DNA from: an uncultured bacterium
GTDB lineage: Bacteria; Fermentibacterota; Fermentibacteria; Fermentibacterales; JCC-6
Assembly (NCBI GenBank): GCA_964541235.1
Contig: CAZIPI010000014.1
Coordinates: 666 to 64,665, forward strand
Length of the DNA stretch: 64,000 nt
Direction: 5' to 3'
The notes below the pieces were generated by a model. It saw only the letters and a list, made by a program, of their open reading frames with translations, was not told where the DNA came from and searched no databases. The translations under genes were made by a program, and so were the position numbers. This document shows positions 1 to 64,000 of the stretch, in pieces. Each line of letters starts with the position of its first letter. Positions within the stretch are counted from its first letter, which is position 1.

Positions 1-1
1 G

Positions 2-163
2 ATATACGCCGGCTACTGGGCCACCACCGGCAACAGGACATTGACGGCTTTCTTCGGCAGCCCCACCGGCGACCTCTTCGAGTTCTGCCCGAATCTGCTG
101 CTGTCGGGAACAATGAACCTGTCTCCCATGACCTTCGGCGCCATAAAGGCGAGTTTCCAGTAG
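2..163 (+). CDS. C-terminal fragment of a third paralog of the candidate selenoprotein family (cut by window start)
   Basis: Frame-2 translation ends ...LLLSGTMNLSPMTFGAIKASFQ* (TAG 161-163). It matches the C-terminus of the 309..821 ORF (...YLNGTLSFQARTFGAIKASFD*). Confidence 0.4.
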   Translation: MYAGYWATTGNRTLTAFFGSPTGDLFEFCPNLLLSGTMNLSPMTFGAIKASFQ

Positions 164-200
164 GGGGCGCTGCGGCAGTTTCCTGAACGGGGGGGGAAGA

Positions 201-821
201 ATGAGAAGTCTTGTGCTTGCGGGTCTGCTGGGATGTGCCGTGCTTGGCGCCGACATAGAGATCGGTACGAGCCAGTTCCCGGATGCGGTTCCCGTCTGCG
301 GGCCTTGAGTGCAGAACCTGCGCTACCAGGTGGTAGTGCTCGGAAGTGAGATCGGCAGCGCCATGACCATAGATGCCATCTCCTTTGTTGCGGCTCCGGA
401 AACAGGGGATTTCTCTTCATTCGACGAGTACAGGGTTTACATGGGTCCCACGACCCTGAACAGCCTGGGCACCGTCTTCGACGACAACTACAGCGGACCC
501 CGGCTCAATGTCTTCGACCATTCCAACGTGACGCACATGAATCAGGGCGGAATGGTGACCATCCCGCTGGACACTCCCTACTTCCACGCCGGGACCGGCA
601 ACCTGCTGATCGAGATAGATTACCAGATAGGCACGCCCATACCGGGCAATCAGAGCGTGTACGTCATGTACTGCTCGGTCCCGGATGACAGGATGCTGAG
701 GGCCAATGCTTCCGGCGCACAGAGCGGGCAGGCTTTCCCATTCCTTGCCCACATGTACCTGAACGGAACACTGTCATTCCAGGCGAGAACCTTCGGCGCC
801 ATCAAAGCGTCTTTCGACTAG
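201..821 (+). CDS. Secreted protein, candidate selenoprotein with in-frame UGA (306-308) in a C-G-P-U context; paralog 1
   Basis: ATG 201 encodes a signal-peptide-like MRSLVLAGLLGCAVLGA...FPDAVPVCGP followed by TGA at 306-308. The same frame continues without a break into the 170-aa ORF (VQNLRYQVVVLGSEIG...). A SECIS-like hairpin lies 11 nt downstream. If the UGA is a true stop, the CDS is 309..821 (GTG start). Confidence 0.45.
320..339 (+). promoter_or_regulatory. SECIS-like mRNA hairpin (8-bp stem gcgcuacc/gguagugc, loop AGGU) beginning 11 nt after UGA 306-308
   Basis: Base pairing was read directly from the sequence. The same structure and spacing recur in paralog 2. Confidence 0.4.
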
Positions 822-830
822 CGGGAGGTC

Positions 831-1466
831 ATGATCAGGGCAGCGCTCACCAGGAGTGTCACCAACCTGAAGTGGGCGCTGCCCTTTCTTTTCTGCAGCT
901 CCGCCGCGGCGGTCAGCATCGAGACAGGTGTTTCAGAGTTCCCGATGAACATTCCATTCTGCGGAGGTTGACACAGTCAGATGCGCTGCCAGGTGGTGGT
1001 GCCGGGAAGCGAAATGGGGGGCAGCGGAGTTTTTTCCGTGTTCATCGAGTCCATCTCCTTCAGGGCCGCCGCCCCTGAGACGGTTGCCTTCGACCGCTTC
1101 TCGGTATCGCTGGGCACAGCGGCGAACGGGTTCCTTGAGGAGAGTTTCCAGGGTAACTTTGCGGGAGAGAGAGTTAGCGTGTTTGAGGCAGAGGGGTGTT
1201 CGTTCACCCCTTCCGGGGGTTGGGTGTCCATCCCGCTGGAAAGGGAATACCTGTTCAACTGCTCGGATAACCTTCTCATAGAGGTGATCTACAGCGGAGC
1301 GGATGGCGGCATGCTCTACTGCGGTTTCGGGGAGACCGATGAAGTGCGGACTGTATGCAACGGAGACCACCAAAGCCCCCGGGGCTACACGTACCGGTTC
1401 GCACCCCATATTGTCATCTCCGGAACACTTGGAGTGAACACATTGTTCGGTGAGTGCATTCTGTGA
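831..1466 (+). CDS. Secreted protein, candidate selenoprotein with in-frame UGA (969-971) in a C-G-G-U context; paralog 2
   Basis: ATG 831 encodes MIRAALTRSVTNLKWALPFLFCSSAAAV...FPMNIPFCGG followed by TGA 969-971. The frame continues into HSQMRCQVVVPGSEMG..., paralogous to 201..821. If the UGA is a stop, the CDS is 981..1466 (ATG, with GGAGG 13 nt upstream). Confidence 0.45.
983..1002 (+). promoter_or_regulatory. SECIS-like hairpin (stem gcgcugcc/gguggugc with G-U wobbles, loop AGGU) beginning 11 nt after UGA 969-971
   Basis: It has the same loop, the same 8-bp stem register and the same 11-nt spacing as the hairpin at 320-339. Confidence 0.4.
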
Positions 1467-1510
1467 GACCGGAGGGGTTTCATCACGGCTGAAAAGGGGG
1501 TCGGATCCAC

Positions 1511-2869
1511 ATGAGGGTGATTCTGGCAGTTCTTGTCCTCGCCGCGGTAGCCGCCGCACAGTGCCCGTTGCGCCTGACCCCCGCCGAGGCGTGTTTCGAG
1601 GGTTCCCCCAGGTGCGCGCTCTATGTGGATTCCAACGGAGATCAGAGGTGCGACAACCCCGGTCCCCAACCGGTGATAGACCCCGAACCCGAGCCTGAGC
1701 CCGAACCTGAACCTGTTCCGGAAGAGGCTGCCCCGGTAGTCGAGGATACTCCCGTTATCCCTGAGCCCGAACCCACTCCAGCAGTCACCGAGGAAACCCG
1801 GCCGCAGCCCGTTGTGGAGGAGGCGATCCAGGAGGAAGAGGCTGTGCAGGAGGAACCTTCTCCCTCCGATACGCTTCCAGTGACAGCGGAGCCGCCGGCC
1901 TTCACAGGGTGCCCCCTTGGTCTGCCGCCCGAGGAGGCCTGTTACTCCGAGTCCCCAAGGTGCGCCCTCTTCACCGATTCGAACCAGGATGGAAGGTGCG
2001 ACAACCCGGGTGAAGCGGAGGAACGGCCCGACACCGTTCAGGCGGTTCCCGTAACGGGATGCCCCCTGGGGCTGCCTCCTGAGGCGGCATGCCCCGGCGA
2101 CCTGGCGCTGTGCCCGCACTGGTTCGGCCATTCGACAGGCGTCCCATGCTCCAACCCCTCCGGCGGGAGCAGAAGGGTTTACATAGCCCTTATCGCGCTC
2201 TCCATACTTATGATGGTCTCCACCGTGCTCAGCAGAAGGCTCCGGGGGAGAAAGCTGCATGACAGGCTCAGAAGGAGCATCGCACACAAAACGATCCACG
2301 GCTTGAGCCTTGTTACGCTGGGCTTCGGCATTCAGGGCTGTTTCTGCCCACTTGGAGCGTTCCAGTATGCCTTCCTGAAAGACGGCCTTCTGTTCCTGGG
2401 GTGGGCGGGTGTGGCCCTTCTGGTGATCCCATTCCTGTTCGCATCGTTCTTCGGCAGGATATTCTGCTGCTGGGTCTGTCCAATGGGCGCCATGCAGGAA
2501 CTGGCCTACCGGATCCCATCACCGGGCAAGCTGAACCCCCGGGGCCGTATCAGCAGGATCGTGGGCAGGTTTCGTTTCGTGGTGCTGGGAGGGCTGGTCA
2601 CTGTGCTGCTTCTGAACAGGTTCGGCATGATCCAGAGCCAGTGGCCCGCTATCTTCTGCAGGTTCGACCCCTTCCACACCATATTCACGCTGTTCCTCAC
2701 GGGGAGCATGATCGCAGCGGGTGTCACCCTTCTGCTCTCGGTCTTCGTGAGAAGGTTCTTCTGCAGGTACCTGTGCTTCCTGGGGGCAGCCCTGAGCCTC
2801 TTCGCGCCACTCAGGATCTACAGCCGCATCACGGGCAGGAAACAGCCGGCTTCAAGCTGCGACACCTGA
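1511..2869 (+). CDS. NapH/MauN-type membrane polyferredoxin (CxxCP motifs) fused to an N-terminal secreted domain with three Cys-rich repeats and a Pro/Glu-rich linker
   Basis: Signal peptide MRVILAVLVLAAVAAA. Three repeats of CPL-L-P-EAC...SPRCAL..DSN-D-RCDNPG. The C-terminal TM domain carries FCCWVCPMGAMQE and CRYLCFLGAALS, which are NapH-like CxxCP motifs. Confidence 0.55.
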   Translation: MRVILAVLVLAAVAAAQCPLRLTPAEACFEGSPRCALYVDSNGDQRCDNPGPQPVIDPEPEPEPEPEPVPEEAAPVVEDTPVIPEPEPTPAVTEETRPQPVVEEAIQEEEAVQEEPSPSDTLPVTAEPPAFTGCPLGLPPEEACYSESPRCALFTDSNQDGRCDNPGEAEERPDTVQAVPVTGCPLGLPPEAACPGDLALCPHWFGHSTGVPCSNPSGGSRRVYIALIALSILMMVSTVLSRRLRGRKLHDRLRRSIAHKTIHGLSLVTLGFGIQGCFCPLGAFQYAFLKDGLLFLGWAGVALLVIPFLFASFFGRIFCCWVCPMGAMQELAYRIPSPGKLNPRGRISRIVGRFRFVVLGGLVTVLLLNRFGMIQSQWPAIFCRFDPFHTIFTLFLTGSMIAAGVTLLLSVFVRRFFCRYLCFLGAALSLFAPLRIYSRITGRKQPASSCDT

Positions 2870-3706
2870 TCAGGGAAGGCAGACGAGCCTGATCGGCGGC
2901 ATCCCGGAGCCTCCGGCCAATCGTGCCAGATAGACCCCCGCAGCCGGAGGAGCGAACAGCCCCGAGCCGGAGGAAACATCCAGGCTCTGCACCTTTCTGC
3001 CTGAGATGTCGAACACCTCAAGAACCCCCTCGGAAGGGATCCCTTGCACCGAGATGATGACGCTTCCCGAAAAGGGGTTCCTGTCGGGGATGATGGCCGG
3101 GGCGGGGATCGCGTCGTGGGACTGGCCTTCCGTTCCGGTCTCATCGTACTGGAGTTCGGCCCAGTCCCACCAGGCGGTGGTCTCCCCGGCGGCAAGACCC
3201 CACTCACCCTCCCGGACGTCCGCGGAAGAGCTTGCCGCGAGAAGCCAGGTCTGGGAGGACTGAACATGCTCGATGCTGAGCAGCATATCGGGGCCCTGGC
3301 AGGTGAACACCAGCAGGTATTCGCCCGCGGGGAAGTCGGTGTAGAGCGAGCTGAAAATGGTTGACGTGGTACCATTGCTGACCCGTCTTATCCTGGCGAC
3401 GTTGTGGTCCACTGAAATGTAGGCGTAAACTCCCGTGTTCAGGTTGTCCAGCCTTGCAACGACTCCGAAAGTGTGGTTCCCGCTCCCGAAAACGCTTATC
3501 ACCCCGTCCTGTGTGGTGGGATTACCGGGGAACACCAGAGCGCTGCATGTCCTGGAGGTCTGGCAGAAAGCCATTCCGTTGCTGGGGTACCAGTTCGCTG
3601 TTCCGCAACGGGCCGTCCATCCGCCAAGCCCATCGGAGAAGTCATCGAAGAGGGTGGCGGAAAGGGCGACAGACACTGCCAGCAAAGTGCCGTATGCGCT
3701 TCTCAT
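2870..3706 (-). CDS. Secreted protein with T9SS-type C-terminal sorting domain
   Basis: Signal peptide MRSAYGTLLAVSVALSA (the track ORF extends to 3766). The C-terminus ...LEVFDISGRKVQSLDVSS...GVYLARL... resembles a Por/T9SS CTD beta-sandwich. Confidence 0.45.
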   Translation of the reverse strand: MRSAYGTLLAVSVALSATLFDDFSDGLGGWTARCGTANWYPSNGMAFCQTSRTCSALVFPGNPTTQDGVISVFGSGNHTFGVVARLDNLNTGVYAYISVDHNVARIRRVSNGTTSTIFSSLYTDFPAGEYLLVFTCQGPDMLLSIEHVQSSQTWLLAASSSADVREGEWGLAAGETTAWWDWAELQYDETGTEGQSHDAIPAPAIIPDRNPFSGSVIISVQGIPSEGVLEVFDISGRKVQSLDVSSGSGLFAPPAAGVYLARLAGGSGMPPIRLVCLP

Positions 3707-3810
3707 CTCTTTCCTGCCCTTCTGTAAATCCATACATGGAACAATAATGTGCATTTGCGCTTTCAAAACATGGTATAGCCTCTTGTAGCAGGGGCGTCAA
3801 GTTCCCCGGC

Positions 3811-4596
3811 ATGTATCCGCAGGCGCGAAAACATGGGTATATTCAGGATCGTCGTTTCAAAGGAGGAGAATTGGCTGATCCAAGGATCAAGGGCGAGAAG
3901 GGCAGAAGCCCCCTGAAAGAGGTTTTCGGGGAAATGCCCCTGCCCGGTTCTCTCTCGGAGAGAACACTGGATTACGATGCCTACTGGACGGAACGCCTTG
4001 ACTCAGGGGTTCTCACGGAACCTGCAAAAAGGCGTGCCAGGGGCATCAGCGACCTGATCGGGAGAGGCGACTCGGTTCTCGACATAGGTTGCGGCACTGG
4101 AGAAACCCTTGAACTCCTCCGGGATGAGAAGGCTGTGGAAGGCACGGGGCTGGATGTATCGGACCTGGCCCTGTCCAGTGTGAGCCGGATGGGTTTCAAG
4201 ACCATCAACTGCGATCTCACACTGGAGAATACATCCCTGGCAGGCCAATGGGACCACATAATCCTGTTCGAGATAATCGAACACATCCACGAGGCCGAGG
4301 TCCTGATGCTGAAGCTGAAGGGACGGTATAGAAAGGGGCTGTACGTCTCCACCCCCAACCTGGGTTACCTGTCCCACAGGCTGAGGCTTCTGTTCGGGCG
4401 TTTCCCGGTCACCTACATAAGCGACCCCAGAGAACACATCAGATACTGGAGTGTCAGGGATTTCATCTGGTGGTCCCGCTCTCTGGGCTTTCCCGCTCCC
4501 GAGGTCAGGGGTCTGAGAGGAAGACCCGCCCTTCTGGGGCTCCCGCGGCGATGGCCCGCGCTCTTCGCCAGCGAGGTGGTGTACTGCTTCAGATAA
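3811..4596 (+). CDS. Class I SAM-dependent methyltransferase
   Basis: VLDIGCGTGE motif I. The true start may be downstream (MPLPGSL...). Confidence 0.55.
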   Translation: MYPQARKHGYIQDRRFKGGELADPRIKGEKGRSPLKEVFGEMPLPGSLSERTLDYDAYWTERLDSGVLTEPAKRRARGISDLIGRGDSVLDIGCGTGETLELLRDEKAVEGTGLDVSDLALSSVSRMGFKTINCDLTLENTSLAGQWDHIILFEIIEHIHEAEVLMLKLKGRYRKGLYVSTPNLGYLSHRLRLLFGRFPVTYISDPREHIRYWSVRDFIWWSRSLGFPAPEVRGLRGRPALLGLPRRWPALFASEVVYCFR

Positions 4597-4668
4597 TGCC
4601 CTCTTGACCCCGCCCGGTGATGTGCTAATTCATTGGCCTGAGTTTGTCATTCCAAGCGGGGGGGTAAC

Positions 4669-6573
4669 ATGAGGGAGACCTGGGGAAGCAGACGGGCCTT
4701 CATTCTGGCCGCTATCGGAAGCGCCATAGGGCTCGGGAACATCTGGAGATTTCCGTACGTGGCGTACGCCAACGGGGGAGGCGCCTTCCTGGTGGCCTAC
4801 TTCGCATGCCTCTTCATCGCGGGCATTCCCGTTATGATGCTTGAGTTCGGCCTTGGGCACAGGTACAGGCAGGCGGCTCCGGGGGCTTTCCGAAGCATCA
4901 GGCCCTCGCTGGAGTGGTTCGGATGGATGGCCGCCCTTCTTTCCTTCGTGATCGTGGTGTACTACGCCATAATCATGACATGGTGCGTGAACTACACCTA
5001 CGAGGCCGCAACCCAGGGATGGAAGCAGGAACCGGGTCTTTATGCCGACCCATCCGTGGCCATCGCCCCCACCCTCCTGTCGGACATGGAGGTCCTTACC
5101 CCGGTGCCCGGCGAGCTTGCGGGGTCTCCCTTCGTCTCACCGGTGAGCGGCACTCCCGGTGTCGTGCGATCCGAGCCCACATCAATCGTGATGCACCAGG
5201 GATGCGCCTACGGCTTCCCAACCCGTGCGCAGGCAGAAGCCTTCGCCCGGCAGCCCTGCGTTGACGACCACTGCGTCCTGACCTCCGGAGAGGGCACGGG
5301 AACATCCGTACTCCCCCGGGTGCCGGCCGCGCTTCTGGGCCGACCCTACGTATCCCCTGTTGACGGTTCGTCCGGGGTGGTGATGAACATCTCCACCATC
5401 CTCGTTGCGTACGGGGGGCGTTTGTACGGTTTCGACAGCGTTGACGAGGCAAGCACTTTCATGGGGTCTCCCGGGGACTTCTTCTTCAACCGGTTCCTGG
5501 GCATCACCTCTTCTCCATGGGACATGGGAAGCTTCCGCTGGCCCCTTCTGATCGGCTTCATCATCTCGTGGGTCTGGATAATCGCAAGCATCTGGAAGGG
5601 CACGAAAACGGTGGGCAGGGTTGTTTACTACACCGTGATAATCCCCTGGGTGCTGCTTCTTGTATTCATCATCAGGGGGGTCACCCTGCCGGGGGCAGGC
5701 GCGGGGCTTGCCTACTACCTTACTCCGGAGTGGGGCCGGCTCCTCAGCGGCGACATCTGGCTTGCTGCGCTGACCCAGGTCTTCTTCAGTCTTAGCGTGG
5801 GCTTCGGGGTGATGATCGCCTACGGCAGCTTCCTGCCAAAAAAGGCAAACCTGGCCGGAAGCGCCTTCATCATCGGAATTGCCGACGCCCTGACCGCCTT
5901 CTGCGGAGGGCTGGCCGTTTTCAGCGCCCTGGGTTTCCAGGCGTCCAGGCTGGGGGTGCCCGTGAGCGAAGTGGTGAAATCTGGGCCGGGCCTGGCCTTC
6001 GTGGCGTACCCCCACATCATATCCAGCCTGCCGGGGGCGCCTGTTTTCGGCGTGCTCTTCTTCCTGATGCTTCTTACCCTGGCTGTGGATTCGGCGTTCA
6101 GCCTCGTTGAGGGCGTCACCGCATCCATCAAGGACAAATGGGGGCTCTCACACAGGCGGGTGAACCTGATGGTGGGCGGCGCCGCCTTCCTTCTGGGCCT
6201 TCCCATGCTGTCAGGGGCCGGGCTTCACATCCTCGACATAGTTGACCACTTCATGAACAACATCTCCCTGGCGCTGGTGGTCCTGGGCCAGATCCTCATC
6301 GTCGGCTGGTTCCTGCCTGCGGAGAAGATGAGAACCTACATCAACGCCAACTCCGGGATCCGAACAGGCCTCTGGTGGAACACCAGCGTCCGCTGGATCA
6401 TACCCTTGGGCATGCTGTGGATGCTGGCGTCGGAGATCAGGGCCAGAACCGCGGGCGCATACGGCAGCTTCGAACTGCGGAGCCAGGAGTTCCTTCTGGG
6501 GTGGCTTGTTGTGATGCTCCTGCCGGTGGTGGGAGACCTGCTGGCATCGGGCAAAGGGAGCTGGAAGGACTAG
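4669..6573 (+). CDS. Neurotransmitter:sodium symporter (NSS/SNF) family transporter with a large duplicated extracellular insertion
   Basis: GLGNIWRFPY hallmark, multiple TM segments, and an internal repeat SPFVSPVSGTPGVV...YGFPTRAQAEAF / RPYVSPVDGSSGVV...YGFDSVDEASTF. Confidence 0.75.
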   Translation: MRETWGSRRAFILAAIGSAIGLGNIWRFPYVAYANGGGAFLVAYFACLFIAGIPVMMLEFGLGHRYRQAAPGAFRSIRPSLEWFGWMAALLSFVIVVYYAIIMTWCVNYTYEAATQGWKQEPGLYADPSVAIAPTLLSDMEVLTPVPGELAGSPFVSPVSGTPGVVRSEPTSIVMHQGCAYGFPTRAQAEAFARQPCVDDHCVLTSGEGTGTSVLPRVPAALLGRPYVSPVDGSSGVVMNISTILVAYGGRLYGFDSVDEASTFMGSPGDFFFNRFLGITSSPWDMGSFRWPLLIGFIISWVWIIASIWKGTKTVGRVVYYTVIIPWVLLLVFIIRGVTLPGAGAGLAYYLTPEWGRLLSGDIWLAALTQVFFSLSVGFGVMIAYGSFLPKKANLAGSAFIIGIADALTAFCGGLAVFSALGFQASRLGVPVSEVVKSGPGLAFVAYPHIISSLPGAPVFGVLFFLMLLTLAVDSAFSLVEGVTASIKDKWGLSHRRVNLMVGGAAFLLGLPMLSGAGLHILDIVDHFMNNISLALVVLGQILIVGWFLPAEKMRTYINANSGIRTGLWWNTSVRWIIPLGMLWMLASEIRARTAGAYGSFELRSQEFLLGWLVVMLLPVVGDLLASGKGSWKD

Positions 6574-7676
6574 TACCCCCCGAACGCAGGGCATGTGGAG
6601 CAATCCGAGGCGAAGCATTCCAGGTCGGGACGGATGTAGAAACTGAAGCCGGAATCGGGATCGCACCTGTACCCGAACCCGCTCATGTACTGGTAAACTA
6701 TGCCCGCCCTTTCCTGATCGTAGGGCTCATACCCCACGGCGAACAGCCTGAACCTGCGGGCTTCCGCTTGTTCAACGGCATGTTCCTGCCAGGGGGAAAG
6801 CACCGCCTCCGATCTGTGATCGAACCACCAGGGACCTATCACTCCGGCCAGTTCCGGTATCCTTTCCAGCGCTTCAAGCCAGTCCGAAGTGTCGGCGCTC
6901 ACCACATAGAGCGGCGGCATTGCCGCCCCGGCAAGGTCGCGAGCCATGTCCGTTCCCCTGTCGCCCGGCATCCCGGGGAAAGTGAGCAGGTAGATGGTGT
7001 CCTGGTCCATGGCGCTCCATACGCCTGGCTGGCCGGGGGATTCCACCAGCCTGGGGTCGGAGGGGGCTGCGTAGAATGCCGCCAGTCCCCGGATGCCAAT
7101 GACCATGAAGTACACCGCCACAAACACAGCAAGTACCCGTGCAACGCCGGTGAACCACCTCTTTGCGGTGAAGAGCCCGGCAATGGAGAGGGGAAGCATG
7201 TAAACGGTGGTGCCGAAGAAGAACCCAGCGAAGAGAAGCGCCCCGTTCAGCGCCCCTCCCGCATCGAACGCGCTTGTCAGGGCGATGAGGAAAGCGGGAC
7301 ACAGCGAGAAGCCGGTGAATATCCCCAGCAGGAACGGGCTTCCCGTGAACTTCATCCACTTGGATACCTGACAGCCGCCGCATTTCCTGTTCACCCTCAG
7401 GGTGCTCACCAGCAGGAACACGCTGAAGAGGATGTAACCCGCATAGGAAAGGGGTATCCTTACACGGCTGGGTATCCCGCCTCCGAGGAAGCCGATGAGC
7501 GCCCCGAAGCAGACGTAGGCGGCGAACCTTCCCAGGTTCAGGGTGAGCAGGACAAGAAGCGACTGCTTCCCGGTCCTCTTCTCGCTGAACAGGTACGCCG
7601 CATAGACAGGCCCGCATGACGCCAGGCAGGAAACCCCTGTGGCAAGCCCAAGGCTCAGCCCCTCAACAAGGCCCAC
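6570..7676 (-). CDS. Polytopic membrane protein with TM Cys pairs (DsbD_2/TauE-like) and a C-terminal ~180-aa soluble domain
   Basis: GLATGVSCLASCGPVYAAY in TM1, CGGC and LCPAF motifs, and a C-terminal CFASDCSTCPAFGGY. It is the last gene of the ferredoxin/beta-barrel cluster. Confidence 0.4.
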   Translation of the reverse strand: MGLVEGLSLGLATGVSCLASCGPVYAAYLFSEKRTGKQSLLVLLTLNLGRFAAYVCFGALIGFLGGGIPSRVRIPLSYAGYILFSVFLLVSTLRVNRKCGGCQVSKWMKFTGSPFLLGIFTGFSLCPAFLIALTSAFDAGGALNGALLFAGFFFGTTVYMLPLSIAGLFTAKRWFTGVARVLAVFVAVYFMVIGIRGLAAFYAAPSDPRLVESPGQPGVWSAMDQDTIYLLTFPGMPGDRGTDMARDLAGAAMPPLYVVSADTSDWLEALERIPELAGVIGPWWFDHRSEAVLSPWQEHAVEQAEARRFRLFAVGYEPYDQERAGIVYQYMSGFGYRCDPDSGFSFYIRPDLECFASDCSTCPAFGGY

Positions 7677-7700
7677 TGTCTCCCCTTTCCCTGATGCCGG

Positions 7701-8906
7701 CTAAAGATGAGCCGCGGGATGGAAGGCAAGCCCTCCCTGGATGGAGTTCCAGGTCTCGGTGTACTCCAGCTCGGATGCCTGACGGCGAAGAACGATCCAC
7801 CCGGTGAACCCGTTCTTCATCCTGTACTCCAGGCCTCCCCCGTAGCTTTCGCGCCTTCTTGTTCCGCCGGTTCCCGGGATGCTGCTGGGGCCCTCCCAGA
7901 TCCTGCCGCTCACAAGGACCGAGAGCCCCCGGTAAACGCCGACCCTGGTCTCGAGCTCACCGAAGCGGGTGCTTATGAAACTCTCGGTGCCCTGCCCGTA
8001 AAGGCTCACGCTGGAGGGATGGTCGCCCCATCCCGCGAAAGCGAGCCTGAGCCGGCCGCCGGCCTGGAATGCCGCCAGACGGGTCTGGTCCTGGTCGAAA
8101 TCGAGCGTCTGGCAAACCGTGAAGTTGAAGGTCAGGTTGCGGGCAAGGGTCTGCACCGCCCTTAGTCTGGCGGTGGCCCTGTCCGGAAGGGAAGACCCGT
8201 TGTGGTCGTCTCCGCTCATGACCGAAAAGGCAAGGTCGGCCATCACCTGGGTACGTGTGGGAAGCCTGCGCGGCGCCAGGGAAGCGGCAAGGTCGACCCG
8301 GCCGTAGGTCTCGTCGAAGCCTGTTCCTTCGATGCTGGTGTTGTGGCTCACTCCGCTGACACCGATGTCTATTCCCAGAGGAGTGTACCAGACCGCTCCG
8401 CCCCCTGCCCTGGTCTCGGCCCAGGAAAGGTCCTGTTGGTCCTGGTCTGAAACGCTCCTGTTCCAGAGGCGGCCGAAGGCATTGAGCCTCACGGTGCCCG
8501 GAACTCCCCACTGAACATGGAGCCCGGGTCTCAGGGTGTTGTCTCGGACGGCGACGCCTTCCGAGCGGGGCAGCACCACGGCAGCGCTGTCAATGTCCGC
8601 TGTGAAACGGAAGTCGGGCCGCACAGTGAACCCGCCCTGACTGTAGTTCAGGGATACGGTGGTCTCGGACCGGTGGGTGGAGAACCTTGGAAGCGCGGCG
8701 TCATCACCGGAGGCCTTCCTGTAGGTCTGTTCCAGCTGGAACCGCCACGGCCCCTGAAAGAGCCTTACCCCGGCGGAGGCGTCAAGATAGGCCCCGCCGC
8801 CGTAGTTCACGCTGTCGTCGTTCACGGCTATCCTGGCGTACTCCTCGATGCCGAGGCCCATGCAGCAGGCGAACGCCCAGAACAGGAGAAGCATCGCTGT
8901 CTTCAT
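7701..8906 (-). CDS. Outer-membrane beta-barrel protein (unknown family)
   Basis: Signal peptide MKTAMLLLFWAFACCMG (the track ORF extends to 8930). The body shows alternating amphipathic beta-strand character rich in G/Y/R/T. Its start overlaps the stop of the upstream ferredoxin (TGATG). Confidence 0.4.
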   Translation of the reverse strand: MKTAMLLLFWAFACCMGLGIEEYARIAVNDDSVNYGGGAYLDASAGVRLFQGPWRFQLEQTYRKASGDDAALPRFSTHRSETTVSLNYSQGGFTVRPDFRFTADIDSAAVVLPRSEGVAVRDNTLRPGLHVQWGVPGTVRLNAFGRLWNRSVSDQDQQDLSWAETRAGGGAVWYTPLGIDIGVSGVSHNTSIEGTGFDETYGRVDLAASLAPRRLPTRTQVMADLAFSVMSGDDHNGSSLPDRATARLRAVQTLARNLTFNFTVCQTLDFDQDQTRLAAFQAGGRLRLAFAGWGDHPSSVSLYGQGTESFISTRFGELETRVGVYRGLSVLVSGRIWEGPSSIPGTGGTRRRESYGGGLEYRMKNGFTGWIVLRRQASELEYTETWNSIQGGLAFHPAAHL

Positions 8907-9148
8907 CAGTACACCGCTCCCTTCGGGCATATCTCCACGCAGCGGTAGCAGAGGCGGCAGAGGCTTGGGTTGATCACGGCGTCGCCGTCAATCACCTCGA
9001 TGGCGTTGTAGGGGCAGACCTTCTCGCACTCGCCGCAGCCGATGCAGAGGTCGTTGTCCACCACCAGACCGGTGTTCTCGGTGGGGGGCGCGCAGGCGAA
9101 GAGAAGCATTGCGGCCGCCAGCAGAACCGTCTCAGTGAATCGCGTCAT
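8906..9148 (-). CDS. Secreted/lipoprotein 2x[4Fe-4S] ferredoxin-like protein
   Basis: MTRFTETVLLAAAMLLFAC signal/lipobox; CIGCGECEKVCP and CRLCYRCVEICP. Confidence 0.6.
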   Translation of the reverse strand: MTRFTETVLLAAAMLLFACAPPTENTGLVVDNDLCIGCGECEKVCPYNAIEVIDGDAVINPSLCRLCYRCVEICPKGAVY

Positions 9149-9362
9149 ATGTGCATACCCCCTGGCAGAGCCCGCAGCCGATGCACTTCTCGGGGTCGAT
9201 CCTGGACTTGCCGTTCTCGATCTCGATGGCGTTCACCGGGCACACCCTTGAGCAGTCTCCGCACCCCGAGCAGTTGTCGGGCTCGACCCAGTACCTCACG
9301 GAGCCAAGGGCCAGGGCCGCCGCAAGGCACATCAGAAGGAACATCCCCCCCCGGATGCGCAT
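9132..9362 (-). CDS. Secreted 2x[4Fe-4S] ferredoxin-like protein
   Basis: MRIRGGMFLLMCLAAALALG signal; CSGCGDCSRVCP and CIGCGLCQGVC. Confidence 0.6.
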   Translation of the reverse strand: MRIRGGMFLLMCLAAALALGSVRYWVEPDNCSGCGDCSRVCPVNAIEIENGKSRIDPEKCIGCGLCQGVCTYDAIH

Positions 9363-9781
9363 CAGTACACCTCGAATTCCCCGGTTATGTGTGTTTCCTC
9401 ATCCCCGTTCACACCGTAGATGGCCACATTGCCCGATCCCACCGTCACTATTGCGTCCATGGGGCAAGATGCAACGCACGCTCCGCAGAGAATGCACTTT
9501 TCCGGATCTATCCATGCCTTGTTGTCCTCGGTCATGCTTATGGCATCCACGGGGCATGAGCTTATGCAGATCCTGCAGCCGATGCACGCGCCGGGGTCAA
9601 CGATGTAGTCCTCGTTCAGCTCCACCGAGCAGTGCTCCAAGGAGAGTTCTGCAAGCACCCGTCCGAATGCGATCACCCTCAAACCCTCGAAGTCACCCTC
9701 CACCGGCTGCCATGAAATGGTGAATAGCCCCGCGGCGGCCACGGCGGCAAGTGCGGGAACGATCAGCAGGAGTTTCTTCAT
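9362..9781 (-). CDS. Secreted 2x[4Fe-4S] ferredoxin-like protein
   Basis: MKKLLLIVPALAAVAAAG signal; CIGCRICISSCP and CILCGACVASCP. Confidence 0.6.
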   Translation of the reverse strand: MKKLLLIVPALAAVAAAGLFTISWQPVEGDFEGLRVIAFGRVLAELSLEHCSVELNEDYIVDPGACIGCRICISSCPVDAISMTEDNKAWIDPEKCILCGACVASCPMDAIVTVGSGNVAIYGVNGDEETHITGEFEVY

Positions 9782-9805
9782 TGTCCATCCTTTCGGCTCA
9801 TGGCA

Positions 9806-10798
9806 CTAGCTGCCGGGAGGGGGAGGAGGAACGTCAGGAAGAACCCCCGAGGGCAGCACCAGCCTTCTCACGGCATTGTTATGGGGATAATACTCATCCG
9901 GATTGATAACGCTGTTGTAGTTCCAGCACTCCAGGAAGCACTGGCCGCAGTTCACGCACAGGTCGGGATTGATGTAGACCTGGAAAGACTTCCCGTAAAC
10001 ATTCTCAAGGTCCTGCCAGATGGCGTCGTAGGGGCAGAGAGGGCCGGTGTAGACACCCCCGCTGGTAAAATCGTTGAGGAGCGAGCAGCCCGATACGCAT
10101 GTACCGGTGGAATCAGGCGCCGAGGGGGGACAGCGGAGACAGCCGCCGAACTGGGGCACCTGCTTGATGAAGTGTACCATGTACATGGCCCTGGATGAGA
10201 CCTGTATGTCGTCGGACGCCTGGTTCTCGCCGAAGAACGCCCTCACCCCCACATAGTAGTCCCGGCCCAGCCGGCCCCCGTCTATGGCCTTCACGGGGCA
10301 GGCGTCAATGCACAGGCCGCAGCTTCCGCAGAGGTCCTGGTCGATCACCGCCACCCCGTTCTGTATGGTTATGGCCCCCACCGGGCAGGCCCTTTCACAA
10401 AGGCCGCAGCCGATGCAGGCCTCGGGGATGACCTGGGGTTGAAGGAACACCAGGGCCGACTCGGCGGGCGCGGGTATCTGGCCGGCGACGATGGCGCTGT
10501 TCCAGTTCTCGAGGGTTATGGGAGTGGTGGAGAGCCTTGCCTGATACCATACGGCGCCCGGAACCGGCGAGAACCGCACCGTGAACGCCTTCAGCTCCCC
10601 CCCGTCAACCCAGGGGAGCAGCGCCGCCAGCTCCGGTGACATTGCGGTGTAGCCCGAGTCAACAAGAAGCGCGCCGGACTGGAGCACGGTGGGAGAGGTA
10701 GGCCTGGGGGATTCGGTGAGGCAGGCGGCCAGTACCGCCAGCGCCGCGGCCAGGGCGACAAACGTTCCTTTGAGCATGGCAAGCCCTCCATTCCGCAA
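9806..10798 (-). CDS. Lipoprotein with two or more 4Fe-4S ferredoxin motifs plus extra Cys-rich C-terminal region
   Basis: LAVLAAC lipobox; CIGCGLCERACP and CGSCGLCIDACP; further CxxC/CxxxC motifs (CLRCPP, CVNCGQCFLEC). Confidence 0.55.
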   Translation of the reverse strand: MRNGGLAMLKGTFVALAAALAVLAACLTESPRPTSPTVLQSGALLVDSGYTAMSPELAALLPWVDGGELKAFTVRFSPVPGAVWYQARLSTTPITLENWNSAIVAGQIPAPAESALVFLQPQVIPEACIGCGLCERACPVGAITIQNGVAVIDQDLCGSCGLCIDACPVKAIDGGRLGRDYYVGVRAFFGENQASDDIQVSSRAMYMVHFIKQVPQFGGCLRCPPSAPDSTGTCVSGCSLLNDFTSGGVYTGPLCPYDAIWQDLENVYGKSFQVYINPDLCVNCGQCFLECWNYNSVINPDEYYPHNNAVRRLVLPSGVLPDVPPPPPGS

Positions 10799-10832
10799 AC
10801 CTGTATAGTACGATCCTTTTAATACTCATTCA

Positions 10833-11285
10833 GTGGTTCGTGTTCCATGGGGGAACTCGAACTGCCGTACTATCGCACCGTTTCCATTCGGAGGCAAGGT
10901 TTCTGGAAACTGCGTCTCCGCGGGGATGAAGGGAGTTGCCGTGATGATCGCTCTTGACCCCTGCATTACAAGGAAGAAGCTGTTCGACGGCGATGGGGAG
11001 GCCCTGATAGAGAGCCTCTTCGACCCGGGCGACTTCACCGCCAGGGTCAGGCTGTGCGCCCGCATCACGCTCCCCGCGGGAGCCTCAATCGGCTACCACG
11101 TTCACCGGGATGAGGATGAGATCTACTACATACTCTCGGGCTCCGGGCAGGTCTCGGACGGAGTTGGAACACATCCCGTCGGCCCCGGCAGCGCCATACT
11201 CACAAGGAGCGGAGAGGGGCACGGGCTGGCCAACAGCGGAGAAGGGGACCTCGTTCTTCTGGCAGTGATCCCGTTGCACGGCTGA
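10833..11285 (+). CDS. Cupin domain protein
   Basis: [17 protein letters not shown]...GEGH cupin metal-binding motifs. The start is uncertain (MKGVAVM or MIALD are possible). Confidence 0.5.
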
Positions 11286-11323
11286 GCAGTCCAGAGGCGT
11301 ATCCCGCATTCGAAGGCCCTGGA

Positions 11324-11346
11324 GGGGGAGGCTGCGAGCCTCCCCC
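11324..11346. terminator. Perfect 10-bp inverted repeat hairpin (gggggaggct-gcg-agcctccccc) between convergent genes
   Basis: Read directly. It lies between the cupin stop (11285) and the esterase stop (11356). There is no clear U-tract. Confidence 0.35.
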
Positions 11347-11355
11347 AATCTCAGG

Positions 11356-12675
11356 TCACTGGAGCACGAGCAGTTTGCCCGAGGCAAGCTCTCCGTCACA
11401 GACGATACCGTAGAAGTACACCCCGGAAGGCAGCCCTCCGGCGTCCATTCTCACGGTGTGGCTTCCGGACCCCAGGGTGCCCTCGTGCAGTGAGGAAACC
11501 CTTCTGCCTGTGCAGTCGTAGATGGCAAGTGTGACATCCGCCGGTACTGTGAGATCGAAGGTTATCCCGATCCCGCCAGTGGGTTCGACTCGACCGCTGT
11601 GACTTCCCAGCACCGCCGGCCGATCCAGAGGCAGGCGCTCACCTCCGTCGCATCCTCCCCATTTGTGGTGCATGGCTGAGCACAGGAAGTCAATGGCGAT
11701 GGGGAACCTCTCGGTAAGCTTGTCGAAGTGCCCCCCCACGAATACCTGATACTCGTAGTCTATTCCCATCACGTCCAGGGAACACGCGAAGGCGTTGGAG
11801 CTGGGAAGGATGTAGAACTGGTCCTGGGTGCCGGCATCGAAGTAGATCCTGCCGTCATGTCTCCAGGGAGGGCTCGCCAGGTTCTGAACAAGGTTGGGCA
11901 TGTTGTGCTGCATCCAGAGCGCCCAGACCTCGGGAACCAGCTGGGCATAAGGGTCCAGCGGCAGGTCCACGTAGAAGGGCGGGTTGGCCAGATTCGGCGA
12001 GAACGCCCCGGACATGCTGAAGAGGACCGCGTTGGCGAACCCGGCGCTGGGGGTGTAGAACCAGGGGGGGCCCTGCTGGCCCATGGCCTGCAGCTCTGCC
12101 AGCACTCCGTAAACGTTTATCGCGAGCATGCTGGGAAGATCGAGGCCGCTGGCGCATACCCCCGCCGCACAGCAGTAAAGGTCAGGATGCTGGCCGTAGT
12201 ACATCAGCGCCCCGTACCCGCCCATGGAATGGCCCATGAGGGCACGCTTCATCCTGCTGGGAATGGTTCTGAAGTTGGCGTCCGTCCATGCGATGAGGTC
12301 GGTGGACATGTAGCCTTCCAGATCGCCGTACAGGGCCGAGCTGGTGTAGAAGGAGGCCGGGTAGGGGGATGAGAACCCATCCGGTCTCACTACGATGACC
12401 GGTTTGATCTGGTGTGTCTCGATCATCTCGTCCAGTGCTGCCACCAGCGTGGGAAACTCGTTGTGGCCCAGAAGAATGCCGGCGCCGTGGAAGTAGTAGA
12501 TAACGGGGTACCTTCCCCCTCCCCGGGGCTGATAGCCCTCGGGAAGGTACACCTGCACGTTCTTCTCCTGACCCAGCGCCGGGCTGTAGAAGGAAGTGTT
12601 CAGCACGGTCCCCCCCGCGAACGCCTCCCATGGAAGTGCCAGAAGAAGAAGTGCCGCCATCATCAGCCTGTACAT
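11356..12675 (-). CDS. Secreted alpha/beta-hydrolase esterase (esterase D/enterochelin-esterase-like) with T9SS-type C-terminal sorting domain
   Basis: Signal peptide MYRLMMAALLLLALPWEAFA (the track ORF extends to 12828). GHSMGG nucleophile elbow. The C-terminus reads ...LAIYDCTGRRVSSL...GVYFYGIVCDGELASGKLLVLQ. Confidence 0.6.
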   Translation of the reverse strand: MYRLMMAALLLLALPWEAFAGGTVLNTSFYSPALGQEKNVQVYLPEGYQPRGGGRYPVIYYFHGAGILLGHNEFPTLVAALDEMIETHQIKPVIVVRPDGFSSPYPASFYTSSALYGDLEGYMSTDLIAWTDANFRTIPSRMKRALMGHSMGGYGALMYYGQHPDLYCCAAGVCASGLDLPSMLAINVYGVLAELQAMGQQGPPWFYTPSAGFANAVLFSMSGAFSPNLANPPFYVDLPLDPYAQLVPEVWALWMQHNMPNLVQNLASPPWRHDGRIYFDAGTQDQFYILPSSNAFACSLDVMGIDYEYQVFVGGHFDKLTERFPIAIDFLCSAMHHKWGGCDGGERLPLDRPAVLGSHSGRVEPTGGIGITFDLTVPADVTLAIYDCTGRRVSSLHEGTLGSGSHTVRMDAGGLPSGVYFYGIVCDGELASGKLLVLQ

Positions 12676-13093
12676 TTCTGTACACCCCTCTCCCGCATTG
12701 CCGCTACAACCGGTGTTTCCGGTGTTCCGGCAGAACCGGCACCAGAACGCCCGGAGGGTGAAGCGGGAGACAAGGGAGTTGGAGGAAACTCTCCAAGCCT
12801 GTTGCCGACACTGCCGACAGCAGCCCACGCGTGTGTATATATGCCGGTGTAAGTGTTGTCAATGGCATGGGAATATGAAATGTTAGTGCAATACTTCTTT
12901 ACATATACATTTGATAGTGAATAATAGTACCGTATTTATTGCTTGTATAAACATGGCTGTAACAATCTATATATCTATGCATATGATGCATAATATACTA
13001 TTGATGTTGCCGCTGATAATGCCGGGTACCCCCGCATACTCCACAGGCTTAACATTGATTTCAGCCAATGCGTGGTTATAGTAACCCCTCCGG

Positions 13094-13184
13094 CGGAGGG
13101 GTGCCGGAGCGGTTGAACGGGACGGTCTCGAAAACCGTTGACTCCTTTCGGGGTCCGTGGGTTCGAATCCCACCCCCTCCGCCA
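13094..13184 (+). tRNA. tRNA-Ser (anticodon CGA), long variable arm, CCA encoded
   Basis: Acceptor GGAGGGG/CCCCTCC; anticodon stem ACGGT/ACCGT with loop CUCGAAA; T-arm GTGGGTTCGAATCCCAC; 3' GCCA. Confidence 0.85.
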
Positions 13185-13196
13185 GTTGATACAGAG

Positions 13197-13230
13197 GCCG
13201 CCGGGAGGTTCCCCGGCGGCTTCTGGGTTC
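13197..13230 (+). terminator. Hairpin gccgccggg-aggttc-cccggcggc followed by a U-rich tract (UUCUGGGUUC) downstream of the tRNA
   Basis: Read directly; the U-tract is weak. Confidence 0.35.
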
Positions 13231-13545
13231 ATCAGTTCAAGATGACACACCCGTGTCCTATGCACATCAGTTTAACAACAACCGATCCGTGAAGACCCGG
13301 GAACTCTTCTGCTCCTCGAAGAGGGCAGATGTTTCACATCGAACTGCATTCGGCGGAACAATGCCCTTCCCGCCGGTGAGAGGGCTTCAGATCGTGATGC
13401 TTCTTCGGCACCTCCAGGGGTGTGTATCGTGAGGGTGCAGGCAAGCGTCCGTTATGGTATATGCCGTCATCCCGGGTTGGGAGCAGGGATATGGAAGAAT
13501 CCTGAAAAGGGCCGGGGAGGGCGATGCCCTCCCCGGAGCACTTCT

Positions 13546-15081
13546 CTACCGCGCAACCACCATGCGGGCGTTGCGCGAGCTTCCCCCGGAGGTTACCCTG
13601 ACGGTATAGACGCCTATGGGAAGGGAAGAGGCGTCCACCGAAACCTGGTTCTCGCCGGGGGTGAGGAGCAGTGTCTCCCTCCGGACGGACCTGCCGGCTA
13701 TGTCGAAGACATGAAGGACCGCCTGGGCCTGAGCCTGCGCCTGCACCCTCACTACCGCCGAGGCGGACACCGGGTTGGGGGAGACGCTGAGGGCCGCACC
13801 GCTGAACACCGGAGTGCTGGCTCCACCGGCTATGCCGGTGCCCACCGGGTTCGCAAGATAGGCCACGGTTGCGATGGATGCCTTGGCCATGTTGGTGCCG
13901 AAGGGGAAGTACTGGAGGTAGTTGGCCATGAGGTCGGAGGTCTGGTGGTAGTAGGGGTTGCTGAAGACCTGACGTTCGATGTTGAGCATGGCCGCATAAC
14001 CGTTGTACCAGAAGCTGGCGTGATCGCTGGCGCTGGAGGGGCTGGATGCCACCTGCTTCACAAGGGCGGGCACATATGTGTCGCTTATGGCCTGGAAGGC
14101 CACGCCCAGACCGGAGGAGGCGGTGTTGTAGTGAAGCCATGCGATGTCGTTCCCCGCCGGGCCGTAGAATATCATGTCAAGGTTCACCACGCCCATGATG
14201 CTGTCGCCTGCCGCCGATGCCTGTGAAGCGTAGTAGGCGCTTCCGTAGAGGCCCTGTTCCTCGCCTCCGAACAGCATGTACTTCACGGTGTACTCGAACT
14301 GGTACTGGCTCATAATCCTCGCGGCTTCGATAACGGCCGCGGAGCCGCTGCCGTTGTCGTCCGCGCCCGGAGCGTCGTAGTAGGGGTTGGGCGAGGTGCT
14401 GTCGAGGTGGCCGCATATCACCCAGTACCGGTTGGGGTAAAGGGTTCCGGTCTGGGTGGCTATGACGTTCTGGCAGGTGTAGCTGCTCATGGGGAAGGGC
14501 TGTATCACTGTTTCAAGGCCCATGGCGTTGAACCTGTCCTGGCTCCAGGCGCAGGCGGTGTCGAAACCGTCGGAGTTCGAATGCCTTGTAAGGTAGTTCT
14601 GGTAGTTGGTGGTGTAGGAGATCAGTGAATCCTGGTTCACCGCCTCCACTATGTCCGCCACCATTCCGTCGTAACCGCTTCTCATGGGGATGGGGATGGG
14701 GTCGGCCGGGGCCCTGGTCTCGCGCAGGGGCTGGACATGATGGATCCCGGGGCGAACGAAGGGGTCGGGCACCGGCCTGTGAAGCCTGACTATCACGGAG
14801 TGGCCGTCGCGGTAAACCGGCTCGCCTATGGCGGAAATGTCATCCAGCCCGCTTTCGTTCCTGATGGTGACCAGGGCGTAGTCGGAGATACCGGCTGCAC
14901 CCGTGTCAAGGAGCCTGGAACCGTCCGTGGCGGACCCGAGGGCCACCACGTGATCGCTGGCCCTGTAAACCACCACATACCCGGCATCGGCGGTCGCTGA
15001 GCCGTCGGGAATGATAAAAAGCCCTGCGGCCTGAGCATTTACAGCAATGAGAAGTGCCGTGAGAATACATGCAGTCTTCAT
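13546..15081 (-). CDS. Secreted M28-family Zn aminopeptidase with T9SS-type C-terminal sorting domain
   Basis: Signal peptide MKTACILTALLIAVNAQA. GHLDS...GADDNGSG M28 motifs. The C-terminus reads VLHVFDIAGRSVRRETLLL...GVYTVRVTS. Confidence 0.65.
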   Translation of the reverse strand: MKTACILTALLIAVNAQAAGLFIIPDGSATADAGYVVVYRASDHVVALGSATDGSRLLDTGAAGISDYALVTIRNESGLDDISAIGEPVYRDGHSVIVRLHRPVPDPFVRPGIHHVQPLRETRAPADPIPIPMRSGYDGMVADIVEAVNQDSLISYTTNYQNYLTRHSNSDGFDTACAWSQDRFNAMGLETVIQPFPMSSYTCQNVIATQTGTLYPNRYWVICGHLDSTSPNPYYDAPGADDNGSGSAAVIEAARIMSQYQFEYTVKYMLFGGEEQGLYGSAYYASQASAAGDSIMGVVNLDMIFYGPAGNDIAWLHYNTASSGLGVAFQAISDTYVPALVKQVASSPSSASDHASFWYNGYAAMLNIERQVFSNPYYHQTSDLMANYLQYFPFGTNMAKASIATVAYLANPVGTGIAGGASTPVFSGAALSVSPNPVSASAVVRVQAQAQAQAVLHVFDIAGRSVRRETLLLTPGENQVSVDASSLPIGVYTVRVTSGGSSRNARMVVAR

Positions 15082-15130
15082 GGGACACCTTCCGTATGTA
15101 TGGGAAACGCCTGTGTTTTACAAATATGCT

Positions 15131-15916
15131 CTACTCCCCGGGGACGGTACAGTTCCCTGCCAGGTGGTGGAGTATGATGGATGCCGACACCCCGGCGTTG
15201 AGGGAATCCACTCCATCGGCCATGGGAATGGACACCGATACCGAGATGCACTCCCTCACCGCGGGAGAGAGACCGTGTGCCTCCGAGCCCACCACGACGC
15301 AGACCGGGCCCCCGGGCCGGAACCCGCTCAGGGGCATTCCGCCAGTCTCGGCACCGGCGAAGGTGTACCCGGGATACCTGACAGCCAGCCCTTGAAGGGA
15401 GTCGGCGACGACGACCGGAAGACTGATGTTGGTCCCGGCGGCGGCCCTGGTGGTCTTCGGGCCGAACGGGTAGGCGCTTCCGGGGAGGAAGACCACCCCG
15501 GAGAACCGGAAAGCCGCCGCTGAGCGAACCGCCGTTCCGGCGTTGCCAGGATCGGAGACCCCGTCGAGAGCCAGAACGTGGCCTCCGTTGAATACTTGGT
15601 CATGGCCCCACTTCGGAAGGGGGAAGACGGCGGCGATCCCCTGGGGCGTCTTCGTGGAGGAGACTTTCGCGAACACACGGGGGTCCACTTCGAGGACCTC
15701 ACAGCCCCGGGCCCTGGCCTCGTCCGCGGCGGAAAGCGCCTCTCCGGTGGCGTTCAGGGATACAAGCACGAACAGCGGCTTCAGTTCCCCGGCACAGTCC
15801 AGGAACCTGGGGCCCTCAACCAGAAAGGCGCCGTGCTCCTCACAGCCCGAGGGCCTGTGAAGGGAGGCCGCCAGCTTGACCCTCCTGTTGCCGGGGCTTG
15901 TTACCGGTATCGTCAA
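15131..15916 (-). CDS. SpoU/TrmH-family RNA 2'-O-methyltransferase
   Basis: LDGVSDPGNAGTAVRSAAAF and SLNAGVSASIILHH motifs. Confidence 0.6.
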   Translation of the reverse strand: MTIPVTSPGNRRVKLAASLHRPSGCEEHGAFLVEGPRFLDCAGELKPLFVLVSLNATGEALSAADEARARGCEVLEVDPRVFAKVSSTKTPQGIAAVFPLPKWGHDQVFNGGHVLALDGVSDPGNAGTAVRSAAAFRFSGVVFLPGSAYPFGPKTTRAAAGTNISLPVVVADSLQGLAVRYPGYTFAGAETGGMPLSGFRPGGPVCVVVGSEAHGLSPAVRECISVSVSIPMADGVDSLNAGVSASIILHHLAGNCTVPGE

Positions 15917-16896
15917 TCCGCGCCTTCCGGCAGCCCGTGCTCGAGGATGGACCTGATGATGTCCTCGATGGGGGCGCAGGGCGAGAAGCCCAGAAGATGC
16001 CTGAGAAGGGAAACGTCGGGAACCCTGCGCTGCATGTCCTCGAAGTCTCCCGGGTAAGCCTCGTCGTAGGGAGTGAGTTCAATCGCCGACTGTGAGCCGG
16101 TGATCTCCAGCACCCTTCTCGCCAGCTCCAGGATGGTTATCTCCTGCACCGAGCCGATGTTTATCACCTTGCCCACCGCCTCGGGGGCATCCATGAGCGC
16201 GATGACGCACCGGGTGACCTCATGCACCGAGCTGAAGCACCTTGTCTGGGTTCCGTTGCCGAAAACGGTGAGCGGCCGTCCAGTGAGCGCCTGGTTGATG
16301 AAGCGGGGAAGCACCATGCCGTACCTGCCGGACTGTCTTGGTCCCACTGTGTTGAACAGCCTGCCCACCACCACGGGAAGCCCCCTTGCCTTGTGGTAGG
16401 CCAGGGCCAGGAACTCGTCCAGCGCCTTGCTGCACGCGTAGCTCCAGCGGCTCCGGCTTGTGGCGCCCAATACTATGTCGCCGTCCTCCCTGAAGGGGGT
16501 CTCCCAGCTCTTGCCGTAAACCTCGCTGGTGGATGCCACGAATACCTTCGTTCCCCGTTCAGCGGCGGCTGACAGCACATTCTCGGTGCCGCCTATGTTT
16601 ATCTCGATGGTCTCCACCGGACGCCGAATGATGTTCTCCACCCCCACCGCTGCGGCGAGGTGGATCACCGCCCCGGATCGCCCCGCAAGGTCGCGGACCG
16701 TATCAGGCTCCATCACGGACCCCGTTTCCAGCCGGAACAGCGGGTTGCCGGAGAGGTGGGCCACATTCTTCAGGCTTCCCGTGGAGAGGTCGTCGAGCAC
16801 CAGGACGCTGCGCCCCCCCTCCACGATGGCTGTGCACAGGTGCGACCCGATGAAGCCGGCGCCCCCGGTGACCAGGAAGTCGTGCCGGGCGTTCAC
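15913..16896 (-). CDS. NAD-dependent epimerase/dehydratase (SDR family, UDP-sugar epimerase-like)
   Basis: VTGGAGFIGSHL Rossmann motif and YACSK catalytic motif. Confidence 0.7.
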   Translation of the reverse strand: MNARHDFLVTGGAGFIGSHLCTAIVEGGRSVLVLDDLSTGSLKNVAHLSGNPLFRLETGSVMEPDTVRDLAGRSGAVIHLAAAVGVENIIRRPVETIEINIGGTENVLSAAAERGTKVFVASTSEVYGKSWETPFREDGDIVLGATSRSRWSYACSKALDEFLALAYHKARGLPVVVGRLFNTVGPRQSGRYGMVLPRFINQALTGRPLTVFGNGTQTRCFSSVHEVTRCVIALMDAPEAVGKVINIGSVQEITILELARRVLEITGSQSAIELTPYDEAYPGDFEDMQRRVPDVSLLRHLLGFSPCAPIEDIIRSILEHGLPEGAD

Positions 16897-18092
16897 TAGC
16901 GGCTCACCACGCTCAGCAGGACCCCTGCGGCAATGGCGCTTCCAATGACCCCGGCCACGTTGGGACCCATGGCGTGCATCAGAAGGTGGTTCTTCGGGTC
17001 GGCCCTGCGGCCCTCCATCTCAGCTACCCTGGCGGCCACCGGGACTGCGCTCACACCGGCGGCGCCCACCAGGGGGTTGATGCGGTTCCCGCCCTTAAGG
17101 AAGAGGTTCATGAACTTGGCGAACAGCACCCCGCCGGCGGTGGCTATGGCGAAGCTCACCACACCCATGGCGAAGATCTTCAGGGAGGACAGGGTGAGGA
17201 AGGTGCCGGCCAGGGTGGTGGTTCCAACACTGAACCCCAGAAGCACCACCACGATGTTGTTCAGCGGGCCCTGCGCCCCCTCGGCAAGCCTGCGGGTCAC
17301 GCCGCTCTCCTTGAGAAGGTTGCCGAAGAACAGCATTCCCAGCAGCGGGATGGCGCCGGGAACGATGAAGGCCGTAACGATGAAAGCCACGATGGGGAAG
17401 AGGATCTTCTCCTTCTGGCTCACGAGCCTTGCCGGCTTCATTCGAATTGCGCGTTCGGCGGGAGTGGTGAGCAGCCTCATGATGGGGGGCTGTATCACAG
17501 GGACCAGCCCCATGTATGAGTATGCGGCCAGGGCTATTGCCCCAAGGAGATGGGGCGCCATCTGGCTGGCCACGAAGATGGCCGTGGGGCCGTCGGCGCC
17601 GCCGATTATGCCTATGGCCGAGGCCTCGCTGAGGCTGAAGTCGAGGAAGAGGGAGCCTATCAGCGTGAGGAAAATGCCTATCTGCGCCGCGGCACCCAGC
17701 AGGAGCAGCTTCGGGTTGGAGAGCATGGCGCTGAAGTCGGTCATCGCCCCTATCCCCAGGAAGATCAGCGGCGGGAAGAGCCCGCTCTTCACTCCGAAGT
17801 AGATCAGGCTGAACACGGAGCCAGGCTCCTGGTAGCCAATGGGCATAAGGGCCGGGTTGTAGGGCATGTTCCCGGCTATCATGCCGAAGCCTATGGGGAT
17901 CAGGAGAAGGGGCTCGTACTCCCTCCTGATGGCCAGGTAAACGAAGACGAGACCCAGGGCGATCATCACCAGGTTGCCCCAGGTCACCTGGCCGAACCCG
18001 GTGTCCCTCAGGAAACCGGCGAAGCTTATCCCTTCCCGGTCACCGGCTAGAAGGCACTGGAGCGCGGAGGCGAGGGAGGAGGCTTGCGACAT
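16896..18092 (-). CDS. Na+-transporting decarboxylase beta subunit (OadB/MmdB/GcdB family)
   Basis: Polytopic membrane protein with the characteristic NPLVGAAGVSAVP segment. It lies in an operon with a carboxyltransferase and a biotin carrier. Confidence 0.75.
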   Translation of the reverse strand: MSQASSLASALQCLLAGDREGISFAGFLRDTGFGQVTWGNLVMIALGLVFVYLAIRREYEPLLLIPIGFGMIAGNMPYNPALMPIGYQEPGSVFSLIYFGVKSGLFPPLIFLGIGAMTDFSAMLSNPKLLLLGAAAQIGIFLTLIGSLFLDFSLSEASAIGIIGGADGPTAIFVASQMAPHLLGAIALAAYSYMGLVPVIQPPIMRLLTTPAERAIRMKPARLVSQKEKILFPIVAFIVTAFIVPGAIPLLGMLFFGNLLKESGVTRRLAEGAQGPLNNIVVVLLGFSVGTTTLAGTFLTLSSLKIFAMGVVSFAIATAGGVLFAKFMNLFLKGGNRINPLVGAAGVSAVPVAARVAEMEGRRADPKNHLLMHAMGPNVAGVIGSAIAAGVLLSVVSR

Positions 18093-18101
18093 GGGCCCCT
18101 C

Positions 18102-18539
18102 CTATCCTATGCTCATGATAAGGGCGTTTTCCAGCACTGTGTCGCCCTCGCTGACGGAGATCCGGGTTACCTGGCCGGCCAGCGGAGATTCGATCTCGTT
18201 CTCCATCTTCATGGCTTCCATGATGGCCACTATCTGGCCCTTCTCCACGGTATCCCCCTGCCTGACGAGTATCTTCAGCATGTTCCCCGGCAGCGGGGAG
18301 AGTATGTCGCCCTTGTTCCCGTGGCCCCCGGGCGCCGTGGTCCGGTCCGGTGACGCCGATGCGTCGTGCACCCTCTTCTCCCGGACGATGGTGGGTGTCT
18401 TGGCGGGCTTCCGGGAGGGCGATTCCACGGTGGCGGTGAAGGTCCTGTCGCCCAGCCGAACCTCGACCTGGTCGTCCTCAAGCCTGCCGATGCTGACGCT
18501 GTAGGTGTTTCCGCAGATGGTAACATTGTACTCGGGCAT
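18102..18539 (-). CDS. Biotin carboxyl carrier subunit of the decarboxylase
   Basis: Biotinyl domain EAMKMENEI (AMKM). The likely start is MPEYNVT at 18539, preceded by GGAGGG. The track ORF is over-extended to 18677. Confidence 0.7.
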   Translation of the reverse strand: MPEYNVTICGNTYSVSIGRLEDDQVEVRLGDRTFTATVESPSRKPAKTPTIVREKRVHDASASPDRTTAPGGHGNKGDILSPLPGNMLKILVRQGDTVEKGQIVAIMEAMKMENEIESPLAGQVTRISVSEGDTVLENALIMSIG

Positions 18540-18937
18540 CACACCCTCCTGTCCCTGAGCCTCAGGCTTGTACGGGCAAGAAGGGTCTTGGCCCTCCCCG
18601 CAAGCCGCCAGGGTGAGTAAGGTTTGTCGTGGTCCTGCCACGTGATCTTTCTTTCGCATTCCTGATCGAGCCGGCACAGGTGGGTGTGGATCGCCACCGC
18701 CACCGCGGCCACTTCCTCGGGGGTGAGGCTCTTCTGCGCATCCGGCGCCGCCTTCTTCAGAACAGGGAGGGGGCTTCCGGACTCGGCCGCTCTCCTGAGA
18801 AGGGGGAGCAGCAGCGCCAGCAGCGCCAGACCGGCGAACACGGCGGCGACCCCAAGAACGGTCACCTGAACCCCGTCGGGCAGCAGTGAGGCCCCGGAGG
18901 ACTGGACAAGCGCCGAAAGCAGTGCCGCCGCCATCAT
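18539..18937 (-). CDS. OadG-like small membrane subunit of the Na+-pumping decarboxylase
   Basis: ~130 aa with a single TM helix ([21 protein letters not shown]) between mmdA and the biotin carrier. Its stop overlaps the downstream start (GTGATG). Confidence 0.45.
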
Positions 18938-20484
18938 AACGGTATGTTCCCGTGCTTCTTGGAGGGGATCTCCTGCCTCTTGCCCTGAAGCATCTCGAGG
19001 CTGCGGATTATCCTGAACCTTGTTTCCCCCGGCGTGATGACGGCATCAATGTAGCCCCGGGACGCTGCGTCGTAGGGGTTGGCGAACTTGTCGCGGTACT
19101 CCTGCACCAGCTCCGCCCTTCTGGCTTCGGGGTCTTCGGAGGCAGCCAGCTCGTTCCTGAAGATGACGTTCACCGCACCCTCGGGACCCATCACGGCGAT
19201 CTCGGCCGAGGGCCAGGCGTAGTTCACGTCGCTGCGGAGATGCTTGGAGGACATGACGTCGTAGGCTCCGCCGTAGGCCTTTCGAGTGATGACCGTGATC
19301 TTGGGCACTGTGGCCTCGGCGAACGCGTAGAGAAGTTTCGCGCCGTTCCTTATGATGCCGCCGTACTCCTGCTTGGTTCCCGGCATGAAGCCCGGAACGT
19401 CAACGAAGGTGACCAGTGGAATGTTGAAGGCATCGCAGAACCTTACGAAACGCGCGGCCTTCACCGAGGCGTCTATGTCCAGCACTCCCGCAAGGAAGCT
19501 GGGCTGGTTGGCCACCACCCCGACAGGCTTTCCGTTCATGCGCCCGAACCCGATGATGATGTTCTGGGCGTACGCCCTCTGTATCTCCAGGAACTCGCCA
19601 TGGTCAACGATGGCCGCAATGATCCTGCGCATGTCGTAGGGCTTGTTGGGATTCTCCGGAACGAAGTCTTCCAGCCATTCCTCGGCACGGTCGGGAGCGT
19701 CGCTGCAGGGTGTTGCTACCGGGTCCTCCATGTTGTTCTGCGGGATGTAGCTGAAAAGCTTCCTAACCAGAAGGAGGGCTTCCTTCTCGTCCTTGCACAC
19801 GATGTGGGAGACACCGCTTCTCTGGCTGTGCACGAAGGGGCCTCCAAGCTCGTCCTTCGTGACGTCCTCGCCGGTCACGGCCCGCACCACGTCAGGCCCG
19901 GTGACGAACATGTAGCTGGTGTTCTCCACCATTATGGTGAAGTCGGTTATTGCCGGGCTGTAAACGGCCCCTCCAGCGCACGGGCCGAGGATGACGCTGA
20001 TCTGCGGTATCACACCGGAGTAGAGGACGTTCTTCAGGAAGATGTCGCCGTAACCCGCCAGGCTCTCGATGCCCTCCTGTATCCTTGCGCCTCCGGAGTC
20101 GTTGAGGCCGATTAGGGGAGCGCCGTTCTGCGCGGCCAGGTCCATCACCTTCTTGATCTTCTCGGCGAAGGTCTCGGAGAGGGACCCCCCGAACACGGTG
20201 AAATCCTGGCTGAACACATAGACGAGCCTGCCGTCTATGGTGCCGTACCCGGTCACCACGCCGTCGCCGTAGTACTTCTGCTTTTCCAGGCCGAAGTTGG
20301 TTGACCGGTGGGTCTTCAGCTGGTCGAACTCCTCGAAGCTGCCGTCGTCCAGAAGTATCTCGAGCCTTTCCCTGGCGGTGAGGCTTCCCTGGGCGTGCTG
20401 TTTCGCGACCCTCTTCTCCCCGCCCCCCTGCAGCGCCAGTTCCCTGAGCTTCCGCAGCTTGCTGTTCCTGTCCGTTGAGCCCAT
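18934..20484 (-). CDS. mmdA: Methylmalonyl-CoA decarboxylase alpha subunit / acyl-CoA carboxyltransferase
   Basis: Full-length carboxyltransferase (516 aa) with conserved motifs. Confidence 0.8.
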
Positions 20485-20503
20485 TCCTGAAGAACCCTTT
20501 CCG

Positions 20504-20905
20504 TCAGTGCTGGCAGAGTTCGGTGAGAACCCTGCCGCTGGCCCTGGGGTGAATGAAAGCTATCTTCGTGCCTCCGGCCCCGGGTCTTGGTGTTTTGTCT
20601 ATCATATTCACCCCGGCCCCGGTCAGCTCGACCACCGCCTGAGCGGCGTCGGAGACCGAGTAGGCGATATGGTGCACTCCCTGCCCCCGGGACTCGAGGA
20701 AGGCGGCCACGGGGCTGTCGGGGGATGTGGGCTCCAGAAGCTCTATCCTGGATTCGCCCACGGCGAACATGGCCACTCTGACCTTCTGGGAGGGAACTTC
20801 CTCGATCCCGATAAGCTCGAGCCCCAGCACGTCACGGTAGAAGGCCATGGACTCATCGAGGTTCTCCACCCCGATGCCTATGTGGTCGATCTTCTTGATC
20901 TTCAT
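20504..20905 (-). CDS. mce: Methylmalonyl-CoA epimerase (VOC/glyoxalase family)
   Basis: 133 aa; [28 protein letters not shown]...HHIAY. Confidence 0.7.
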
Positions 20906-21852
20906 TCCGGGATCATCCTTTCGACGACCCGGGCAAGCCTTTGCCCGACTTCGTAAGGTGTTGTGGAACCTTCTGATATCTGCTGCAAAAGAACTTCCTT
21001 TGGACCGTACTCCCTGAGAAGGAGCCTCTCGGCGAACATGGCCCCGCGTTCTGCGAGTATGGACTGAAGTGTTCTGCGGGTGTTCTCGAGCCTCCGCTTA
21101 ACGGGGTCCACCTGTTCAAGCATGGAATCAACGGCCTGCCACAGGGCTTCGAGCCCCAGGCCGGAAACGGAGGAGACCCGTGCCACGGGAGGTTTGGGCC
21201 TTTCCGCGGGGACAAGCTCAAGCGCCGCCGCCACCGCTGCCTCGAGCTGGTCTATCCCGGGCCTGTCCGCCTTGTTAAGGACTATGAGGTCGCCGATCTC
21301 CATGATCCCGGCCTTCATGGCCTGAACGTCATCCCCTGCCCCCGGAACCAGCACGAGCATGGTAATGTCCGCAACCTCGGCGATCTCCACCTCGGCCTGT
21401 CCCACACCCACCGTCTCGAGGATCACGGGATCGTAGCCGGCGGCGGCCATGAGCATGGCTGCGTCGCGGGTGGCTCCGGAAAGCCCTCCCAGGTGCCCGC
21501 GGCTGCCCATGCTTCTGATGAAGACGGCCGGATCGGTGGAGTGGGACTGCATCCTCAGCCTGTCGCCCAGCAGGGCGCCTCCTGTGAAGGGGGATGAGGG
21601 GTCAACCGCCAGAACTCCCACCCTGGCCCCCCGTTTCCGGAAGTGGCCTATCATCCTGTCCAGAAGCGTGCTCTTCCCTGCCCCGGGAGGGCCGGTGACG
21701 CCAATGGTCCGGTGGTGTGGAACCGACGGGAAGAGGGCATGCAGCAGACCCGCGGCCTCGGGGGCACCGTTCTCCACAATGCTCAATCCCCGGGCAAGCG
21801 CCCGGATATCGCGGCCTGTAATGCCCTCTGCCAGGGATTCCCCGGGGATCAT
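20902..21852 (-). CDS. meaB: Methylmalonyl-CoA mutase-associated GTPase MeaB/ArgK
   Basis: P-loop GVTGPPGAGKST and NKAD motifs. Confidence 0.8.
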   Translation of the reverse strand: MIPGESLAEGITGRDIRALARGLSIVENGAPEAAGLLHALFPSVPHHRTIGVTGPPGAGKSTLLDRMIGHFRKRGARVGVLAVDPSSPFTGGALLGDRLRMQSHSTDPAVFIRSMGSRGHLGGLSGATRDAAMLMAAAGYDPVILETVGVGQAEVEIAEVADITMLVLVPGAGDDVQAMKAGIMEIGDLIVLNKADRPGIDQLEAAVAAALELVPAERPKPPVARVSSVSGLGLEALWQAVDSMLEQVDPVKRRLENTRRTLQSILAERGAMFAERLLLREYGPKEVLLQQISEGSTTPYEVGQRLARVVERMIPE

Positions 21853-21855
21853 ACG

Positions 21856-22257
21856 TCAGCTTCTGTTCTTCTGTTCGTTCTCGATGAATGAGATCACATC
21901 GGAGGCGGGCGTGCCGGGGGTGAAGATCGCCCTGAACCCCGCTTCCATGAGGCCCGGGATGTCCTCATCGGGTATGACGCCGCCGCCGAAGAGCACTATG
22001 TCCGGGGCGCCCTTCTCCCTGAGTATCCTGGCCACTTCAGGAAAGAGGTGGTTGTGGGCTCCGGAGAGAAGCGAGAGCCCCACGAAGTCAACATCCTCCT
22101 GAACCGCGGCATCGGCGATCGCCTGGGGGGTCTGCCTGATGCCGGTGTATATGACTTCCATTCCAGCGTCGCGGAGAGCCCTGGCGATGTACTTGGCCCC
22201 CCTGTCATGACCGTCCAGCCCGGGTTTGCCGATAAGAACCCTTATCCTGCGCTCCAT
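21856..22257 (-). CDS. Methylmalonyl-CoA mutase small subunit (B12-binding domain)
   Basis: [36 protein letters not shown]12-binding DxHxxG motif. The track ORF is extended to 22377. Confidence 0.7.
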
Positions 22258-22441
22258 GGATGCCTCTTTCCGGTTTTCCGGGAGCTTCCGCTCCAAAAGG
22301 TGGGTACGCCTATATTGCGTATCATCTTCAATTTCACCGTTTCTGTAAAGACAGCGCCCTTTCTCGGGCAGGTCCATGGAACAATATTACACAGGTGCTG
22401 TTACTCACTGAGCGTGCCACAGCAAAAGGAAAGGTATATCA

Positions 22442-22906
22442 ATGAAACTCGCAGCGACCCTGTCCTTACTGGTTTCCGCCATGGCTTTCGCAGTCGTCTC
22501 CCCGGCCACCATCGCAGGCTATCTGGATGACATCAACGCCACCTACCAGCAGGACGAAGACGTTTTCTTCATCGTTCAGACCGACGAGGAAACAGGCGAT
22601 GCCTACGCCATCTTCTACATCGAGATCAACGAGGTCATGGACGCCTGCTTCATGGCCGGCCCCACGCCCGGCCTTGTTCCGGCATCGGGAGCGGGAAGGC
22701 TTCAGGCCCTTGAGCTTATTGCCAACCTGAACAGCACCTATCCCTTCGTGAAGTTCGAAGCCGACCCTTCCACCGGCGAGGTCATGTGCACTTACACCTT
22801 CACCACCGAGAACGGGATCGGGTTCGAGGCCTTCACCGCCATGATAAGCGTTATCTTCAGCACCATAGAGGAGACGGCGGACGATTTCATCGCCCTGAGG
22901 CAGTAG
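22442..22906 (+). CDS. Hypothetical secreted protein (YbjN-like?)
   Basis: Signal peptide MKLAATLSLLVSAMAFA; no diagnostic motifs. Confidence 0.35.
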   Translation: MKLAATLSLLVSAMAFAVVSPATIAGYLDDINATYQQDEDVFFIVQTDEETGDAYAIFYIEINEVMDACFMAGPTPGLVPASGAGRLQALELIANLNSTYPFVKFEADPSTGEVMCTYTFTTENGIGFEAFTAMISVIFSTIEETADDFIALRQ

Positions 22907-22931
22907 GTCACCGGGGATCAGGGGGGGACAG

Positions 22932-23966
22932 ATGTACGGAAGCATTGCGATATGCTCCGGCAGGGCCAGTACAGGGCTCTGCAGGAGTGTCTGCAGGATC
23001 CTGGGAATAGAGCCCGAACCGGTTGAGTTCCACCAGTTCTCCAACGGGAACATGATGGTGAACTTCCCCGGAGGAACTGTGAGGGAGAAGGACGTCTTCA
23101 TCCTCCAGTCCGGGGAACGGTCCATTCTGGGCGACAAGACCGAGTCCTACCGCACGGTGGCCGGCGACATCCTGGAACTGCTTCAGATGATCAGCGCCCT
23201 GAAGGACAGCGCCGGGCGCATCACCGCTGTGACCCCCTATTTCCCCTACGCCAGAAGCGACAAGAAGGACAAGCCCCGGATCGCCATAACCTCCAAGATG
23301 ATCTTCGACCTCATAGCGGCGGTGGGCGCCCACAGGGTGCTGGCAATGACCCTTCACTGCCCCCAGAGCCAGGGCTTCAGCAACATTCCGGTGGATCAGC
23401 TCCACGCCTACACCGTTTTCATCAACAGGATACTTGGAATGGGGTGCGAGAAGCTGGCCTTCATAGCCCCCGACTCGGGCTCGATACTGGACAACGACTT
23501 CCTCGCACTCCACGCTGCCAAGGGCATAAGGGACGCCGGAGGCTCTCCTGACATCACAACGGGCTACGTGAAGAAGGTCCGTGTTGACGACAGCGAGAAG
23601 CCCCTGGTGCGCACCGTCGAGGGAGTGGACGACCTGGCCGACAGGACCGTCATCATGAGCGACGACGAGATCCTGAGCGGCCGAAGCCTGATACTCTGCG
23701 CAGAAACAGCGAAGGCAAAGGGCGCCGGTGAGATATACGCATTCGTCACCCATGCCATACTAAGCGGAGAAGCGGTTCGAAGCATCGAGGAAAGCCCGAT
23801 AACAAGGCTGTACATCACCGACACGGTGGAACTGGACCGGGAAGCCGCTGAAAGGGTCAACGGAGGCCCCCTTACCAAGATAGAGACACTTTCCGTTGCG
23901 CACATCTTCGCCGAGGCCATAAAGAGGATCCATCAGGGCCGAAGCCTGAGTTCCCTCTACCTCTGA
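22932..23966 (+). CDS. prs: Ribose-phosphate pyrophosphokinase (PRPP synthetase)
   Basis: PRPP-synthetase-like architecture with VDQLHA and the C-terminal SVAHIFAEAIKRIHQGRSLSSLY. Confidence 0.65.
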   Translation: MYGSIAICSGRASTGLCRSVCRILGIEPEPVEFHQFSNGNMMVNFPGGTVREKDVFILQSGERSILGDKTESYRTVAGDILELLQMISALKDSAGRITAVTPYFPYARSDKKDKPRIAITSKMIFDLIAAVGAHRVLAMTLHCPQSQGFSNIPVDQLHAYTVFINRILGMGCEKLAFIAPDSGSILDNDFLALHAAKGIRDAGGSPDITTGYVKKVRVDDSEKPLVRTVEGVDDLADRTVIMSDDEILSGRSLILCAETAKAKGAGEIYAFVTHAILSGEAVRSIEESPITRLYITDTVELDREAAERVNGGPLTKIETLSVAHIFAEAIKRIHQGRSLSSLYL

Positions 23967-24289
23967 TGGAAAGGCTGCCCTTCGACGATCACCTCGACCC
24001 AAGGGGTTTCGTGGTCAACCCTCTGGAAGGCATCGGCAACACCGGTGTCGTGACCAACTGCCACGCCTTCTCAATCAACCCCGGCTGCTCCCGGGGCGGG
24101 CACTCGCACCCGGACCGTAACGAGAAGGTGCTCCTTCTTTCGGGAAAGATCGCCGTGACCACCCCCGACGGAACGGAGGAGTTCTCCGCTCCGGCTCTGA
24201 TCGGGCTGGGGCCGGGCGAGTTCCATACGTTCAGTTGCCAGGGACGTGAGCCTGCCGCGGTGCTGTGCTGGAGCGACAGGCAGGGCTGA
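23966..24289 (+). CDS. Cupin domain protein
   Basis: GGHSHPDRNEKVLLLSGK...GEFHTF cupin motifs. Confidence 0.5.
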   Translation: MERLPFDDHLDPRGFVVNPLEGIGNTGVVTNCHAFSINPGCSRGGHSHPDRNEKVLLLSGKIAVTTPDGTEEFSAPALIGLGPGEFHTFSCQGREPAAVLCWSDRQG

Positions 24290-24297
24290 CGGGGACC

Positions 24298-25467
24298 CTA
24301 GCTCTCCGGATAGGCGCTTCGTATCTCCCAGAGGTGGTTCATGGTTGACATGAACGGCTCCCTGAGCGCCGGGTCGAACTTCCTGCCGAACAGCGGCGCC
24401 ATGGTGCCGGCTGTCCGGCACAGGTCCCATGGATCCTTGTAGCACCGCCTGCTCCCAAGCGCGTCGAAAACATCCGCAACGGACGTTATCCTGGCCCAGA
24501 ACGAGATGTCGTTCCCCGAAGAGCCGGCCGGGTATCCCGAACCGTCCCAGTTCTCGTGATGGTCCATGGCTATCTCCCTGGCCATCTCATCGAACGAGGT
24601 CTCGCACTTGTCCAGGATGCCGGCGCCTATCCCGCAATGGCTCTCCATGACCCGGCGCTCCTGACTGGTGAGGGGGCCCGGCTTCTTGAGTATGCTGTCG
24701 GGTATCCCCACCTTTCCAACATCGTGGAGCATGGCGGCCATTCTGAGAACATCGCGGTTCACGGCCCTCTCCTTCTCCGGCACCGAGTTCATGGACGCCC
24801 AAGCGTCGTACAGCGCCAGGGCGCAGGCAGCCACCCTGTTCACGTGGGGTCCGGTCTCCCTCGGGTCCCGGAGTTCAGCCATGTTTATCATCCGGAGAAG
24901 AAGGGTGCGGGTCATCATTGCCCGTTCCAGGGCCATGGCCGCCAGAGTGGCGAAATGGCCGGCGAAGGGTATCACCTCGTCCGTGAAGGGTGCAGGAGCG
25001 CCCCGGTGGTCCAGGGCGTTGATGAGCTGAAGGACCCCGACGACCCTGCGCCTGTTGTTGCACAGGGGAAGAGTCAGGCTGGAAACGGTGCGGTAGCCGG
25101 AGGCCCTGTCGTAGCGCTGCGCGAAGGAGTAGGGTGCGTCCCCGGCTATGGCGCCAACATCAGGTATCGAGAGCATCTCGCCGGTTGCGGCCACGAAGCC
25201 GGCGATGCTGTCGGTGTTGATCGGGACGGTGAACCGGGTGTAGGGGATCCTGGCCCCCTTTGCGGCCAGTGTGTCGTTCTGGGCATGCCTGAACGAGAGG
25301 GTGTCGCCTTCGCGGGTATAGACCGAACCCGCGTCGGCTCCGGTGGCCAGCCTGGCCTCGTGAAGGATCTTCTCCAGCAGTATGTCCAGGTCGTTTATCT
25401 CCTTGAAGACACCGTCCAGCTGGAGCACCCTCTGCAGCCTGTTGTCATCCCGGGAAACGGTGGTCAT
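24298..25467 (-). CDS. GAF domain / HD-GYP phosphodiesterase (c-di-GMP signalling)
   Basis: HDVGKVGIP and HHENWDGSGYP motifs. Confidence 0.7.
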   Translation of the reverse strand: MTTVSRDDNRLQRVLQLDGVFKEINDLDILLEKILHEARLATGADAGSVYTREGDTLSFRHAQNDTLAAKGARIPYTRFTVPINTDSIAGFVAATGEMLSIPDVGAIAGDAPYSFAQRYDRASGYRTVSSLTLPLCNNRRRVVGVLQLINALDHRGAPAPFTDEVIPFAGHFATLAAMALERAMMTRTLLLRMINMAELRDPRETGPHVNRVAACALALYDAWASMNSVPEKERAVNRDVLRMAAMLHDVGKVGIPDSILKKPGPLTSQERRVMESHCGIGAGILDKCETSFDEMAREIAMDHHENWDGSGYPAGSSGNDISFWARITSVADVFDALGSRRCYKDPWDLCRTAGTMAPLFGRKFDPALREPFMSTMNHLWEIRSAYPES

Positions 25468-27377
25468 CCCTCCTCCAGCACCTGCCTGATCTTGGCGGCA
25501 AGCTCCATGGTGCCGTAGGGTTTGGGGATGAAGTGAAGGCCCTTCTCGAGAACACCCTGCCGGGCGATGATCTCCTCGGAGTAGCCGGATGTGAAAAGCA
25601 CCTTCACGGCGGGCCTTCTCTTCTTCAGGGTTTCGGCCAGGGTGCGCCCCCCGATGACGGGCATGACCACATCCACAAGAAGCAGATGGATCTCCCCGCT
25701 GAAACCGTCGGACAGTTCCAGCGCCTGGGGGCCTCCGGCGGCCGAAAGCACGGAGTAGCCGAGTCCGGCCAGCGTCTTCTCGGAGATGCTTCTGACCATG
25801 TCGTCGTCTTCCACCAGAAGCACCGTTTCCGAACCCCCGCTGCCGGGCAGGGCCGGTGACGCTTCAGCGCCCTCCATCACGCACTCCGCCCTGGGAAGAA
25901 GAACACGGAAGACCGCCCCTTCCCCCGGCCTGCTCTCCACCAGCAGATGTCCCCGGTGCTGTCTGACGATGCCGAACACGGTGGACAGGCCCAGACCTGT
26001 TCCCTCGTTTGGCCCCTTGGTGGTGAAGAAGGGTTCGAACACCCTTTCAAGCGTTGCCTGGTCCATTCCGCAGCCGTCATCGGCCACGAACACCTCGGAG
26101 AACTCCCTGACCAGGTCCCCATCGTCTTCCTCCACCCTGTCCGCAGGAGGAGGGCATGAGGCCCTGGTCCCAATGGTGATGCTCCCTTCGGTGGATATGG
26201 CGTCCCTGGCGTTCACCACAAGGTTGATGACCACCTGCTCCAGCTGTCCGGGGTCCACGAGAACGCACTTGGCCTCTGGATCAAGCTTCCATACAAGGTT
26301 GATGTCCGGTCCGACTACCTTTCCGATCATGCGGTCCAGTTCCGCCAGGGTCCCGTTAAGGTCCACCGGCTTCGGCTCTATGATCTGCTTCCTGCTGAAG
26401 GCAAGGAGCTGCCTTGTGAGCCTGGCCGCCTTCTCGCCGGCCCTCAGGATGTCCTCAAGAGCGGGGGATATCTCCGGTGACCCGGGGGGGAGGCCGGCGG
26501 CCACCGATGCGTTGCCGATTATGGCCGTGAGCAGGTTGTTGAAATCGTGGGCCACCCCTCCCGCCAGCCGTCCCACGGTCTCCATCTTCTCGGAGTGCCT
26601 GAGCCTGGCTTCGAGATGGCCTTTTTCGAGGCTCAGCTCCTCTATCCTGGCCATCTCGTCCCTGAGTATCTGGTTGGAGCGTACCAGCTCCGCGGTCCGC
26701 TCGGCGATCCTGTTCTCAAGGCTCCTGTTCGACGCTGCCACAAGGGCCTTCTCGGCGGAGAGGCTCCACTGGAGCGCATACTGGTACCTGTGGGAACGCT
26801 CAAGCCTGCGGCAGGCCCCGATGCAGACCACGCTCATGCTCACGAAGAAGAAGCTGTTCAGCAGCCTGACGGGCGCGGGGGTATCGGTGAGGAAGTGGTT
26901 CACCAGGATGAAGCCCAGCAGGATCAGCAGCCATCCGGCGGCGGCCCAGACGAACCTGATCCCCATGAAGACCAGAAGGCTCACCATGACAAGAAGGAGG
27001 CCGGTCTGATAACCGGTCCTGACCAGCTGGTTCCCGGTGACTATCATGACCGTTATGCCCGCCGCTCCCAGAACCATCAGGAGCGTGGTGAGGGGCTGGT
27101 GATACCTCTCGAACCAGCCGGCCCCGGAGACCAGCAGGAACAGCACCACCAACGGCATTACCAGGGCGAACCTGATGAAGAGGAAGGTCCCCGCGCTGCC
27201 CGGGTCGATCCGGTGGTCGAGGATGGCGAACGAGGCGTACATCACGGCCAGTATCACGATGGAAACCCTTACGCGGTACAGGGAGTCGCGGAAGCTGTCC
27301 TTCCGGAACGGCTCCTCAAGCGCCTTCCACTGGCCGCAGAAGGCCAGAGTGAACGGGTGCAGCCTGACAGATCGCAT
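25464..27377 (-). CDS. Hybrid sensor histidine kinase / response regulator with N-terminal membrane sensor
   Basis: TM-rich N-terminus, H-box VAHDFNNLLTAIIG, G-boxes GTGLGLS, and a C-terminal REC domain (LLVEDDDMVR...VDVVMP). Confidence 0.8.
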   Translation of the reverse strand: MRSVRLHPFTLAFCGQWKALEEPFRKDSFRDSLYRVRVSIVILAVMYASFAILDHRIDPGSAGTFLFIRFALVMPLVVLFLLVSGAGWFERYHQPLTTLLMVLGAAGITVMIVTGNQLVRTGYQTGLLLVMVSLLVFMGIRFVWAAAGWLLILLGFILVNHFLTDTPAPVRLLNSFFFVSMSVVCIGACRRLERSHRYQYALQWSLSAEKALVAASNRSLENRIAERTAELVRSNQILRDEMARIEELSLEKGHLEARLRHSEKMETVGRLAGGVAHDFNNLLTAIIGNASVAAGLPPGSPEISPALEDILRAGEKAARLTRQLLAFSRKQIIEPKPVDLNGTLAELDRMIGKVVGPDINLVWKLDPEAKCVLVDPGQLEQVVINLVVNARDAISTEGSITIGTRASCPPPADRVEEDDGDLVREFSEVFVADDGCGMDQATLERVFEPFFTTKGPNEGTGLGLSTVFGIVRQHRGHLLVESRPGEGAVFRVLLPRAECVMEGAEASPALPGSGGSETVLLVEDDDMVRSISEKTLAGLGYSVLSAAGGPQALELSDGFSGEIHLLLVDVVMPVIGGRTLAETLKKRRPAVKVLFTSGYSEEIIARQGVLEKGLHFIPKPYGTMELAAKIRQVLEEG

Positions 27378-27715
27378 CAGCCGCCGGCGCCTGACCCTTC
27401 CATCTCCCTGGGGTGTGGTGTCTTCACCACCAGGAACGTGGCTCCCTCACCGTGCTCGTTGAGTATCCTCATGGGGGTTCCGTAGGCCACGGGAACAAGG
27501 TCGCCCGCTTCCGCCTGCATCGGAACACCGTCGAGGAACAGACTTATCTTCCCTTCCAGGATTATCAGGTGCACGTTGGAGTTCGCCTTGTGAAGCGGCA
27601 CCTCCTGCCCCGGAAGCAGCGCTATCTGCATCAGAAGAAGATGGCTCTCATCAACGACTGCCCTTCTTCCGAAGTTTTCCGTCGAGTACGGTGCGTCTGC
27701 GATGAGCCTGTTCAT
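27377..27715 (-). CDS. Cupin domain protein
   Basis: 112 aa; PLHKANSNVHLIILEGK...G cupin fold motifs. Confidence 0.5.
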   Translation of the reverse strand: MNRLIADAPYSTENFGRRAVVDESHLLLMQIALLPGQEVPLHKANSNVHLIILEGKISLFLDGVPMQAEAGDLVPVAYGTPMRILNEHGEGATFLVVKTPHPREMEGSGAGG

Positions 27716-28314
27716 TTCGCTCCGTCCCTGGTCAGATGGGGCACACCCCTTCCGCGCCTGAACGCTTCCATGTTGACTGCCAGTGCCTTTGGCGGCACCC
27801 TCTCCTCTATTGCCTTTTCCCAGCTTGCGGGGTCTATCCCGGGGATGAGCGTCGAAGCCGCTCCCAGCAGGGCCACGTTCACCACCTTGAAGTTGGACAG
27901 CTCCCTGGCTATGGCCAGCACCGGGACCTCGGTGCAGGGGATGCCCTTCTCAATCACCAGCCGGTCAACGTCGGGGTACTCCGCCGAACCGGTGTTCACC
28001 GTCATGGGGTTTATCCTGATGTCGGCGGAGACCAGCCTGCCCGAGGGGGAGAGGTAATGGGCCCATCGAAGGCCTTCCATCTTCTCCAGGGCAAGCACCA
28101 TGTCGGCTGTTCCCTGCTCCACCAGAACGCTGAACACCTTCTCGCCGAACCTGACGTGGCTCGAGACGCTCCCCCCCCGCTGGGCCATCCCGTGGACCTC
28201 GCTCTTCTTAACGTCGAACCCGCTGTTCCAGGCCGCCGCGCAGATGACCTCGCTGGCCAGCAGAATGCCCTGCCCGCCGGTTCCGCAAAGGATGATGTTT
28301 GTCGTTCCGCTCAT
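27712..28314 (-). CDS. iorB: Indolepyruvate:ferredoxin oxidoreductase beta subunit
   Basis: MSGTTNIILCGTGGQGILLAS. Its start overlaps the iorA stop (TGATG). The track ORF extends to 28392. Confidence 0.7.
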   Translation of the reverse strand: MSGTTNIILCGTGGQGILLASEVICAAAWNSGFDVKKSEVHGMAQRGGSVSSHVRFGEKVFSVLVEQGTADMVLALEKMEGLRWAHYLSPSGRLVSADIRINPMTVNTGSAEYPDVDRLVIEKGIPCTEVPVLAIARELSNFKVVNVALLGAASTLIPGIDPASWEKAIEERVPPKALAVNMEAFRRGRGVPHLTRDGAK

Positions 28315-30110
28315 CAGACCACCCCCTCCAGATCCTTGCTGAGGGCCCCCACCGGGCACACCTGAACGCACAGATTGCAGTTGGGCCAGCACTGCATCTC
28401 GCTGATGACCGGGACGTTCTTCTCCGCATCCCAGCTTATGGCGGGACAGCCCAGTCTAAGGCAGGCCTTGCAGTGGACGCACTTCCCGGGGTCGTGGACA
28501 GCAACGGTCTTGCGCAGCGGCCTGTATGCCATGATACAGGGCCGCCTGGTGATTATCACGCTGAGTTCCTGCGCCTCGGTCTCCTCCCTGAGAACCCTTT
28601 TCATCTCTTTCAGGTCGTGGGGGTCCACCACCCTGACCCTGTTCACACCGCAGGCCCTGACCATCTGCACAAGGTCCAGCGCCGGGGCGGGTTCACCCCT
28701 GAGGTTCTTCCCCGTCGAGGGGTTCTGCTGACCCCCGGTCATGGCGGTGAGGCTGTTGTCCATGATCATCACGGTACCCTTGTTGCCGTTGTACACCATG
28801 TCTATCAGCCCGGTGATGCCGGAATGTATGAAGGTGGATTCGCCGATGGCCGCCACCAGCCTGGGCATGCCTTCCCGGTCAAGCACCTTTTCGATCCCCG
28901 CCAGAACACCCACCGCTGCTCCCATGCAGACCGTTGTTTCCAGGGCGTTGTACGGCGGCATCAGACCCAGTGTGTAGCAGCCGATGTCTCCCGTGGAGCT
29001 GTACTTCATCCCTGCAAGGGTGTGGAAGGCGCCCCTGTGGGGGCATCCCGGACACAGGGACGGCGGTCTTCCGGGGAGTTCCGTCGCCTCGAAGGGGGAG
29101 GGCGTGACGGACTCGGGCTTCAGGGCTTTCCTCACCAGCTCAGGGTTCAGCTCGCCCTCGACGGGTATGAAGCTCTTTCCCTGTGCGTCGATGAGAAAGC
29201 GGCTCCTTATGCTCTCCTCCAGGTAGGGCTCCCCCTCCTCGACGATGATGACCCTGGAAACGAGACCGATGAACTCCTCTATGAGCTTCCAGGGGAGCGG
29301 GTTGGTGATCCCCAGCTTGAGGACGCTGGCGCCCGGGTACGTTTCGCGCACGTACTGGTAGGATATCCCGGAGGTTATGACCCCGATCGAGGCATCGTTG
29401 ATCTCCATGCGGTTGAGCGGGCTTTCCGCTCCCCACTCGGCAAGCCTCTCGAGCCTGTCCTCCACACGGCTGTGCATCCTGCGGGCGTTGGCGGGGATCG
29501 GGACCCTTTTCGCGATGTCCTTCACGTAGCCCTTGACCGGTACTTCCTCCCGGTCCGCGACTTTCACCAGGCTTTTCGAGTGGCAGACCCTGGTGGTAAC
29601 CCTGAGAAGAACAGGGGTGTCGAACTCCTCGCTGATACGGAAGGCCTCCCTGGTGAAGTCAAGCGCCTCCTGGCTGTCGGATGGCTCAAGCACCGCAAGC
29701 TTCGCCGCACGGCCCATGAGCCTGTTGTCCTGCTCGTTCTGGGACGAGTGCATGCCCGGATCGTCGGCGCTCACCACCACTATGCCCCCGGTGGCGCCTA
29801 TGTAGCTCAGGGTGAAGAGGGGATCCGCGGCGACATTGAGCCCCACGTGCTTCATGGCCGACAGCACCCTTGCCCCGGCAAAGCTGGCCCCGGCCACCAC
29901 TTCGAGGGCAACCTTTTCGTTCGGCGCCCACTGTGCGGTAATCTCGGGGTAGTGCTCCCCGATGGTTTCCAGTATCTCCGTCGAGGGAGTGCCGGGATAG
30001 GCCGAGGCAAAGTGCGCCCCGCTCTCCCACGCCCCCCGGGCGATAGCCTCGTTGCCGGACAGGAACAAGGTGCCCGATCTCTGCTGGTTCAGCGTCTTCC
30101 CCATTCTCAT
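28314..30110 (-). CDS. iorA: Indolepyruvate:ferredoxin oxidoreductase alpha subunit (TPP and 4Fe-4S)
   Basis: 598 aa; TPP-binding GDIGCYTLG; C-terminal CVHCKACLRLGCP and CNLCVQVCP ferredoxin motifs. Confidence 0.8.
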   Translation of the reverse strand: MRMGKTLNQQRSGTLFLSGNEAIARGAWESGAHFASAYPGTPSTEILETIGEHYPEITAQWAPNEKVALEVVAGASFAGARVLSAMKHVGLNVAADPLFTLSYIGATGGIVVVSADDPGMHSSQNEQDNRLMGRAAKLAVLEPSDSQEALDFTREAFRISEEFDTPVLLRVTTRVCHSKSLVKVADREEVPVKGYVKDIAKRVPIPANARRMHSRVEDRLERLAEWGAESPLNRMEINDASIGVITSGISYQYVRETYPGASVLKLGITNPLPWKLIEEFIGLVSRVIIVEEGEPYLEESIRSRFLIDAQGKSFIPVEGELNPELVRKALKPESVTPSPFEATELPGRPPSLCPGCPHRGAFHTLAGMKYSSTGDIGCYTLGLMPPYNALETTVCMGAAVGVLAGIEKVLDREGMPRLVAAIGESTFIHSGITGLIDMVYNGNKGTVMIMDNSLTAMTGGQQNPSTGKNLRGEPAPALDLVQMVRACGVNRVRVVDPHDLKEMKRVLREETEAQELSVIITRRPCIMAYRPLRKTVAVHDPGKCVHCKACLRLGCPAISWDAEKNVPVISEMQCWPNCNLCVQVCPVGALSKDLEGVV

Positions 30111-30119
30111 CCCTTCAAT

Positions 30120-31196
30120 TCAGATGTACTCCCGTTCGTCCTCCACACCGTTCAGAACCCGGAGAACGCCCCTGACAAGGGCCTCAAGCTCGGCTTCCCC
30201 GGGAAAGACCATCACAGGGGCGATGAAGGACAGGTACTCCCTCAACACCCCGGTCAGCCATTCGTTATGCGCCATGCCCCCGGTGACCACCACCGCGTCA
30301 ACCTTCCCGGCCAGGGCCGCAGCCATTGAACCGGCCTCCTTGGCCATCTGGTACGCCATGGCCCTGAGTACCAGGTCGGCTTCCGAATCCCCCGCGAGGG
30401 CCCTCTCCCTCACCGCAGGAAGATGCTCCTCTCCCAGGTAGGCGTACAGCCCCCCCTGCTTCAGGAACATGGTCTTCAGCTCCCCCTCGCCGTACTTCCC
30501 GCTGAAGCACAGCTTCAGCAGTCCCGTGAGGGGAAGGCCCCCGGTCCTGGTGCTGCTGAAGGGTCCGCCGTCGTTGGCGTTGTTGGTGTCTATCATCCTT
30601 CCCTTGCGCAGTGCGTTCACGCTGACGCCGCTGCCCAGGTGCATGACCACCAGGTTGAGCGAGGAGAGGGGCGCGCCAATCTCTTCCGCGGCCTTGTAGG
30701 CCACCATTCGGATGTTGAGGGCATGGCTGAGGCTGACCCGGGGAAGAAGGGGATGACCGCTGAACCGGGCCTCCTCAATGAGTTCGTCAACGCAGACCGG
30801 ATCCACGAAGTATGCGGGTATGCCGGTCTGCCCCGCTATGGACCAGGCGATGGGGGCACCGAGGTTGGAGGGGTGATCGGCCTGAAGTGTGGCGCCGTCC
30901 CTTATGTGGTCCAGCAGCCTCTCCGTGACCCTGTACGTTCCGCTGGAGAGCGGCTTGAACGTGCCCCCCCTGCCCACCACAGCAGTGAGTTCCTCCAGCC
31001 GGTGGCCCTTGCGCTCCAGTTCCTCGAGGATAAGGTCACGCCTGTACTCCAGCTGGCCGAAGGTGGACCCCAGCGCCGCAAGCTGGCCCGGATCGTGATG
31101 TACGTTCTCCTCGAAGACTGGAGCGGTCTCGCGGAAGAGGCCTATCTTCGTCGAGGTCCCTCCGGGATTGATGGCAAGTATCACCCTGTCAGCCAT
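30120..31196 (-). CDS. buk: Butyrate (branched-chain/short-chain acyl) kinase
   Basis: ILAINPGGTSTKIGLF N-terminus and ASKHG-family motifs. The start is MADRVIL; the track ORF extends to 31220. Confidence 0.7.
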   Translation of the reverse strand: MADRVILAINPGGTSTKIGLFRETAPVFEENVHHDPGQLAALGSTFGQLEYRRDLILEELERKGHRLEELTAVVGRGGTFKPLSSGTYRVTERLLDHIRDGATLQADHPSNLGAPIAWSIAGQTGIPAYFVDPVCVDELIEEARFSGHPLLPRVSLSHALNIRMVAYKAAEEIGAPLSSLNLVVMHLGSGVSVNALRKGRMIDTNNANDGGPFSSTRTGGLPLTGLLKLCFSGKYGEGELKTMFLKQGGLYAYLGEEHLPAVRERALAGDSEADLVLRAMAYQMAKEAGSMAAALAGKVDAVVVTGGMAHNEWLTGVLREYLSFIAPVMVFPGEAELEALVRGVLRVLNGVEDEREYI

Positions 31197-32091
31197 TGCC
31201 GCCCTCCGAGACCACCACACCCAGGGCCAGGGAGTTGATCTTGGTGGAGGCCGAGTCTGAGCGGCTCAGCATCACCACCGGGGCCGCGGCCCCCGCTATG
31301 AGCCCTCCGACCTGGGCGCTGGTCATGTACATGAAGGCCTTTGCGAAGATGTTGCCGCTGGCAATGTCCGGTGTTACAAGCACGTTCGCCCTGCCGGCGA
31401 CCTGGCCGGTCATCCCCTTTACGGCGGCGGCTTCGGGGTCCATGGCGCCGTCAACGGCCATGGGGCCGTCAACGAACACCCCGGGTATGCCCCTTTCCGC
31501 TATGCCCTTCCAGAGAAGTGTCTCGGGCATCTTTTCGTTAGGGGTCTCTATGGCCGCCAGCAGTGCCGCCCGGATCTCCCGGGCGCCGAGCCTTTCCATA
31601 ACGAAGCCGGCGTTCCTCACTATCTCCACCGCCTCCGCTGCGTCGGGCCTGATGATCATGCCGCCGTCGGTGATGGCCACCAGCCTGTCCTGGCGCGGAA
31701 CATGGACGACCGCCACATGGCTCAGCAGCCCTCCGGACCTGAGCCCGACGTTCTCGTCCAGTACGGCCTTGAGGAATACCGATGTCTTGAGGAGCCCCTT
31801 CATCAGTACTGTGGCGCCGCCGCTGCTCACCAGCTGGACCGCCCGGAGCGCCGCCCGGGTTTCGTCGGCCTGGTCTTCCAGGGATATCTCCGGCGGGAGC
31901 TTCTCCCCCAGCTCGGTCAGCGAACGCTGGACCTGGCCCTCGGGGGCGATGATCACCGCTCCGGCCAGCCCCTCCCTGGCCGCGGTGATAAGCGCCTCGA
32001 GGGAGGCCGGGTCATGCCCCATCGGAACCGCGACAACGGCCCCGCTCCTCTGCCTGGCGGCTTCGCGGATGTCTTGAAAGTTCCTGAACAA
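31189..32091 (-). CDS. ptb: Phosphate butyryltransferase / phosphotransacylase
   Basis: Phosphate acetyl/butyryltransferase fold, 300 aa, adjacent to buk. Confidence 0.7.
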   Translation of the reverse strand: MFRNFQDIREAARQRSGAVVAVPMGHDPASLEALITAAREGLAGAVIIAPEGQVQRSLTELGEKLPPEISLEDQADETRAALRAVQLVSSGGATVLMKGLLKTSVFLKAVLDENVGLRSGGLLSHVAVVHVPRQDRLVAITDGGMIIRPDAAEAVEIVRNAGFVMERLGAREIRAALLAAIETPNEKMPETLLWKGIAERGIPGVFVDGPMAVDGAMDPEAAAVKGMTGQVAGRANVLVTPDIASGNIFAKAFMYMTSAQVGGLIAGAAAPVVMLSRSDSASTKINSLALGVVVSEGGNG

Positions 32092-32131
32092 AGGCTCACC
32101 TCCCGGTGTTGGCTGGCACAGGGCAACAGAC

Positions 32132-32848
32132 TTGGAAAGCTATTATGATTCCCGTCTTCCGTTTGTGCAAAGCGAAGGGAGCCGTTTCTTGTCTCTGCGC
32201 CGCCTCTGGGATGATTGTTCCGCCGTGCTGTTTGACTTCGACGGGGTTCTGGCGGACAGCGAGCCTCTGTACAGGGAAACATGGAACCGGGTCATCCACC
32301 CCGCCGGGCCGATACCCGAGGAGGAGTACTTCCGGCGCTGGTCGTTCCTCGGGGAGGGTGAGCAGCACCTTTCCGAGATGGGGTTCGACCCGGACGAGAG
32401 GGCGGCCCTGCGCCAGTCACAGAAACGCATCTACGGCTCCCTCTGCGCCGGCGGCTCCGTTCCGCTCTTCCCGGAAACGGCCCCGCTGCTCGAGTGGGTT
32501 TCCTTCAGAAAGCCCTTCATCATAGCCTCGAACACGGAATCGGAACTTGTCAGTGCAGTCCTTCGCCACGGCGGCGTCGCGGAGGCGCCGGTAGTGGGGG
32601 GGGAGGGGCTGAGGCACAAGCCCCACCCGGATATATTCCTGGCGGCGGCCGGGCTTCTGGGGTTCCCGCCCGGGCGATGCCTGGTGGTCGAGGATGCCTG
32701 GAAGGGCATCGAGGCGGCCGGACGCGGGGGATTTCCCTCGCTCCTTGTGAGGAACAGGAACAACAGGGGTCTGGAGGCAAAGGCCTCCTTCGAGGCCTCT
32801 GGGCTTTCCGGGATCCTTGAGGCATGGAGGGGAGGGGAGAACCCGTGA
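32132..32848 (+). CDS. HAD-superfamily hydrolase (beta-phosphoglucomutase-like)
   Basis: VLFDFDGVLADSEP motif I; the start is uncertain. Confidence 0.55.
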   Translation: MESYYDSRLPFVQSEGSRFLSLRRLWDDCSAVLFDFDGVLADSEPLYRETWNRVIHPAGPIPEEEYFRRWSFLGEGEQHLSEMGFDPDERAALRQSQKRIYGSLCAGGSVPLFPETAPLLEWVSFRKPFIIASNTESELVSAVLRHGGVAEAPVVGGEGLRHKPHPDIFLAAAGLLGFPPGRCLVVEDAWKGIEAAGRGGFPSLLVRNRNNRGLEAKASFEASGLSGILEAWRGGENP

Positions 32849-33420
32849 CCGGCGTCCTGGTGATGATAGATCCCTTCTGGGCGCCTCTTGTCATGACTGT
32901 GCTGGGGCTTGCGGCGGCTTTCCTGGGCCGCAGGCTCATCGGGCCGGTGCTGGCGCTTTCCGGGTTCGCCTTGGGCCTTGTGCACGGCGCGGGGATCGCT
33001 GCCGCAATAAGCAGCAGCGCCGGGTTCATCCGACTGGCACCCTGGATCTTCGCCGTGCTCTTCGCCGCACTTTCAGGCCTGCTGCTGAGGCTTGTTCTCT
33101 TCCTGTCAGGGGCTCTTCTCGCCGCAGCAGCGGTGGCCAGCGCCATGACTCCGCCTCCGCTCCTGGCGGTGGCCATTGCAGCGCTCCTGGGCGGGGGACT
33201 GGCGTGCGCCTACAGGAACGTTGTGTTCGCGCTTCTCACCGCGGCTTTCGGGAGCCTTCTTGCCTCTTCCGGGATCGTGAACCTGGCCGCGAACTTTTCA
33301 TTCCCCATAGGTGCAGCGGGGTACTTCATCATTCTCGCCGTGTTGTTCATAGCCGGGTTCGCCTTTCAGCTCAAGGGAAGAAAGCGTGAAGGATCCGGGA
33401 CGAAACGAAAACGGAGGTAA
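32824..33420 (+). CDS. Hypothetical multi-pass membrane protein
   Basis: Ala/Leu/Gly-rich TM helices; basic C-terminus. Confidence 0.35.
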   Translation: MEGRGEPVTGVLVMIDPFWAPLVMTVLGLAAAFLGRRLIGPVLALSGFALGLVHGAGIAAAISSSAGFIRLAPWIFAVLFAALSGLLLRLVLFLSGALLAAAAVASAMTPPPLLAVAIAALLGGGLACAYRNVVFALLTAAFGSLLASSGIVNLAANFSFPIGAAGYFIILAVLFIAGFAFQLKGRKREGSGTKRKRR

Positions 33421-33426
33421 CCGCTT

Positions 33427-33930
33427 ATGAATCAGCGGCTTCACGATATCCTGTGGGTTGTACTGGTTCTGGGGATACTCAAGGGCCTCTTCGAGCTGAC
33501 CAAACTGCTGCTCAAGAGGTTCACCGCCCTCCTGTCGGCCAAGGGCCACCCCCTCAACCGTGATACGGCCATCCAATGGGGGATAGGGTTCCTTCTCTCG
33601 GGCCTTCTTCTGCTTCCGTTCTTCACCTCCGTGCTGGCCCTGTTCGACAACAGGCGGCTGGTGGGAGGCATGGCCCTTCACCTGGCTCTGGTGGCTGTGT
33701 CCATCATTCTTTTCAGCTTCGCGGAAGACCTGATCAGGATCTTCAACTCCTTTCCGCCGGGAAGGTCCGGCCTGCTCCCCGTGCGAAGCCATGTGAAGCG
33801 CATGCTCCCCTTCATCCTGGCTTTCTGGGCGGCTGGGGTGCTCCTGCTGAGCCCCATTTTCTACACCGCCCTTTCAATGCTCATCTGTGTCTTCTACCTC
33901 GCCGTTCTTCACGGCCGCAAGAAGAACTGA
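33427..33930 (+). CDS. Hypothetical membrane protein
   Basis: Four predicted TM helices; no motifs. Confidence 0.35.
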   Translation: MNQRLHDILWVVLVLGILKGLFELTKLLLKRFTALLSAKGHPLNRDTAIQWGIGFLLSGLLLLPFFTSVLALFDNRRLVGGMALHLALVAVSIILFSFAEDLIRIFNSFPPGRSGLLPVRSHVKRMLPFILAFWAAGVLLLSPIFYTALSMLICVFYLAVLHGRKKN

Positions 33931-33934
33931 GGAC

Positions 33935-35122
33935 ATGGCCGGACGGGTCTCGATCCTTCACGTGATCACCAAGCTCGCCGTGGGCGGTTCCGGGATGAAC
34001 ACGCTCATAAGCTGCCGCGACATCGGCGCCCCTGATTTCGTGTCCGAGCTGGTCACAGGGCCAGAAAAGGCCGTTGAGGGGGACTACTTTGACCTGGCCC
34101 GGAAGTTCGGCATCACCACCATGACAGCGCCGCACCTCTTCCGCAGGATATCGCCGCTCAACGACCTTCTGGCCGTCGGTGAGCTGGCCGGGATCATCAG
34201 AAAGGGGCGCTATGCCATCGTTCACACCCACGGCAGCAAGGCCAGGTTCGTGGGAAGGCTTGCGGCCAGGCTTTCGGGATGCCGGCCCCGCGTGGTCCAG
34301 ACGTTCCACGGCTGGCCCTTCGACTTCAACATGAGCCTTCCTGTGCAGGCCGCCTGCACAGCCATGGAACGCATCGGCTTCGGTCTTGCGTGCGAGTCCG
34401 TGGCGGTGACCCCTGAGGATATTTTCAAGGGCGTCGCATGGGGGGTCGGAAAACCCGACGACTACACCGTGATAAGAAGCGGAGTGGAGTTCGGCCGCTT
34501 CAGGGACTTCCGGGGAACGAAGACCAGGGCCAGGGAGCTGCTGGGCGTTCCCGGGGAGGGACCGGTGGTGGGGACCGTGGCCCGGCTGGCGCCGGTGAAG
34601 GACCCCATGGTTTTCATCGGGGTCGCCGAGCTTGTGCTGGAACGCTTTCCGGGTTCAAGGTTCGTGATCGTGGGCGACGGCCCCATGCGTTACGAGGTGG
34701 AACGCCGCATTGCCGGGAGCGGCGCTTCCTCACGGATCATCCTGGCCGGGAACAGGAACGACGTCGAGCGGCTTCTTCCGGCGCTGGACGTGTTTCTGAT
34801 AACTTCCAGGAGCGAGGGGCTGCCCAGGGGCATGCTCGAGGCTTTGGCGGCGGGAGTGCCTGTTGTTTCAACCGACGTCGGTGGGGTCTGCGAGCTGCTT
34901 ACCGGCGAACGCAACGGTCTCATCCGCCCGGTTGGGGATGTGAAGGGGCTGGCGGACGCTGTATGCGGCATCCTTTCATCTCCGGAACTGCCCGGAAGGC
35001 TTCTGCGGAACGTGGACACCGACCTGGAACCCTTCTCGGCGGAGAAGATGGTCGCCGATCTGAAAGAACTGTACCTTTCCATGGCCTGCGGGCCGGCGCG
35101 CGGCCCGCAGGAAAACCACTGA
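33935..35122 (+). CDS. Glycosyltransferase family 4
   Basis: GT-B fold with the EGLPRGMLEALAAGVPVVSTDVGG motif. The start is MAGRVSILHVI. Confidence 0.7.
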   Translation: MAGRVSILHVITKLAVGGSGMNTLISCRDIGAPDFVSELVTGPEKAVEGDYFDLARKFGITTMTAPHLFRRISPLNDLLAVGELAGIIRKGRYAIVHTHGSKARFVGRLAARLSGCRPRVVQTFHGWPFDFNMSLPVQAACTAMERIGFGLACESVAVTPEDIFKGVAWGVGKPDDYTVIRSGVEFGRFRDFRGTKTRARELLGVPGEGPVVGTVARLAPVKDPMVFIGVAELVLERFPGSRFVIVGDGPMRYEVERRIAGSGASSRIILAGNRNDVERLLPALDVFLITSRSEGLPRGMLEALAAGVPVVSTDVGGVCELLTGERNGLIRPVGDVKGLADAVCGILSSPELPGRLLRNVDTDLEPFSAEKMVADLKELYLSMACGPARGPQENH

Positions 35123-35128
35123 CACCCG

Positions 35129-35296
35129 TCAGGGGGCCTCTATGGCCTCCACCGGACAGACGGCGGCGCAGGCTCCGCAGTCGATGCAGGTAGCCGGGTC
35201 GATGGAGTACTTGTCTCCCTCGGATATGGCGTCAACGGGGCATTCGCTCATGCAGGCGCCACAGGCGATGCATGCGTCGGTGATCTTGTAGGCCAT
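35129..35296 (-). CDS. Clostridial-type 2x[4Fe-4S] ferredoxin
   Basis: MAYKITDACIACGACMSECPVDAI...CIDCGACAAVCPVEAI, 55 aa. Confidence 0.75.
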   Translation of the reverse strand: MAYKITDACIACGACMSECPVDAISEGDKYSIDPATCIDCGACAAVCPVEAIEAP

Positions 35297-35349
35297 ACGA
35301 AACCTCCTGGTTGAGAACGCTGAATACGATATGACAACCCGAACCCATG

Positions 35350-36213
35350 TCAACGGGAAGAGCTTCTGAGCATGGAGAGCAGCCTGTCCAGCTCATCCAG
35401 CGATGCGTACTCTATCTCGATGCTGCCCCTGCCCCCCGAGTCCCTGACCCTTACCCTTGTTCCCAGAACCCTTTGAAGGCTCTCTTCCAGCTGGGCGATC
35501 TCGGGGGAGCTTCGACGGGTGCCTGCGCGGGGCTTGACCGGCTTTCTGCGGAGCCTGACGAACTCCTCAAGTGCCCTTACGCTCATCCCCCTGTGAACCG
35601 CCAGCCCCGCCGCCCGCACTATGCCCTCTTCGTCGGAGAGACCGAGGAGGGCCCTTCCATGACCCATGGAGAGGGCTCCCGACCTGAGCATGGCCCTGAC
35701 CCTCTCAGGAAGCTCAAGAAGCCGCTGGAAGTTCGCGACGGCCGAGCGGCTGAGGCCAACCTGCCTTCCCAGTTCCTCCTGCGTCAGTTGGAACTCCTGG
35801 CAGAACCTGTGGAATGCCTCAGCCTTCTCCATCGGGTTCAGATCGGCCCTCTGAATGTTCTCCACGAGAGCCAGCGCCAGCATCTGCCGGTCATCGGCCT
35901 CGCGGAGCACCGCCGGGACCTCCTGAAGCCCGGCCATGGAAGAGGCTCTGACCCTCCTCTCTCCCGCGATGAGCTGGTACCTGTCTCCAGCCCTTCTTAG
36001 AACAACAGGCTGAAGCACTCCCTGGGCCCGTATGGAGTCGCTGAGGGACTGCAGGTCCTCCTGGCTCCAGTCCACCCTGGGCTGAAAAGGGTTCGAATCA
36101 ATGAGACGGATAGGGACCATGGCCGGCGCATCGGCCTCCCTGCCGCTTTCGGGAACACTTGGCAAAAGCGCCTCGAGCCCCCTTCCCAGAACCTTCCTGC
36201 CTTTTTCCTTCAC
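35350..36213 (-). CDS. parB: Chromosome partitioning protein ParB/Spo0J
   Basis: GLEALLP N-terminus, ParB box, HTH. Confidence 0.85.
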   Translation of the reverse strand: MKEKGRKVLGRGLEALLPSVPESGREADAPAMVPIRLIDSNPFQPRVDWSQEDLQSLSDSIRAQGVLQPVVLRRAGDRYQLIAGERRVRASSMAGLQEVPAVLREADDRQMLALALVENIQRADLNPMEKAEAFHRFCQEFQLTQEELGRQVGLSRSAVANFQRLLELPERVRAMLRSGALSMGHGRALLGLSDEEGIVRAAGLAVHRGMSVRALEEFVRLRRKPVKPRAGTRRSSPEIAQLEESLQRVLGTRVRVRDSGGRGSIEIEYASLDELDRLLSMLRSSSR

Positions 36214-36965
36214 CTCTCCATCACCTCCCTCGCAAGGCTCAGGTAACTGCCGGCGCCCTTTGAGAAAGGGTCGTACAGAATAGCCGGCTTTCCGAAGCTC
36301 GGCGCTTCGCCCAGTTTTACGTTCCTTGGTATGGTGGTGTTGAACAGCGCCTTGCCAAGGTGTGCCCTGGCCTCCTCGAACACTTCCCTGCTCAATTTCA
36401 GCCTTGAGTCGTACATCGTGACGACTACACCGAACAGAAGGAGCCTCCGGTTCCAGGCGGAACGCACCCTGGCTATGGTCTGCAGCAGGTGGGAAAGCCC
36501 TTCCAGTGCGTAGTACTCGCTCTGCACCGGCAGTATGACGCTGTCCGCGGCCACCAGCCCGTTCACCGTGAGAAGGCCGAGGGAGGGGGGGCAGTCTATC
36601 AGCACGTAGGAATACCTCTCGACCCTTCCCCTGAGGGCCCTGTCGAGGAAGAACTCCCTTCTGTCCTGTGAGGCCAGTTCCGTCTCCAGCCCGGCCATGT
36701 CCGTGGAACCGGGGACCAGGTCCAGTCCCTCGATGTCGGTTCCCACTATCAGTTCATCCAGGGGCCTTCTGCCTGCTATCAGGGCGTGCATCCCCTCCAT
36801 GCCCGCCTGCTGCCTTCCCAGTCCGCTGGTGGCATTGGCCTGGGGGTCGAGGTCAACCACCAGAACGTCCCTGTTGTTCACGGCAAGGCAGGCGCCGAGG
36901 TTTATCACTGTAGTGGTCTTGCCAACGCCGCCCTTCTGGTTGGCGACCGCAATTATCCTTGTCAT
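36210..36965 (-). CDS. parA: Chromosome partitioning ATPase ParA/Soj
   Basis: IAVANQKGGVGKTTT deviant Walker A. Confidence 0.9.
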   Translation of the reverse strand: MTRIIAVANQKGGVGKTTTVINLGACLAVNNRDVLVVDLDPQANATSGLGRQQAGMEGMHALIAGRRPLDELIVGTDIEGLDLVPGSTDMAGLETELASQDRREFFLDRALRGRVERYSYVLIDCPPSLGLLTVNGLVAADSVILPVQSEYYALEGLSHLLQTIARVRSAWNRRLLLFGVVVTMYDSRLKLSREVFEEARAHLGKALFNTTIPRNVKLGEAPSFGKPAILYDPFSKGAGSYLSLAREVMER

Positions 36966-37600
36966 CTCTTCCTTTTCACAGCTTTGAACCCCGATCCGGG
37001 ATGGCGAAACTGCACCATGAACCCCGGGCGGTCAAGAGGCGGTGAGGGCAGGGCAACCACAAGCTTTTCGCATGGAATGGAATACGGTTCCGCGACCCTG
37101 AGCGTGAGAGTGCAGCCGTCGGGCGCCGTCCCCGCAACGCGGGACAGGAGCTGTTCAGGGTCCTCCACTGCCCTCGCGGTAAAAGCGGTGTCCTTCGGGA
37201 AGGGGCCGGCCTCCTCGATGCCGCAGTGCATCGCCGCCGCGTTCCCCAGCCCCAGGGAGTCCAGCGCCCAGAGAAGGAACAGATACCTCTTCCTCCTTCT
37301 CTCCACCATGGTGACGTTCATTCCAAAGATCGCCAGGACCATTCCCGGGAACCCCGCTCCGCTCCCGATGTCCACCACCGGCCCTGCTTCCTTCAGGAGG
37401 GGCATGTACGCGGCGGACTCAAGGACGTGCCTTCCCCAGAGGCGTTCCATCTCCCGCGGACCCAGCAGGTTGCCGAACCTGCCCCCCATGCCGTGCTCAA
37501 GAAGGACCGCGAACTCGGAAAGCATCTGCAGGGCGCTCCCCGTGGGCTCCACCCCCAGCGCTCGGAGCGAAGAGGAAGCGTCATCCGGAATGTGTTTCAC
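36962..37600 (-). CDS. rsmG: 16S rRNA m7G527 methyltransferase RsmG (GidB)
   Basis: VVDIGSGAGFPG motif; position between parA and mnmG. Confidence 0.8.
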   Translation of the reverse strand: MKHIPDDASSSLRALGVEPTGSALQMLSEFAVLLEHGMGGRFGNLLGPREMERLWGRHVLESAAYMPLLKEAGPVVDIGSGAGFPGMVLAIFGMNVTMVERRRKRYLFLLWALDSLGLGNAAAMHCGIEEAGPFPKDTAFTARAVEDPEQLLSRVAGTAPDGCTLTLRVAEPYSIPCEKLVVALPSPPLDRPGFMVQFRHPGSGFKAVKRKR

Positions 37601-39377
37601 GTGGAACCTTTCCCCTGAGGGCCTGCAGTGTCATCACTTCCACATCCGACGCCCTCACCCCGGGAAGGCGTGAAGCCTCCCTTATGGTTAGCGGTTCGGC
37701 ATTGCATATGGCCTGCCTGGCTTCGATGGACATACCGGACAGCAGTTGCGCCGGGGGGACAGGCAGGTCGAGGTGTTCTCCTGCGGCGTGGACCCGCCTC
37801 TGATGCCTGCTGATGTATCCTCCGTACCTGATGTCGTTGAATACGCACCCGACTCCCTCGGGGTCCACCTCCTTCAACTCCGGGCAGAGCCCTGTGATCA
37901 CTCTGGTGGTGGTCTCGGGCCTTCTGCAGAGGGATTCCAGGCCGCTGCCGCCTATGAGAAGCCGGGCCCTCTCCCTGTGGGCTTCCAGAGCCTTCATCCT
38001 GCCCAGTCGCTCCCCTCCCAGGACACCAAGTCCGGTGCCGAACTCAATAAGCCTTGCGTGGGCGTTGTCCTGTCTCAGGTGAAGCCTGTTCTCGGCCCTG
38101 CTGGAGAAGAGCCTGTAGGGCTCCTCGATACCCTTGCTGACAAGGTCGTTGACCATGACGCCCAGGTAGCTCTGTTGCCTGTCCGGAACCGCAGGGGGCA
38201 TGTCCAGTGCTGTCCTTGCGGCGTTCGCGCCGGCGAGAAGGCCCAGCGCCGCTGCTTCCTCATACCCGGACGTCCCGAGGAGCTGGCCGGCCGCGAACAG
38301 GTTCACGGTCCCGCGAAGCCTGAGCGTTTCATCGAACGTGCCCCAGGCCAGCCTTCCGTACTCCACGGCATACCCGAACAGGGCGATCTCGGCCCTGTGG
38401 AAGCCGTCCATGCTTCTCAGCATCCGGTACTGGACGTCCTGGGGCATGCTGGTGGAAAGACCGTTCAGGTATGAAAGCCTTGAATGCTCCGCCACCGGCT
38501 CAACGTGTACAGGGTGATCGGAGCGCTCCGGGAACTTGAACACCTTGTCCTCGAAGCTTGGGCAGTACCTCGGGCCCCTTCCCCCTATGCGCCGGGAGAG
38601 CAGGGGCGATCTTCCGGCGTTCTCCCTTACGGCCTCGGCGGTCCTGACGTTTGTCCTTGCAAGGTGGCACAGCCTCTCCCCGCAGGTGCGTTCGCCGGTC
38701 TCCACGCTGAACCTGAAAGGGAAACGGTGAGCCTCCTGAACCTCCAGAGCGTCCAGATCAATGGAAGAGGTGACGATCCTGGGAGACGTCCCTGTCTTGA
38801 AACGTTCCACGTGGAACATTCCCGAGAGGAACCTGTGCAGCTCAACAGAGGGAAGGCCCCCGTCCCTTCCGCCGGGCCAGCGTTCATCCCCCCTGTAAAG
38901 GGTTCCGCCAAGGTACGTGCCGGTGGCGAGTACGAATGAGTCGCCCGGTACCGAGCGGCCACCGTCCAGCAGCGCTTCGGTGAACCTTTCGGGGCCCCCG
39001 CCGAGAGCCAGCGCCATGCCCTTCACCACCGTTACCCCGGCGGCGTCCAGCGCCCGCCTCACGAAGCGCGGGTACAGCCTTGAGTCGGACTGAACCCTCG
39101 GCCCCCACACGGCGGGCCCCCTGCTCATGTTCAGCATGCGGAACTGCAGTGATGTGCAGTCGGCCGCCAGCCCCATTATGCCTCCGAGGGCGTCGATCTC
39201 CCTTACGAGACATCCCTTGGCCACGCCTCCGATGGCGGGGTTGCAGGGCATCAGGGCTATGGCGCCCGGTTCCGCCGTAACAAGCACGGCGCGGGCCCCG
39301 ACCCTCGCCGCGGCCATTGCCGCCTCGGCGCCGGCGTGGCCGCCGCCCACCACCACCACCGTTCTACTTGCCGACAC
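37581..39377 (-). CDS. mnmG: tRNA uridine-5-carboxymethylaminomethyl modification enzyme MnmG (GidA)
   Basis: FAD-binding VVVGGGHAGAEAA, ~598 aa, conserved synteny. Confidence 0.9.
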   Translation of the reverse strand: MSASRTVVVVGGGHAGAEAAMAAARVGARAVLVTAEPGAIALMPCNPAIGGVAKGCLVREIDALGGIMGLAADCTSLQFRMLNMSRGPAVWGPRVQSDSRLYPRFVRRALDAAGVTVVKGMALALGGGPERFTEALLDGGRSVPGDSFVLATGTYLGGTLYRGDERWPGGRDGGLPSVELHRFLSGMFHVERFKTGTSPRIVTSSIDLDALEVQEAHRFPFRFSVETGERTCGERLCHLARTNVRTAEAVRENAGRSPLLSRRIGGRGPRYCPSFEDKVFKFPERSDHPVHVEPVAEHSRLSYLNGLSTSMPQDVQYRMLRSMDGFHRAEIALFGYAVEYGRLAWGTFDETLRLRGTVNLFAAGQLLGTSGYEEAAALGLLAGANAARTALDMPPAVPDRQQSYLGVMVNDLVSKGIEEPYRLFSSRAENRLHLRQDNAHARLIEFGTGLGVLGGERLGRMKALEAHRERARLLIGGSGLESLCRRPETTTRVITGLCPELKEVDPEGVGCVFNDIRYGGYISRHQRRVHAAGEHLDLPVPPAQLLSGMSIEARQAICNAEPLTIREASRLPGVRASDVEVMTLQALRGKVPRETHSG

Positions 39378-40569
39378 AGAGAACGCTCAGCGCCCGCTCC
39401 ACCGCAGTGAGGTCGTGGCGGATACCCGTGATCTCCTCTGCAATGGTCTCGGCCTCTCGTATGAGCCCGGCTGCGATCCCGGGCTCCTGGTCCGCCGTTG
39501 CCCGGGCCTCCAGAAGCAATGACAGGACCCGGGATGCCATGTGCTCAGCGGGAGACGAAGACATGTCAACGAGGCATTTCACAAGTTCCCCGACCCCCTC
39601 GCCTGTCACTGATGAAACCCGTTGCCCGTTGAGGCTGTGGGTGTCGCTTTTGGACAGGACCGTAAGAACCCTTGCCCCCCTTGAGAGAAGCACTTCAGGC
39701 GCCCCCTCTCCGCCGGGGCTGAGCCAAACCACCATGTCCTCGGGTCGGATCCCGCTCAGCGAAGCCGCAAGCGCCGCCCCGTCCAGGGCTCCGCCCCCGA
39801 ATCCCGGCGTGTCTATCAGAAGGAACCTCCGCCCCTGAAGGGAGACCTCCCTGCGGGCGCCGTCACGGGTGGTCCCGGGTTCCGGATGGACAAGGGCCAC
39901 GAATGAGCCGCACAGCGTGTTCATCAGGGTTGACTTCCCGGCGTTCACCCTTCCGGTCAGATAGACCTTCGCTGCCCTGGAAAGCCCTTGTGCGCTCTCG
40001 AGAAGTTCCCTGGCGGACCCGACGGCCGCCTCAAGGGCATCCACTGGGTCATGCCGGCACCGGCTGCTCTCCTCGGGGAACTCGATGGACCCCTCGATGT
40101 CCTCCAGGGCTTTCGAGATCATCTTTTGAAGGGCGGGCACGGCAACGTCAAGCGGGTCCGCCTTGCGGCCCGTCTCCACCGCCGCGGCCAGGGCAAGTAT
40201 CTGCTGGCCGGACACCCTTCCGTTGCGCCAGGCCCTTCCTGTGAACTCCCCGGGCAGCGCGCCTCTGGCTCCCGCCCCGATAACTGCGTCCAGAAGGGCC
40301 GAGACGAACTCGGGTATGCCGTGGCAGATGAGTTCCACCATCTCTTCCCCGGTGTAGCTGCCGCCCTCGGGCCAGGCCAGCGCCACCACATCCCCGGCGC
40401 GCGGGATCACGGCAACAGCCCTCCGCATGCCCCTGAGCCTGCCCCCCTCAAGCCCTGCAAGACCCTCCACCAGGGCGCAGCACCCGGGGCCGGAGAGCCT
40501 CACCACCGCCAGGGCAGACAGCCCCGGCGGAGTGGCAACGGCGGCTATGATATCGTTTTCAGGGGTCAC
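39364..40569 (-). CDS. mnmE: tRNA modification GTPase MnmE (TrmE)
   Basis: GRVNAGKSTLMN G-domain and a C-terminal ...LCVGK. The GTG start at 40569 overlaps the yidC stop (GTGA). The 692-aa track ORF is an over-extension. Confidence 0.8.
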   Translation of the reverse strand: MTPENDIIAAVATPPGLSALAVVRLSGPGCCALVEGLAGLEGGRLRGMRRAVAVIPRAGDVVALAWPEGGSYTGEEMVELICHGIPEFVSALLDAVIGAGARGALPGEFTGRAWRNGRVSGQQILALAAAVETGRKADPLDVAVPALQKMISKALEDIEGSIEFPEESSRCRHDPVDALEAAVGSARELLESAQGLSRAAKVYLTGRVNAGKSTLMNTLCGSFVALVHPEPGTTRDGARREVSLQGRRFLLIDTPGFGGGALDGAALAASLSGIRPEDMVVWLSPGGEGAPEVLLSRGARVLTVLSKSDTHSLNGQRVSSVTGEGVGELVKCLVDMSSSPAEHMASRVLSLLLEARATADQEPGIAAGLIREAETIAEEITGIRHDLTAVERALSVLCVGK

Positions 40570-42128
40570 CTGGGCTCTTCGGCCTCCATCTTCTTCCTGA
40601 TAAGCTCCTGATGGCCCATGGTGAGAAGGTTGAACACCATCCAGTAAAGGTTCATGCCGGCCGCGAACTTCATGAAGATGTAGCTCATGAACACCGGCAT
40701 CAGGTACATCATGCCCTTCTGCTGCTGCATCGAGGCCGAACTCATCTTCTGCTGGATGATCATGAACGCGGCGCTCACAAGCGCCATGAGCCCTATCCCG
40801 TGAAGACCGAGGATGGGGGCCTGGAACGGGATGAGTATCTCCGGCCTTGACAGGTCGGTCATCCACAGCACGAAGGGAGCGCCCCTGAGTTCCACTGCGT
40901 TCCCCAGAACCCTGTACATGGCGAAGAACACCGGCATCTGCAGAAGCATGGGAAGACACCCTCCGAGAGGGTTGGCGCCGGACTCCCTGTAGAGCTTCTG
41001 CATTGCCTGCTGCTGTTTCTGCGGGTCGGCCGCGTATTTCTGCTGTATCTCCTTTATGGCCGGGGAAAGCTTCTGCATCTTCTGCATGGCCACGAAGCTC
41101 TTCTTGGTGAGGGGCATCATAAGGAGCTTGAGTGTGAAGGCCAGAACGATTATCCTGAGGCCCCAGTTGCCAATGAACGAGAGAACGCGGTCGAGATACA
41201 GGAAGATCAGCTGAGCAAGCTGTCTGACCACGGGAAAGCCGAAGTCCACCATTTTGCCGGTGTCGCTTCCCAGGCCGGTCAGGACCGTGTAGCTCACGGG
41301 TCCGGCGTAAACAGTGACGTTCTCCGCTTCCAGTGAAACTTCGGGGGAGCTTCCGGCACCAGGTGCGACAAATCCGCTGACCCTCTCCCGCGACTGCGGA
41401 AGAAGCACGATGCAGAAGTACCTTGATGAGGCGGCGACCCACCTGCTGTTGCCGGTTCCCTCAAGCGCATCGATGGCGGTTGCTTTCCTGCGTGTCATCT
41501 TGTTGGTGTACCAGCAGGCGGAATAATACTGCCTGAGGTCGGCCCCGGCTTCCGTGACCGGTATCGCCCCGGACTGCACGGTCATCCTGCCGGAAAGCCC
41601 TTCCTCGGATACGTCGAAGGCGTAGGATCCGCTTCTGAACCTGAAGGTGCGGGTGGCGCTCCCGGCGGTCATCACCACTTCGGCATCTCCGGCGACCACC
41701 ACGGTGTCCGGGCTGTTGCAGTGGAAGGCCACCGGTTCGCCCCTGGAGTTCATCGCCATGAGCCATGGTTCCCTGGCAAGGTTCACCGCTTCCCCGGAGG
41801 CATCCCCTGTAAGATCGGGGTAGCTGTTCAGCGACCAGCGGGTGACGCCCCCGCCGAAGGTTGTCAGACGGGCGTCCACGAGGACCGATTCGCCGTCCAT
41901 TATCAACACGGTTATTGCTCGTGGGGATGTCTGCTCTTCATGGAAGTCCACCGGTGGCTCAGGCTCGGGCTGGTCAGGGGCAAGGAGTTCGGGGGCCGTT
42001 TCCCGCACCTCTCCCGTCTGCGCTGGAGGGGTGGTCGTCCTGGGGCCGGCCAGGAACCAGCTCAAGGCCAGGACCGCCATCATGAGCGCGGCTGCTAGAA
42101 GCATTCGTGACTGGTCACTGATCGCCAT
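40566..42128 (-). CDS. yidC: Membrane protein insertase YidC
   Basis: N-terminal TM and periplasmic domain; conserved C-terminal 5-TM core. Confidence 0.9.
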   Translation of the reverse strand: MAISDQSRMLLAAALMMAVLALSWFLAGPRTTTPPAQTGEVRETAPELLAPDQPEPEPPVDFHEEQTSPRAITVLIMDGESVLVDARLTTFGGGVTRWSLNSYPDLTGDASGEAVNLAREPWLMAMNSRGEPVAFHCNSPDTVVVAGDAEVVMTAGSATRTFRFRSGSYAFDVSEEGLSGRMTVQSGAIPVTEAGADLRQYYSACWYTNKMTRRKATAIDALEGTGNSRWVAASSRYFCIVLLPQSRERVSGFVAPGAGSSPEVSLEAENVTVYAGPVSYTVLTGLGSDTGKMVDFGFPVVRQLAQLIFLYLDRVLSFIGNWGLRIIVLAFTLKLLMMPLTKKSFVAMQKMQKLSPAIKEIQQKYAADPQKQQQAMQKLYRESGANPLGGCLPMLLQMPVFFAMYRVLGNAVELRGAPFVLWMTDLSRPEILIPFQAPILGLHGIGLMALVSAAFMIIQQKMSSASMQQQKGMMYLMPVFMSYIFMKFAAGMNLYWMVFNLLTMGHQELIRKKMEAEEPR

Positions 42129-42348
42129 CGTTCCCTTCCTCCGGTACGGGGTCGTATCCTCCCCGGTTCCATGGGTTGCACCTGAGTATCCTCTTCAGTG
42201 CCAGTCCCGATCCCCTGGCAACGCCGAACCTTTCCACCGCTGTTCTGGCGTAGCTGCTGCATGACGGCGTGAAGCGGCATGACCTTGGCAGAAGAGGGGA
42301 CAGGAATCTCCTGTATCCGTCTATCAGGAAAAGGACCATGCCCTTCAT
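42115..42348 (-). CDS. yidD: Membrane protein insertion efficiency factor YidD
   Basis: YRRFLSPLLPRSCRFTPSCSSYA signature. Confidence 0.85.
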   Translation of the reverse strand: MKGMVLFLIDGYRRFLSPLLPRSCRFTPSCSSYARTAVERFGVARGSGLALKRILRCNPWNRGGYDPVPEEGNDGDQ

Positions 42349-42722
42349 CTCCTGGCTTCCGTAACCAGCTTGTTGAAGTCATCGCGGAGCGCTGGCCATC
42401 CGATCTCCCTGAGCTTCACCAGCGGCGTCACTACGGCGTCGAATCCCCGGCCTTCACGGTCCTCGCGGGCCAGCTGCCTGAGCCTTCTTCTGAACAGGTT
42501 CCTCTCCACGGCATTCCCTGTTCTTCTCGATACGGAAAACCCCAGGCGTATAACGCCCAGGGTGTTTCTGCAGTGTCTCGCCTTTACTGTTCCGCCGGTG
42601 AATCGGTTCCCCGACTTGAAAAGGCGGATGAACTCCGGAGTTCTCTTCAGGGAAAAACACGGGGTTCCGGTTCTGTCAGCCCTAGGGCACCAGTCTTTTG
42701 CGGCCCTTCCTTCTTCTGGCAT
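42345..42722 (-). CDS. rnpA: RNase P protein component RnpA (start probably internal, ~42650)
   Basis: [20 protein letters not shown]...[11 protein letters not shown]. The track ORF overlaps rpmH, so the true start is likely downstream of 42682. Confidence 0.7.
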
Positions 42723-42816
42723 TCAGAACCTTCCTGCCGCCCCGGGTGGCCATTCTGGCCCTGAACCCATGCTTCCTTACCCTTGAGATCCTGCTGGGCT
42801 GATAGGTTCTCTTCAT
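42682..42816 (-). CDS. rpmH: 50S ribosomal protein L34
   Basis: Manual translation of the minus strand gives [44 protein letters not shown]. It is below the ORF-track length cutoff. Confidence 0.85.
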
Positions 42817-43095
42817 GACCCGTTCCTTCTTGACTAAACCGGCGGCTGGTTGCCCCGGGAAACAAAAAATGCCTATTCCAATGGGAAGCGGAATTTTACT
42901 AATTCACGCGGGGCGTGTCAAGCTCTTTTCCGCCCTTGCCAACGGAAAAGAAATCAACATGTTCTGGTCTGTATCGAGCGGCCCGGATTTTCATTCAATT
43001 GCTGTGCAAGTGTTTACTACGGCCGGAGGTGTGTTGAAAACTATGTTGATCATTGCTGACCCTGTTGTGTGCATTCGTCTTACGGCTCTTCTCAG

Positions 43096-44412
43096 ATGTT
43101 CCTGAGCAACACATCCGAGTCCGCCTGGTCCCAGTGTCTTTCGATGGCGAAGGAGCGGCTTGGGCTCGATACGTTCAACTCGTGGCTGGCCGGCTCCAGG
43201 TTCGTGAGCTTCGAGTACGAGACATTCACCGTTGAGTTCAAGGACGATTTCAGCGCCGGTTTCGTCTCAGCCCACTTCTCCGAGAAGCTCCGGCCCATCC
43301 TGGCTGAGCTTCTGGAATGCCCCGACCTCCATTTCCGCGCCATCTCCGCGTCCCGCAGCGTCCCTGCAAGGCGCGAGAACCTTCTCCCAACCATGCTGAG
43401 GTCAACCTACACCTTCGAACGGTTCATCGTTGACGACAACAACAGGCTCGCCTACGCAACAGCGGTCTCAGCCGCGAAGAACATGGGCTCCGATCTTGCC
43501 AACCCCCTATTCATCTACGGCGGGGTCGGCCTGGGCAAGACCCACCTCATCCAGGCTGTGGCCCACTACGTAAGCAATCACAGGCCCGACCTTCTGGTCC
43601 GCTACATATCAAGCGAGGCATTCCTGAACCAGCTCGTTGCAGGCTTCAACAACAAGAGCACCATGGAGGCGTTCGAGAAGCGTTTTCGTGACGTTCACTA
43701 CCTTCTCATGGACGACGTTCAGTTCTTCGGCGGAAAGCAGGTCCTCGAGCAGAAGCTCTTCCACATCTTCAACGACCTTTACCTTCAGGGAAGGCAGATC
43801 GTTCTTACGTCGGACAGGCCTCCCCATGAGATAGAGCCGCTGGAGGAGCGTCTTGTCTCAAGGTTCCAGTCCGGCATCGTTGCCGATATCAAGCCGCCGG
43901 GCCTTGAGACAAGGGTCGCCATTCTCAGCCAGATCGCCAGGGAAAAAAGGATCTCCATAGAAGACGAGATCATGTACCTGATCGCGGACTCGGTTAAGTC
44001 CAACGTACGCCAGCTCGAGGGTGTGGTCAACCTCATTGCCGTGCGCTCCCAGGTTCTGAACATCTCCATAACCAAGGACCTTGTTCGCAACATAATCGCC
44101 GAGTCTTTGGGAGCGGGAACGCGCCATCTTAACCCGGGCAGCATAACAAGCGCCGTGGCGGAAGCCTTTTCCATCAACCCTGCGCTGATAAGGGGAAAGC
44201 AGCGCAAGCGCGAGGTACTTATCCCCCGGCATGTTTCCATGCTGCTCATAAGGGACCTGACCGACACACCCCTTACGGAGATCGGCCGCTTCTTCTCGGG
44301 CCGAGACCATTCCACGGTTCTCAATGCCATTGCACGGATCAAGGAGATGATGGCCGAGAACCCTTCCCTGAAGAGGAAGGTTCAGGACGTGAAGGAAAGC
44401 CTCACCAGCTGA
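43096..44412 (+). CDS. dnaA: Chromosomal replication initiator DnaA
   Basis: AAA+ Walker A GGVGLGKTHL and a C-terminal DnaA-box-binding domain. The track start is 43069; MFLSNTS at 43096 is more likely. Confidence 0.9.
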   Translation: MFLSNTSESAWSQCLSMAKERLGLDTFNSWLAGSRFVSFEYETFTVEFKDDFSAGFVSAHFSEKLRPILAELLECPDLHFRAISASRSVPARRENLLPTMLRSTYTFERFIVDDNNRLAYATAVSAAKNMGSDLANPLFIYGGVGLGKTHLIQAVAHYVSNHRPDLLVRYISSEAFLNQLVAGFNNKSTMEAFEKRFRDVHYLLMDDVQFFGGKQVLEQKLFHIFNDLYLQGRQIVLTSDRPPHEIEPLEERLVSRFQSGIVADIKPPGLETRVAILSQIAREKRISIEDEIMYLIADSVKSNVRQLEGVVNLIAVRSQVLNISITKDLVRNIIAESLGAGTRHLNPGSITSAVAEAFSINPALIRGKQRKREVLIPRHVSMLLIRDLTDTPLTEIGRFFSGRDHSTVLNAIARIKEMMAENPSLKRKVQDVKESLTS

Positions 44413-44662
44413 CGATGTTCAAAAACCTCCTGCTTTCCTGTGGAAAAAGTGTTGATGCTCCTTACGGAAATCACTTTCGCGAATGATTGTGGGAAAAACC
44501 GTTTCTCCAATCCCGTTGCCCACGGGTTTTCAACACCTCGAACTACCTGCCCGCCACCCCCGGAGCCTTACTTTTCCACAAATCCACATGTATAATTGTG
44601 ATGACTATTCTTTAGATGTTTGAACTCTACCTCTCTGTAACTGTGTGGAAGGAGAGATGCGC
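44413..44662. promoter_or_regulatory. Candidate oriC: dnaA-dnaN spacer with multiple DnaA-box-like 9-mers and an AT-rich unwinding element
   Basis: TGTGGAAAA (44439-44447), TGTGGGAAA (~44488), TTTTCCACA (44572-44580), ATCCACA (44582), TGTGTGGAA (44642). AT-rich tataattgtgatgactattctttagatgtttgaa (44591-44625). Confidence 0.55.
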
Positions 44663-45775
44663 ATGGTGAAGCTTCTGGTATCCTACGGAGACCTTCTCAA
44701 GGGCCTTAGCATTGTGGCCAATGCTCTGCCTCCAAAAACTAGTCTGCCGTCCCTGACCAACATTCTTCTCGAGACCCAGGGCGACCGGTTGAGCCTTGCC
44801 GCCACCGATCTCGACACCTCTGTGATCACATCGGTGCCGGCCACCATCAGCACCCAGGGATCGGTGGCCCTTCCAGGCAAGAAGCTTCTCGAGATCGTAA
44901 AGGAGCTTCCCGGCGGCGACATTCACATCGGCGGCTCCGGAAGCAGGATCACCATTTCCTGCGGCAACAGCAACTTCATCCTTGCGGGGAGCAGCAGGGA
45001 CAGCTTCCCGTCCCTTCCTTCCGCCAGCGAGGTTTCCTTCACCGAACTGCCCATAAAGGCGGTATCGGAAGCGGTGAGGAAAACCGCGTTCGCCGTGGCG
45101 TCCGACGACTACCGGCCCGCACTCAACGGCGCGCTCTGGAAAATGGGGCCCGAGGGGCTTGAGATGGTGGCCACCGACGGGCACCGCCTGGCCCGGATGC
45201 GCCTTTCAGAGCTTGTCTCCCAGAAGCCCATGGAGGCCATCGTGGCGCCCAAGGCATTGAACCTTCTGGGCCGGCTGGGCGAGGACGAGAACATCCTTCT
45301 CGGCTCCCAGGGCACGCAGATCTGCTTCAAATCAGGAGAGACGGCGGTGTTCAGCAGGATCATCGAGGGGCCCTATCCCCCCTACGAGAAGGTGATACCC
45401 GGGGAGAACCCGTTCCTGCTCACCGTGAACCGCGTTGACATCATAGCCAGCCTGAGAAGGATGAGGATCATTGCGAACCCTGCAACCCATCAGGTTCGTT
45501 TCACCCTCGAACAGGGGAGGATGATACTTCAGGCCGAGAACACCGATGCAGGCGAAGCCAGGGAGGAACTCCAGGCCCGTTTCGACTCCGACCCGCTGCA
45601 GATCGCGTTCAACGGAGACTTCCTGATGGAGATACTGAAGAACATGGACAGCGAATCGGTTGTCATGAAGATAAGGGATGGGGCCACCGCAGTTGTCATA
45701 GAAGAGCTGGAACAGGATTCCGGCATGGAGTACCTGGCTCTGCTGATGCCGGTGCGGCTGGCCACCCCGGCGTAG
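44663..45775 (+). CDS. dnaN: DNA polymerase III beta sliding clamp
   Basis: Three-domain clamp, ~370 aa. AAGGAG lies 8 nt upstream of ATG 44663; the track start is 44645. Confidence 0.9.
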   Translation: MVKLLVSYGDLLKGLSIVANALPPKTSLPSLTNILLETQGDRLSLAATDLDTSVITSVPATISTQGSVALPGKKLLEIVKELPGGDIHIGGSGSRITISCGNSNFILAGSSRDSFPSLPSASEVSFTELPIKAVSEAVRKTAFAVASDDYRPALNGALWKMGPEGLEMVATDGHRLARMRLSELVSQKPMEAIVAPKALNLLGRLGEDENILLGSQGTQICFKSGETAVFSRIIEGPYPPYEKVIPGENPFLLTVNRVDIIASLRRMRIIANPATHQVRFTLEQGRMILQAENTDAGEAREELQARFDSDPLQIAFNGDFLMEILKNMDSESVVMKIRDGATAVVIEELEQDSGMEYLALLMPVRLATPA

Positions 45776-45792
45776 CGAAAGGTTCTCCGCTT

Positions 45793-50483
<4,691 letters not shown>

Positions 50484-50487
<4 letters not shown>

Positions 50488-53400
50488 CCAGCAAGGACGC
50501 TCTGAAGGCCAGGCTTGCAACATGGTTGTCGGTGCATGGCGAAGACAGGGCGCTGCCTCCCCCGGTATCGGTACCGGCTCTTCCCGCGGTGCGCCCGGAG
50601 GTCCTGAACGCCACTCCTGCCGCCGCCGCCGCGCTGGGAGGCCTTCCGCTGTTCAAGCCCTGGAGGAGGGCGCTGCCCGTGGCCGCGTCTCTGCTCACGG
50701 GCATGGAAGCAGGCTCCGGCGGCGCCATCTTCAAGAAGCTCCAGACCCTGAGATCCCCGCCGGCGTCCGCCGAGCTGGCCCTTGAGTGGTTTTCCGCAAT
50801 TCACCTCCTTCCCCACAACCTTTGGGACCTGGGGATGGAGGGGTTCTTTCAGCTCGCCGGGACACTGTCCGAGAACGGCGGTCCCTCCGACGAACCCGGT
50901 CTCGGGAGCGCTCTCGCAAGCTGGTACAGGGTTCTGAGAAGCTGCGGCGACGGCAACCTGGGCGAAGACGCCGCGTCCTTCTGCCTTGATCTTGCAGGTT
51001 TCTGGCCGGGCCACTTCGCATACCTCTGCGACAGGCTCTCCTCGGGTGGTGAAGAAGTTCATGAGGCACTGAAGAAAGCCGCGGCCTTCAAGAATGTTTC
51101 CGAGAACAACCGGGCCGTGCTTCTGGATTTCGCCGCCGACCTGGGCTGGCTCTACCGCGGTGACGAGTTCGCCCCCCTGTGGGAGATAGTGGCCAGAAGG
51201 GGAATGCCCATTTACAGAAGGATCGCCGAGGGCATGGCCCCCATGGGCTCCATCAGGTTCTACTGCGGCGCCATGAGAGCCCTTCAGAAGAAACGGGGCA
51301 TTGACGAGCTTCTCTCCGAGGAGAGGGTTCACAGGGCCATGGTCCTGTTCAGGACCGACGAGGTGGATGTGGTTGCATCCGTGCTGAAATCCAGCCCGGT
51401 AGCTTGCAGCTACCTTGACTCGCAGATGGAGATAGATCTGGCCATCGACCTCTTCTCGATACGCACCTCGGGGACCGAGAACCCTTCCTCCCTGGGGGAG
51501 GACTTCATAGAAATGGTGGACTCAGCCCAGAAAGGCATCACATACCAGGGGCTCGTCAAGTTCCTTTCCGTGATGCAGGGAAGGGTCGAGGGGGAACCCC
51601 TGGCATTCGTGAGCGGCTACCTGACCGACGCGGGTGAGAAGAGCTTCTACACCGCAGTGGACGCCATGAGGATGTACCGGATCACCGAGGTCGTCTTCTC
51701 GGTGGGAAGGACCGCTGACCGCCGCAGCCTCAGGACAGTGTTCCGGGCCCTTGACGGCGCGCCGTCGGGAAGAAGGGGGCTGGCACTGCTTGAAAGGGCC
51801 TTGTCCCGCAGGGGGAGCCACCTCCCGCACCTCGCCGCAGTTGCATCACTGCTGGTCAGGGCCGCCCCCGACGATGATGCCGCAGCATACCTGAACAGGG
51901 CCCGGGGCATGGCGGACGTGTTCTCACTGCTCACGCCCGTTGACAGGGGCAAGCTGTCGTCGGGGCTGGCTCCGGCATGGATGGAGAAGCTGCTGGACGC
52001 TGAACCGGAAGCCGAGAAGACGGTCATCCAGTTCCTCGGCAGGGTTGAGGACCCCTCCAGGAGGCTCAGGTTCCTTGACATGGTGGTGGCGCCGCTGATG
52101 CAGGAGGTCAGCGCCTCCGACCCGCTCTTCAGTGACTGCCTTGCCTTCGCGGTCACGGGCTACAATTCGGCGCCTGAGCAGGACAGGCTTCGTGAGGCCG
52201 AGAACCTGACCCTTCAGAGGGTTTTCAGGGCAGGGGGCAGGGTCGCCGCCCTGGATGTTCTGATGCAGGACTTCCTGGCAATGCCCGGATTGTCGAGGCA
52301 TCGCTCCGAAGAACTGCTTGCCGGGATAAGGGCCATCTGCGACAGGTTCAGCAGACAGGCCGTCTGGCAGGAGGGCTTCGACAGGATCTTCTCCAACTTC
52401 CTGGAAGAGGGCATTAGAAGGATACTGAACGCGTTCATGGAGGTGCCCGATTCACTGGATACCGTTGACAGCGGGTTCATAGCCCGGCTGGCGGACAGGC
52501 TGATGCCGGTGAGACATGCAGGCGCCAGCGTTTCCACTGGCGCCGGGCGTTCCGCGATGGCCTTCTTCACCCAGGTCCTTCCTGAAAGCGTGTTCTTCTA
52601 CCACAGGTGCCTGGATCAGCTGGCGGGCTTCCTCGAGAAGGCCATAGACATGGCCCAGAGAAGCATCGGGGGCATCCCGGCGGGCGAGGAGTTCCTCTCC
52701 CACCTGGCCGGCGAGATCCAGGAGAGCCGTGCACTCGAGTTCTCCACAAGCCTTGATGCGTGGCTCAGGGGCAACCCGGCCCCCACCGCCGAGACCGACA
52801 ATTTCAACCCCGAGGAGATACTGGGTTCGTGGTACGGGATCCATGAAGCCCGGGAAGTGCCGAGGAAACGGCTGGGCGGAGTCGCTGCACTGGTGACCTC
52901 ATCGCAGACCCGTCGGGAGGAACTGCTGAAGCTCTGCTCCGTGCTCAGCGCGGGTCTCGCTTCGACGGGGGTTCCGGGGGGGGATCAGCTTGATTTCCAT
53001 TGCGACAGACAGGCCCTGATGAAGCTGAAGGCAACCCTGGGCGATAGACGGGACCTGCTGGACCTCTTCATATCCATCAGAAGGGGCAGGGTGCAGCCTG
53101 GAGACGAAAAGGCGGTCGCCGAGCTTTCCATGGCTGCGGAGGATACCGGCGGCGATCCGGTCCACGCCTGGGCACTCAGGAACCTGCCGCCCCTACTCAA
53201 CTGCGCCCTGATGATGATGCTGGCGGAGCCCGCCGACCCTGAAAAGGCACTGGCCATTGCTGCCTCCATAGTGGAAGTGGTTGATTTCATGGGGTCCGAA
53301 GGCGCTTCGGAGCTTCTTCTGATGGTTGCCGGATGTCTTTCCGCCGCGGCGTTCCCCGGTCAGGCGCCGGACCTTCTTGAAAGGCAGCTCTTCGGACCGA

Positions 53401-54038
53401 TGTGGAAAACAAGGGCACTTGACCGTATCGAGCTCTTCCTGGCCGGCCGTTCACAGCGCAGGCGTCTTCTCGAGCTTCTTCTGGAAAGGCTCCGTCTTGA
53501 ATCCGGCACCCCCGAAAGGGTTTCTTTCATCAGGCGTTACGGAACCATGTTCATCTGCGTCTGGGGGTACGTTCTGGAGAAGCCGTTCCCGGACACCGAG
53601 AAGATCATGACCGAGGTGCTGTCCGGTTCCTGGGTTTTCACCGATGGAGGGAACCAGCCCCAGTACCCGGCGGCGCTCCAGGAGATCCACGACCTGGTGA
53701 GGGACGAGGTCAGGAAGCGCAAACACGCCTTCGGGGTGGTATCCATGGAGGAGGCCCGTGAGATCAGCGCCGACATGCGCAGGAAGTACAGGGACAACGC
53801 CGATTCGGTTGCGATCCTTCTGCGATGGACGGTTGACCCCGCAAGAGAGGACCTGCTAAGGCTTCTTGAAGAGAACGAGACCCTGCTCCAGGCCGTGAGC
53901 ACCGACCACGAGCTTCTTCACCTTCTGGACATGTTCGGCGGCAACAAGGAGATCATGGGAAGGGCCGCCGGACTCGCCGCCGACCCTGCGAAGCTCAAGA
54001 AGAGCCTCTCCGACTTCTCGAGGAGAAGAGATGACTGA
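50484..54038 (+). CDS. Large (~1184 aa) Ala/Leu-rich hypothetical protein, translationally coupled to gyrA
   Basis: The start MTSKDALKA overlaps the gyrA stop (ATGA). No recognisable catalytic motifs; predicted all-helical. Confidence 0.5.
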
Positions 54039-55005
54039 GAGGATCCTGGTGCTTTCCACGGGCGGCACAATAGAGATGGCGCCGGGTCAGAGGGGGCTGG
54101 TCATCGGCCCCGGGATGGAGTTCGACAGGCGCTCCGCGGGAATACCTGATACAGTCCAGCTGTTCAATGAGAGGATGTTCAGCCTTCCCAGCCCCCACAT
54201 GACCCCCGGGCGGATGCTGGAGCTGACAAGACGGCTTCTCGAGATCGAGGCTTCGGGAGACTACAGCGGTGTAGTGGTCACACACGGCACAGACACCCTT
54301 GAAGAGAGCGCCTTCCTCGCCGACCTTCATCTCGTGGGAACCACCCCTGTTGTTTTCACCGCCGCCATGAGGAGCCCCGGCGAACTCGGGGTGGACGGAC
54401 CCCGCAACCTCAGGGCGGCGATACTCACCGCAAATTCCGAAGTTCATGAATTGGGAGTTACGGTTGTCCTTGGCGATGAGATACATGCCGCAGGGCGCGT
54501 GACCAAGACCTGCACATCAAACACCAGCAGCTTCAACTCCCCGGGCTACGGCCCTCTGGGGTTCGTGGACGAAGACGGGGTCATCCTTCACAGGAAGCCG
54601 CTCTGGCGGCTTTCACTGCCCGGGGGGCCAGCCGTTCTTGACACCCGGGTCGGCCTTGTAAGGTGCGCAGCGGGGTTCGGAGGCGAACCGATAGATCTTC
54701 TGGCGGGCAGGGGATACAGAGGCATCGTGGTGGAGGCGTTCGGACGGGGCAACGTGGCTCCCGAGACCGCCGCGGCCATGAAGAACGCCATGGCGCAGGG
54801 TGTTGTCTGCGTCATCACCAGCCGCTGCTACGAGGGCAGGGTGCTTGGCGTTTACGCCTATGAGGGAGGATGTGTGGACCTCATGGAGGCCGGAGCCCTG
54901 ACAGCGGGGGATATGCAGGGGCACAAGATACGTCTTCTTCTCATGGCGTGCCTGGGACGCGGAATGGGCGCAGAAGAGATAGGGAATGTTCTGAAGCGCC
55001 TCTGA
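54031..55005 (+). CDS. L-asparaginase (type I)
   Basis: VLSTGGTIEM and VVTHGTDTLEESA motifs. Confidence 0.8.
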   Translation: MTERILVLSTGGTIEMAPGQRGLVIGPGMEFDRRSAGIPDTVQLFNERMFSLPSPHMTPGRMLELTRRLLEIEASGDYSGVVVTHGTDTLEESAFLADLHLVGTTPVVFTAAMRSPGELGVDGPRNLRAAILTANSEVHELGVTVVLGDEIHAAGRVTKTCTSNTSSFNSPGYGPLGFVDEDGVILHRKPLWRLSLPGGPAVLDTRVGLVRCAAGFGGEPIDLLAGRGYRGIVVEAFGRGNVAPETAAAMKNAMAQGVVCVITSRCYEGRVLGVYAYEGGCVDLMEAGALTAGDMQGHKIRLLLMACLGRGMGAEEIGNVLKRL

Positions 55006-55069
55006 GGGATTGGCCTGAAGACGGCTCCGGGTTAGGTTACATGGTGCCGGGACCGTTCACGGAGGGAAG

Positions 55070-55417
55070 ATGGCAAGGAGCAATGAGGGTTTCACCATAG
55101 CCGTGATACCCCATTCCGCCCATGGCAGGAGACGGGAGCTTCGCGTTACCGGAGGCAGCGTACCCCTTTTTCATGCCGCGTTGGTGGTGGTGATCCTTGT
55201 GATAGCCGCATCGGTTTACATGTTCGCCTCCGGGGTGTTGACCCAGGGCAGGGTGGAGGCCCTGAACCGGCGTATCGCAGGCCTGCAGGACTCTCTGACC
55301 GCCGCCGCCGACCTGGGCACGCGATTGAGTGCGATTGAAGAACAGCTGGAGGAGATAAGAGCCGCCAGAAGGGTGATAGAGAACATTGCCACTCAGGGAG
55401 CCCCTTCGGTGGATTAG
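55070..55417 (+). CDS. Membrane-anchored coiled-coil protein
   Basis: A single TM helix (LFHAALVVVILVIAASVYMFA) followed by a coiled coil. Confidence 0.35.
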   Translation: MARSNEGFTIAVIPHSAHGRRRELRVTGGSVPLFHAALVVVILVIAASVYMFASGVLTQGRVEALNRRIAGLQDSLTAAADLGTRLSAIEEQLEEIRAARRVIENIATQGAPSVD

Positions 55418-55432
55418 GCGTAAGGAGACAAT

Positions 55433-55792
55433 GTGGGCAGAGAAGATACGGGAAATGCCATCAACTCCATCATCGGGGCCGGCAGTACATTCACCGGGGT
55501 TCTGAACGTACAGGGGGGCCTGAGGGTGGACGGTCTGGTGGATGGCGAAGTTGGCGTTTCAGCAACGCTGACCGTGGGGCACGAAGGAAGGATCAAGGGC
55601 GAGATAACGGTGGCCCAGGCGGTTATCGGCGGGACCATCAACGGCACCATTAGGGCCGAGAACCAGCTTGAGCTTCAGAACGGCTCCCGTGTCGAGGGCG
55701 ATATCTACACGCGGAGCCTGGTGATAGAGGAGGGTGTTTTCTTCCAGGGCCACTGCAGCATGAGCGGCAAGGACAGTCCGCAGAAGAGCTGA
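55433..55792 (+). CDS. Bactofilin (CcmA/DUF583) cytoskeletal protein
   Basis: FTGVLNVQGGLRVDGLVDGEVGVSATLTVGHEGRIKGEITVAQAVIGGTINGTIRAENQLEL, a right-handed beta-helix repeat pattern. Confidence 0.65.
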   Translation: MGREDTGNAINSIIGAGSTFTGVLNVQGGLRVDGLVDGEVGVSATLTVGHEGRIKGEITVAQAVIGGTINGTIRAENQLELQNGSRVEGDIYTRSLVIEEGVFFQGHCSMSGKDSPQKS

Positions 55793-55939
55793 ACCGTTGT
55801 TTGTGGAAAAATCCGCCTCATCGTTGATAACTATGTAACTCATTTGTGTGCATGATAATGCATCACTTTTCTAAAGCCGTTTGGAATATGATATCCACAA
55901 CTGCACTGTTGCCAGTGACCAGCGGAAGGGTGGATCCAG

Positions 55940-56254
55940 TTGAGCGAAAGCCTTGAGACGCTTCTCGCGGCGGAAGCCCGGGCGGCGGAGCTTTTGGAGA
56001 GGGCCGCCAGAGAGGCCCAGGGGGAAAGGGCTTCGATCCCCGAGGCACTGAGTGAGCTCGAGACCAGGTACGAGAGCGCCCTGGCGGCCGCAGAAGAGAG
56101 GGAGACCTCCGGGATCGTTCAGGAGGTAGGCACATACCATGAACAGCTGCGACAGATGAGGATGGCGCTGGAGGAGGAGCTTAAGGATAAGTCCAGGGAG
56201 CTGGATTCCGAGGCGTTCCGGCTTCTCAGGGCGAGAATGCTCAGGGGCGGTTGA
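55940..56254 (+). CDS. atpG: V/A-type ATPase subunit G/H (peripheral stalk), TTG start
   Basis: 104-aa coiled-coil protein; first gene of the V-ATPase operon. Confidence 0.5.
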   Translation: MSESLETLLAAEARAAELLERAAREAQGERASIPEALSELETRYESALAAAEERETSGIVQEVGTYHEQLRQMRMALEEELKDKSRELDSEAFRLLRARMLRGG

Positions 56255-56255
56255 G

Positions 56256-58238
56256 ATGGCCCTGGAGACCGTGGTCAAGACCGAGATACTCTGCCACAGG
56301 GCCCATCTGGACCAAGTGCTGAGGCTCCTTGAGAAGTCCGGCATGGTGCACCTGGCCGATGCGGACCCGGCGCTTTTTCAGGGCCTCTCCAGGATGGACA
56401 CCGGAAGCATCGAGGAGTTGCGTGAGCTGAGGGCAGAGCTGGAGAGGGCCATGCAGTTCCTGACCGGCTTCCAGCCCGGGAATGGCAGACCCGAGCTGGT
56501 GGTCACCCGCGAGGCCCTTGAGAAAGCCCTGGGCGACACATCAGCAAGAAGCGTCTCCAGGGAGGCATCGCTTCTCTCGGCGCAGTTCCAGGAAACAGAG
56601 CAGCAGATCCGCGAGATCAACGCCGGAAGGGCTCTGGCAGAGAAATGGGACTTCCTGCCCTGTCGTTTCGACATGGTTGGAAGGAAGGGCGATTTTGCGG
56701 TTTTCGCCGGCACCCTTCCCGGTTCAGCGGTGTTGGAGCCCCTTCTTCAAAATGAGTTCCCGCTCACCCGGCTGTTCGTTCACCCCGCAGACATGGTGAC
56801 GGCTGTATCCCACTCATCGGAAGCGAAGGCGTTCGGCGAGAGGATCGCCTCACTGGGTTACATTCCCGGTGATTTCGCCGGCCTGGCCGCCACCCCCGCC
56901 GAGGAGACGGCAAGGCTGGACGCGATGTTGGAAACAGCAGAGAAAAGGATGGCCGAATGCCGTGAACGGGCTGGCGAACTCTCCAGAAGGGTCCCGGAAC
57001 TCCGGATGATGTTCGACGCCGCCGGCCTTCTCATAACCAGACGGGAAGCAGCGTCCTCCGGTGTTTCCTCTGCGAGCGTTCTGGTCCTTCATGCCTGGAT
57101 GCGGAAAGCCGATGTTCCGGTGCTGAAGGCCGAGCTCGAGAAAGTGGCCGCAGCCGGAATAGAGATAGTGGAACCCCTGGAGGGCGAGACCCCGCCGGTG
57201 TTCCTAACCGAGCACGCCACCGTTGACCCCTACCTGCTCCTTACCGACATGTTCGGAAGACCGGCAGGCTCCGACCCCGACCCGACCCCCCTTTTCGCCC
57301 CCTTCTATGCGCTGTTCTTCGGCATCTGCATTGGCGACGCCGGCTACGGTGCGGCCCTGGTGCTTGGCAGCCTTCTGGGATGGTGGCTCACCGGGAAAAG
57401 GGGAGGGAACACCAGGCTTTTCAGGCTCATCTTCCAGGGGGGGCTTGCCAGCATCATTACCGGAGTGTTCCTGGGCGGATGGTTCGGAATGGAGTTCCAC
57501 TCCCTCCCGGGTTTTCTCCAGGAGCCGGCCATGCTCCTCAACGGCCTTGTTCCCGGGTACTCTCCGGGCAAGCCGGGTTTCTCCGTCTCCAACCAGTTCC
57601 TTTACCTGACACTGGGGCTGGGGCTTCTGCAGCTGTCCTGGGGAGTTCTCGTCAATCTTCCGAAAAGGCTTCGTCAGGGTGAGGGGTTCGCGGCGGTGCT
57701 GGAGCAGGGCGGATGGCTCCTTGCCATAGCCGGCCTGTTCCCCTGGCTTTTCAACCACTACCTTCTCAACGGAGCCCTTTACGACATCAGCGGCCCCGCT
57801 GACCGCTTCTTCCTTCTCATGCTTGCAGCCGGCGCTCTGCTGATCTTCGTCATGGGCGGCAGGTCCGCTGGAAGCATCGGGGGCAAGGTGGGGCTGGGAG
57901 CCTACGCCACATACGGGATCGTAAACCTTCTCGGTGATGTCCTGAGCTACTCCAGGCTTTTCGCGCTGGCCCTCTCAAGCGCCATCATTGCCCAGGTCAT
58001 AAACGAGATAGCGGGTATGCTGGCCGGAAGCATGGCCGGCATAGGGATCGTGCTCGCCATTGTGGTGCTTCTTGCCGGGCATGCGTTCAACCTGGCCATG
58101 GCGGTCCTTTCCGGCTTCATCCATACCGCCAGGCTCCAGTTCGTTGAGTTCTTCGGGAAGTTCTACGACGGCACGGGCGTTCCATTCTCGCCTCTCCGCT
58201 TCGAGCCGCGTTTCGTCCGTATCGGTGAATCGAGATGA
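56256..58238 (+). CDS. atpI: V/A-type ATPase subunit I (a-subunit)
   Basis: 660 aa; N-terminal soluble and C-terminal multi-TM domain. Confidence 0.8.
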   Translation: MALETVVKTEILCHRAHLDQVLRLLEKSGMVHLADADPALFQGLSRMDTGSIEELRELRAELERAMQFLTGFQPGNGRPELVVTREALEKALGDTSARSVSREASLLSAQFQETEQQIREINAGRALAEKWDFLPCRFDMVGRKGDFAVFAGTLPGSAVLEPLLQNEFPLTRLFVHPADMVTAVSHSSEAKAFGERIASLGYIPGDFAGLAATPAEETARLDAMLETAEKRMAECRERAGELSRRVPELRMMFDAAGLLITRREAASSGVSSASVLVLHAWMRKADVPVLKAELEKVAAAGIEIVEPLEGETPPVFLTEHATVDPYLLLTDMFGRPAGSDPDPTPLFAPFYALFFGICIGDAGYGAALVLGSLLGWWLTGKRGGNTRLFRLIFQGGLASIITGVFLGGWFGMEFHSLPGFLQEPAMLLNGLVPGYSPGKPGFSVSNQFLYLTLGLGLLQLSWGVLVNLPKRLRQGEGFAAVLEQGGWLLAIAGLFPWLFNHYLLNGALYDISGPADRFFLLMLAAGALLIFVMGGRSAGSIGGKVGLGAYATYGIVNLLGDVLSYSRLFALALSSAIIAQVINEIAGMLAGSMAGIGIVLAIVVLLAGHAFNLAMAVLSGFIHTARLQFVEFFGKFYDGTGVPFSPLRFEPRFVRIGESR

Positions 58239-58723
58239 TCGCTACCATTCCACAGGGAGGACAACAAGTGACAGTCTATCTCATCGCCTATCTCGGCGCC
58301 GGCATTGCCTGCGCCCTCGCGGGGATCGGCAGCTCCATCGGCGTGGGTATCGCGGCCCAGGCCAGCACCGGGGTCATGAGCGTTGACCCGAAGAAGTTCG
58401 GCAAGCTCCTTCTGCTCTCGGCCCTGCCGGGCACCCAGGGCATCTACGGGTTCGTGATTGCCTTCCTGCTCCTTCAGAAGATCGCTGGCTTCACGGCCCT
58501 CGAGGCATCCGACGCGTGGAAGGTGTTCGCGGCCGGCGTTCCGGTGGCCCTTGCAGGTCTTCTTTCCGGAATATTCCAGGGCAAGGTCTGCGCTTCAGGC
58601 GCCATGATGACCGCCAAACAGCCCGGCGAATCCGGAAAGGCACTGATCCTCGCGGTGTTCGTGGAGTTCTACGCCATCCTGGGCTTCCTCGTCAGCTTCC
58701 TCATGCTCGGGCAGATCGGTTGA
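58235..58723 (+). CDS. atpK: V/A-type ATPase proteolipid subunit K (c-subunit, double hairpin)
   Basis: 162 aa, four TM helices, Gly-rich, with a conserved carboxylate in FVEFYAILGF. Confidence 0.75.
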   Translation: MIATIPQGGQQVTVYLIAYLGAGIACALAGIGSSIGVGIAAQASTGVMSVDPKKFGKLLLLSALPGTQGIYGFVIAFLLLQKIAGFTALEASDAWKVFAAGVPVALAGLLSGIFQGKVCASGAMMTAKQPGESGKALILAVFVEFYAILGFLVSFLMLGQIG

Positions 58724-58728
58724 GCGGA

Positions 58729-59319
58729 ATGTCCCTCGAGACCATAAGACAGAAGATAATCCAGGATGCGGAAGCGGAAGGCGAGAGGATCCTCTCCCAG
58801 GCCAGGCACGAGAAGAAGGCCGCCCTTGAGGAGGCCAGGGCCAGGCTCACCGCCAGGGCCGAGAAGGACAAGGTCAGGCTTCTGGAAAGCCTGAAGCAGA
58901 GGAAGGCCCGGCTTCGTGAGCAAGCCCTCAGGGCGGAGGAGAGAAGTCTTCTGAACACGCGCAGAAGGCTGATAGACGAAGCTCTTCACAAGGCCGTTGC
59001 AAGCCTGGCATCCTCTCCTGATTACGCTTCCATAATCGAATCCCTCCTGGCCGGCTGCGATTTCACCGGGGAAGTTGAGGTGATCATCTCGGCCGCCGAT
59101 GCCGGGAGGATCAACCAGCAGTTCCTTGACAGGCACTCCTCAGACATGGTCAGGTTCCGTCTCTCCGATCAGCGTCACAATGCCAGGGGAGGGCTTATTC
59201 TCAGGTCCGGCAGAGTGAGCAGGAACGCCACGCTGGACATGATGGCCTCTCTGGTGCACGAAGAGATGGTGATGGAGCTATCCCGTATGCTTCCCCTGAA
59301 GAGGATGGAGAACCTGTGA
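58729..59319 (+). CDS. atpE: V/A-type ATPase subunit E
   Basis: MSLETIRQKIIQDAEAEGERI... coiled-coil plus C-terminal globular domain. The track ORF over-extends 5'. Confidence 0.75.
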   Translation: MSLETIRQKIIQDAEAEGERILSQARHEKKAALEEARARLTARAEKDKVRLLESLKQRKARLREQALRAEERSLLNTRRRLIDEALHKAVASLASSPDYASIIESLLAGCDFTGEVEVIISAADAGRINQQFLDRHSSDMVRFRLSDQRHNARGGLILRSGRVSRNATLDMMASLVHEEMVMELSRMLPLKRMENL

Positions 59320-60281
59320 GTTCGTCCTGGGAGTATGCGGCGGGCAGGATCAGCGCCCTTGAGGTCACTCTTCTCTCCCCCAGGCACTGGGGCCAGATAA
59401 TCGGCTCCGCCGGCGTGGAAGAACTTCTGAAGGTACTGGGCGAAACCTGGTACGGGCGCCTCATCCACGGAGACAGCCTTGAAGAAGCGCTCCCCGGAGC
59501 GCTTTCCGCGGCGGAGGACGAGCTCCTGGAGCTTGGTCCGGACCAAAGGCTGGCAAGGGCGATCCTTCTTCGCAGGGACGTGAGGAACGCCAGGTACACA
59601 TGGAAGGACATGGCCTCCGGAGGAGATGGAGCGGTTCCCCTGGAAAGGGACGGTACCCTCCCGGCGCAGCTCTTCGCCAGGGCCTGGAACGATCCGGCTT
59701 CAGCCGATGAGCTTCCCAAGGAATTCCGCGCCGCCATGGGCGGCATACAGGAGGTATCCCAGGGAGGGTCCCTCAGGGTTGACCTTCTGATGGACCAGCT
59801 GGCCGCTGATATTGAACGGGTTCACCTGGGGAGCCTTGATTCCGGGCTCGGATCGTTCGTGGCAGCCAGGCTCGAGTTGCGGAACTTCCTCACCGCCGGC
59901 AGGCTGGGGATCGAAGGTATCGCAGGCGGTCAGTTGGGGGGGTGGCTGTTCCCGGGGGGTTTGCACTCCATTGAGGAAGTGATGGAAGCATGCAGAAAGG
60001 GAAGGCTCCCCGATCTTCTGGCGGAGACCGCCGGATTCGAAACTGCGGCAGCGGCCCTGAAGGAAGGGCTGGAAGGCGGCTCATTCCTGGCTTTCCAAAG
60101 GGAGAGCGACAGAATTCTGCTTGAAACGGTCTCCAGTCTGGGGAAGCGGTCCGCTGGACCCGGGCTTCTGGCATCGTACGTGCTGGGTCGGGAGATGGAG
60201 ACTGTCCACCTGAACCTCGTGGCCGCCGCGAAAAGGGCGGAAATGAATACGGCGAAGCTGCAGATGCGGCTTCCCAGGTGA
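59316..60281 (+). CDS. atpC: V/A-type ATPase subunit C (d-subunit)
   Basis: 321 aa; position between E and F. Confidence 0.7.
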   Translation: MSSSWEYAAGRISALEVTLLSPRHWGQIIGSAGVEELLKVLGETWYGRLIHGDSLEEALPGALSAAEDELLELGPDQRLARAILLRRDVRNARYTWKDMASGGDGAVPLERDGTLPAQLFARAWNDPASADELPKEFRAAMGGIQEVSQGGSLRVDLLMDQLAADIERVHLGSLDSGLGSFVAARLELRNFLTAGRLGIEGIAGGQLGGWLFPGGLHSIEEVMEACRKGRLPDLLAETAGFETAAAALKEGLEGGSFLAFQRESDRILLETVSSLGKRSAGPGLLASYVLGREMETVHLNLVAAAKRAEMNTAKLQMRLPR

Positions 60282-60291
60282 AGGAGATTCG

Positions 60292-60618
60292 ATGACCGAA
60301 GGGCGCACGGCATTCATAGGTGACGCCGACTCGGTGCTTGGATTCAGGGCCCTGGGGGTGGAGACCTACACGCCCGGCGACCGGGAAGGCGCCCGGAAGA
60401 CCTTTCAGCGTCTTGTGAAAGAGAGGGTCTCGGTGATTATGCTCACCGAGGACATGCTGGAGAAGCTCGAAGACATGGTGAACGACACGCTCGGCCTGCC
60501 GGTACCGGCAGTGGTGGTTCTGCCCGGGGTTTCCGGAAGCCGCGGCCGGGGCGAGGATGCCATAAGAACACTGATCATCAAAGCCGTTGGAGTAGATCTG
60601 ATGAGCGAGGATGAATAG
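60292..60618 (+). CDS. atpF: V/A-type ATPase subunit F
   Basis: 108 aa; [18 protein letters not shown]. Confidence 0.75.
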
Positions 60619-60632
60619 CCGGAGGAAGCCGA

Positions 60633-62402
60633 ATGCTGCAGGGAAGGATTGACAAGATAGCCGGGCCCCTGGTGGTGGCCACTGGAATGACCGAGGCCAG
60701 GATGTACGATGTTGTGTATGTCTCCGACTATCGGCTGATCGGCGAGATCATCGAGCTGAAGGGTGACAGGGCCAGCATCCAGGTTTACGAGGAAACGGCG
60801 GGGCTCAAACCCGGAGACCCTGTTTACGAAACGGGCCTTCCGCTTTCCGTAGAGCTTGGCCCGGGGCTTCTCACCTCCATCTACGACGGTATTCAGCGTC
60901 CTCTCGACAAGGTGAGGGAGCAGGCGGGGGACTGGATCGGCAGGGGAATAAACATTCCCGGCCTCGACCATCAGAGGAAGTGGCCCTTCACCCCCCTGAT
61001 AAGCCCCGGAACGTCCACCCATGGCGGGGAATTCATCGGCAGCGTAGAGGAGACGGAACTCATCACTCACCGGGTCATGGTCCCGCCGGATACCCGCGGT
61101 GAGGTGACATGGGTCGCCGATGCGGGTGAATACACCATAGACGAACCGGTGGCGAAGCTCAAGACCTCCGACGGTTCCGTTCTCGAACTTCCCATGCTTC
61201 AGAAGTGGCCGGTGAGAAAGCCGAGGCCCTTCGCTACCAAGCTGGCGCCCAACGAACCCCTCATAACCGGCCAGAGGGTTGTGGACGCCTTCTTCCCTGT
61301 GGGGAAGGGCGGAACGGCATGCGTTCCCGGCCCCTTCGGCAGCGGCAAGACTGTCATCCAGCACCAGCTGGCGAAATGGGCCGATTCCGAGGTGGTGGTC
61401 TACGTAGGGTGCGGGGAACGCGGCAACGAGATGACAGACGTGCTCCAGGAGTTTCCGGAGCTCGAGGATCCCAAGAGCGGAAAACCCCTGATCCTGAAGA
61501 CGGTTCTGGTGGCCAACACCTCGAACATGCCCGTCGCCGCCAGGGAAGCCAGCGTCTATACAGGTGTAACCATCGCCGAGTACTTCAGGGACATGGGGTA
61601 TTCGGTGGCCCTCATGGCTGACTCCACAAGCCGCTGGGCCGAAGCCATGAGGGAGATGAGCGGCAGGCTGGAGGAGATGCCCGGCGAGGAAGGCTACCCG
61701 GCGTACCTTGGAACCCGCATCGCCGAGTTCTACGAGAGGGCCGGCAAGGTGGAGTGCCTGGGCGGGGACGACCGGACGGGAGCGCTCACCGTCGTAGGCG
61801 CGGTGAGTCCCGCGGGGGGCGACCTGTCCGACCCTGTGGTGCAGGCGACCCTGAGGGTGGTGAAGGTGTTCTGGAGCCTGCAGGCCAACCTGGCCTACAT
61901 GCGCCATTTCCCGGCCATAGGGTGGCTGGACAGCTACTCGCTCTACATCAGGAACCTAAGGGACTACTACGACGAAAGCCTGGGGCAGGACTGGGTGAAA
62001 ATGGTCTCCAGGGCCATGGCCCTTCTGCAGGAGGAGGCGAACCTGCAGGAGATAGCCAGGCTGGTGGGAGCCGAGTCGCTCTCGCCTGAGGACCAGCTGG
62101 TGCTCTTCACCAGCCGTTCGCTCAGAGAGGATTTCCTTCATCAGAACGCTTTCCACCCTGTGGACACCTACGCTTCCATACGGAAACAGAAGGCCATGCT
62201 GGAAACCATCATGCACACCCACGACGCGATGGGCCGCGCCCTGAAGGCCGGAGTGGCTCCCAGGGACCTCTTCGCCTTTCACAACAGGGAGAAGATCTCG
62301 GGCATGCGCTACATCCCCGAGGAGCATATCCCGGCCATCACGGAACTCAAGGACATTATCACCGGCGAACTTGACTCCATGGTCGAGAAAGCCCGACTCT
62401 AA
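60633..62402 (+). CDS. atpA: V/A-type ATPase catalytic subunit A
   Basis: Walker A GPFGSGKT and the non-homologous insertion typical of A-subunits. Confidence 0.95.
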
Positions 62403-62416
62403 CCGGAGGTGACGAC

Positions 62417-63805
62417 TTGATCAAGGAATACACCACAACCGTTGAGATCTCCGGCCCGCTGATGCTTGTGGACGGAGTCTCTGATGTGAGCTTCGAGGAG
62501 CTGGTGGAGATCGAACTTCCCTCGGGCGAGATCCGGCACGGCAAGGTCCTCGAGGTTGACTCGCACAAGGCTCTGGTCCAGCTTTTCGAGGGCTCCAGCG
62601 GCACCGACCTTGACCGGTGCCGGGTTCGCTTCCTGGGAAAGGGAGTCGAGCTGGGTGTCAGCATCGAGATGCTCGGAAGGGTGTTCGACGGACAGGGAAG
62701 ACCCCGCCCCCCCTTCGATACCGCTCCCCCCATCGTTCCCGAGAAGATGGTGAACATCAACGGCGCCCCGATCAACCCCTTCGCCAGGGACTACCCTGCC
62801 GAGTTCATACAGACCGGGTTCAGCAGTATCGACGGGATTAACACCCTCGTCAGGGGGCAGAAACTCCCCGTCTTCAGCGCCAACGGCCTTCCGCACGGCG
62901 AAGTAGCGGCCCAGATCGCACGCCAGGCAAGGGTGCTCGGGAAGGGGGAGAACTTCGCCGTGGTCTTCGCCGCCATGGGGATCACCTTCGAGGAGGCGGA
63001 CTACTTCATTCGCGATTTCAAGGCCACCGGCGCCATGGACCGGGCCGTTGTCTTCCTGAACCTGGCCGACGACCCGGCCATCGAGAGGATAGCAACCCCA
63101 AGGATGGCCCTGACAGCCGCCGAATACCTGGCGTACGAGAAGGACATGCACATCCTGGTGATCCTCACCGACATGACCAACTACTGCGATGCCCTGCGGG
63201 AGATCAGCGCTGCCCGCAAGGAGGTTCCCGGAAGAAGGGGATATCCGGGCTATCTCTACACCGACCTTGCCTCGATCTACGAGAGGGCAGGCCGGATCAA
63301 GGGAAGGAAGGGGTCCATCACCCAGATACCCATCCTGACCATGCCCGAGGATGACAAGACCCACCCCATCCCCGACCTCACCGGCTATATCACCGAGGGG
63401 CAGCTCATCCTCAACCGCGAACTTCACAAGAAGGGCATCTACCCGCCGATGGACGTCATGGAATCCCTTTCCAGGCTCAAGGACAAGGGCATCGGCAGGA
63501 ACAAGACAAGGGAGGACCACTCGGACCTCTTCAACCAGCTGATGGCGGCCTATTCTGCGGGAAAGCAGGCGCGCGAGCTGTCCGTCATCCTGGGGGTCGC
63601 CGCCCTGAGCGCGCTCGACAGGCATTTCCTGGAGTTCGCCGAGGAGTTCGAGAAAAGGTACATCAGCCAGGAGGACCACGAGGACAGGGGCATAGAGGAT
63701 ACGCTCAACCTGGGATGGGAGCTTCTGAAGCACCTTCCAAGGGAGGAAATGAAGCGCATCCGTCCCGAGTACCTCGACCGCTACTGGCCAGTGGACAAGG
63801 ACTGA
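62417..63805 (+). CDS. atpB: V/A-type ATPase subunit B
   Basis: 462 aa; conserved B-subunit motifs. Confidence 0.95.
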
Positions 63806-63806
63806 C

Positions 63807-64000
63807 ATGGCTCTGCAGGTCCGAGCAACAAGAATGGAGCTGCTTCAGCTGAAGCGCCGCGTGAAGCTTGCCCGCAGGGGCCACAAGCTTCTCAAGGACA
63901 AGCTGGACGAGCTTATGCGGCAGTTCAAGATACTGATAGCAGACTACGAGGGAGCCAGGGCAAACCTGGAAAAGGAACTTCAAGGCGCATACTCGCGGTT
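63807..64000 (+). CDS. atpD: V/A-type ATPase subunit D (5' fragment, continues past window end)
   Basis: [32 protein letters not shown]. Confidence 0.8.

Follow-up and report, generated by a model that had tools for sequence, protein, structure and literature searches.

The window, that is, the whole 64,000-nucleotide stretch of Fermentibacterota DNA analysed here, carries at its 5′ end a tandem array of paralogous genes, denoted A, B, and C, followed by a gene for a membrane Fe-S protein:

2–163, plus strand: C-terminal end of paralog A, with the stop codon TAG at 161–163; its beginning, with the signal peptide, the C-A-T-U motif, and the hairpin, falls just upstream of the window.
201–821, plus strand: paralog B, a complete probable selenoprotein gene with ATG at 201, the putative Sec codon TGA at 306–308 (residue 36), and the stop codon TAG at 819–821; precursor of 206 aa.
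201–251, plus strand: N-terminal part of paralog B, a predicted signal peptide (MRSLVLAGLLGCAVLGA / DIEIG) assigned by inspection of the sequence and on the basis of the AF2 model of a Cys homolog.
297–308, plus strand: C-G-P-U motif of paralog B, with TGC at 297–299 and TGA at 306–308; in alignment A1 neither Cys nor U varies.
320–339, plus strand: SECIS-like hairpin of paralog B, GCGCUACC-AGGU-GGUAGUGC, within the codons L-R-Y-Q-V-V-V-L.
831–1466, plus strand: paralog C, a complete probable selenoprotein gene with ATG at 831, the putative Sec codon TGA at 969–971 (residue 47), and the stop codon TGA at 1464–1466; precursor of 211 aa.
960–971, plus strand: C-G-G-U motif of paralog C, with TGC at 960–962 and TGA at 969–971.
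983–1002, plus strand: corresponding SECIS-like hairpin in paralog C, GCGCUGCC-AGGU-GGUGGUGC, its stem separated from the UGA by 11 nt.
1511–2869, plus strand: NapH/NosR-like membrane Fe-S protein (Fer4_5; Pfam PF12801, partial NCBIfam matches to NosR/NapH).

In paralog B, GTG 309 and the called ORF 309–821 are in frame with ATG 201, and the peptide across the TGA reads ...FPDAVPVCGP-TGA-VQNLRYQVVVLGSEIG. In paralog C, the frame of ATG 831 up to TGA 969–971 is in frame with 972/981–1466, giving ...FPMNIPFCGG-TGA-HSQMRCQVVVPGSEMG. Thus, the coordinates and peptides of an earlier note on this DNA, in which both frames were taken to pass through the TGA into the called ORFs, were confirmed. The note also placed the C-terminus of a third copy at 2–163, and this is paralog A, identical to L001 9256–9855 (protein P0013), MKTSLLLLALLVLPAIAADVEIGSTQFPYNAPLCAT-TGA-TESLRYQVVVLGSEIG..., where the surroundings of the Sec codon are ...PLCAT-TGA-TESLRYQ and the layout is that of paralogs B and C. 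Each of the latter two consists of a predicted signal peptide, the C-x-x-U motif, and a 165-aa beta-sandwich domain, the motif of the family being (F/L/W)-C-(G/A)-x-U; its Cys and U, which the note had placed at equivalent positions in the two paralogs, are the invariant residues of A1. Orthologs of paralog C are found in L006, L009, L012, L014, and L016, and Cys versions of the same type in L011 and L031.

The codon at the Sec position is TGA in all of the approximately 39 distinct Sec-type copies examined and TAA or TAG in none, while the true stops of the family use all three codons. An in-frame stop could by itself indicate pseudogenes, an assembly or sequencing error, or a genome-wide reassignment of UGA (code 4 or 25), and hence no functional feature at all. 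Nothing beyond the stop itself speaks for this explanation, which is extremely improbable and is refuted by the comparative data, the same TGA being present in more than 20 independent Fermentibacterota assemblies (ENA, JGI, NCBI, and Logan) from lineages whose proteins are only ca. 35% identical. Reassignment is further contradicted by the G+C content of 62% and by the fact that TGA terminates most of the well-defined genes of the window, whose Pfam domains are complete; it is the ordinary stop of gyrB, gidA, dnaA, and other window genes. The remaining in-frame TGA junctions considered in the window (at 30120 and, on the minus strand, at 21856) proved to be ordinary gene boundaries, and boundaries of this kind include acetate kinase-like/POR and B12-binding/MeaB.

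The 20 codons upstream of the TGA display pN/pS of 0.20–0.36 at pS of 0.47–0.74, and the downstream codons are similar (pN/pS 0.17–0.48); in paralog B the upstream value, 0.36, equals the downstream one. To judge from these ratios, the segment upstream of the TGA evolves as translated coding sequence. Gene callers have read the locus differently: every database homolog of the Sec form that was found begins after the TGA and is labelled hypothetical. This, as well as the closeness of GTG 309 and ATG 981 to the TGA, would fit two genes, the first for a short peptide (secreted or a leader) that stops at the UGA and the second for a cytoplasmic protein translated independently from just downstream, by termination and re-initiation. 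However, a start codon 3′ of the TGA is not conserved, the called starts ranging from +1 to +20 codons, and the stop itself is invariably TGA. Moreover, the homologs with a Cys codon (TGC or TGT) at the TGA position are single continuous ORFs, and in no homolog were two clearly separate genes seen, the arrangement that the earlier note had named as speaking against its reading. The replacement of TGA by Cys, for which it had suggested looking, was found in L011, L031/L032, P0084, P0103, P0108, P0113, P0138, and P0167. L011 1406–2011 has CGA-C with TGC at the Sec position, L031/L032 have TGT, the next four proteins carry CGDC or CGFC at the motif, and P0138 and P0167 keep Cys at the U position only. 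The residue aligned with the UGA in homologs is always Cys; Cys opposite UGA is a hallmark of Sec sites.

The N-terminal extension comprises, as judged by eye, a K/R n-region, a hydrophobic core of 10–15 residues, and an A-x-A-type cleavage site. A natural Cys homolog was modelled with AF2: its residues 1–17 are of low confidence, and the fold begins at residue 18 with the VEIG strand. These signal-peptide-like features agree with the earlier proposal that the UGA-containing extension supplies the export signal. The AF2 models, with pLDDT 89, show an all-beta jelly-roll, and the PDB entries matching best are domains of the CBM, PHR, and phage tail types. Since relatives of the domain occur outside the cell, it needs a signal peptide, and the proteins are probably exported by means of the N-terminal one predicted from sequence and model. 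Both this need and the location of the first beta-strand, VEIG, upstream of the TGA position in the model of the Cys homolog argue against a separate cytoplasmic product, and the arrangement of two genes is very improbable. A thioredoxin-fold CxxC/CxxU oxidoreductase was also considered and rejected, since the models show no alpha/beta fold.

The hairpin located 3′ of the UGA has, across the family, a stem of 6–8 bp beginning 11 nt from the UGA (14 nt in one case) and an AGGU loop, with the variants AGUU and AGGC. All 39 copies keep its top 6 bp paired, and compensatory changes on both sides occur at four of the eight pairs, the observed values being reached by none of 500 shuffles. An earlier count of covariation in 30 close copies was weak (one pair, 49 of 500 shuffles) and the signal became clear only with distant members added. 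The hairpin overlaps the conserved peptide R-Y-Q-V-V-V, so that a part of its conservation is at the protein level. Nevertheless, synonymous sites in codons +5 to +10 are also fixed (CGC in 29/29, CAG in 29/29, GTG in 28/28, and the rare GTA in 21/27), and pS is 0–0.2 in the hairpin versus 0.5–0.8 in the flanks; the synonymous choice in the conserved Ser, Glu, and Gly codons beside the hairpin varies freely. At 4.8e-4 of the window positions, a triplet is followed after exactly 11 nt by a hairpin with 8/8 pairs, and among the 2066 TGA triplets only those at 306 and 969 and one antisense site are followed by such a structure at this distance. None of the four Cys genes examined has an intact hairpin. 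Judging by these comparisons, the hairpin is under selection. The folding energy of the two window hairpins relative to shuffles is not unusual for their G+C content (z = −0.7 and +1.1), and the case rests on the comparative evidence instead. A search of Rfam at gathering and E-value thresholds yielded tRNA-Ser alone and neither a SECIS nor a tRNA-Sec family. A scan of the related loci for other TGA-plus-hairpin combinations or coding–coding TGA junctions pointed to this family alone. The regions 300–345 and 965–1008, which the earlier note had proposed for a SECIS prediction, contain the covarying hairpins 320–339 and 983–1002, lost in the Cys copies.

The conserved TGA, the coding constraint on its two sides, and the conserved hairpin show translation of the codon but do not identify the amino acid inserted. 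They would equally suit a UGA read through by near-cognate or suppressor decoding (e.g., as Trp, Cys, or Arg) stimulated by the hairpin, giving a full-length secreted product free of selenium. It also suits such decoding that the Sec machinery was not found in the window's own sequence: selA, selB, selD, and tRNA-Sec are absent from the 64 kb and from ca. 470 kb of related loci, except for the sel genes of L046. ARAGORN found no tRNA-Sec in the window or the related loci, and tblastn with approximate E. coli SelA, SelB, and SelD queries gave no match in 43 sequences (the window and related loci). Decoding of this kind is unlikely, though, in view of the invariable Cys in homologs and of the hairpin itself. 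Bacterial SECIS elements are stem-loops directly 3′ of the UGA whose small apical loop contains G (PMC1088965), and the family hairpins share both this position and the small G-containing loop. Their geometry also resembles that of the SECIS in the selD gene of L046, itself Sec-containing. Furthermore, SelB occurs across the phylum, orthologs being annotated in Ca. Fermentibacteraceae, Fermentibacterales, Aegiribacteria, and Sabulitectum, with none tied to the window's own genome, and one family member lies within a sel cluster. The gene order there, in L046, the single locus with such a context, is yedF, a Se/S carrier gene, the family gene, the Sec-containing selD (AG-U-AGK), selA, and selB, all assigned above the NCBIfam equivalog cut-offs. 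The Sec trait, as indicated by gene content, is present in the lineage.

Hence, the genes very probably encode a family of small secreted selenoproteins in which UGA is read as selenocysteine, a reading based on sequence comparison and in agreement with the earlier note, whose proposed checks were favourable wherever they could be run. Translation would begin at ATG 201 (or 831), yielding a cleavable signal peptide, and the ribosome would meet the UGA two residues after the conserved Cys. The in-coding hairpin, with its stem 11 nt after the UGA and 4-nt AGGU loop, would serve as a bacterial SECIS, recruiting SelB with Sec-tRNA(Sec), whereupon selenocysteine would be inserted and translation would proceed into the 165-residue beta-sandwich domain. 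The mature protein would be of ca. 185 aa, with the C-x-x-U centre in the loop that immediately precedes the first core strand.

No match to the family was found in Pfam-A (E ≤ 1) or NCBIfam (E ≤ 0.01), either for the truncated Sec forms or for the full-length Cys forms. The prokaryotic selenoprotein catalogue lists 119 families (PMC13188914, Table 1), and none of them resembles it, the few defined only by CDD or PANTHER identifiers being set apart by fold. The earlier impression that no selenoprotein family matches was thus upheld. No literature linking Fermentibacteria, Hyd24-12, or Aegiribacteria with selenocysteine or selenoproteins was found, and selenium is not mentioned in the Hyd24-12 genome paper. 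With UGA almost certainly read as selenocysteine, this would be an undescribed selenoprotein family, so far found only in Fermentibacterota.

It shares several properties with the CxxU/UxxC selenoproteins having an intragenic SECIS, such as the SelW-like, AhpD-like, and CC/Se motif families (PMC13188914): the in-frame UGA two residues from a Cys, Cys homologs, a stem-loop with a small G-containing loop directly 3′ of the UGA, and SelB-dependent decoding, which for the Fermentibacterota family is presumed. It differs from them in being a jelly-roll beta-sandwich instead of having a thioredoxin-like or AhpD-like fold, in its predicted secretion, its 1–3 tandem paralogs, its confinement, as far as seen, to Fermentibacterota, and the lack of a Pfam or NCBIfam match. 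The outer-membrane barrel receptor of Desulfobacterota is likewise a cell-envelope selenoprotein with an F-C-x-x-U-type motif, but the Fermentibacterota protein is a soluble single domain of 185 aa and has no NCBIfam sequence match to it. Identity to the CBM-like and PHR jelly-rolls (the acetylxylan esterase CBM 7tog/7tok, PHR 3gbw/3no8, and phage tail-fibre domains) is 6–12%, with a TM-score ≤0.47, and, unlike the family, they contain no Cys/Sec centre; at the sequence level, the family matches no PDB chain.

The family genes form arrays of one to three copies, always located between a tRNA-Asp gene and the NapH/NosR-type gene, the latter lying directly 3′ of the selenoprotein gene(s) in 14 of 14 loci of GTDB species. 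The product of 1511–2869 has three Cys-rich extracytoplasmic repeats in addition to a signal peptide, and a DsbD_2 protein and ferredoxins are also encoded near the array. The Fer4_5 neighbour and the nearby DsbD_2 and ferredoxin genes, reminiscent of NapH/NosR electron transfer and DsbD-type thiol relays, suggest a passage of electrons across the membrane to an extracytoplasmic acceptor. In contrast to those systems, the acceptor would be a beta-sandwich selenoprotein and not NapG/NosZ or a thioredoxin-fold protein, the link being one of synteny. The NapH/NosR-like protein is a candidate redox partner of the selenoproteins, and its invariant presence suggests extracytoplasmic selenol redox or chalcogen handling. 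From the data above we infer the Sec insertion, export, and function of the family, and our best guess for the last, based on the motif, the fold, and the neighbouring genes, is a selenol/thiol redox centre outside the cytoplasm, or a carrier of S/Se species, recharged by the NapH-like protein.

Fermentibacterota are an uncultured phylum abundant in anaerobic digesters and sulfidic sediments. It is possible, although rather doubtful, that the CxxU proteins and the NapH/NosR-like protein constitute a new phylum-wide extracytoplasmic Se-dependent system, in which electrons from fermentation would pass to a secreted selenol centre reducing or carrying chalcogen species from outside, e.g., S0, polysulfide, or selenium. 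Such a system, if true, would account for the sulfur-rich habitats of the phylum as well as for the presence of a family gene in the yedF/Se-S-carrier/selD-selA-selB cluster of L046. Since the public entries found, labelled hypothetical, are truncated at the UGA, current annotation does not reveal the real product, signal peptide and active-site motif included. If the proposed reading is true, this selenoprotein family has an unusual scaffold, being a secreted jelly-roll domain and not of the thioredoxin-like type, and its phylum-wide linkage to a NapH/NosR-type protein provides a testable handle on extracytoplasmic redox function.

The in-frame UGA reported in the earlier note for two adjacent paralogs at 306-308 and 969-971 is borne out by both the coordinates and the translated junctions. 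In paralog B, the frame opened by ATG 201 meets TGA 306-308 and carries on, without a shift, into the called ORF 309-821, and the junction reads ...FPDAVPVCGP-U-VQNLRYQVVVLGSEIG, with U denoting selenocysteine (Sec); in paralog C, the frame from ATG 831 meets TGA 969-971, in frame with 972/981-1466, and the junction reads ...FPMNIPFCGG-U-HSQMRCQVVVPGSEMG. The segment 2-163, taken earlier for the C-terminus of a third copy, is indeed that of paralog A, whose 5' part, recovered from the same contig (L001), has the structure of B and C: MKTSLLLLALLVLPAIAADVEIGSTQFPYNAPLCAT-TGA-TESLRYQVVVLGSEIG.

A search of 5.8 billion proteins returned only 26 clusters of relatives, all unnamed or "hypothetical" and all 144-177 aa long, and therefore each called from after the TGA. 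The upstream DNA was examined in ENA, JGI, NCBI, and Logan contigs, 14 GTDB species representatives, and 13 metagenome contigs. The Sec-type copies (ca. 39 distinct sequences) have one layout throughout, a signal-peptide-like start followed by (D/T)(V/I)EIG...FP...P(F/L/W)-C-(G/A)-x-TGA-x4-R(Y/C)Q-V-V-V, and the GTDB copies come from Ca. Aegiribacteria and from Ca. Fermentibacteria/Fermentibacteraceae (Hyd24-12), to which the genome of the window is close. The recoded codon is TGA in every one of them, while their true stops are TAA, TAG, and TGA. The 20 codons 5' of the TGA (pN/pS 0.20–0.36 at pS 0.47–0.74) show purifying selection on the encoded peptide, with similar values in the 20 codons 3' of the hairpin described below (0.17–0.48), and neither the Cys nor the U varies in the alignment of full-length sequences. 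Comparison of the sequences thus shows a conserved TGA codon that is translated. Its presence in more than 20 independent assemblies rules out pseudogenes or sequencing errors, and a genome-wide reassignment of UGA is excluded because TGA ends most of the well-defined genes in the window. The base directly 5' of the UGA (last of codons 303-305 and 966-968, and in homologs) is U in all but one of 29 copies, regardless of which amino acid the codon specifies (GGT, AAT, CCT, TCT, GAT, ACT), and it may represent a context requirement for recoding.

Cys in place of the TGA, a replacement that the earlier note proposed to look for, was found repeatedly. The locus L011 (1406-2011) encodes ...FPVNAPFCGA-C(TGC)-LDRLRYQVLVPGSE in one 201-aa ORF, and L031/L032 have TGT at the UGA position of the same paralog type, which has thus switched to Cys within the phylum. 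Further single-domain, full-length homologs came from a profile search against 1.84 billion representatives: P0084, P0103, P0108, and P0113, with CGDC or CGFC at the motif, and P0138 and P0167, in which only the U-aligned Cys is kept; the U position is therefore more conserved than the other Cys of the motif. Among distant Sec forms the motif varies to C-x-U (L042, 866), C-U (L043, 406, with a UGA-to-hairpin spacer of 14 nt, not 11 nt), and S-x-x-U (L044, 7989, with no Cys nearby), the last having a Cys twin in P0167 (SNG-C versus SNG-U), and so the selenol is not always paired with a resolving Cys at -3. The reading of each locus as two separate genes split at the TGA, envisaged in the earlier note as one outcome that would count against a selenoprotein, is contradicted by the continuous ORFs of the Cys forms, by the lack of a conserved start codon after the TGA, by the position of the fold's initial strand (VEIG) upstream of it, and by the extracellular nature of the domain's relatives.

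Just 3' of the UGA, both window genes can form a hairpin with an 8-bp stem and an AGGU loop, the stem starting exactly 11 nt after the UGA:
320-339, + strand, hairpin of paralog B, GCGCUACC-AGGU-GGUAGUGC
983-1002, + strand, hairpin of paralog C, GCGCUGCC-AGGU-GGUGGUGC
The folding energy of these hairpins is unremarkable at 62% G+C (z = -0.7 and +1.1), and no match to them was found in Rfam. The fraction of window positions with a like hairpin at the 11-nt offset is 4.8e-4, and of the 2066 TGA triplets in the window only 306, 969, and one antisense site have one. Synonymous sites are frozen in codons +5 to +10 (CGC 29/29, (U/C)-ending Tyr/Cys 29/29, CAG 29/29, GTG 28/28, and the rare GTA 21/27), whereas equally conserved residues vary freely in codon, as in Ser+13 (AGT 14, AGC 13), Glu+14 (GAG 14, GAA 13), Gly+16, and Ala+18; pS is 0–0.2 in the hairpin versus 0.5–0.8 in the flanks. 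The structure is retained in distant members (GCACCACC/GGUGGUGC in L043, GCAUCACC/GGUGGUGC in L044, ACGCUACC/GGUAGCUU in L046, and UCGCUAUC/GAUGGCGA in L047), and with these included all 39 sequences form the upper six pairs, with changes on both sides in four of the eight pairs. The observed pairing, covariation score, and count of compensatory pairs were not attained in any of 500 shuffles. The hairpin is destroyed, and the codons differ, in each of the four genes with Cys that were examined (L011, L031, L026, L028). The comparative evidence for the putative element is strong, and its small G-containing apical loop immediately after the UGA resembles bacterial SECIS elements, whose signature is a small apical loop with G directly 3' of the UGA (PMC1088965).

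No Sec machinery genes are present in the 64-kb window, the one tRNA of which is tRNA-Ser, and none was found in the other Fermentibacteria/Aegiribacteria loci examined. The window comprises the chromosomal origin region (dnaA, dnaN, gyrB, gyrA, parAB, gidAB, trmE, yidC), genes for a V-ATPase, 2-oxoacid:ferredoxin oxidoreductase, and the methylmalonyl-CoA pathway, and a long ORF:
35350-50487, origin region, with parB/parA, gidB, gidA, trmE, and yidC on the - strand and dnaA (43060-44412), dnaN, gyrB, and gyrA on the + strand
50418-54038, + strand, ORF of 1206 aa, coding signal good (GC3 0.77), without a Pfam match at E<=1e-5
A Sabulitectum-like JGI contig of 40.7 kb (L046) carries a selenium gene cluster that includes P0073, a distant member of the family. 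The order at 6934-14243 is yedF (TIGR03527), a gene for a Se/S-carrier protein (PF11823), the family gene (...ARPFCGS-TGA-YASLRYQ, with the hairpin), a T9SS protein gene, selD (- strand), selA (TIGR00474, 489 bits), and selB (TIGR00475, 322 bits). The selD product itself contains Sec (...DYAACAG-TGA-AGK, the known UxxK motif, AG-U-AGK); the G-rich loop of its stem-loop begins ca. 20–22 nt after the UGA, versus 19 nt in the family hairpin. This SelD also has a Cys-rich N-terminal extension (CPCPNTPCKRFGNCVEC). With the L046 SelB as a query, the closest relatives, named selenocysteine-specific elongation factor at NCBI, came from Ca. Sabulitectum (78% identity; Fermentibacterota), Ca. Fermentibacteraceae, Ca. 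Fermentibacterales, and Ca. Aegiribacteria. Judged by gene content, these relatives and the L046 cluster place the Sec-decoding trait across the phylum and beside one family member, the window itself containing none of the genes. The Cys pairing, the SECIS-like geometry, and this sel-gene context all make read-through of the UGA without selenium less likely.

AlphaFold2 gave confident models (mean pLDDT 89) both for P0001, the part after the UGA, and for P0108, a full-length Cys homolog. They predict an all-beta jelly-roll, not a thioredoxin fold, with the C-x-x-C/U in a loop before the R-Y-Q strand. The best matches among solved structures are the acetylxylan esterase CBM, PHR domains, phage tail-fibre domains, and CBM32; at the sequence level, nothing in the PDB matches. 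A C-terminal tail, TFGxIKAxF(Q/D) (window 795-818 and equivalent homolog C-termini), is conserved in Sec and Cys single-domain forms, is predicted to be disordered or of low confidence in both models, and may be a docking or sorting motif; it is absent from paralog type C (831-1466), which ends ...LFGECIL. The beta-sandwich domain defines a large family, with 4590 representatives at E<=1e-3 in the profile search, for which neither Pfam nor NCBIfam has a model. Many members are three-domain lipoproteins of ca. 565 aa (LTACGGGGG lipobox), others giant surface proteins with CBM96, disaggregatase, PKD, and Big domains; the six multi-domain proteins examined have no Cys/Sec. Of the 119 selenoprotein families of prokaryotes tabulated in a review of May 2026 (PMC13188914), almost all of which have a Pfam or NCBIfam model, none matches by name, fold, or model scan, in agreement with the earlier impression that no recognised family was involved. 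No paper linking Fermentibacterota to selenocysteine was found in the literature.

The selenoprotein genes, one to three in Fermentibacteria and one in Aegiribacteria, have the same immediate neighbours in 14 of 14 species, a tRNA gene on the opposite strand before them and a membrane protein gene directly 3':
L001 9030-9106 (just upstream of the window), - strand, tRNA-Asp(GTC), in the same place in nearly all related loci
1511-2869, + strand, NapH/NosR-like Fer4_5 membrane protein
The latter has a signal peptide and three Cys-rich repeats (CPLxLxPxEAC...SPRCAL...RCDNPG), then a transmembrane/Fe-S module. Further downstream lie genes for an SNF transporter, a DsbD_2 protein, an unknown 401-aa protein, and ferredoxins. 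In all Aegiribacteria loci (L018-L025, e.g., L018 3619-5310) and in L017, the SNF-family gene gives two overlapping same-frame tblastn segments, which suggests an insertion or internal duplication of ca. 80 aa relative to the window copy. Fermentibacterota are described from genome analysis as fermenters without respiratory chains; the same analysis suggests that elemental sulfur may be reduced by them and remarks on their sulfidic habitats (PMC5030696). Because of this possible sulfur reduction, the sulfidic habitats, and the NapH-like neighbour, the family protein is proposed to be an extracytoplasmic selenol/thiol centre that would be recharged by the NapH-like protein and would take part in redox reactions, or else bind or carry species of sulfur or selenium. 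While the mechanism of decoding is canonical, the selenoprotein scaffold and its cellular location are unusual, with a partner conserved phylum-wide.

Follow-up and report, generated by a model that had tools for sequence, protein, structure and literature searches.

New selenoprotein families turn up regularly. The minimal SECIS element of Escherichia coli fdhF starts 11 nt after the UGA, has the loop GGUC and carries a bulged U in its upper stem. A more general consensus for bacterial SECIS elements describes a loop of 3–9 nt on a stem of 4–16 bp, a G at the first or second loop position that is usually followed by G or U, a distance of 16–37 nt from the UGA to the loop, and a minimum free energy (MFE) of −7.5 kcal/mol or lower (PMC13188914). 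SECIS elements of different bacterial genes are usually little alike, and reversion from selenocysteine (Sec) to Cys is called rare in bacteria (PMC13188914). The catalogued bacterial selenoproteins with a CxxU or UxxC motif include thioredoxin-fold oxidoreductases, DsbA-like and AhpD-like proteins, and others (PMC13188914 Table 1). The proteins described here resemble them in the placement of a putative Sec and a Cys two residues apart, in having Cys homologues and in the anaerobic host.

The window, by which we mean the whole 64-kb stretch of DNA that was analysed, covers a replication-origin region (dnaA-dnaN-gyrBA) and contains members of a tandem gene family at its start, all on the forward strand. 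A third tandem paralogue (type 1) contributes its 3′ end, at positions 1–163, which matches P0013; its own UGA and hairpin fall immediately before the start of the window. The full type 1 gene is found at positions 9238–9855 of locus L001, from the same contig, where it reads ...PLCAT-UGA-TESLRYQVVVLGSE and has the same hairpin. Gene A (type 2) occupies positions 201–821 and has 206 codons including one in-frame UGA. It encodes a signal peptide, a CGPU motif and a beta-sandwich domain, with a mature N-terminus predicted as DIEIGTSQFPDAVPV-CGPU and the beta-sandwich following it. The CGPU motif lies at 297–308 (TGC GGG CCT TGA), and we infer that its UGA, at 306–308, is read as Sec. Gene B (type 3; positions 831–1466) has 211 codons, likewise including one in-frame UGA, and shares the architecture of gene A, with a CGGU motif at 960–971 (TGC GGA GGT TGA; UGA at 969–971). 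Read through the UGA, gene A yields MRSLVLAGLLGCAVLGADIEIGTSQFPDAVPVCGP-U-VQNLRYQVVVLGSE... and gene B yields ...AVSIETGVSEFPMNIPFCGG-U-HSQMRCQVVVPGSE.... The two translations are 34% identical, and their alignment continues through the UGA, with conservation to either side of it. The original prediction took both UGAs to be in frame, and the alignment of two tandem paralogous genes across both codons bears this out. Judged by eye, each gene also begins with a basic-hydrophobic, signal peptide-like N-terminus that lies only upstream of the UGA, suggesting that the products are exported.

Each UGA is followed by a hairpin on the same strand. In gene A the hairpin spans positions 320–339 (GCGCTACC-AGGT-GGTAGTGC) with a folding energy of −12.1 kcal/mol, and in gene B it spans positions 983–1002 (GCGCTGCC-AGGT-GGTGGTGC) at −10.8 kcal/mol. 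The proposed arrangement of an 8-bp stem and an AGGU loop starting exactly 11 nt past the UGA is present in both sequences. The two nucleotide differences between the copies, which convert a U-A and an A-U pair to U-G and G-U, leave the helix unbroken, again as proposed. An additional G-U pair, which the earlier description did not mention, occupies pair 3 of both hairpins, and the gene B stem holds three G-U pairs in all. By chance, 0.04 occurrences of the 20-nt motif would be expected in the window, which contains two. Only three of the 2066 TGA triplets on both strands have an 8-bp, 4-nt-loop hairpin at +11, two of them being those of genes A and B. Single-sequence folding z-scores are unremarkable (−1.9 and −0.3 for 45 nt; −0.2 and +1.1 for 75 nt), and within a 75-nt context the minimum-energy fold of the gene B hairpin region adopts a competing pairing. 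The case for the hairpins rests on comparative evidence, not on thermodynamics. Rfam returned no SECIS-like family, either in a gathering-threshold scan of the whole window or in a permissive scan of positions 150–1500, which gave only chance matches (E > 1).

Comparison with the bSECISearch-type consensus shows agreement in every feature. The loop is 4 nt and the stem 8 bp in the window (6–8 bp in the 36 UGA copies described below), the loop sequence is A-G-G-U, and the loop lies 19 nt from the UGA (22 nt in the copies whose hairpin starts at 14 nt). The energies given above, calculated for the 20-nt hairpins, fall below the consensus limit, and both elements lie within the open reading frame (ORF), 3′ of the in-frame UGA. 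The hairpins differ from the consensus picture in being unusually invariant in nucleotide sequence across paralogues. They resemble the fdhF and fdnG elements of E. coli in their position within the coding region, their 11-nt spacing and their small apical loop containing GGU. However, they have no bulged U, their perfect 8-bp stem is longer and is closed by a C-G pair, an extended lower helix reaching back to the UGA is not conserved, and the only sequence that they share with fdhF is the loop GGU. The original prediction of an fdhF-like geometry thus stands for the 11-nt spacing and the GU of the loop, but not for the upper stem, where the bulged U of fdhF is absent. By analogy, we predict that these hairpins work like the fdhF SECIS without being copies of that element.

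To place the two genes within a wider family, we collected 35 loci by protein searches and locus retrieval from Fermentibacteria metagenome-assembled genomes (MAGs) and metagenomes (ENA, JGI, NCBI and Logan). Together with the window these loci supplied 42 distinct gene copies, and one further Cys-form lineage brings the total to 43. The named source records are all Candidatus Fermentibacteria, Hyd24-12, Fermentibacteraceae, Sabulitectum or Aegiribacteria, and the related MAGs come from sediments and wastewater. A UGA stands at one alignment column of the C-x-x-U motif in 36 of the 43 distinct copies, and these come from 10 or more Fermentibacteria MAGs or metagenomes. The hairpin is retained in every one of the 36. 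Its stem is 8 bp long in 31 copies, 7 bp in three and 6 bp in two; 34 copies have the loop AGGU, and two have AGGC. The spacing between UGA and hairpin is 11 nt in 33 copies and 14 nt in the three copies that have one extra codon, so that the distance from the UGA to the loop is 19 nt (11 + 8) or, in the latter, 22 nt. The paralogues are only 25–50% identical in protein, yet the reading frame, the spacing and the hairpin nucleotides are conserved among them.

The remaining seven copies encode Cys at the UGA column and belong to two separate lineages, six with CGAC and one with CGDC. The CGAC clade (P0015–P0019; TGT or TGC codons) consists of six copies, all of them the third-position paralogue. 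The further lineage is represented by P0122 (CGDC), which has about 25 relatives; Cys lineages of the CGDC/CGFC kind comprise P0108, P0116, P0122 and P0131. Each Cys form is encoded by one continuous ORF and shares its architecture with the UGA genes. In all seven the hairpin is absent, while the peptide (L/M)RYQ(V/A/T)L is retained. The CGAC copies keep LRYQ(V/A)LVPGS, but only 3–5 of the 8 stem positions can pair, and their fold energies range from 0 to −2.6 kcal/mol except for one copy at −7.8 kcal/mol in a different register. P0122 encodes MRYQTLYLEDE with AGA for Arg and has no stem (−0.7 kcal/mol). The Arg codon is AGG or AGA and never CGC in the Cys copies, as against CGC in 32 of 32 UGA copies; in the CGAC copies Tyr is TAT in four of six and the last Val uses GTT, GTG and GTA equally. 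These differences arise even though the UGA copies are the more diverged set (mean identity 46–58%, as against 78% among the CGAC copies). Stem-breaking synonymous changes in homologues that keep the peptide had been named in advance as evidence against a SECIS. Such changes do occur, but only where a Cys codon replaces the UGA, which is the distribution expected of a SECIS.

In a midpoint-rooted neighbour-joining tree the CGAC clade is nested inside the Sec-containing type 3 paralogues. This rooting suggests that Sec was probably replaced by Cys first and that the hairpin decayed afterwards. Such decay would amount to a natural knock-out that ties the element to the codon. The CGAC clade is probably the product of a single evolutionary event, and the association of hairpin and UGA should therefore be counted as two independent contrasts, not seven.

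We conclude that the two hairpins are very probably bacterial SECIS elements for Sec insertion. The SECIS-like reading of the original prediction is supported by the alternation of UGA and Cys at one column, the coupling of the hairpin to the UGA, synonymous constraint, a few compensatory changes (both described below) and the fit to the consensus. If the E. coli mechanism is a guide, the AGGU loop and G+C-rich stem that form the hairpin's apical part would be bound during translation of the mRNA by SelB carrying GTP and Sec-tRNA(Sec). The fixed spacing would set the SelB complex at the ribosomal A site as the UGA arrives, and Sec would be inserted in place of termination.

An alternative is that the UGA is recoded, but not as Sec, through hairpin-stimulated read-through by a near-cognate or suppressor tRNA (inserting Trp, Cys, Gly or Arg) or through partial reassignment of UGA. 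Downstream structures can stimulate read-through in other systems, and no Sec machinery was found among the genes of the window and the related loci. Specifically, selA, selB, selD and tRNA-Sec are absent from the 64-kb window and from ∼250 kb of related loci: no tRNA-Sec was detected in the window or in 17 loci, and Pfam annotation of 47 window ORFs, with other window genes annotated separately, revealed no SelA, SelB or SelD. However, UGA is the commonest true stop codon in the window, where it ends 31 of 49 long ORFs, indicating that the code is not reassigned; on this count we rejected a lineage-wide reassignment of UGA. Nor do other genes show in-frame UGAs. A frame-specific G+C scan of the window revealed no further gene with coding signal to either side of an in-frame UGA, and when the window and all loci were searched for an uninterrupted frame combined with a SECIS-like hairpin after the UGA, only this family was returned. 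Moreover, the recoded position alternates with Cys in a CxxC-type motif, which is a signature of Sec, and the loop sequence and spacing of the hairpin fit the SECIS consensus. We consider recoding as an amino acid other than Sec improbable.

Public annotation implies a different reading, in which the UGA is a real stop, the upstream ORF of 35–46 residues and the downstream ORF are independent, with the hairpin acting in translational coupling, pausing or attenuation. The public call for gene A begins only past the UGA (P0001, 170 aa), and gene B is cut into a 46-aa ORF (831–971) and a 161-aa ORF (981–1466). The same pattern recurs in the family, whose genes are split into an ORF of 36–46 residues that ends at the UGA and one of 121–173 aa that starts after it. 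Potential start codons do lie directly after the two UGAs, at GTG 309 and ATG 981. Across the family, however, the downstream start is not conserved: homologues are called from differing positions and begin with M, V or L. Termination at the UGA would also cut off the signal peptide and the first Cys of CxxU from the domain, and it sits poorly with the Cys forms, which are uninterrupted, and with a frame and spacing conserved across paralogues as little as 25–35% identical. A genuine stop is thus highly improbable. By splitting each gene, the public calls lose the signal peptide and the likely active site, and all the public gene calls that we examined for this family are wrong.

It might also be argued that the hairpin is a coding accident, in that the codons for the first beta-strand, RYQVVV(L/P)GS, happen to be self-complementary. 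The hairpin nucleotides do code for the initial beta-strand of a domain that is widespread, and part of their conservation is accordingly at the protein level, a caution that the original prediction had itself raised and that proves justified. Thousands of domain proteins without CxxU, including multi-repeat proteins, conserve the [RK][YC]Q-hydrophobic strand, and most of the stem variation is one-sided. Nonetheless, the nucleotides are constrained further than the peptide requires, and only when a UGA precedes them, which argues against coding constraint as the sole cause. When the UGA copies are aligned by codon, pairs encoding the same amino acid use different codons at a frequency of 0.16 in the hairpin, as against 0.52 elsewhere, making hairpin synonymous sites ∼3-fold more conserved than those outside it. 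Of 189 eight-codon windows, the six that vary least at synonymous sites each overlap the hairpin. Codon entropy gives the same picture: of the conserved columns with 4- or 6-fold degeneracy, the five with the lowest values lie within the hairpin, with Arg encoded by CGC in 20 of 20 sequences and Val by GTG in 22 of 22. The Cys homologues, which keep the peptide with other codons and lose the stem, provide the complementary case.

The pairing itself is also maintained. Across 22 UGA sequences 97% of stem cells are paired, and RNAalifold recovers the same helix. Compensatory changes on both sides of the stem are few and occur in three sequences (A-U to G-C in two and C-G to U-A in one). The covariation score of 0.204, compared with 0.169 for shuffled alignments, was reached by one of 500 shuffles. 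The frequent G-U pairs confine the helix to the sense strand. We then built a covariance model from the 22 UGA copies and ran it over 265 kb. The model found every UGA copy at E ≤ 3 × 10−4, including 14 distinct copies that it had not seen; its matches in the window were at 306–353 (gene A, E = 9 × 10−16) and 969–1016 (gene B, E = 6 × 10−14). In the same 265 kb it recovered no Cys copy (best E = 0.24) and nothing else of significance, so that it separates UGA from Cys copies completely. On these sequence comparisons the structure is conserved beyond coding and is tied to the UGA. The explanation by coding accident is largely refuted and retains very little probability. We also considered gene conversion as the source of the identical 20-mers and rejected it, since distant lineages retain the motif, with compensatory changes, and it has decayed in copies that lack the UGA. 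Finally, the idea that the genes are pseudogenes or the UGAs assembly or sequencing errors has nothing in its favour beyond the presence of a stop codon, and is refuted by the recurrence of the same UGA in 36 distinct sequences from independent samples and assemblers, by the intact frames, and by replacement changes that are far rarer than synonymous ones outside the hairpin.

A Sec-inserting gene of this family would yield a protein of ∼190 residues in which a signal peptide is followed by a CxxU motif, ∼20 residues from the mature N-terminus, and then by a beta-sandwich; such genes occur in tandem as two or three paralogues. Searched with Cys in place of U, neither protein A nor protein B matched any Pfam or NCBIfam model. 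Nearly all of the families that we examined in the 2026 catalogue of prokaryotic selenoproteins have a defining Pfam, NCBIfam, TIGRFAM or CDD model, and the present family is therefore probably not catalogued. The domain as such is common: an exhaustive profile search returned 4779 representatives at E ≤ 1 × 10−3. Many of the domain proteins are 550–6700 residues long with 3–15 repeats, and the three that we examined lack CxxC. Among the best 150 of the 4779, most of the single-domain proteins are cut short at the RYQ strand (at least 21 clusters at 50% identity), with a few full-length CxxC forms. The truncated clusters are consistent with further UGA forms. When a full-length Cys form was modelled, the CxxC segment had low confidence. 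An extracytoplasmic role in thiol/selenol redox chemistry or metal(loid) binding is a reasonable guess, though no more than that.

Downstream of gene B, at positions 1511–2869 on the forward strand, lies a gene for a NosR/NapH-family membrane ferredoxin-type protein (Fer4_5) with Cys-rich N-terminal repeats, identified by Pfam and NCBIfam matches. A NosR/NapH-like gene follows the tandem genes in most of the Fermentibacteria loci that reach that far. Such context is not proof, and we regard the NosR/NapH-like protein as a possible redox partner. In the lineage of the window, the gene order is tRNA-Asp (on the minus strand), two or three tandem paralogues and the Fer4_5 protein, followed by a T9SS-tail protein, a methyltransferase, an SNF transporter and a DsbD_2 protein. 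Loci from other lineages have an ArsR-type regulator or an ars-like block as neighbours.

Taken together, the hairpins very probably represent a bacterial SECIS of canonical type in an apparently undescribed, Fermentibacteria-restricted family of secreted CxxU proteins. We lean towards a broader conclusion as well, namely that the selenoprotein family is uncatalogued and confined to Fermentibacterota, and that it provides the first evidence of Sec decoding in the phylum. The family would be secreted and without a thioredoxin fold, with up to three tandem paralogues that each keep Sec, a SECIS nearly frozen across paralogues of 25–50% identity, and one lineage in which replacement of Sec by Cys was followed by decay of the SECIS. 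Our literature search found no published link between Fermentibacteria and selenocysteine. What makes the family noteworthy is the combination of tandem Sec paralogues, a fold unlike thioredoxin, the joint loss of hairpin and UGA, and a phylum new for the trait. It also offers a clean comparative case of a hairpin within a coding region that is maintained only while the UGA is present, and its compact 20-nt SECIS could be used in tests of heterologous selenoprotein expression with a non-proteobacterial SelB. In anaerobic digesters, members of Fermentibacteria are reported to be abundant (Kirkegaard et al. 2016). A secreted beta-sandwich that bears a CxxU motif and is encoded beside a NosR/NapH-like protein hints at an undescribed extracytoplasmic system for redox chemistry or metal(loid) handling in these bacteria. 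If the UGA is indeed read as Sec, the known range of selenium use would grow by one selenoprotein family and probably by one phylum.

Among the 36 family members that carry UGA at the CxxU column, the base directly 5′ of the UGA is U in 33 (NNU-UGA, whichever amino acid the preceding codon encodes) and C in the other three; the window's own sites lie at 303–308 and 966–971. GCC-TGY is the usual context in the Cys forms of the family. The preceding U may reflect a codon-context requirement for recoding.

Besides the two selenoprotein genes, only one further TGA in the window, at 29717 on the plus strand, is followed at +11 by a hairpin with an 8-bp stem and a 4-nt loop (TGCTCGTT-CTGG-GACGAGTG). 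This TGA is antisense to the gene at 28314–30110 and the first two loop positions lack a G. We take the hairpin as a chance occurrence.

Two Fermentibacteria populations within one sample, ERZ16299717 (loci L002 and L025), differ in the third paralogue of the tandem set, which encodes Sec (CGGU) in one population and Cys (CGAC) in the other. Paralogues 1 and 2 retain Sec in both.

The region 3′ of the UGA (309–818 in gene A, plus strand; proteins P0072–P0218) encodes a beta-sandwich domain that matches no Pfam family. It nevertheless occurs widely: 4779 representatives reach E ≤ 1e-3, many of them giant proteins with 3–15 repeats. A large class comprises three-repeat, lipoprotein-like proteins of ∼560 aa.

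Immediately 3′ of the tandem genes, in all sufficiently long loci of the window's lineage, is a gene for a NosR/NapH-family Fer4_5 membrane protein (1511–2869, plus strand in the window). At its N-terminus this protein has a PEPEPEP linker as well as three repeats rich in Cys (CPxxLxPxEAC...SPRCALxxDSNxDxRCDNPG). On the other side, a tRNA-Asp(GTC) gene lies just 5′ of the selenoprotein cluster, on the opposite strand, in nearly all Fermentibacteria loci. In the window's own contig (locus L001, 9030–9106, minus strand) it precedes the start of the window by ∼590 bases, and 14 further loci have it at the corresponding place. Upstream of the cluster in L025 there is a serine recombinase gene.

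Farther along, the window contains the chromosomal origin region (35350–50487), in which the minus strand carries parB, parA, gidB, gidA, trmE and yidC; next come dnaA (43069–44412), dnaN, a DciA-like gene, gyrB and gyrA. Propionate or succinate fermentation would fit a methylmalonyl-CoA decarboxylase and mutase block (16896–22377, minus strand) that encodes OAD_beta, a biotin carrier, a carboxyltransferase, a glyoxalase-type epimerase, MeaB and a B12-binding subunit. For an ORF of 1191 aa (50463–54038, plus strand) the coding signal is good, and the Pfam search gave no domain at E ≤ 1e-5.

In some more distant lineages the tandem genes adjoin an ArsR-type HTH regulator (L026/L027, 4418–4774), and in others a block resembling an ars operon (L028/L029, 5577–10498) that encodes an ArsP permease, an LMWPc-rhodanese, an SBF/Acr3-like transporter, thioredoxins and a methyltransferase. 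These neighbours may point to a metal(loid) connection of the family.

Follow-up and report, generated by a model that had tools for sequence, protein, structure and literature searches.

A six-gene operon (A–F) of a Candidatus Fermentibacteria bacterium encodes, with a probability of about 0.5, a heme-free extracytoplasmic [4Fe-4S] electron-transfer chain that reaches the outer membrane. This reading draws on conserved Fer4 motifs, export signals, a predicted barrel (E), a kept operon order, linkage to a Fer4_5 membrane protein (G), and the absence of the heme motif CxxCH from proteins A–F. The window, i.e., the whole stretch of DNA analyzed (64,000 nucleotides), carries the following features:

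9806–10777, minus strand: A, lipoprotein polyferredoxin, 323 aa from ATG (Pfam Fer4 and Fer4_7, Cys map, lipobox)
9362–9781, minus strand: B, predicted exported 2x[4Fe-4S] ferredoxin, 139 aa (Pfam Fer4, Sec-type signal peptide)
9132–9362, minus strand: C, predicted minimal exported 2x[4Fe-4S] ferredoxin, 76 aa (Pfam Fer4, hydrophobic N-terminus)
8906–9148, minus strand: D, predicted lipoprotein 2x[4Fe-4S] ferredoxin, 80 aa, with translation coupled to C by the 17-nt overlap and to E by ATGA (Pfam Fer4, lipobox)
7701–8906, minus strand: E, signal-peptide protein, 401 aa, predicted 20-strand outer-membrane beta-barrel (structure model)
6570–7676, minus strand: F, DsbD_2 membrane protein, 368 aa (Pfam DsbD_2)
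1511–2869, plus strand: G, NapH/NosR-like Fer4_5 membrane protein, 452 aa, with signal peptide (Pfam Fer4_5)
201–1466, plus strand: two paralogous signal-peptide ORFs (201–821 and 831–1466), each with an in-frame TGA in the context C-G-x-TGA (CxxU)

Genes A–F are tightly coupled minus-strand ORFs (10777–6570), and the co-directional six-gene cluster of the initial annotation is confirmed, with all of its ORFs present. The junction TGATG occurs at B/C and, as first described, at D/E, and C overlaps D by 17 nt. The C-D overlap (-17 nt) recurs in 49/51 loci and the D-E overlap (-1 nt) in 38/53, and the gene overlaps from B to E imply co-translation. The order A-B-C-D-E-F is kept in all Fermentibacteria species genomes whose flanks are long enough (45–53 loci per gene pair), hence the arrangement is far beyond chance. 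The neighborhood, first seen in a single sequence, is thus conserved phylum-wide, and three further FCB lineages have analogues of it. No comparable system was found described in literature searches, nor had the initial annotation recognized the arrangement as a described one. Fermentibacteria are described as strictly anaerobic fermenters without a respiratory chain (PMC5763382), which favors the proposed electron chain, and the word "cytochrome" is absent from the main text of the genome paper on the phylum (PMC5030696).

Proteins A, B, C, and D match Pfam Fer4 with E-values of 3e-17, 4e-17, 6e-17, and 5e-18, respectively. Two CxxCxxCxxxC motifs are present in each of B, C, and D, as originally reported; A, also credited with two, has three canonical motifs and a split fourth (CxxC-x10-C...CP). 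From these counts, four [4Fe-4S] sites are predicted in A and 10 clusters in A–D in all. Across ~50 species genomes the exact spacing CxxCxxCxxxCP is kept, and with it the cluster-specific proline. Mature C (~56 aa) has exactly 8 Cys, and exactly eight ligand Cys are found in 44/51 orthologues. The start of A is most likely ATG 10777, preceded by a GGAGGG ribosome-binding site, and not the less likely TTG 10798 chosen initially; the resulting N-terminus, MLKGTFVALAAALAVLAAC, is a classical lipobox (LAAC). In A, the N-terminal module is FN3-like and the lipid cysteine is followed by an acidic stretch; B has an "SWxPVEG" beta module at the N-terminus. The best PDB sequence matches of A are polyferredoxins, FwdF (2e-21), RnfB, and MvhB, and this likeness to electron wires would fit a chain.

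The signal peptide or lipobox noted earlier on each ferredoxin is conserved: the lipobox Cys is found in 47/47 A and 52/53 D orthologues, a Sec-type signal in 51/51 B orthologues, and a hydrophobic N-terminus in 51/51 C orthologues. B, C, and E have cleavage sites of AxA type. The ordinary 55-aa ferredoxin of the same window has no N-terminal extension. It is very improbable that the hydrophobic segments are anchors of ordinary membrane-tethered ferredoxins with cytoplasmic domains, a placement raised in the initial annotation and not borne out by prediction. C, with no obvious lipobox, has a hydrophobic stretch that could stay uncleaved, but the basic n-regions ahead of the hydrophobic cores place the C-terminal domains outside, the invariant lipobox Cys of A and D is meaningful only at the outer face of the membrane, and both the AxA sites and co-transcription with an outer-membrane barrel gene argue against anchoring.

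The initial annotation saw no Tat RR motif; this holds for the window, where the signals are of Sec or lipoprotein type and C starts MRIRGG, but not for 13/51 C orthologues from other Fermentibacteria, which have RR plus two hydrophobic residues, nor for the C/D analogues of Fibrobacter and Chitinispirillaceae, which have canonical twin-arginine signals. Sec delivers chains in an unfolded state. To our knowledge, characterized periplasmic Fe-S proteins are all Tat-exported, and we know of no periplasmic Fe-S assembly pathway. Sec export counts against the proposed chain. The lack of Tat signals in the window, and membership of F in the DsbD superfamily, would suit a structural or adhesive surface complex in which the Cys motifs form disulfides or bind zinc instead of Fe-S clusters and F, acting like DsbD, supplies reductant for isomerization. 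Such a complex is improbable, given the ~50-species conservation of motif spacing and proline, the eight ligand Cys of mature C, the twin-arginine signals, typical of cofactor-loaded proteins, in some orthologues and analogues, and the strictly anoxic habitats, where disulfide-based folds are unusual (PMC5763382).

For E, first described as barrel-like in composition, structure prediction gives a 20-strand barrel with no plug domain, not a soluble non-barrel fold, and the structural matches are outer-membrane barrels. Confidence of the model is moderate (pLDDT 67.8, from an 11-sequence alignment), which weakens the case for the chain, and E has no Pfam family, the sole match being Porin_4 (E 0.034). 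E orthologues carry an aromatic residue at the C-terminal end. The lumen, ~25 A wide by geometric estimate from the predicted barrel, is in this model roomy enough for one 55-aa ferredoxin domain.

The likeness of F to DsbD_2 is substantiated (78 bits, cut-off 24.9, residues 7–191), and the predicted topology has 6 TM helices, N-out and C-out. Invariant Cys are C17/C21 (TM1, SCLASCGP), C126 (TM4), and C99/C102 (CGGC). Of the two Cys pairs placed in TM segments by the initial annotation, SCLASCGP is indeed in a TM helix, whereas CGGC lies in a loop rich in K/R, for which a cytoplasmic location is predicted. The periplasmic part consists of an alpha/beta domain that is acidic and a tail that is disordered and has the likewise invariant Cys C354-x4-C359-x2-C362. 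Structural matches of F are weak and generic, a further point against the proposed chain. The Cys relay of F suits maturation or reductant supply at least as well as electron entry. The DsbD_2 family also takes in putative metal permeases. Together with the membrane-spanning relay (cytoplasmic CxxC, C17/C21/C126, periplasmic Cys tail), this lends something to trafficking of Fe-S or thiophilic metals, with A–D as periplasmic carriers, E as a pore in or out, and F as a MerT-like Cys-lined transporter, either to scavenge FeS in a sulfidic environment or to export it. Trafficking is nevertheless doubtful: four distinct conserved multi-cluster proteins, including a four-cluster lipoprotein, exceed the needs of a carrier system, and the operon is linked to NapH/NosR-like electron-transfer membrane proteins, some of which carry cytoplasmic polyferredoxin domains.

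G, convergent with the operon and missed in the first reading of the window, is a better candidate than F for the inner-membrane electron module. It matches Fer4_5 with 51.8 bits (cut-off 22), and NosR and NapH partially, below their cut-offs; on the periplasmic side it has three Cys-rich repeats (C-x9-C-x6-C-x11-C), and CxxxCP motifs occur in its TM domain. A homologue lies 0.4–5.5 kb past F on the opposite strand in 36/36 Fermentibacteria loci whose flank extends for 5 kb or more. The paralogous CxxU ORFs directly upstream of G are candidate exported selenoproteins and possibly belong to the same redox neighborhood. Their TGA is kept in 22/22 instances of the motif pattern (window and related loci), a pattern that about half of the scanned loci do not match, and a conserved 7-bp hairpin with 2 compensatory pairs lies 12 nt past the TGA.

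These neighbors bear on a chain confined to the periplasm, in which electrons pass from G via the exported ferredoxins to a periplasmic reductase, E is a substrate porin, and no electrons cross the outer membrane. The reductase candidates would be the CxxU products, acting on sulfur, polysulfide, or disulfides. Periplasmic ferredoxin subunits (NapG, NrfC, DsrO) are established, in Fermentibacteria the operon is linked both to the Fer4_5 gene and to the pair of CxxU ORFs with signal peptides, the ferredoxin partner of E is putative, and sulfhydrogenases were named when the two described Fermentibacteria were compared (PMC5763382). This confinement is possible, if somewhat unlikely: the operon lacks a catalytic subunit, in most genomes translation of D is coupled to that of E, the Fibrobacter and Cloacimonadota clusters inspected have no CxxU genes, and the ferredoxin domains of analogues on T9SS cargo and FN3 arrays point beyond the periplasm.

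The analogous clusters, in Cloacimonadota, Fibrobacterota, and Chitinispirillaceae, comprise exported ferredoxins, a lipoprotein ferredoxin, an unrelated signal-peptide protein of ~415 aa, and a DsbD_2 protein. The F homologue of Fibrobacter and Chitinispirillaceae is directly followed by a gene for a Fer4_5 polyferredoxin. In Cloacimonadota a ferredoxin and a type A sorting domain (TIGR04183; 38.6 and 36.2 bits, cut-off 23) are joined in one protein, and one cluster has an 824-aa FN3-array protein with a ferredoxin at its end. The T9SS domain, FN3 array, and RR signals are marks of extracytoplasmic or surface proteins and favor the envelope chain; against it, homology of E to its positional analogues in other phyla is not detectable (hhalign probability 0.8%), and all organisms with the system are uncultured. 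The window itself encodes proteins with T9SS sorting domain-like C-terminal ends, and an M28 peptidase orthologue (in L001) has a Por_Secre_tail match.

The trans-envelope conduit first proposed is thus partly supported. In the heme-free chain, four exported ferredoxins with ~ten [4Fe-4S] clusters, A and D lipid-anchored and B and C soluble or cleaved, would act with barrel E. The best candidate for a place in or at the barrel is D, the lipoprotein ferredoxin whose translation is coupled to that of E, and for a distal, possibly surface-exposed, end it is A, in view of its four clusters, lipid anchor, FN3-like module, and acidic stretch. G may be the inner-membrane point of entry or exit for electrons. 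A chain of this kind would need Fe-S maturation outside the cytoplasm; the F relay, running from cytoplasmic CxxC over TM Cys to the CX4CX2C tail in the periplasm, most likely helps to mature the apo-ferredoxins exported by Sec, and could hold ~44 exported Cys reduced, move iron or clusters outward, or both. The system may give a fermenter a low-potential electron outlet or inlet, with sulfur, metals, humics, or a syntrophic organism as possible partners. If so, it would be a heme-free wire for electrons across the cell envelope.

As in MtrCAB, PioAB/MtoAB, and Geobacter Pcc, exported redox proteins, with a lipoprotein among them, are encoded directly beside a large plug-less barrel. The cofactor number (~10) resembles that of decaheme proteins and the proposed job, electron passage through the envelope, is the same; unlike in these porin-cytochrome conduits, the cofactors are predicted [4Fe-4S] clusters and not hemes, they are distributed over four small proteins, and a DsbD_2 protein is in the cluster. 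Extracytoplasmic ferredoxin-type proteins linked to a NapH/NosR-like Fer4_5 protein recall the Tat-exported ferredoxin subunits that have NapH/NrfD-type membrane partners (NapGH, NrfCD, HybA, DsrO, and PsrB), although none of the NCBIfam models for NapG, NrfC, and similar proteins is matched at cut-off. The differences are the signals (not twin-arginine), the small two-cluster units with signals of their own, the missing catalytic subunit, and the barrel gene in the operon. F shares with DsbD/CcdA and DsbD_2 (PF13386) the 6-TM, N-out/C-out topology and invariant TM1/TM4 Cys beside prolines, but has a second TM1 Cys and a cytoplasmic CxxC loop of its own, and a thioredoxin-like partner is replaced by a flavodoxin-like domain in the periplasm with a CX4CX2C tail. 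FwdF, MvhB, and RnfB (E 2e-21 to 1e-19 with A) likewise have many [4Fe-4S] clusters in series, but are cytoplasmic, without signal peptide or lipobox. Cloacimonadota analogues resemble T9SS-sorted FCB surface proteins, whereas A–D of the window lack a sorting domain; their surface exposure, if it occurs, would have to be by lipoprotein export or via barrel E.

Six co-directional ORFs occupy the minus strand of the window from 10798 to 6570, the first four of which match Pfam Fer4 with E values of 3e-17 to 5e-18:

9806-10798, minus strand: A, ferredoxin (Pfam Fer4)
9362-9781, minus strand: B, ferredoxin (Pfam Fer4)
9132-9362, minus strand: C, ferredoxin (Pfam Fer4)
8906-9148, minus strand: D, ferredoxin (Pfam Fer4)
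7701-8906, minus strand: E, predicted outer-membrane barrel (Pfam: sub-threshold Porin_4 only, E 0.034)
6570-7676, minus strand: F, membrane protein (Pfam DsbD_2, 78 bits versus a cut-off of 24.9, residues 7-191)

Among the ferredoxins, C is the only one to reach a curated NCBIfam cut-off, that of the generic FdxA_fam model (65.5 versus 65), and E and F have no NCBIfam matches. The B/C and D/E junctions are TGATG, C and D overlap by 17 nt, and F has a GTG start after a 24-nt gap. Since the upstream neighbour, a cupin gene (10833-11285, plus strand), is divergent and the downstream neighbour, an SNF-family transporter gene (4669-6573, plus strand), is convergent, the transcription unit comprises exactly A to F. 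The protein encoded by A probably starts with MLKGTFVALAAALAVLAAC, from the ATG at 10777, because a GGAGGG ribosome-binding site precedes that codon. No promoter emerged from a scan with a sigma-70 model, and terminator-like sites did not exceed the chance level, both scans being uninformative for an FCB-group organism. The cupin protein is small and AraC-ligand-binding-like, its gene stays next to A in the close relatives L001 and L002, and it could be a regulator or sensor of the operon. The transporter, a 634-aa sodium symporter, has two separate stretches that match Pfam and an apparent insertion of ~150 aa that contains an internal repeat (...SPFVSPVSGTPGVV... / ...RPYVSPVDGSSGVV...).

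B, C, and D each have two CxxCxxCxxxC motifs within about 55 residues, the clostridial-type 2x[4Fe-4S] spacing. The initial annotation assigned two motifs to every ferredoxin; this is right for B, C, and D, and A has three motifs plus a split fourth set (C213xxC216-x10-C227...C248P). By motif count, A to D together have about ten predicted [4Fe-4S] sites. The ferredoxin core of A finds its best matches in the electron-wire polyferredoxins FwdF, RnfB, and MvhB (E 2e-21 to 1e-19), and the protein also contains an FN3-like module. Some Aegiribacteria and Sabulitectum genomes carry A in duplicate (L005 and L042, 2857-3666 and 4949-5770; L018, 3551-4507 and 4811-5776), and the additional copy in L005 has a recombinase gene nearby.

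Searches with HMMs built from A to F recovered the order A-B-C-D-E-F in all Fermentibacteria loci with enough flank, so that the cluster is conserved in related genomes. E lies directly upstream of F in 57 of 57 loci, the C/D overlap of 17 nt recurs in 49 of 51, B and C overlap by 4 or 1 nt in 40 of 51, and D and E overlap by 1 nt in 38 of 53. The F homologues with a named source belong to Candidatus Fermentibacteria, a group once called Hyd24-12 (genera Sabulitectum, Fermentibacter, and Aegiribacteria).

Export signals were assessed in orthologues from 57 species-representative Fermentibacteria genomes by inspection of N-termini, and lipoboxes by a search for the pattern [LVI][ASTVI][GAS]C at the end of the signal peptide. 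The Sec-type and lipobox signals first seen in the window are conserved in the orthologues. A has a lipobox cysteine in 47/47 orthologues and D in 52/53, the exception (LFMAC) being also lipobox-like; B has a Sec-type signal peptide with a small-x-small site in 51/51, and C a basic n-region, hydrophobic core and AxA-like site in 51/51. E has a signal peptide, and most of its orthologues end in an aromatic residue. In the window the N-termini read MLKG...LAAC (A), MKKLLL (B), MRIRGG (C), and MTRF...LFAC (D). In contrast, an ordinary clostridial-type 2x[4Fe-4S] ferredoxin encoded elsewhere in the window (~35129-35296, minus strand, 55 aa) starts MAYKITDACIACG and has no N-terminal extension. An acidic stretch stands right behind the lipid cysteine of A (CLTES, CLPEDQ, CLSESEN), which we take to resemble the surface-export signal of Bacteroidota lipoproteins, and all four mature proteins are net acidic. 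A lipobox cysteine has meaning only at the outer face of the inner membrane. That A to D are membrane-anchored ferredoxins facing the cytoplasm, with the signal sequences serving as anchors, is thus very unlikely in view of the invariant lipobox cysteine and the charge arguments.

The initial annotation had also excluded twin-arginine signals. None is present in A to D of the window; in the wider family, 13 of the 51 C orthologues carry an RR pair with two hydrophobic residues after it (e.g., MSVRRLLLP, MTARRLLLP), and analogues in Fibrobacter and Chitinispirillaceae have textbook twin-arginine motifs (MNRRTILRL, RIRRRTILK, NRRTVLRQ). Judged by these motifs, at least some members of the exported set appear to be handled as folded cofactor proteins. 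The majority, including all four in the window, have Sec or lipoprotein signals. It is improbable that A to D are cluster-free, cysteine-rich surface proteins.

F homologues in Cloacimonadota, Fibrobacterota, and Chitinispirillaceae lie in a parallel gene arrangement, in which two to four small ferredoxins with export signals, ending with a lipoprotein, are immediately followed by a protein of ~400-450 aa with a signal peptide and an aromatic C-terminus, and then by the F-like gene. The ~415-aa proteins in the position of E were compared with its family by profile-profile alignment and show no detectable homology to it (hhalign probability 0.8%), hence the term analogues. Their family is small and consists of hypothetical proteins from MAGs; the Fibrobacter-type barrel analogue retrieved 24 hypothetical proteins, all from metagenome assemblies, with no cultured host among them. 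The gene directly after F in Fibrobacter and Chitinispirillaceae encodes a Fer4_5 protein whose cytoplasmic tail is a polyferredoxin, and an FN3-repeat protein of 824 or 1045 aa in these clusters ends in a 2x[4Fe-4S] domain. Two Cloacimonadota cluster ferredoxins (L066:5690-6247 and L080:5910-6455) carry a T9SS type A sorting domain (TIGR04183, 38.6 and 36.2 bits versus a cut-off of 23), which Pfam and NCBIfam do not find in A to D of the window. Proteins secreted by the T9SS use Sec to pass the inner membrane and finish at the cell surface. The tagged ferredoxins therefore provide independent evidence of function outside the cytoplasm and, in some lineages, beyond the outer membrane. In two other Cloacimonadota loci (L074:2661-5153 and L070:5463-7958) the first cluster gene encodes an 830-aa dihydropyrimidine-dehydrogenase-like flavoprotein (Fer4_20, Pyr_redox_2, DHO_dh, and a C-terminal ferredoxin), a possible cytoplasmic NAD(P)H-linked electron donor.

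The identification of E as an outer-membrane beta-barrel gains from structure prediction. The AlphaFold2 model (11-sequence alignment; pLDDT 67.8, pTM 0.54) has a signal helix and then 20 hairpin-connected strands, which alternate apolar and polar residues as in a transmembrane barrel. On the polar faces, 24 K/R and 18 D/E give the predicted lumen a highly charged lining, and the model contains no plug domain. For 20 strands the calculated C-alpha diameter is about 36 A and the free lumen about 25 A, which on this modelled geometry would be enough for a clostridial-type ferredoxin domain. The family is very small: it comprises 11 clusters out of 5.8 billion, and an exhaustive HMMER profile search yielded 22 representatives from 1.84 billion and no connection to any named family.

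F was modelled from a 53-sequence alignment (AlphaFold2, pLDDT 81.8) with six TM helices, a confident alpha/beta domain at residues about 218-350 (pLDDT above 90), and a disordered tail at 355-368. In 49 full-length homologues, loops 1, 3, and 5 contain on average 2.2, 5.2, and 1.9 K+R and are predicted to be cytoplasmic, and the N-terminus and loops 2 and 4, with 0-0.1, to be periplasmic; the C-terminal domain is acidic (20.7 D/E versus 9.3 K/R). These charges indicate an N-out/C-out topology with the alpha/beta domain in the periplasm. Cysteines C17 and C21 in TM1, C126 in TM4 and C102 in cytoplasmic loop 3 are present in 53/53 sequences, C99 of the same loop in 49/53, and, in the periplasmic tail, C359 and C362 in 49/53 and C354 in 43/53. 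Of the transmembrane Cys pairs first proposed, C17/C21 keeps its place, and C99/C102 moves to predicted loop 3. According to the model, the cysteines are a continuous relay from cytoplasm to periplasm. A system for Fe-S or metal trafficking, with F as a MerT-like cysteine-lined transporter, is an unlikely alternative explanation of the cluster. A DsbD_2 relative on a 3.9-Mb contig (P0125) has no ferredoxin neighbourhood, so the DsbD_2 TM domain alone is not diagnostic of the system. As F is present in every version of the cluster, including those with Tat-type C analogues, it is read as a maturation or redox-maintenance factor for Sec-exported apo-ferredoxins, which in the window contain about 44 cysteines. 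It may itself be an electron entry point.

A second membrane protein is linked to the operon. A Fer4_5 gene of the NapH/NosR-like type (1511-2869, plus strand; Pfam 51.8 bits versus 22; motifs CPLGA and CCWVCPMGA) has homologues on the opposite strand, 0.4-5.5 kb past F, in 36/36 Fermentibacteria loci with at least 5 kb of flank. The protein has a signal peptide and three N-terminal Cys-rich repeats (C-x9-C-x6-C-x11-C...DNPG), presumably periplasmic, with a Pro/Glu-rich linker between. It has no CxxCxxCxxxC motif or usual cytoplasmic ferredoxin tail, and it scores below the full-length cut-offs for NosR (57.8 versus 1000) and NapH (40.9 versus 213). Just upstream are two paralogous signal-peptide ORFs (201-821 and 831-1466, plus strand), each with an in-frame TGA in the motif C-G-x-TGA (CxxU) and with no Pfam or NCBIfam match. 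A motif pattern that also allowed a Cys codon gave 22 sites in the window and related loci, TGA in 22/22 and Cys in none, the count covering about half of the scanned loci, as the pattern matched nothing in the others. Downstream of the TGA, at a distance of 12 nt, a 7-bp hairpin is conserved and shows two compensatory pairs. From these sequence features the ORFs look like candidate exported CxxU selenoproteins, and they may be part of the redox neighbourhood of the operon. They would be the candidate catalysts if the ferredoxins formed a chain confined to the periplasm that feeds a periplasmic reductase, with E as a substrate porin, which is a possible but rather doubtful arrangement.

Published genome and transcriptome work portrays members of the Fermentibacteria as strictly anaerobic fermenters of sugars and amino acids, and the fermenters in the cultures studied, Sabulitectum silens among them, are reported to have no respiratory chain (PMC5763382); the main text of PMC5030696 does not contain the word cytochrome. 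CxxCH is absent from A to F, and no gene of the window has even two such motifs; the sole occurrence is in an 80-codon stop-to-stop ORF (11396-11638, minus strand) within the esterase gene region. Three secreted proteins of the window, all on the minus strand, have C-termini resembling T9SS sorting domains (for example ...GVYTVRVTSGGSSRNARMVVAR): one without assigned function (2870-3766), the esterase (11356-12828), and an M28 peptidase (13546-15081), whose orthologue in L001 matches Por_Secre_tail. These ends imply a diderm envelope equipped for type IX secretion. The window probably spans the chromosomal replication origin, with yidC (40566-42128, minus strand) and dnaA (43069-44412, plus strand) adjoining the cumulative GC skew minimum at about 44-46 kb. 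A single tRNA gene (13095-13181, plus strand) is all that exceeds the Rfam gathering score in the 64-kb window.

The analysis shows gene content, targeting signals, predicted folds, topology, and synteny, and we infer every functional step from these. They are best fitted by a chain of [4Fe-4S] clusters that carries electrons outside the cytoplasm as far as the outer membrane, formed by A to F and the Fer4_5 protein. By analogy with NapH, NosR, and the polyferredoxin-tailed versions, the inner-membrane module would most plausibly be the Fer4_5 protein. B and C would act as periplasmic electron carriers, D is the candidate for partnering the barrel E, with which it is co-translated, and the four-cluster lipoprotein A, with its FN3-like module and the acidic stretch after the lipid cysteine, is the candidate distal end. 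The full proposal, in which clusters are built outside the cytoplasm on Sec-exported apoproteins, F being dedicated to their maturation, and the chain runs through the 20-strand barrel to the surface, with variants in Fermentibacteria, Cloacimonadota, and Fibrobacterota, is tentative, with a probability of about 0.3.

If true, this would be the first trans-outer-membrane conduit to carry electrons without heme. Trans-envelope or extracellular electron transfer would be possible without multiheme cytochromes, and organisms regarded as obligate fermenters would gain a low-potential path to acceptors outside the cell or to syntrophic partners. A [4Fe-4S] chain near -400 mV would lie far below most cytochrome conduits and change the acceptors and partners within reach, and genome surveys that gauge electron-transfer capacity from CxxCH counts would overlook entire phyla that are common in digesters, sediments, and methane seeps. 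Fe-S maturation would follow Sec export, against the working rule that cofactor-bearing Fe-S proteins use Tat, and an unknown periplasmic Fe-S assembly step would be predicted. The six genes would be a compact candidate for testing by heterologous reconstruction.

In agreement with the initial annotation, which did not recognise a described system, a full-text literature search found no exported, extracellular, or lipoprotein ferredoxins described with a porin, and no functional study of DsbD_2. The A to F assembly is therefore rated as categorically new, its function being deduced in hosts that are all uncultured. It would operate like the porin-cytochrome conduits (MtrAB/PioAB) and shares with them a large predicted outer-membrane barrel encoded beside redox proteins, but their defining family features are missing, as A to F have no hemes and E is not homologous to MtrB/PioB. 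The Tat-exported ferredoxin subunits (NapG, NrfC, HybA, DsrO) differ from A to D of the window, which lack a twin-arginine signal peptide and score above cut-off with no NapG- or NrfC-type NCBIfam model. NapGH/NrfCD modules are resembled, although A to F have no catalytic partner and add an outer-membrane barrel. F fits the DsbD_2 model (PF13386) of DsbD/CcdA, with six TM helices and cysteines in TM1 and TM4, but has no thioredoxin-like periplasmic acceptor with CxxC. The Fer4_5 protein shares the TM domain with CxxxCP of NapH/NosR and is missing their C-terminal 2x[4Fe-4S] domain. With clostridial-type ferredoxins, finally, B, C, and D share the cluster motifs, whereas A to D are set apart by their N-terminal signals.
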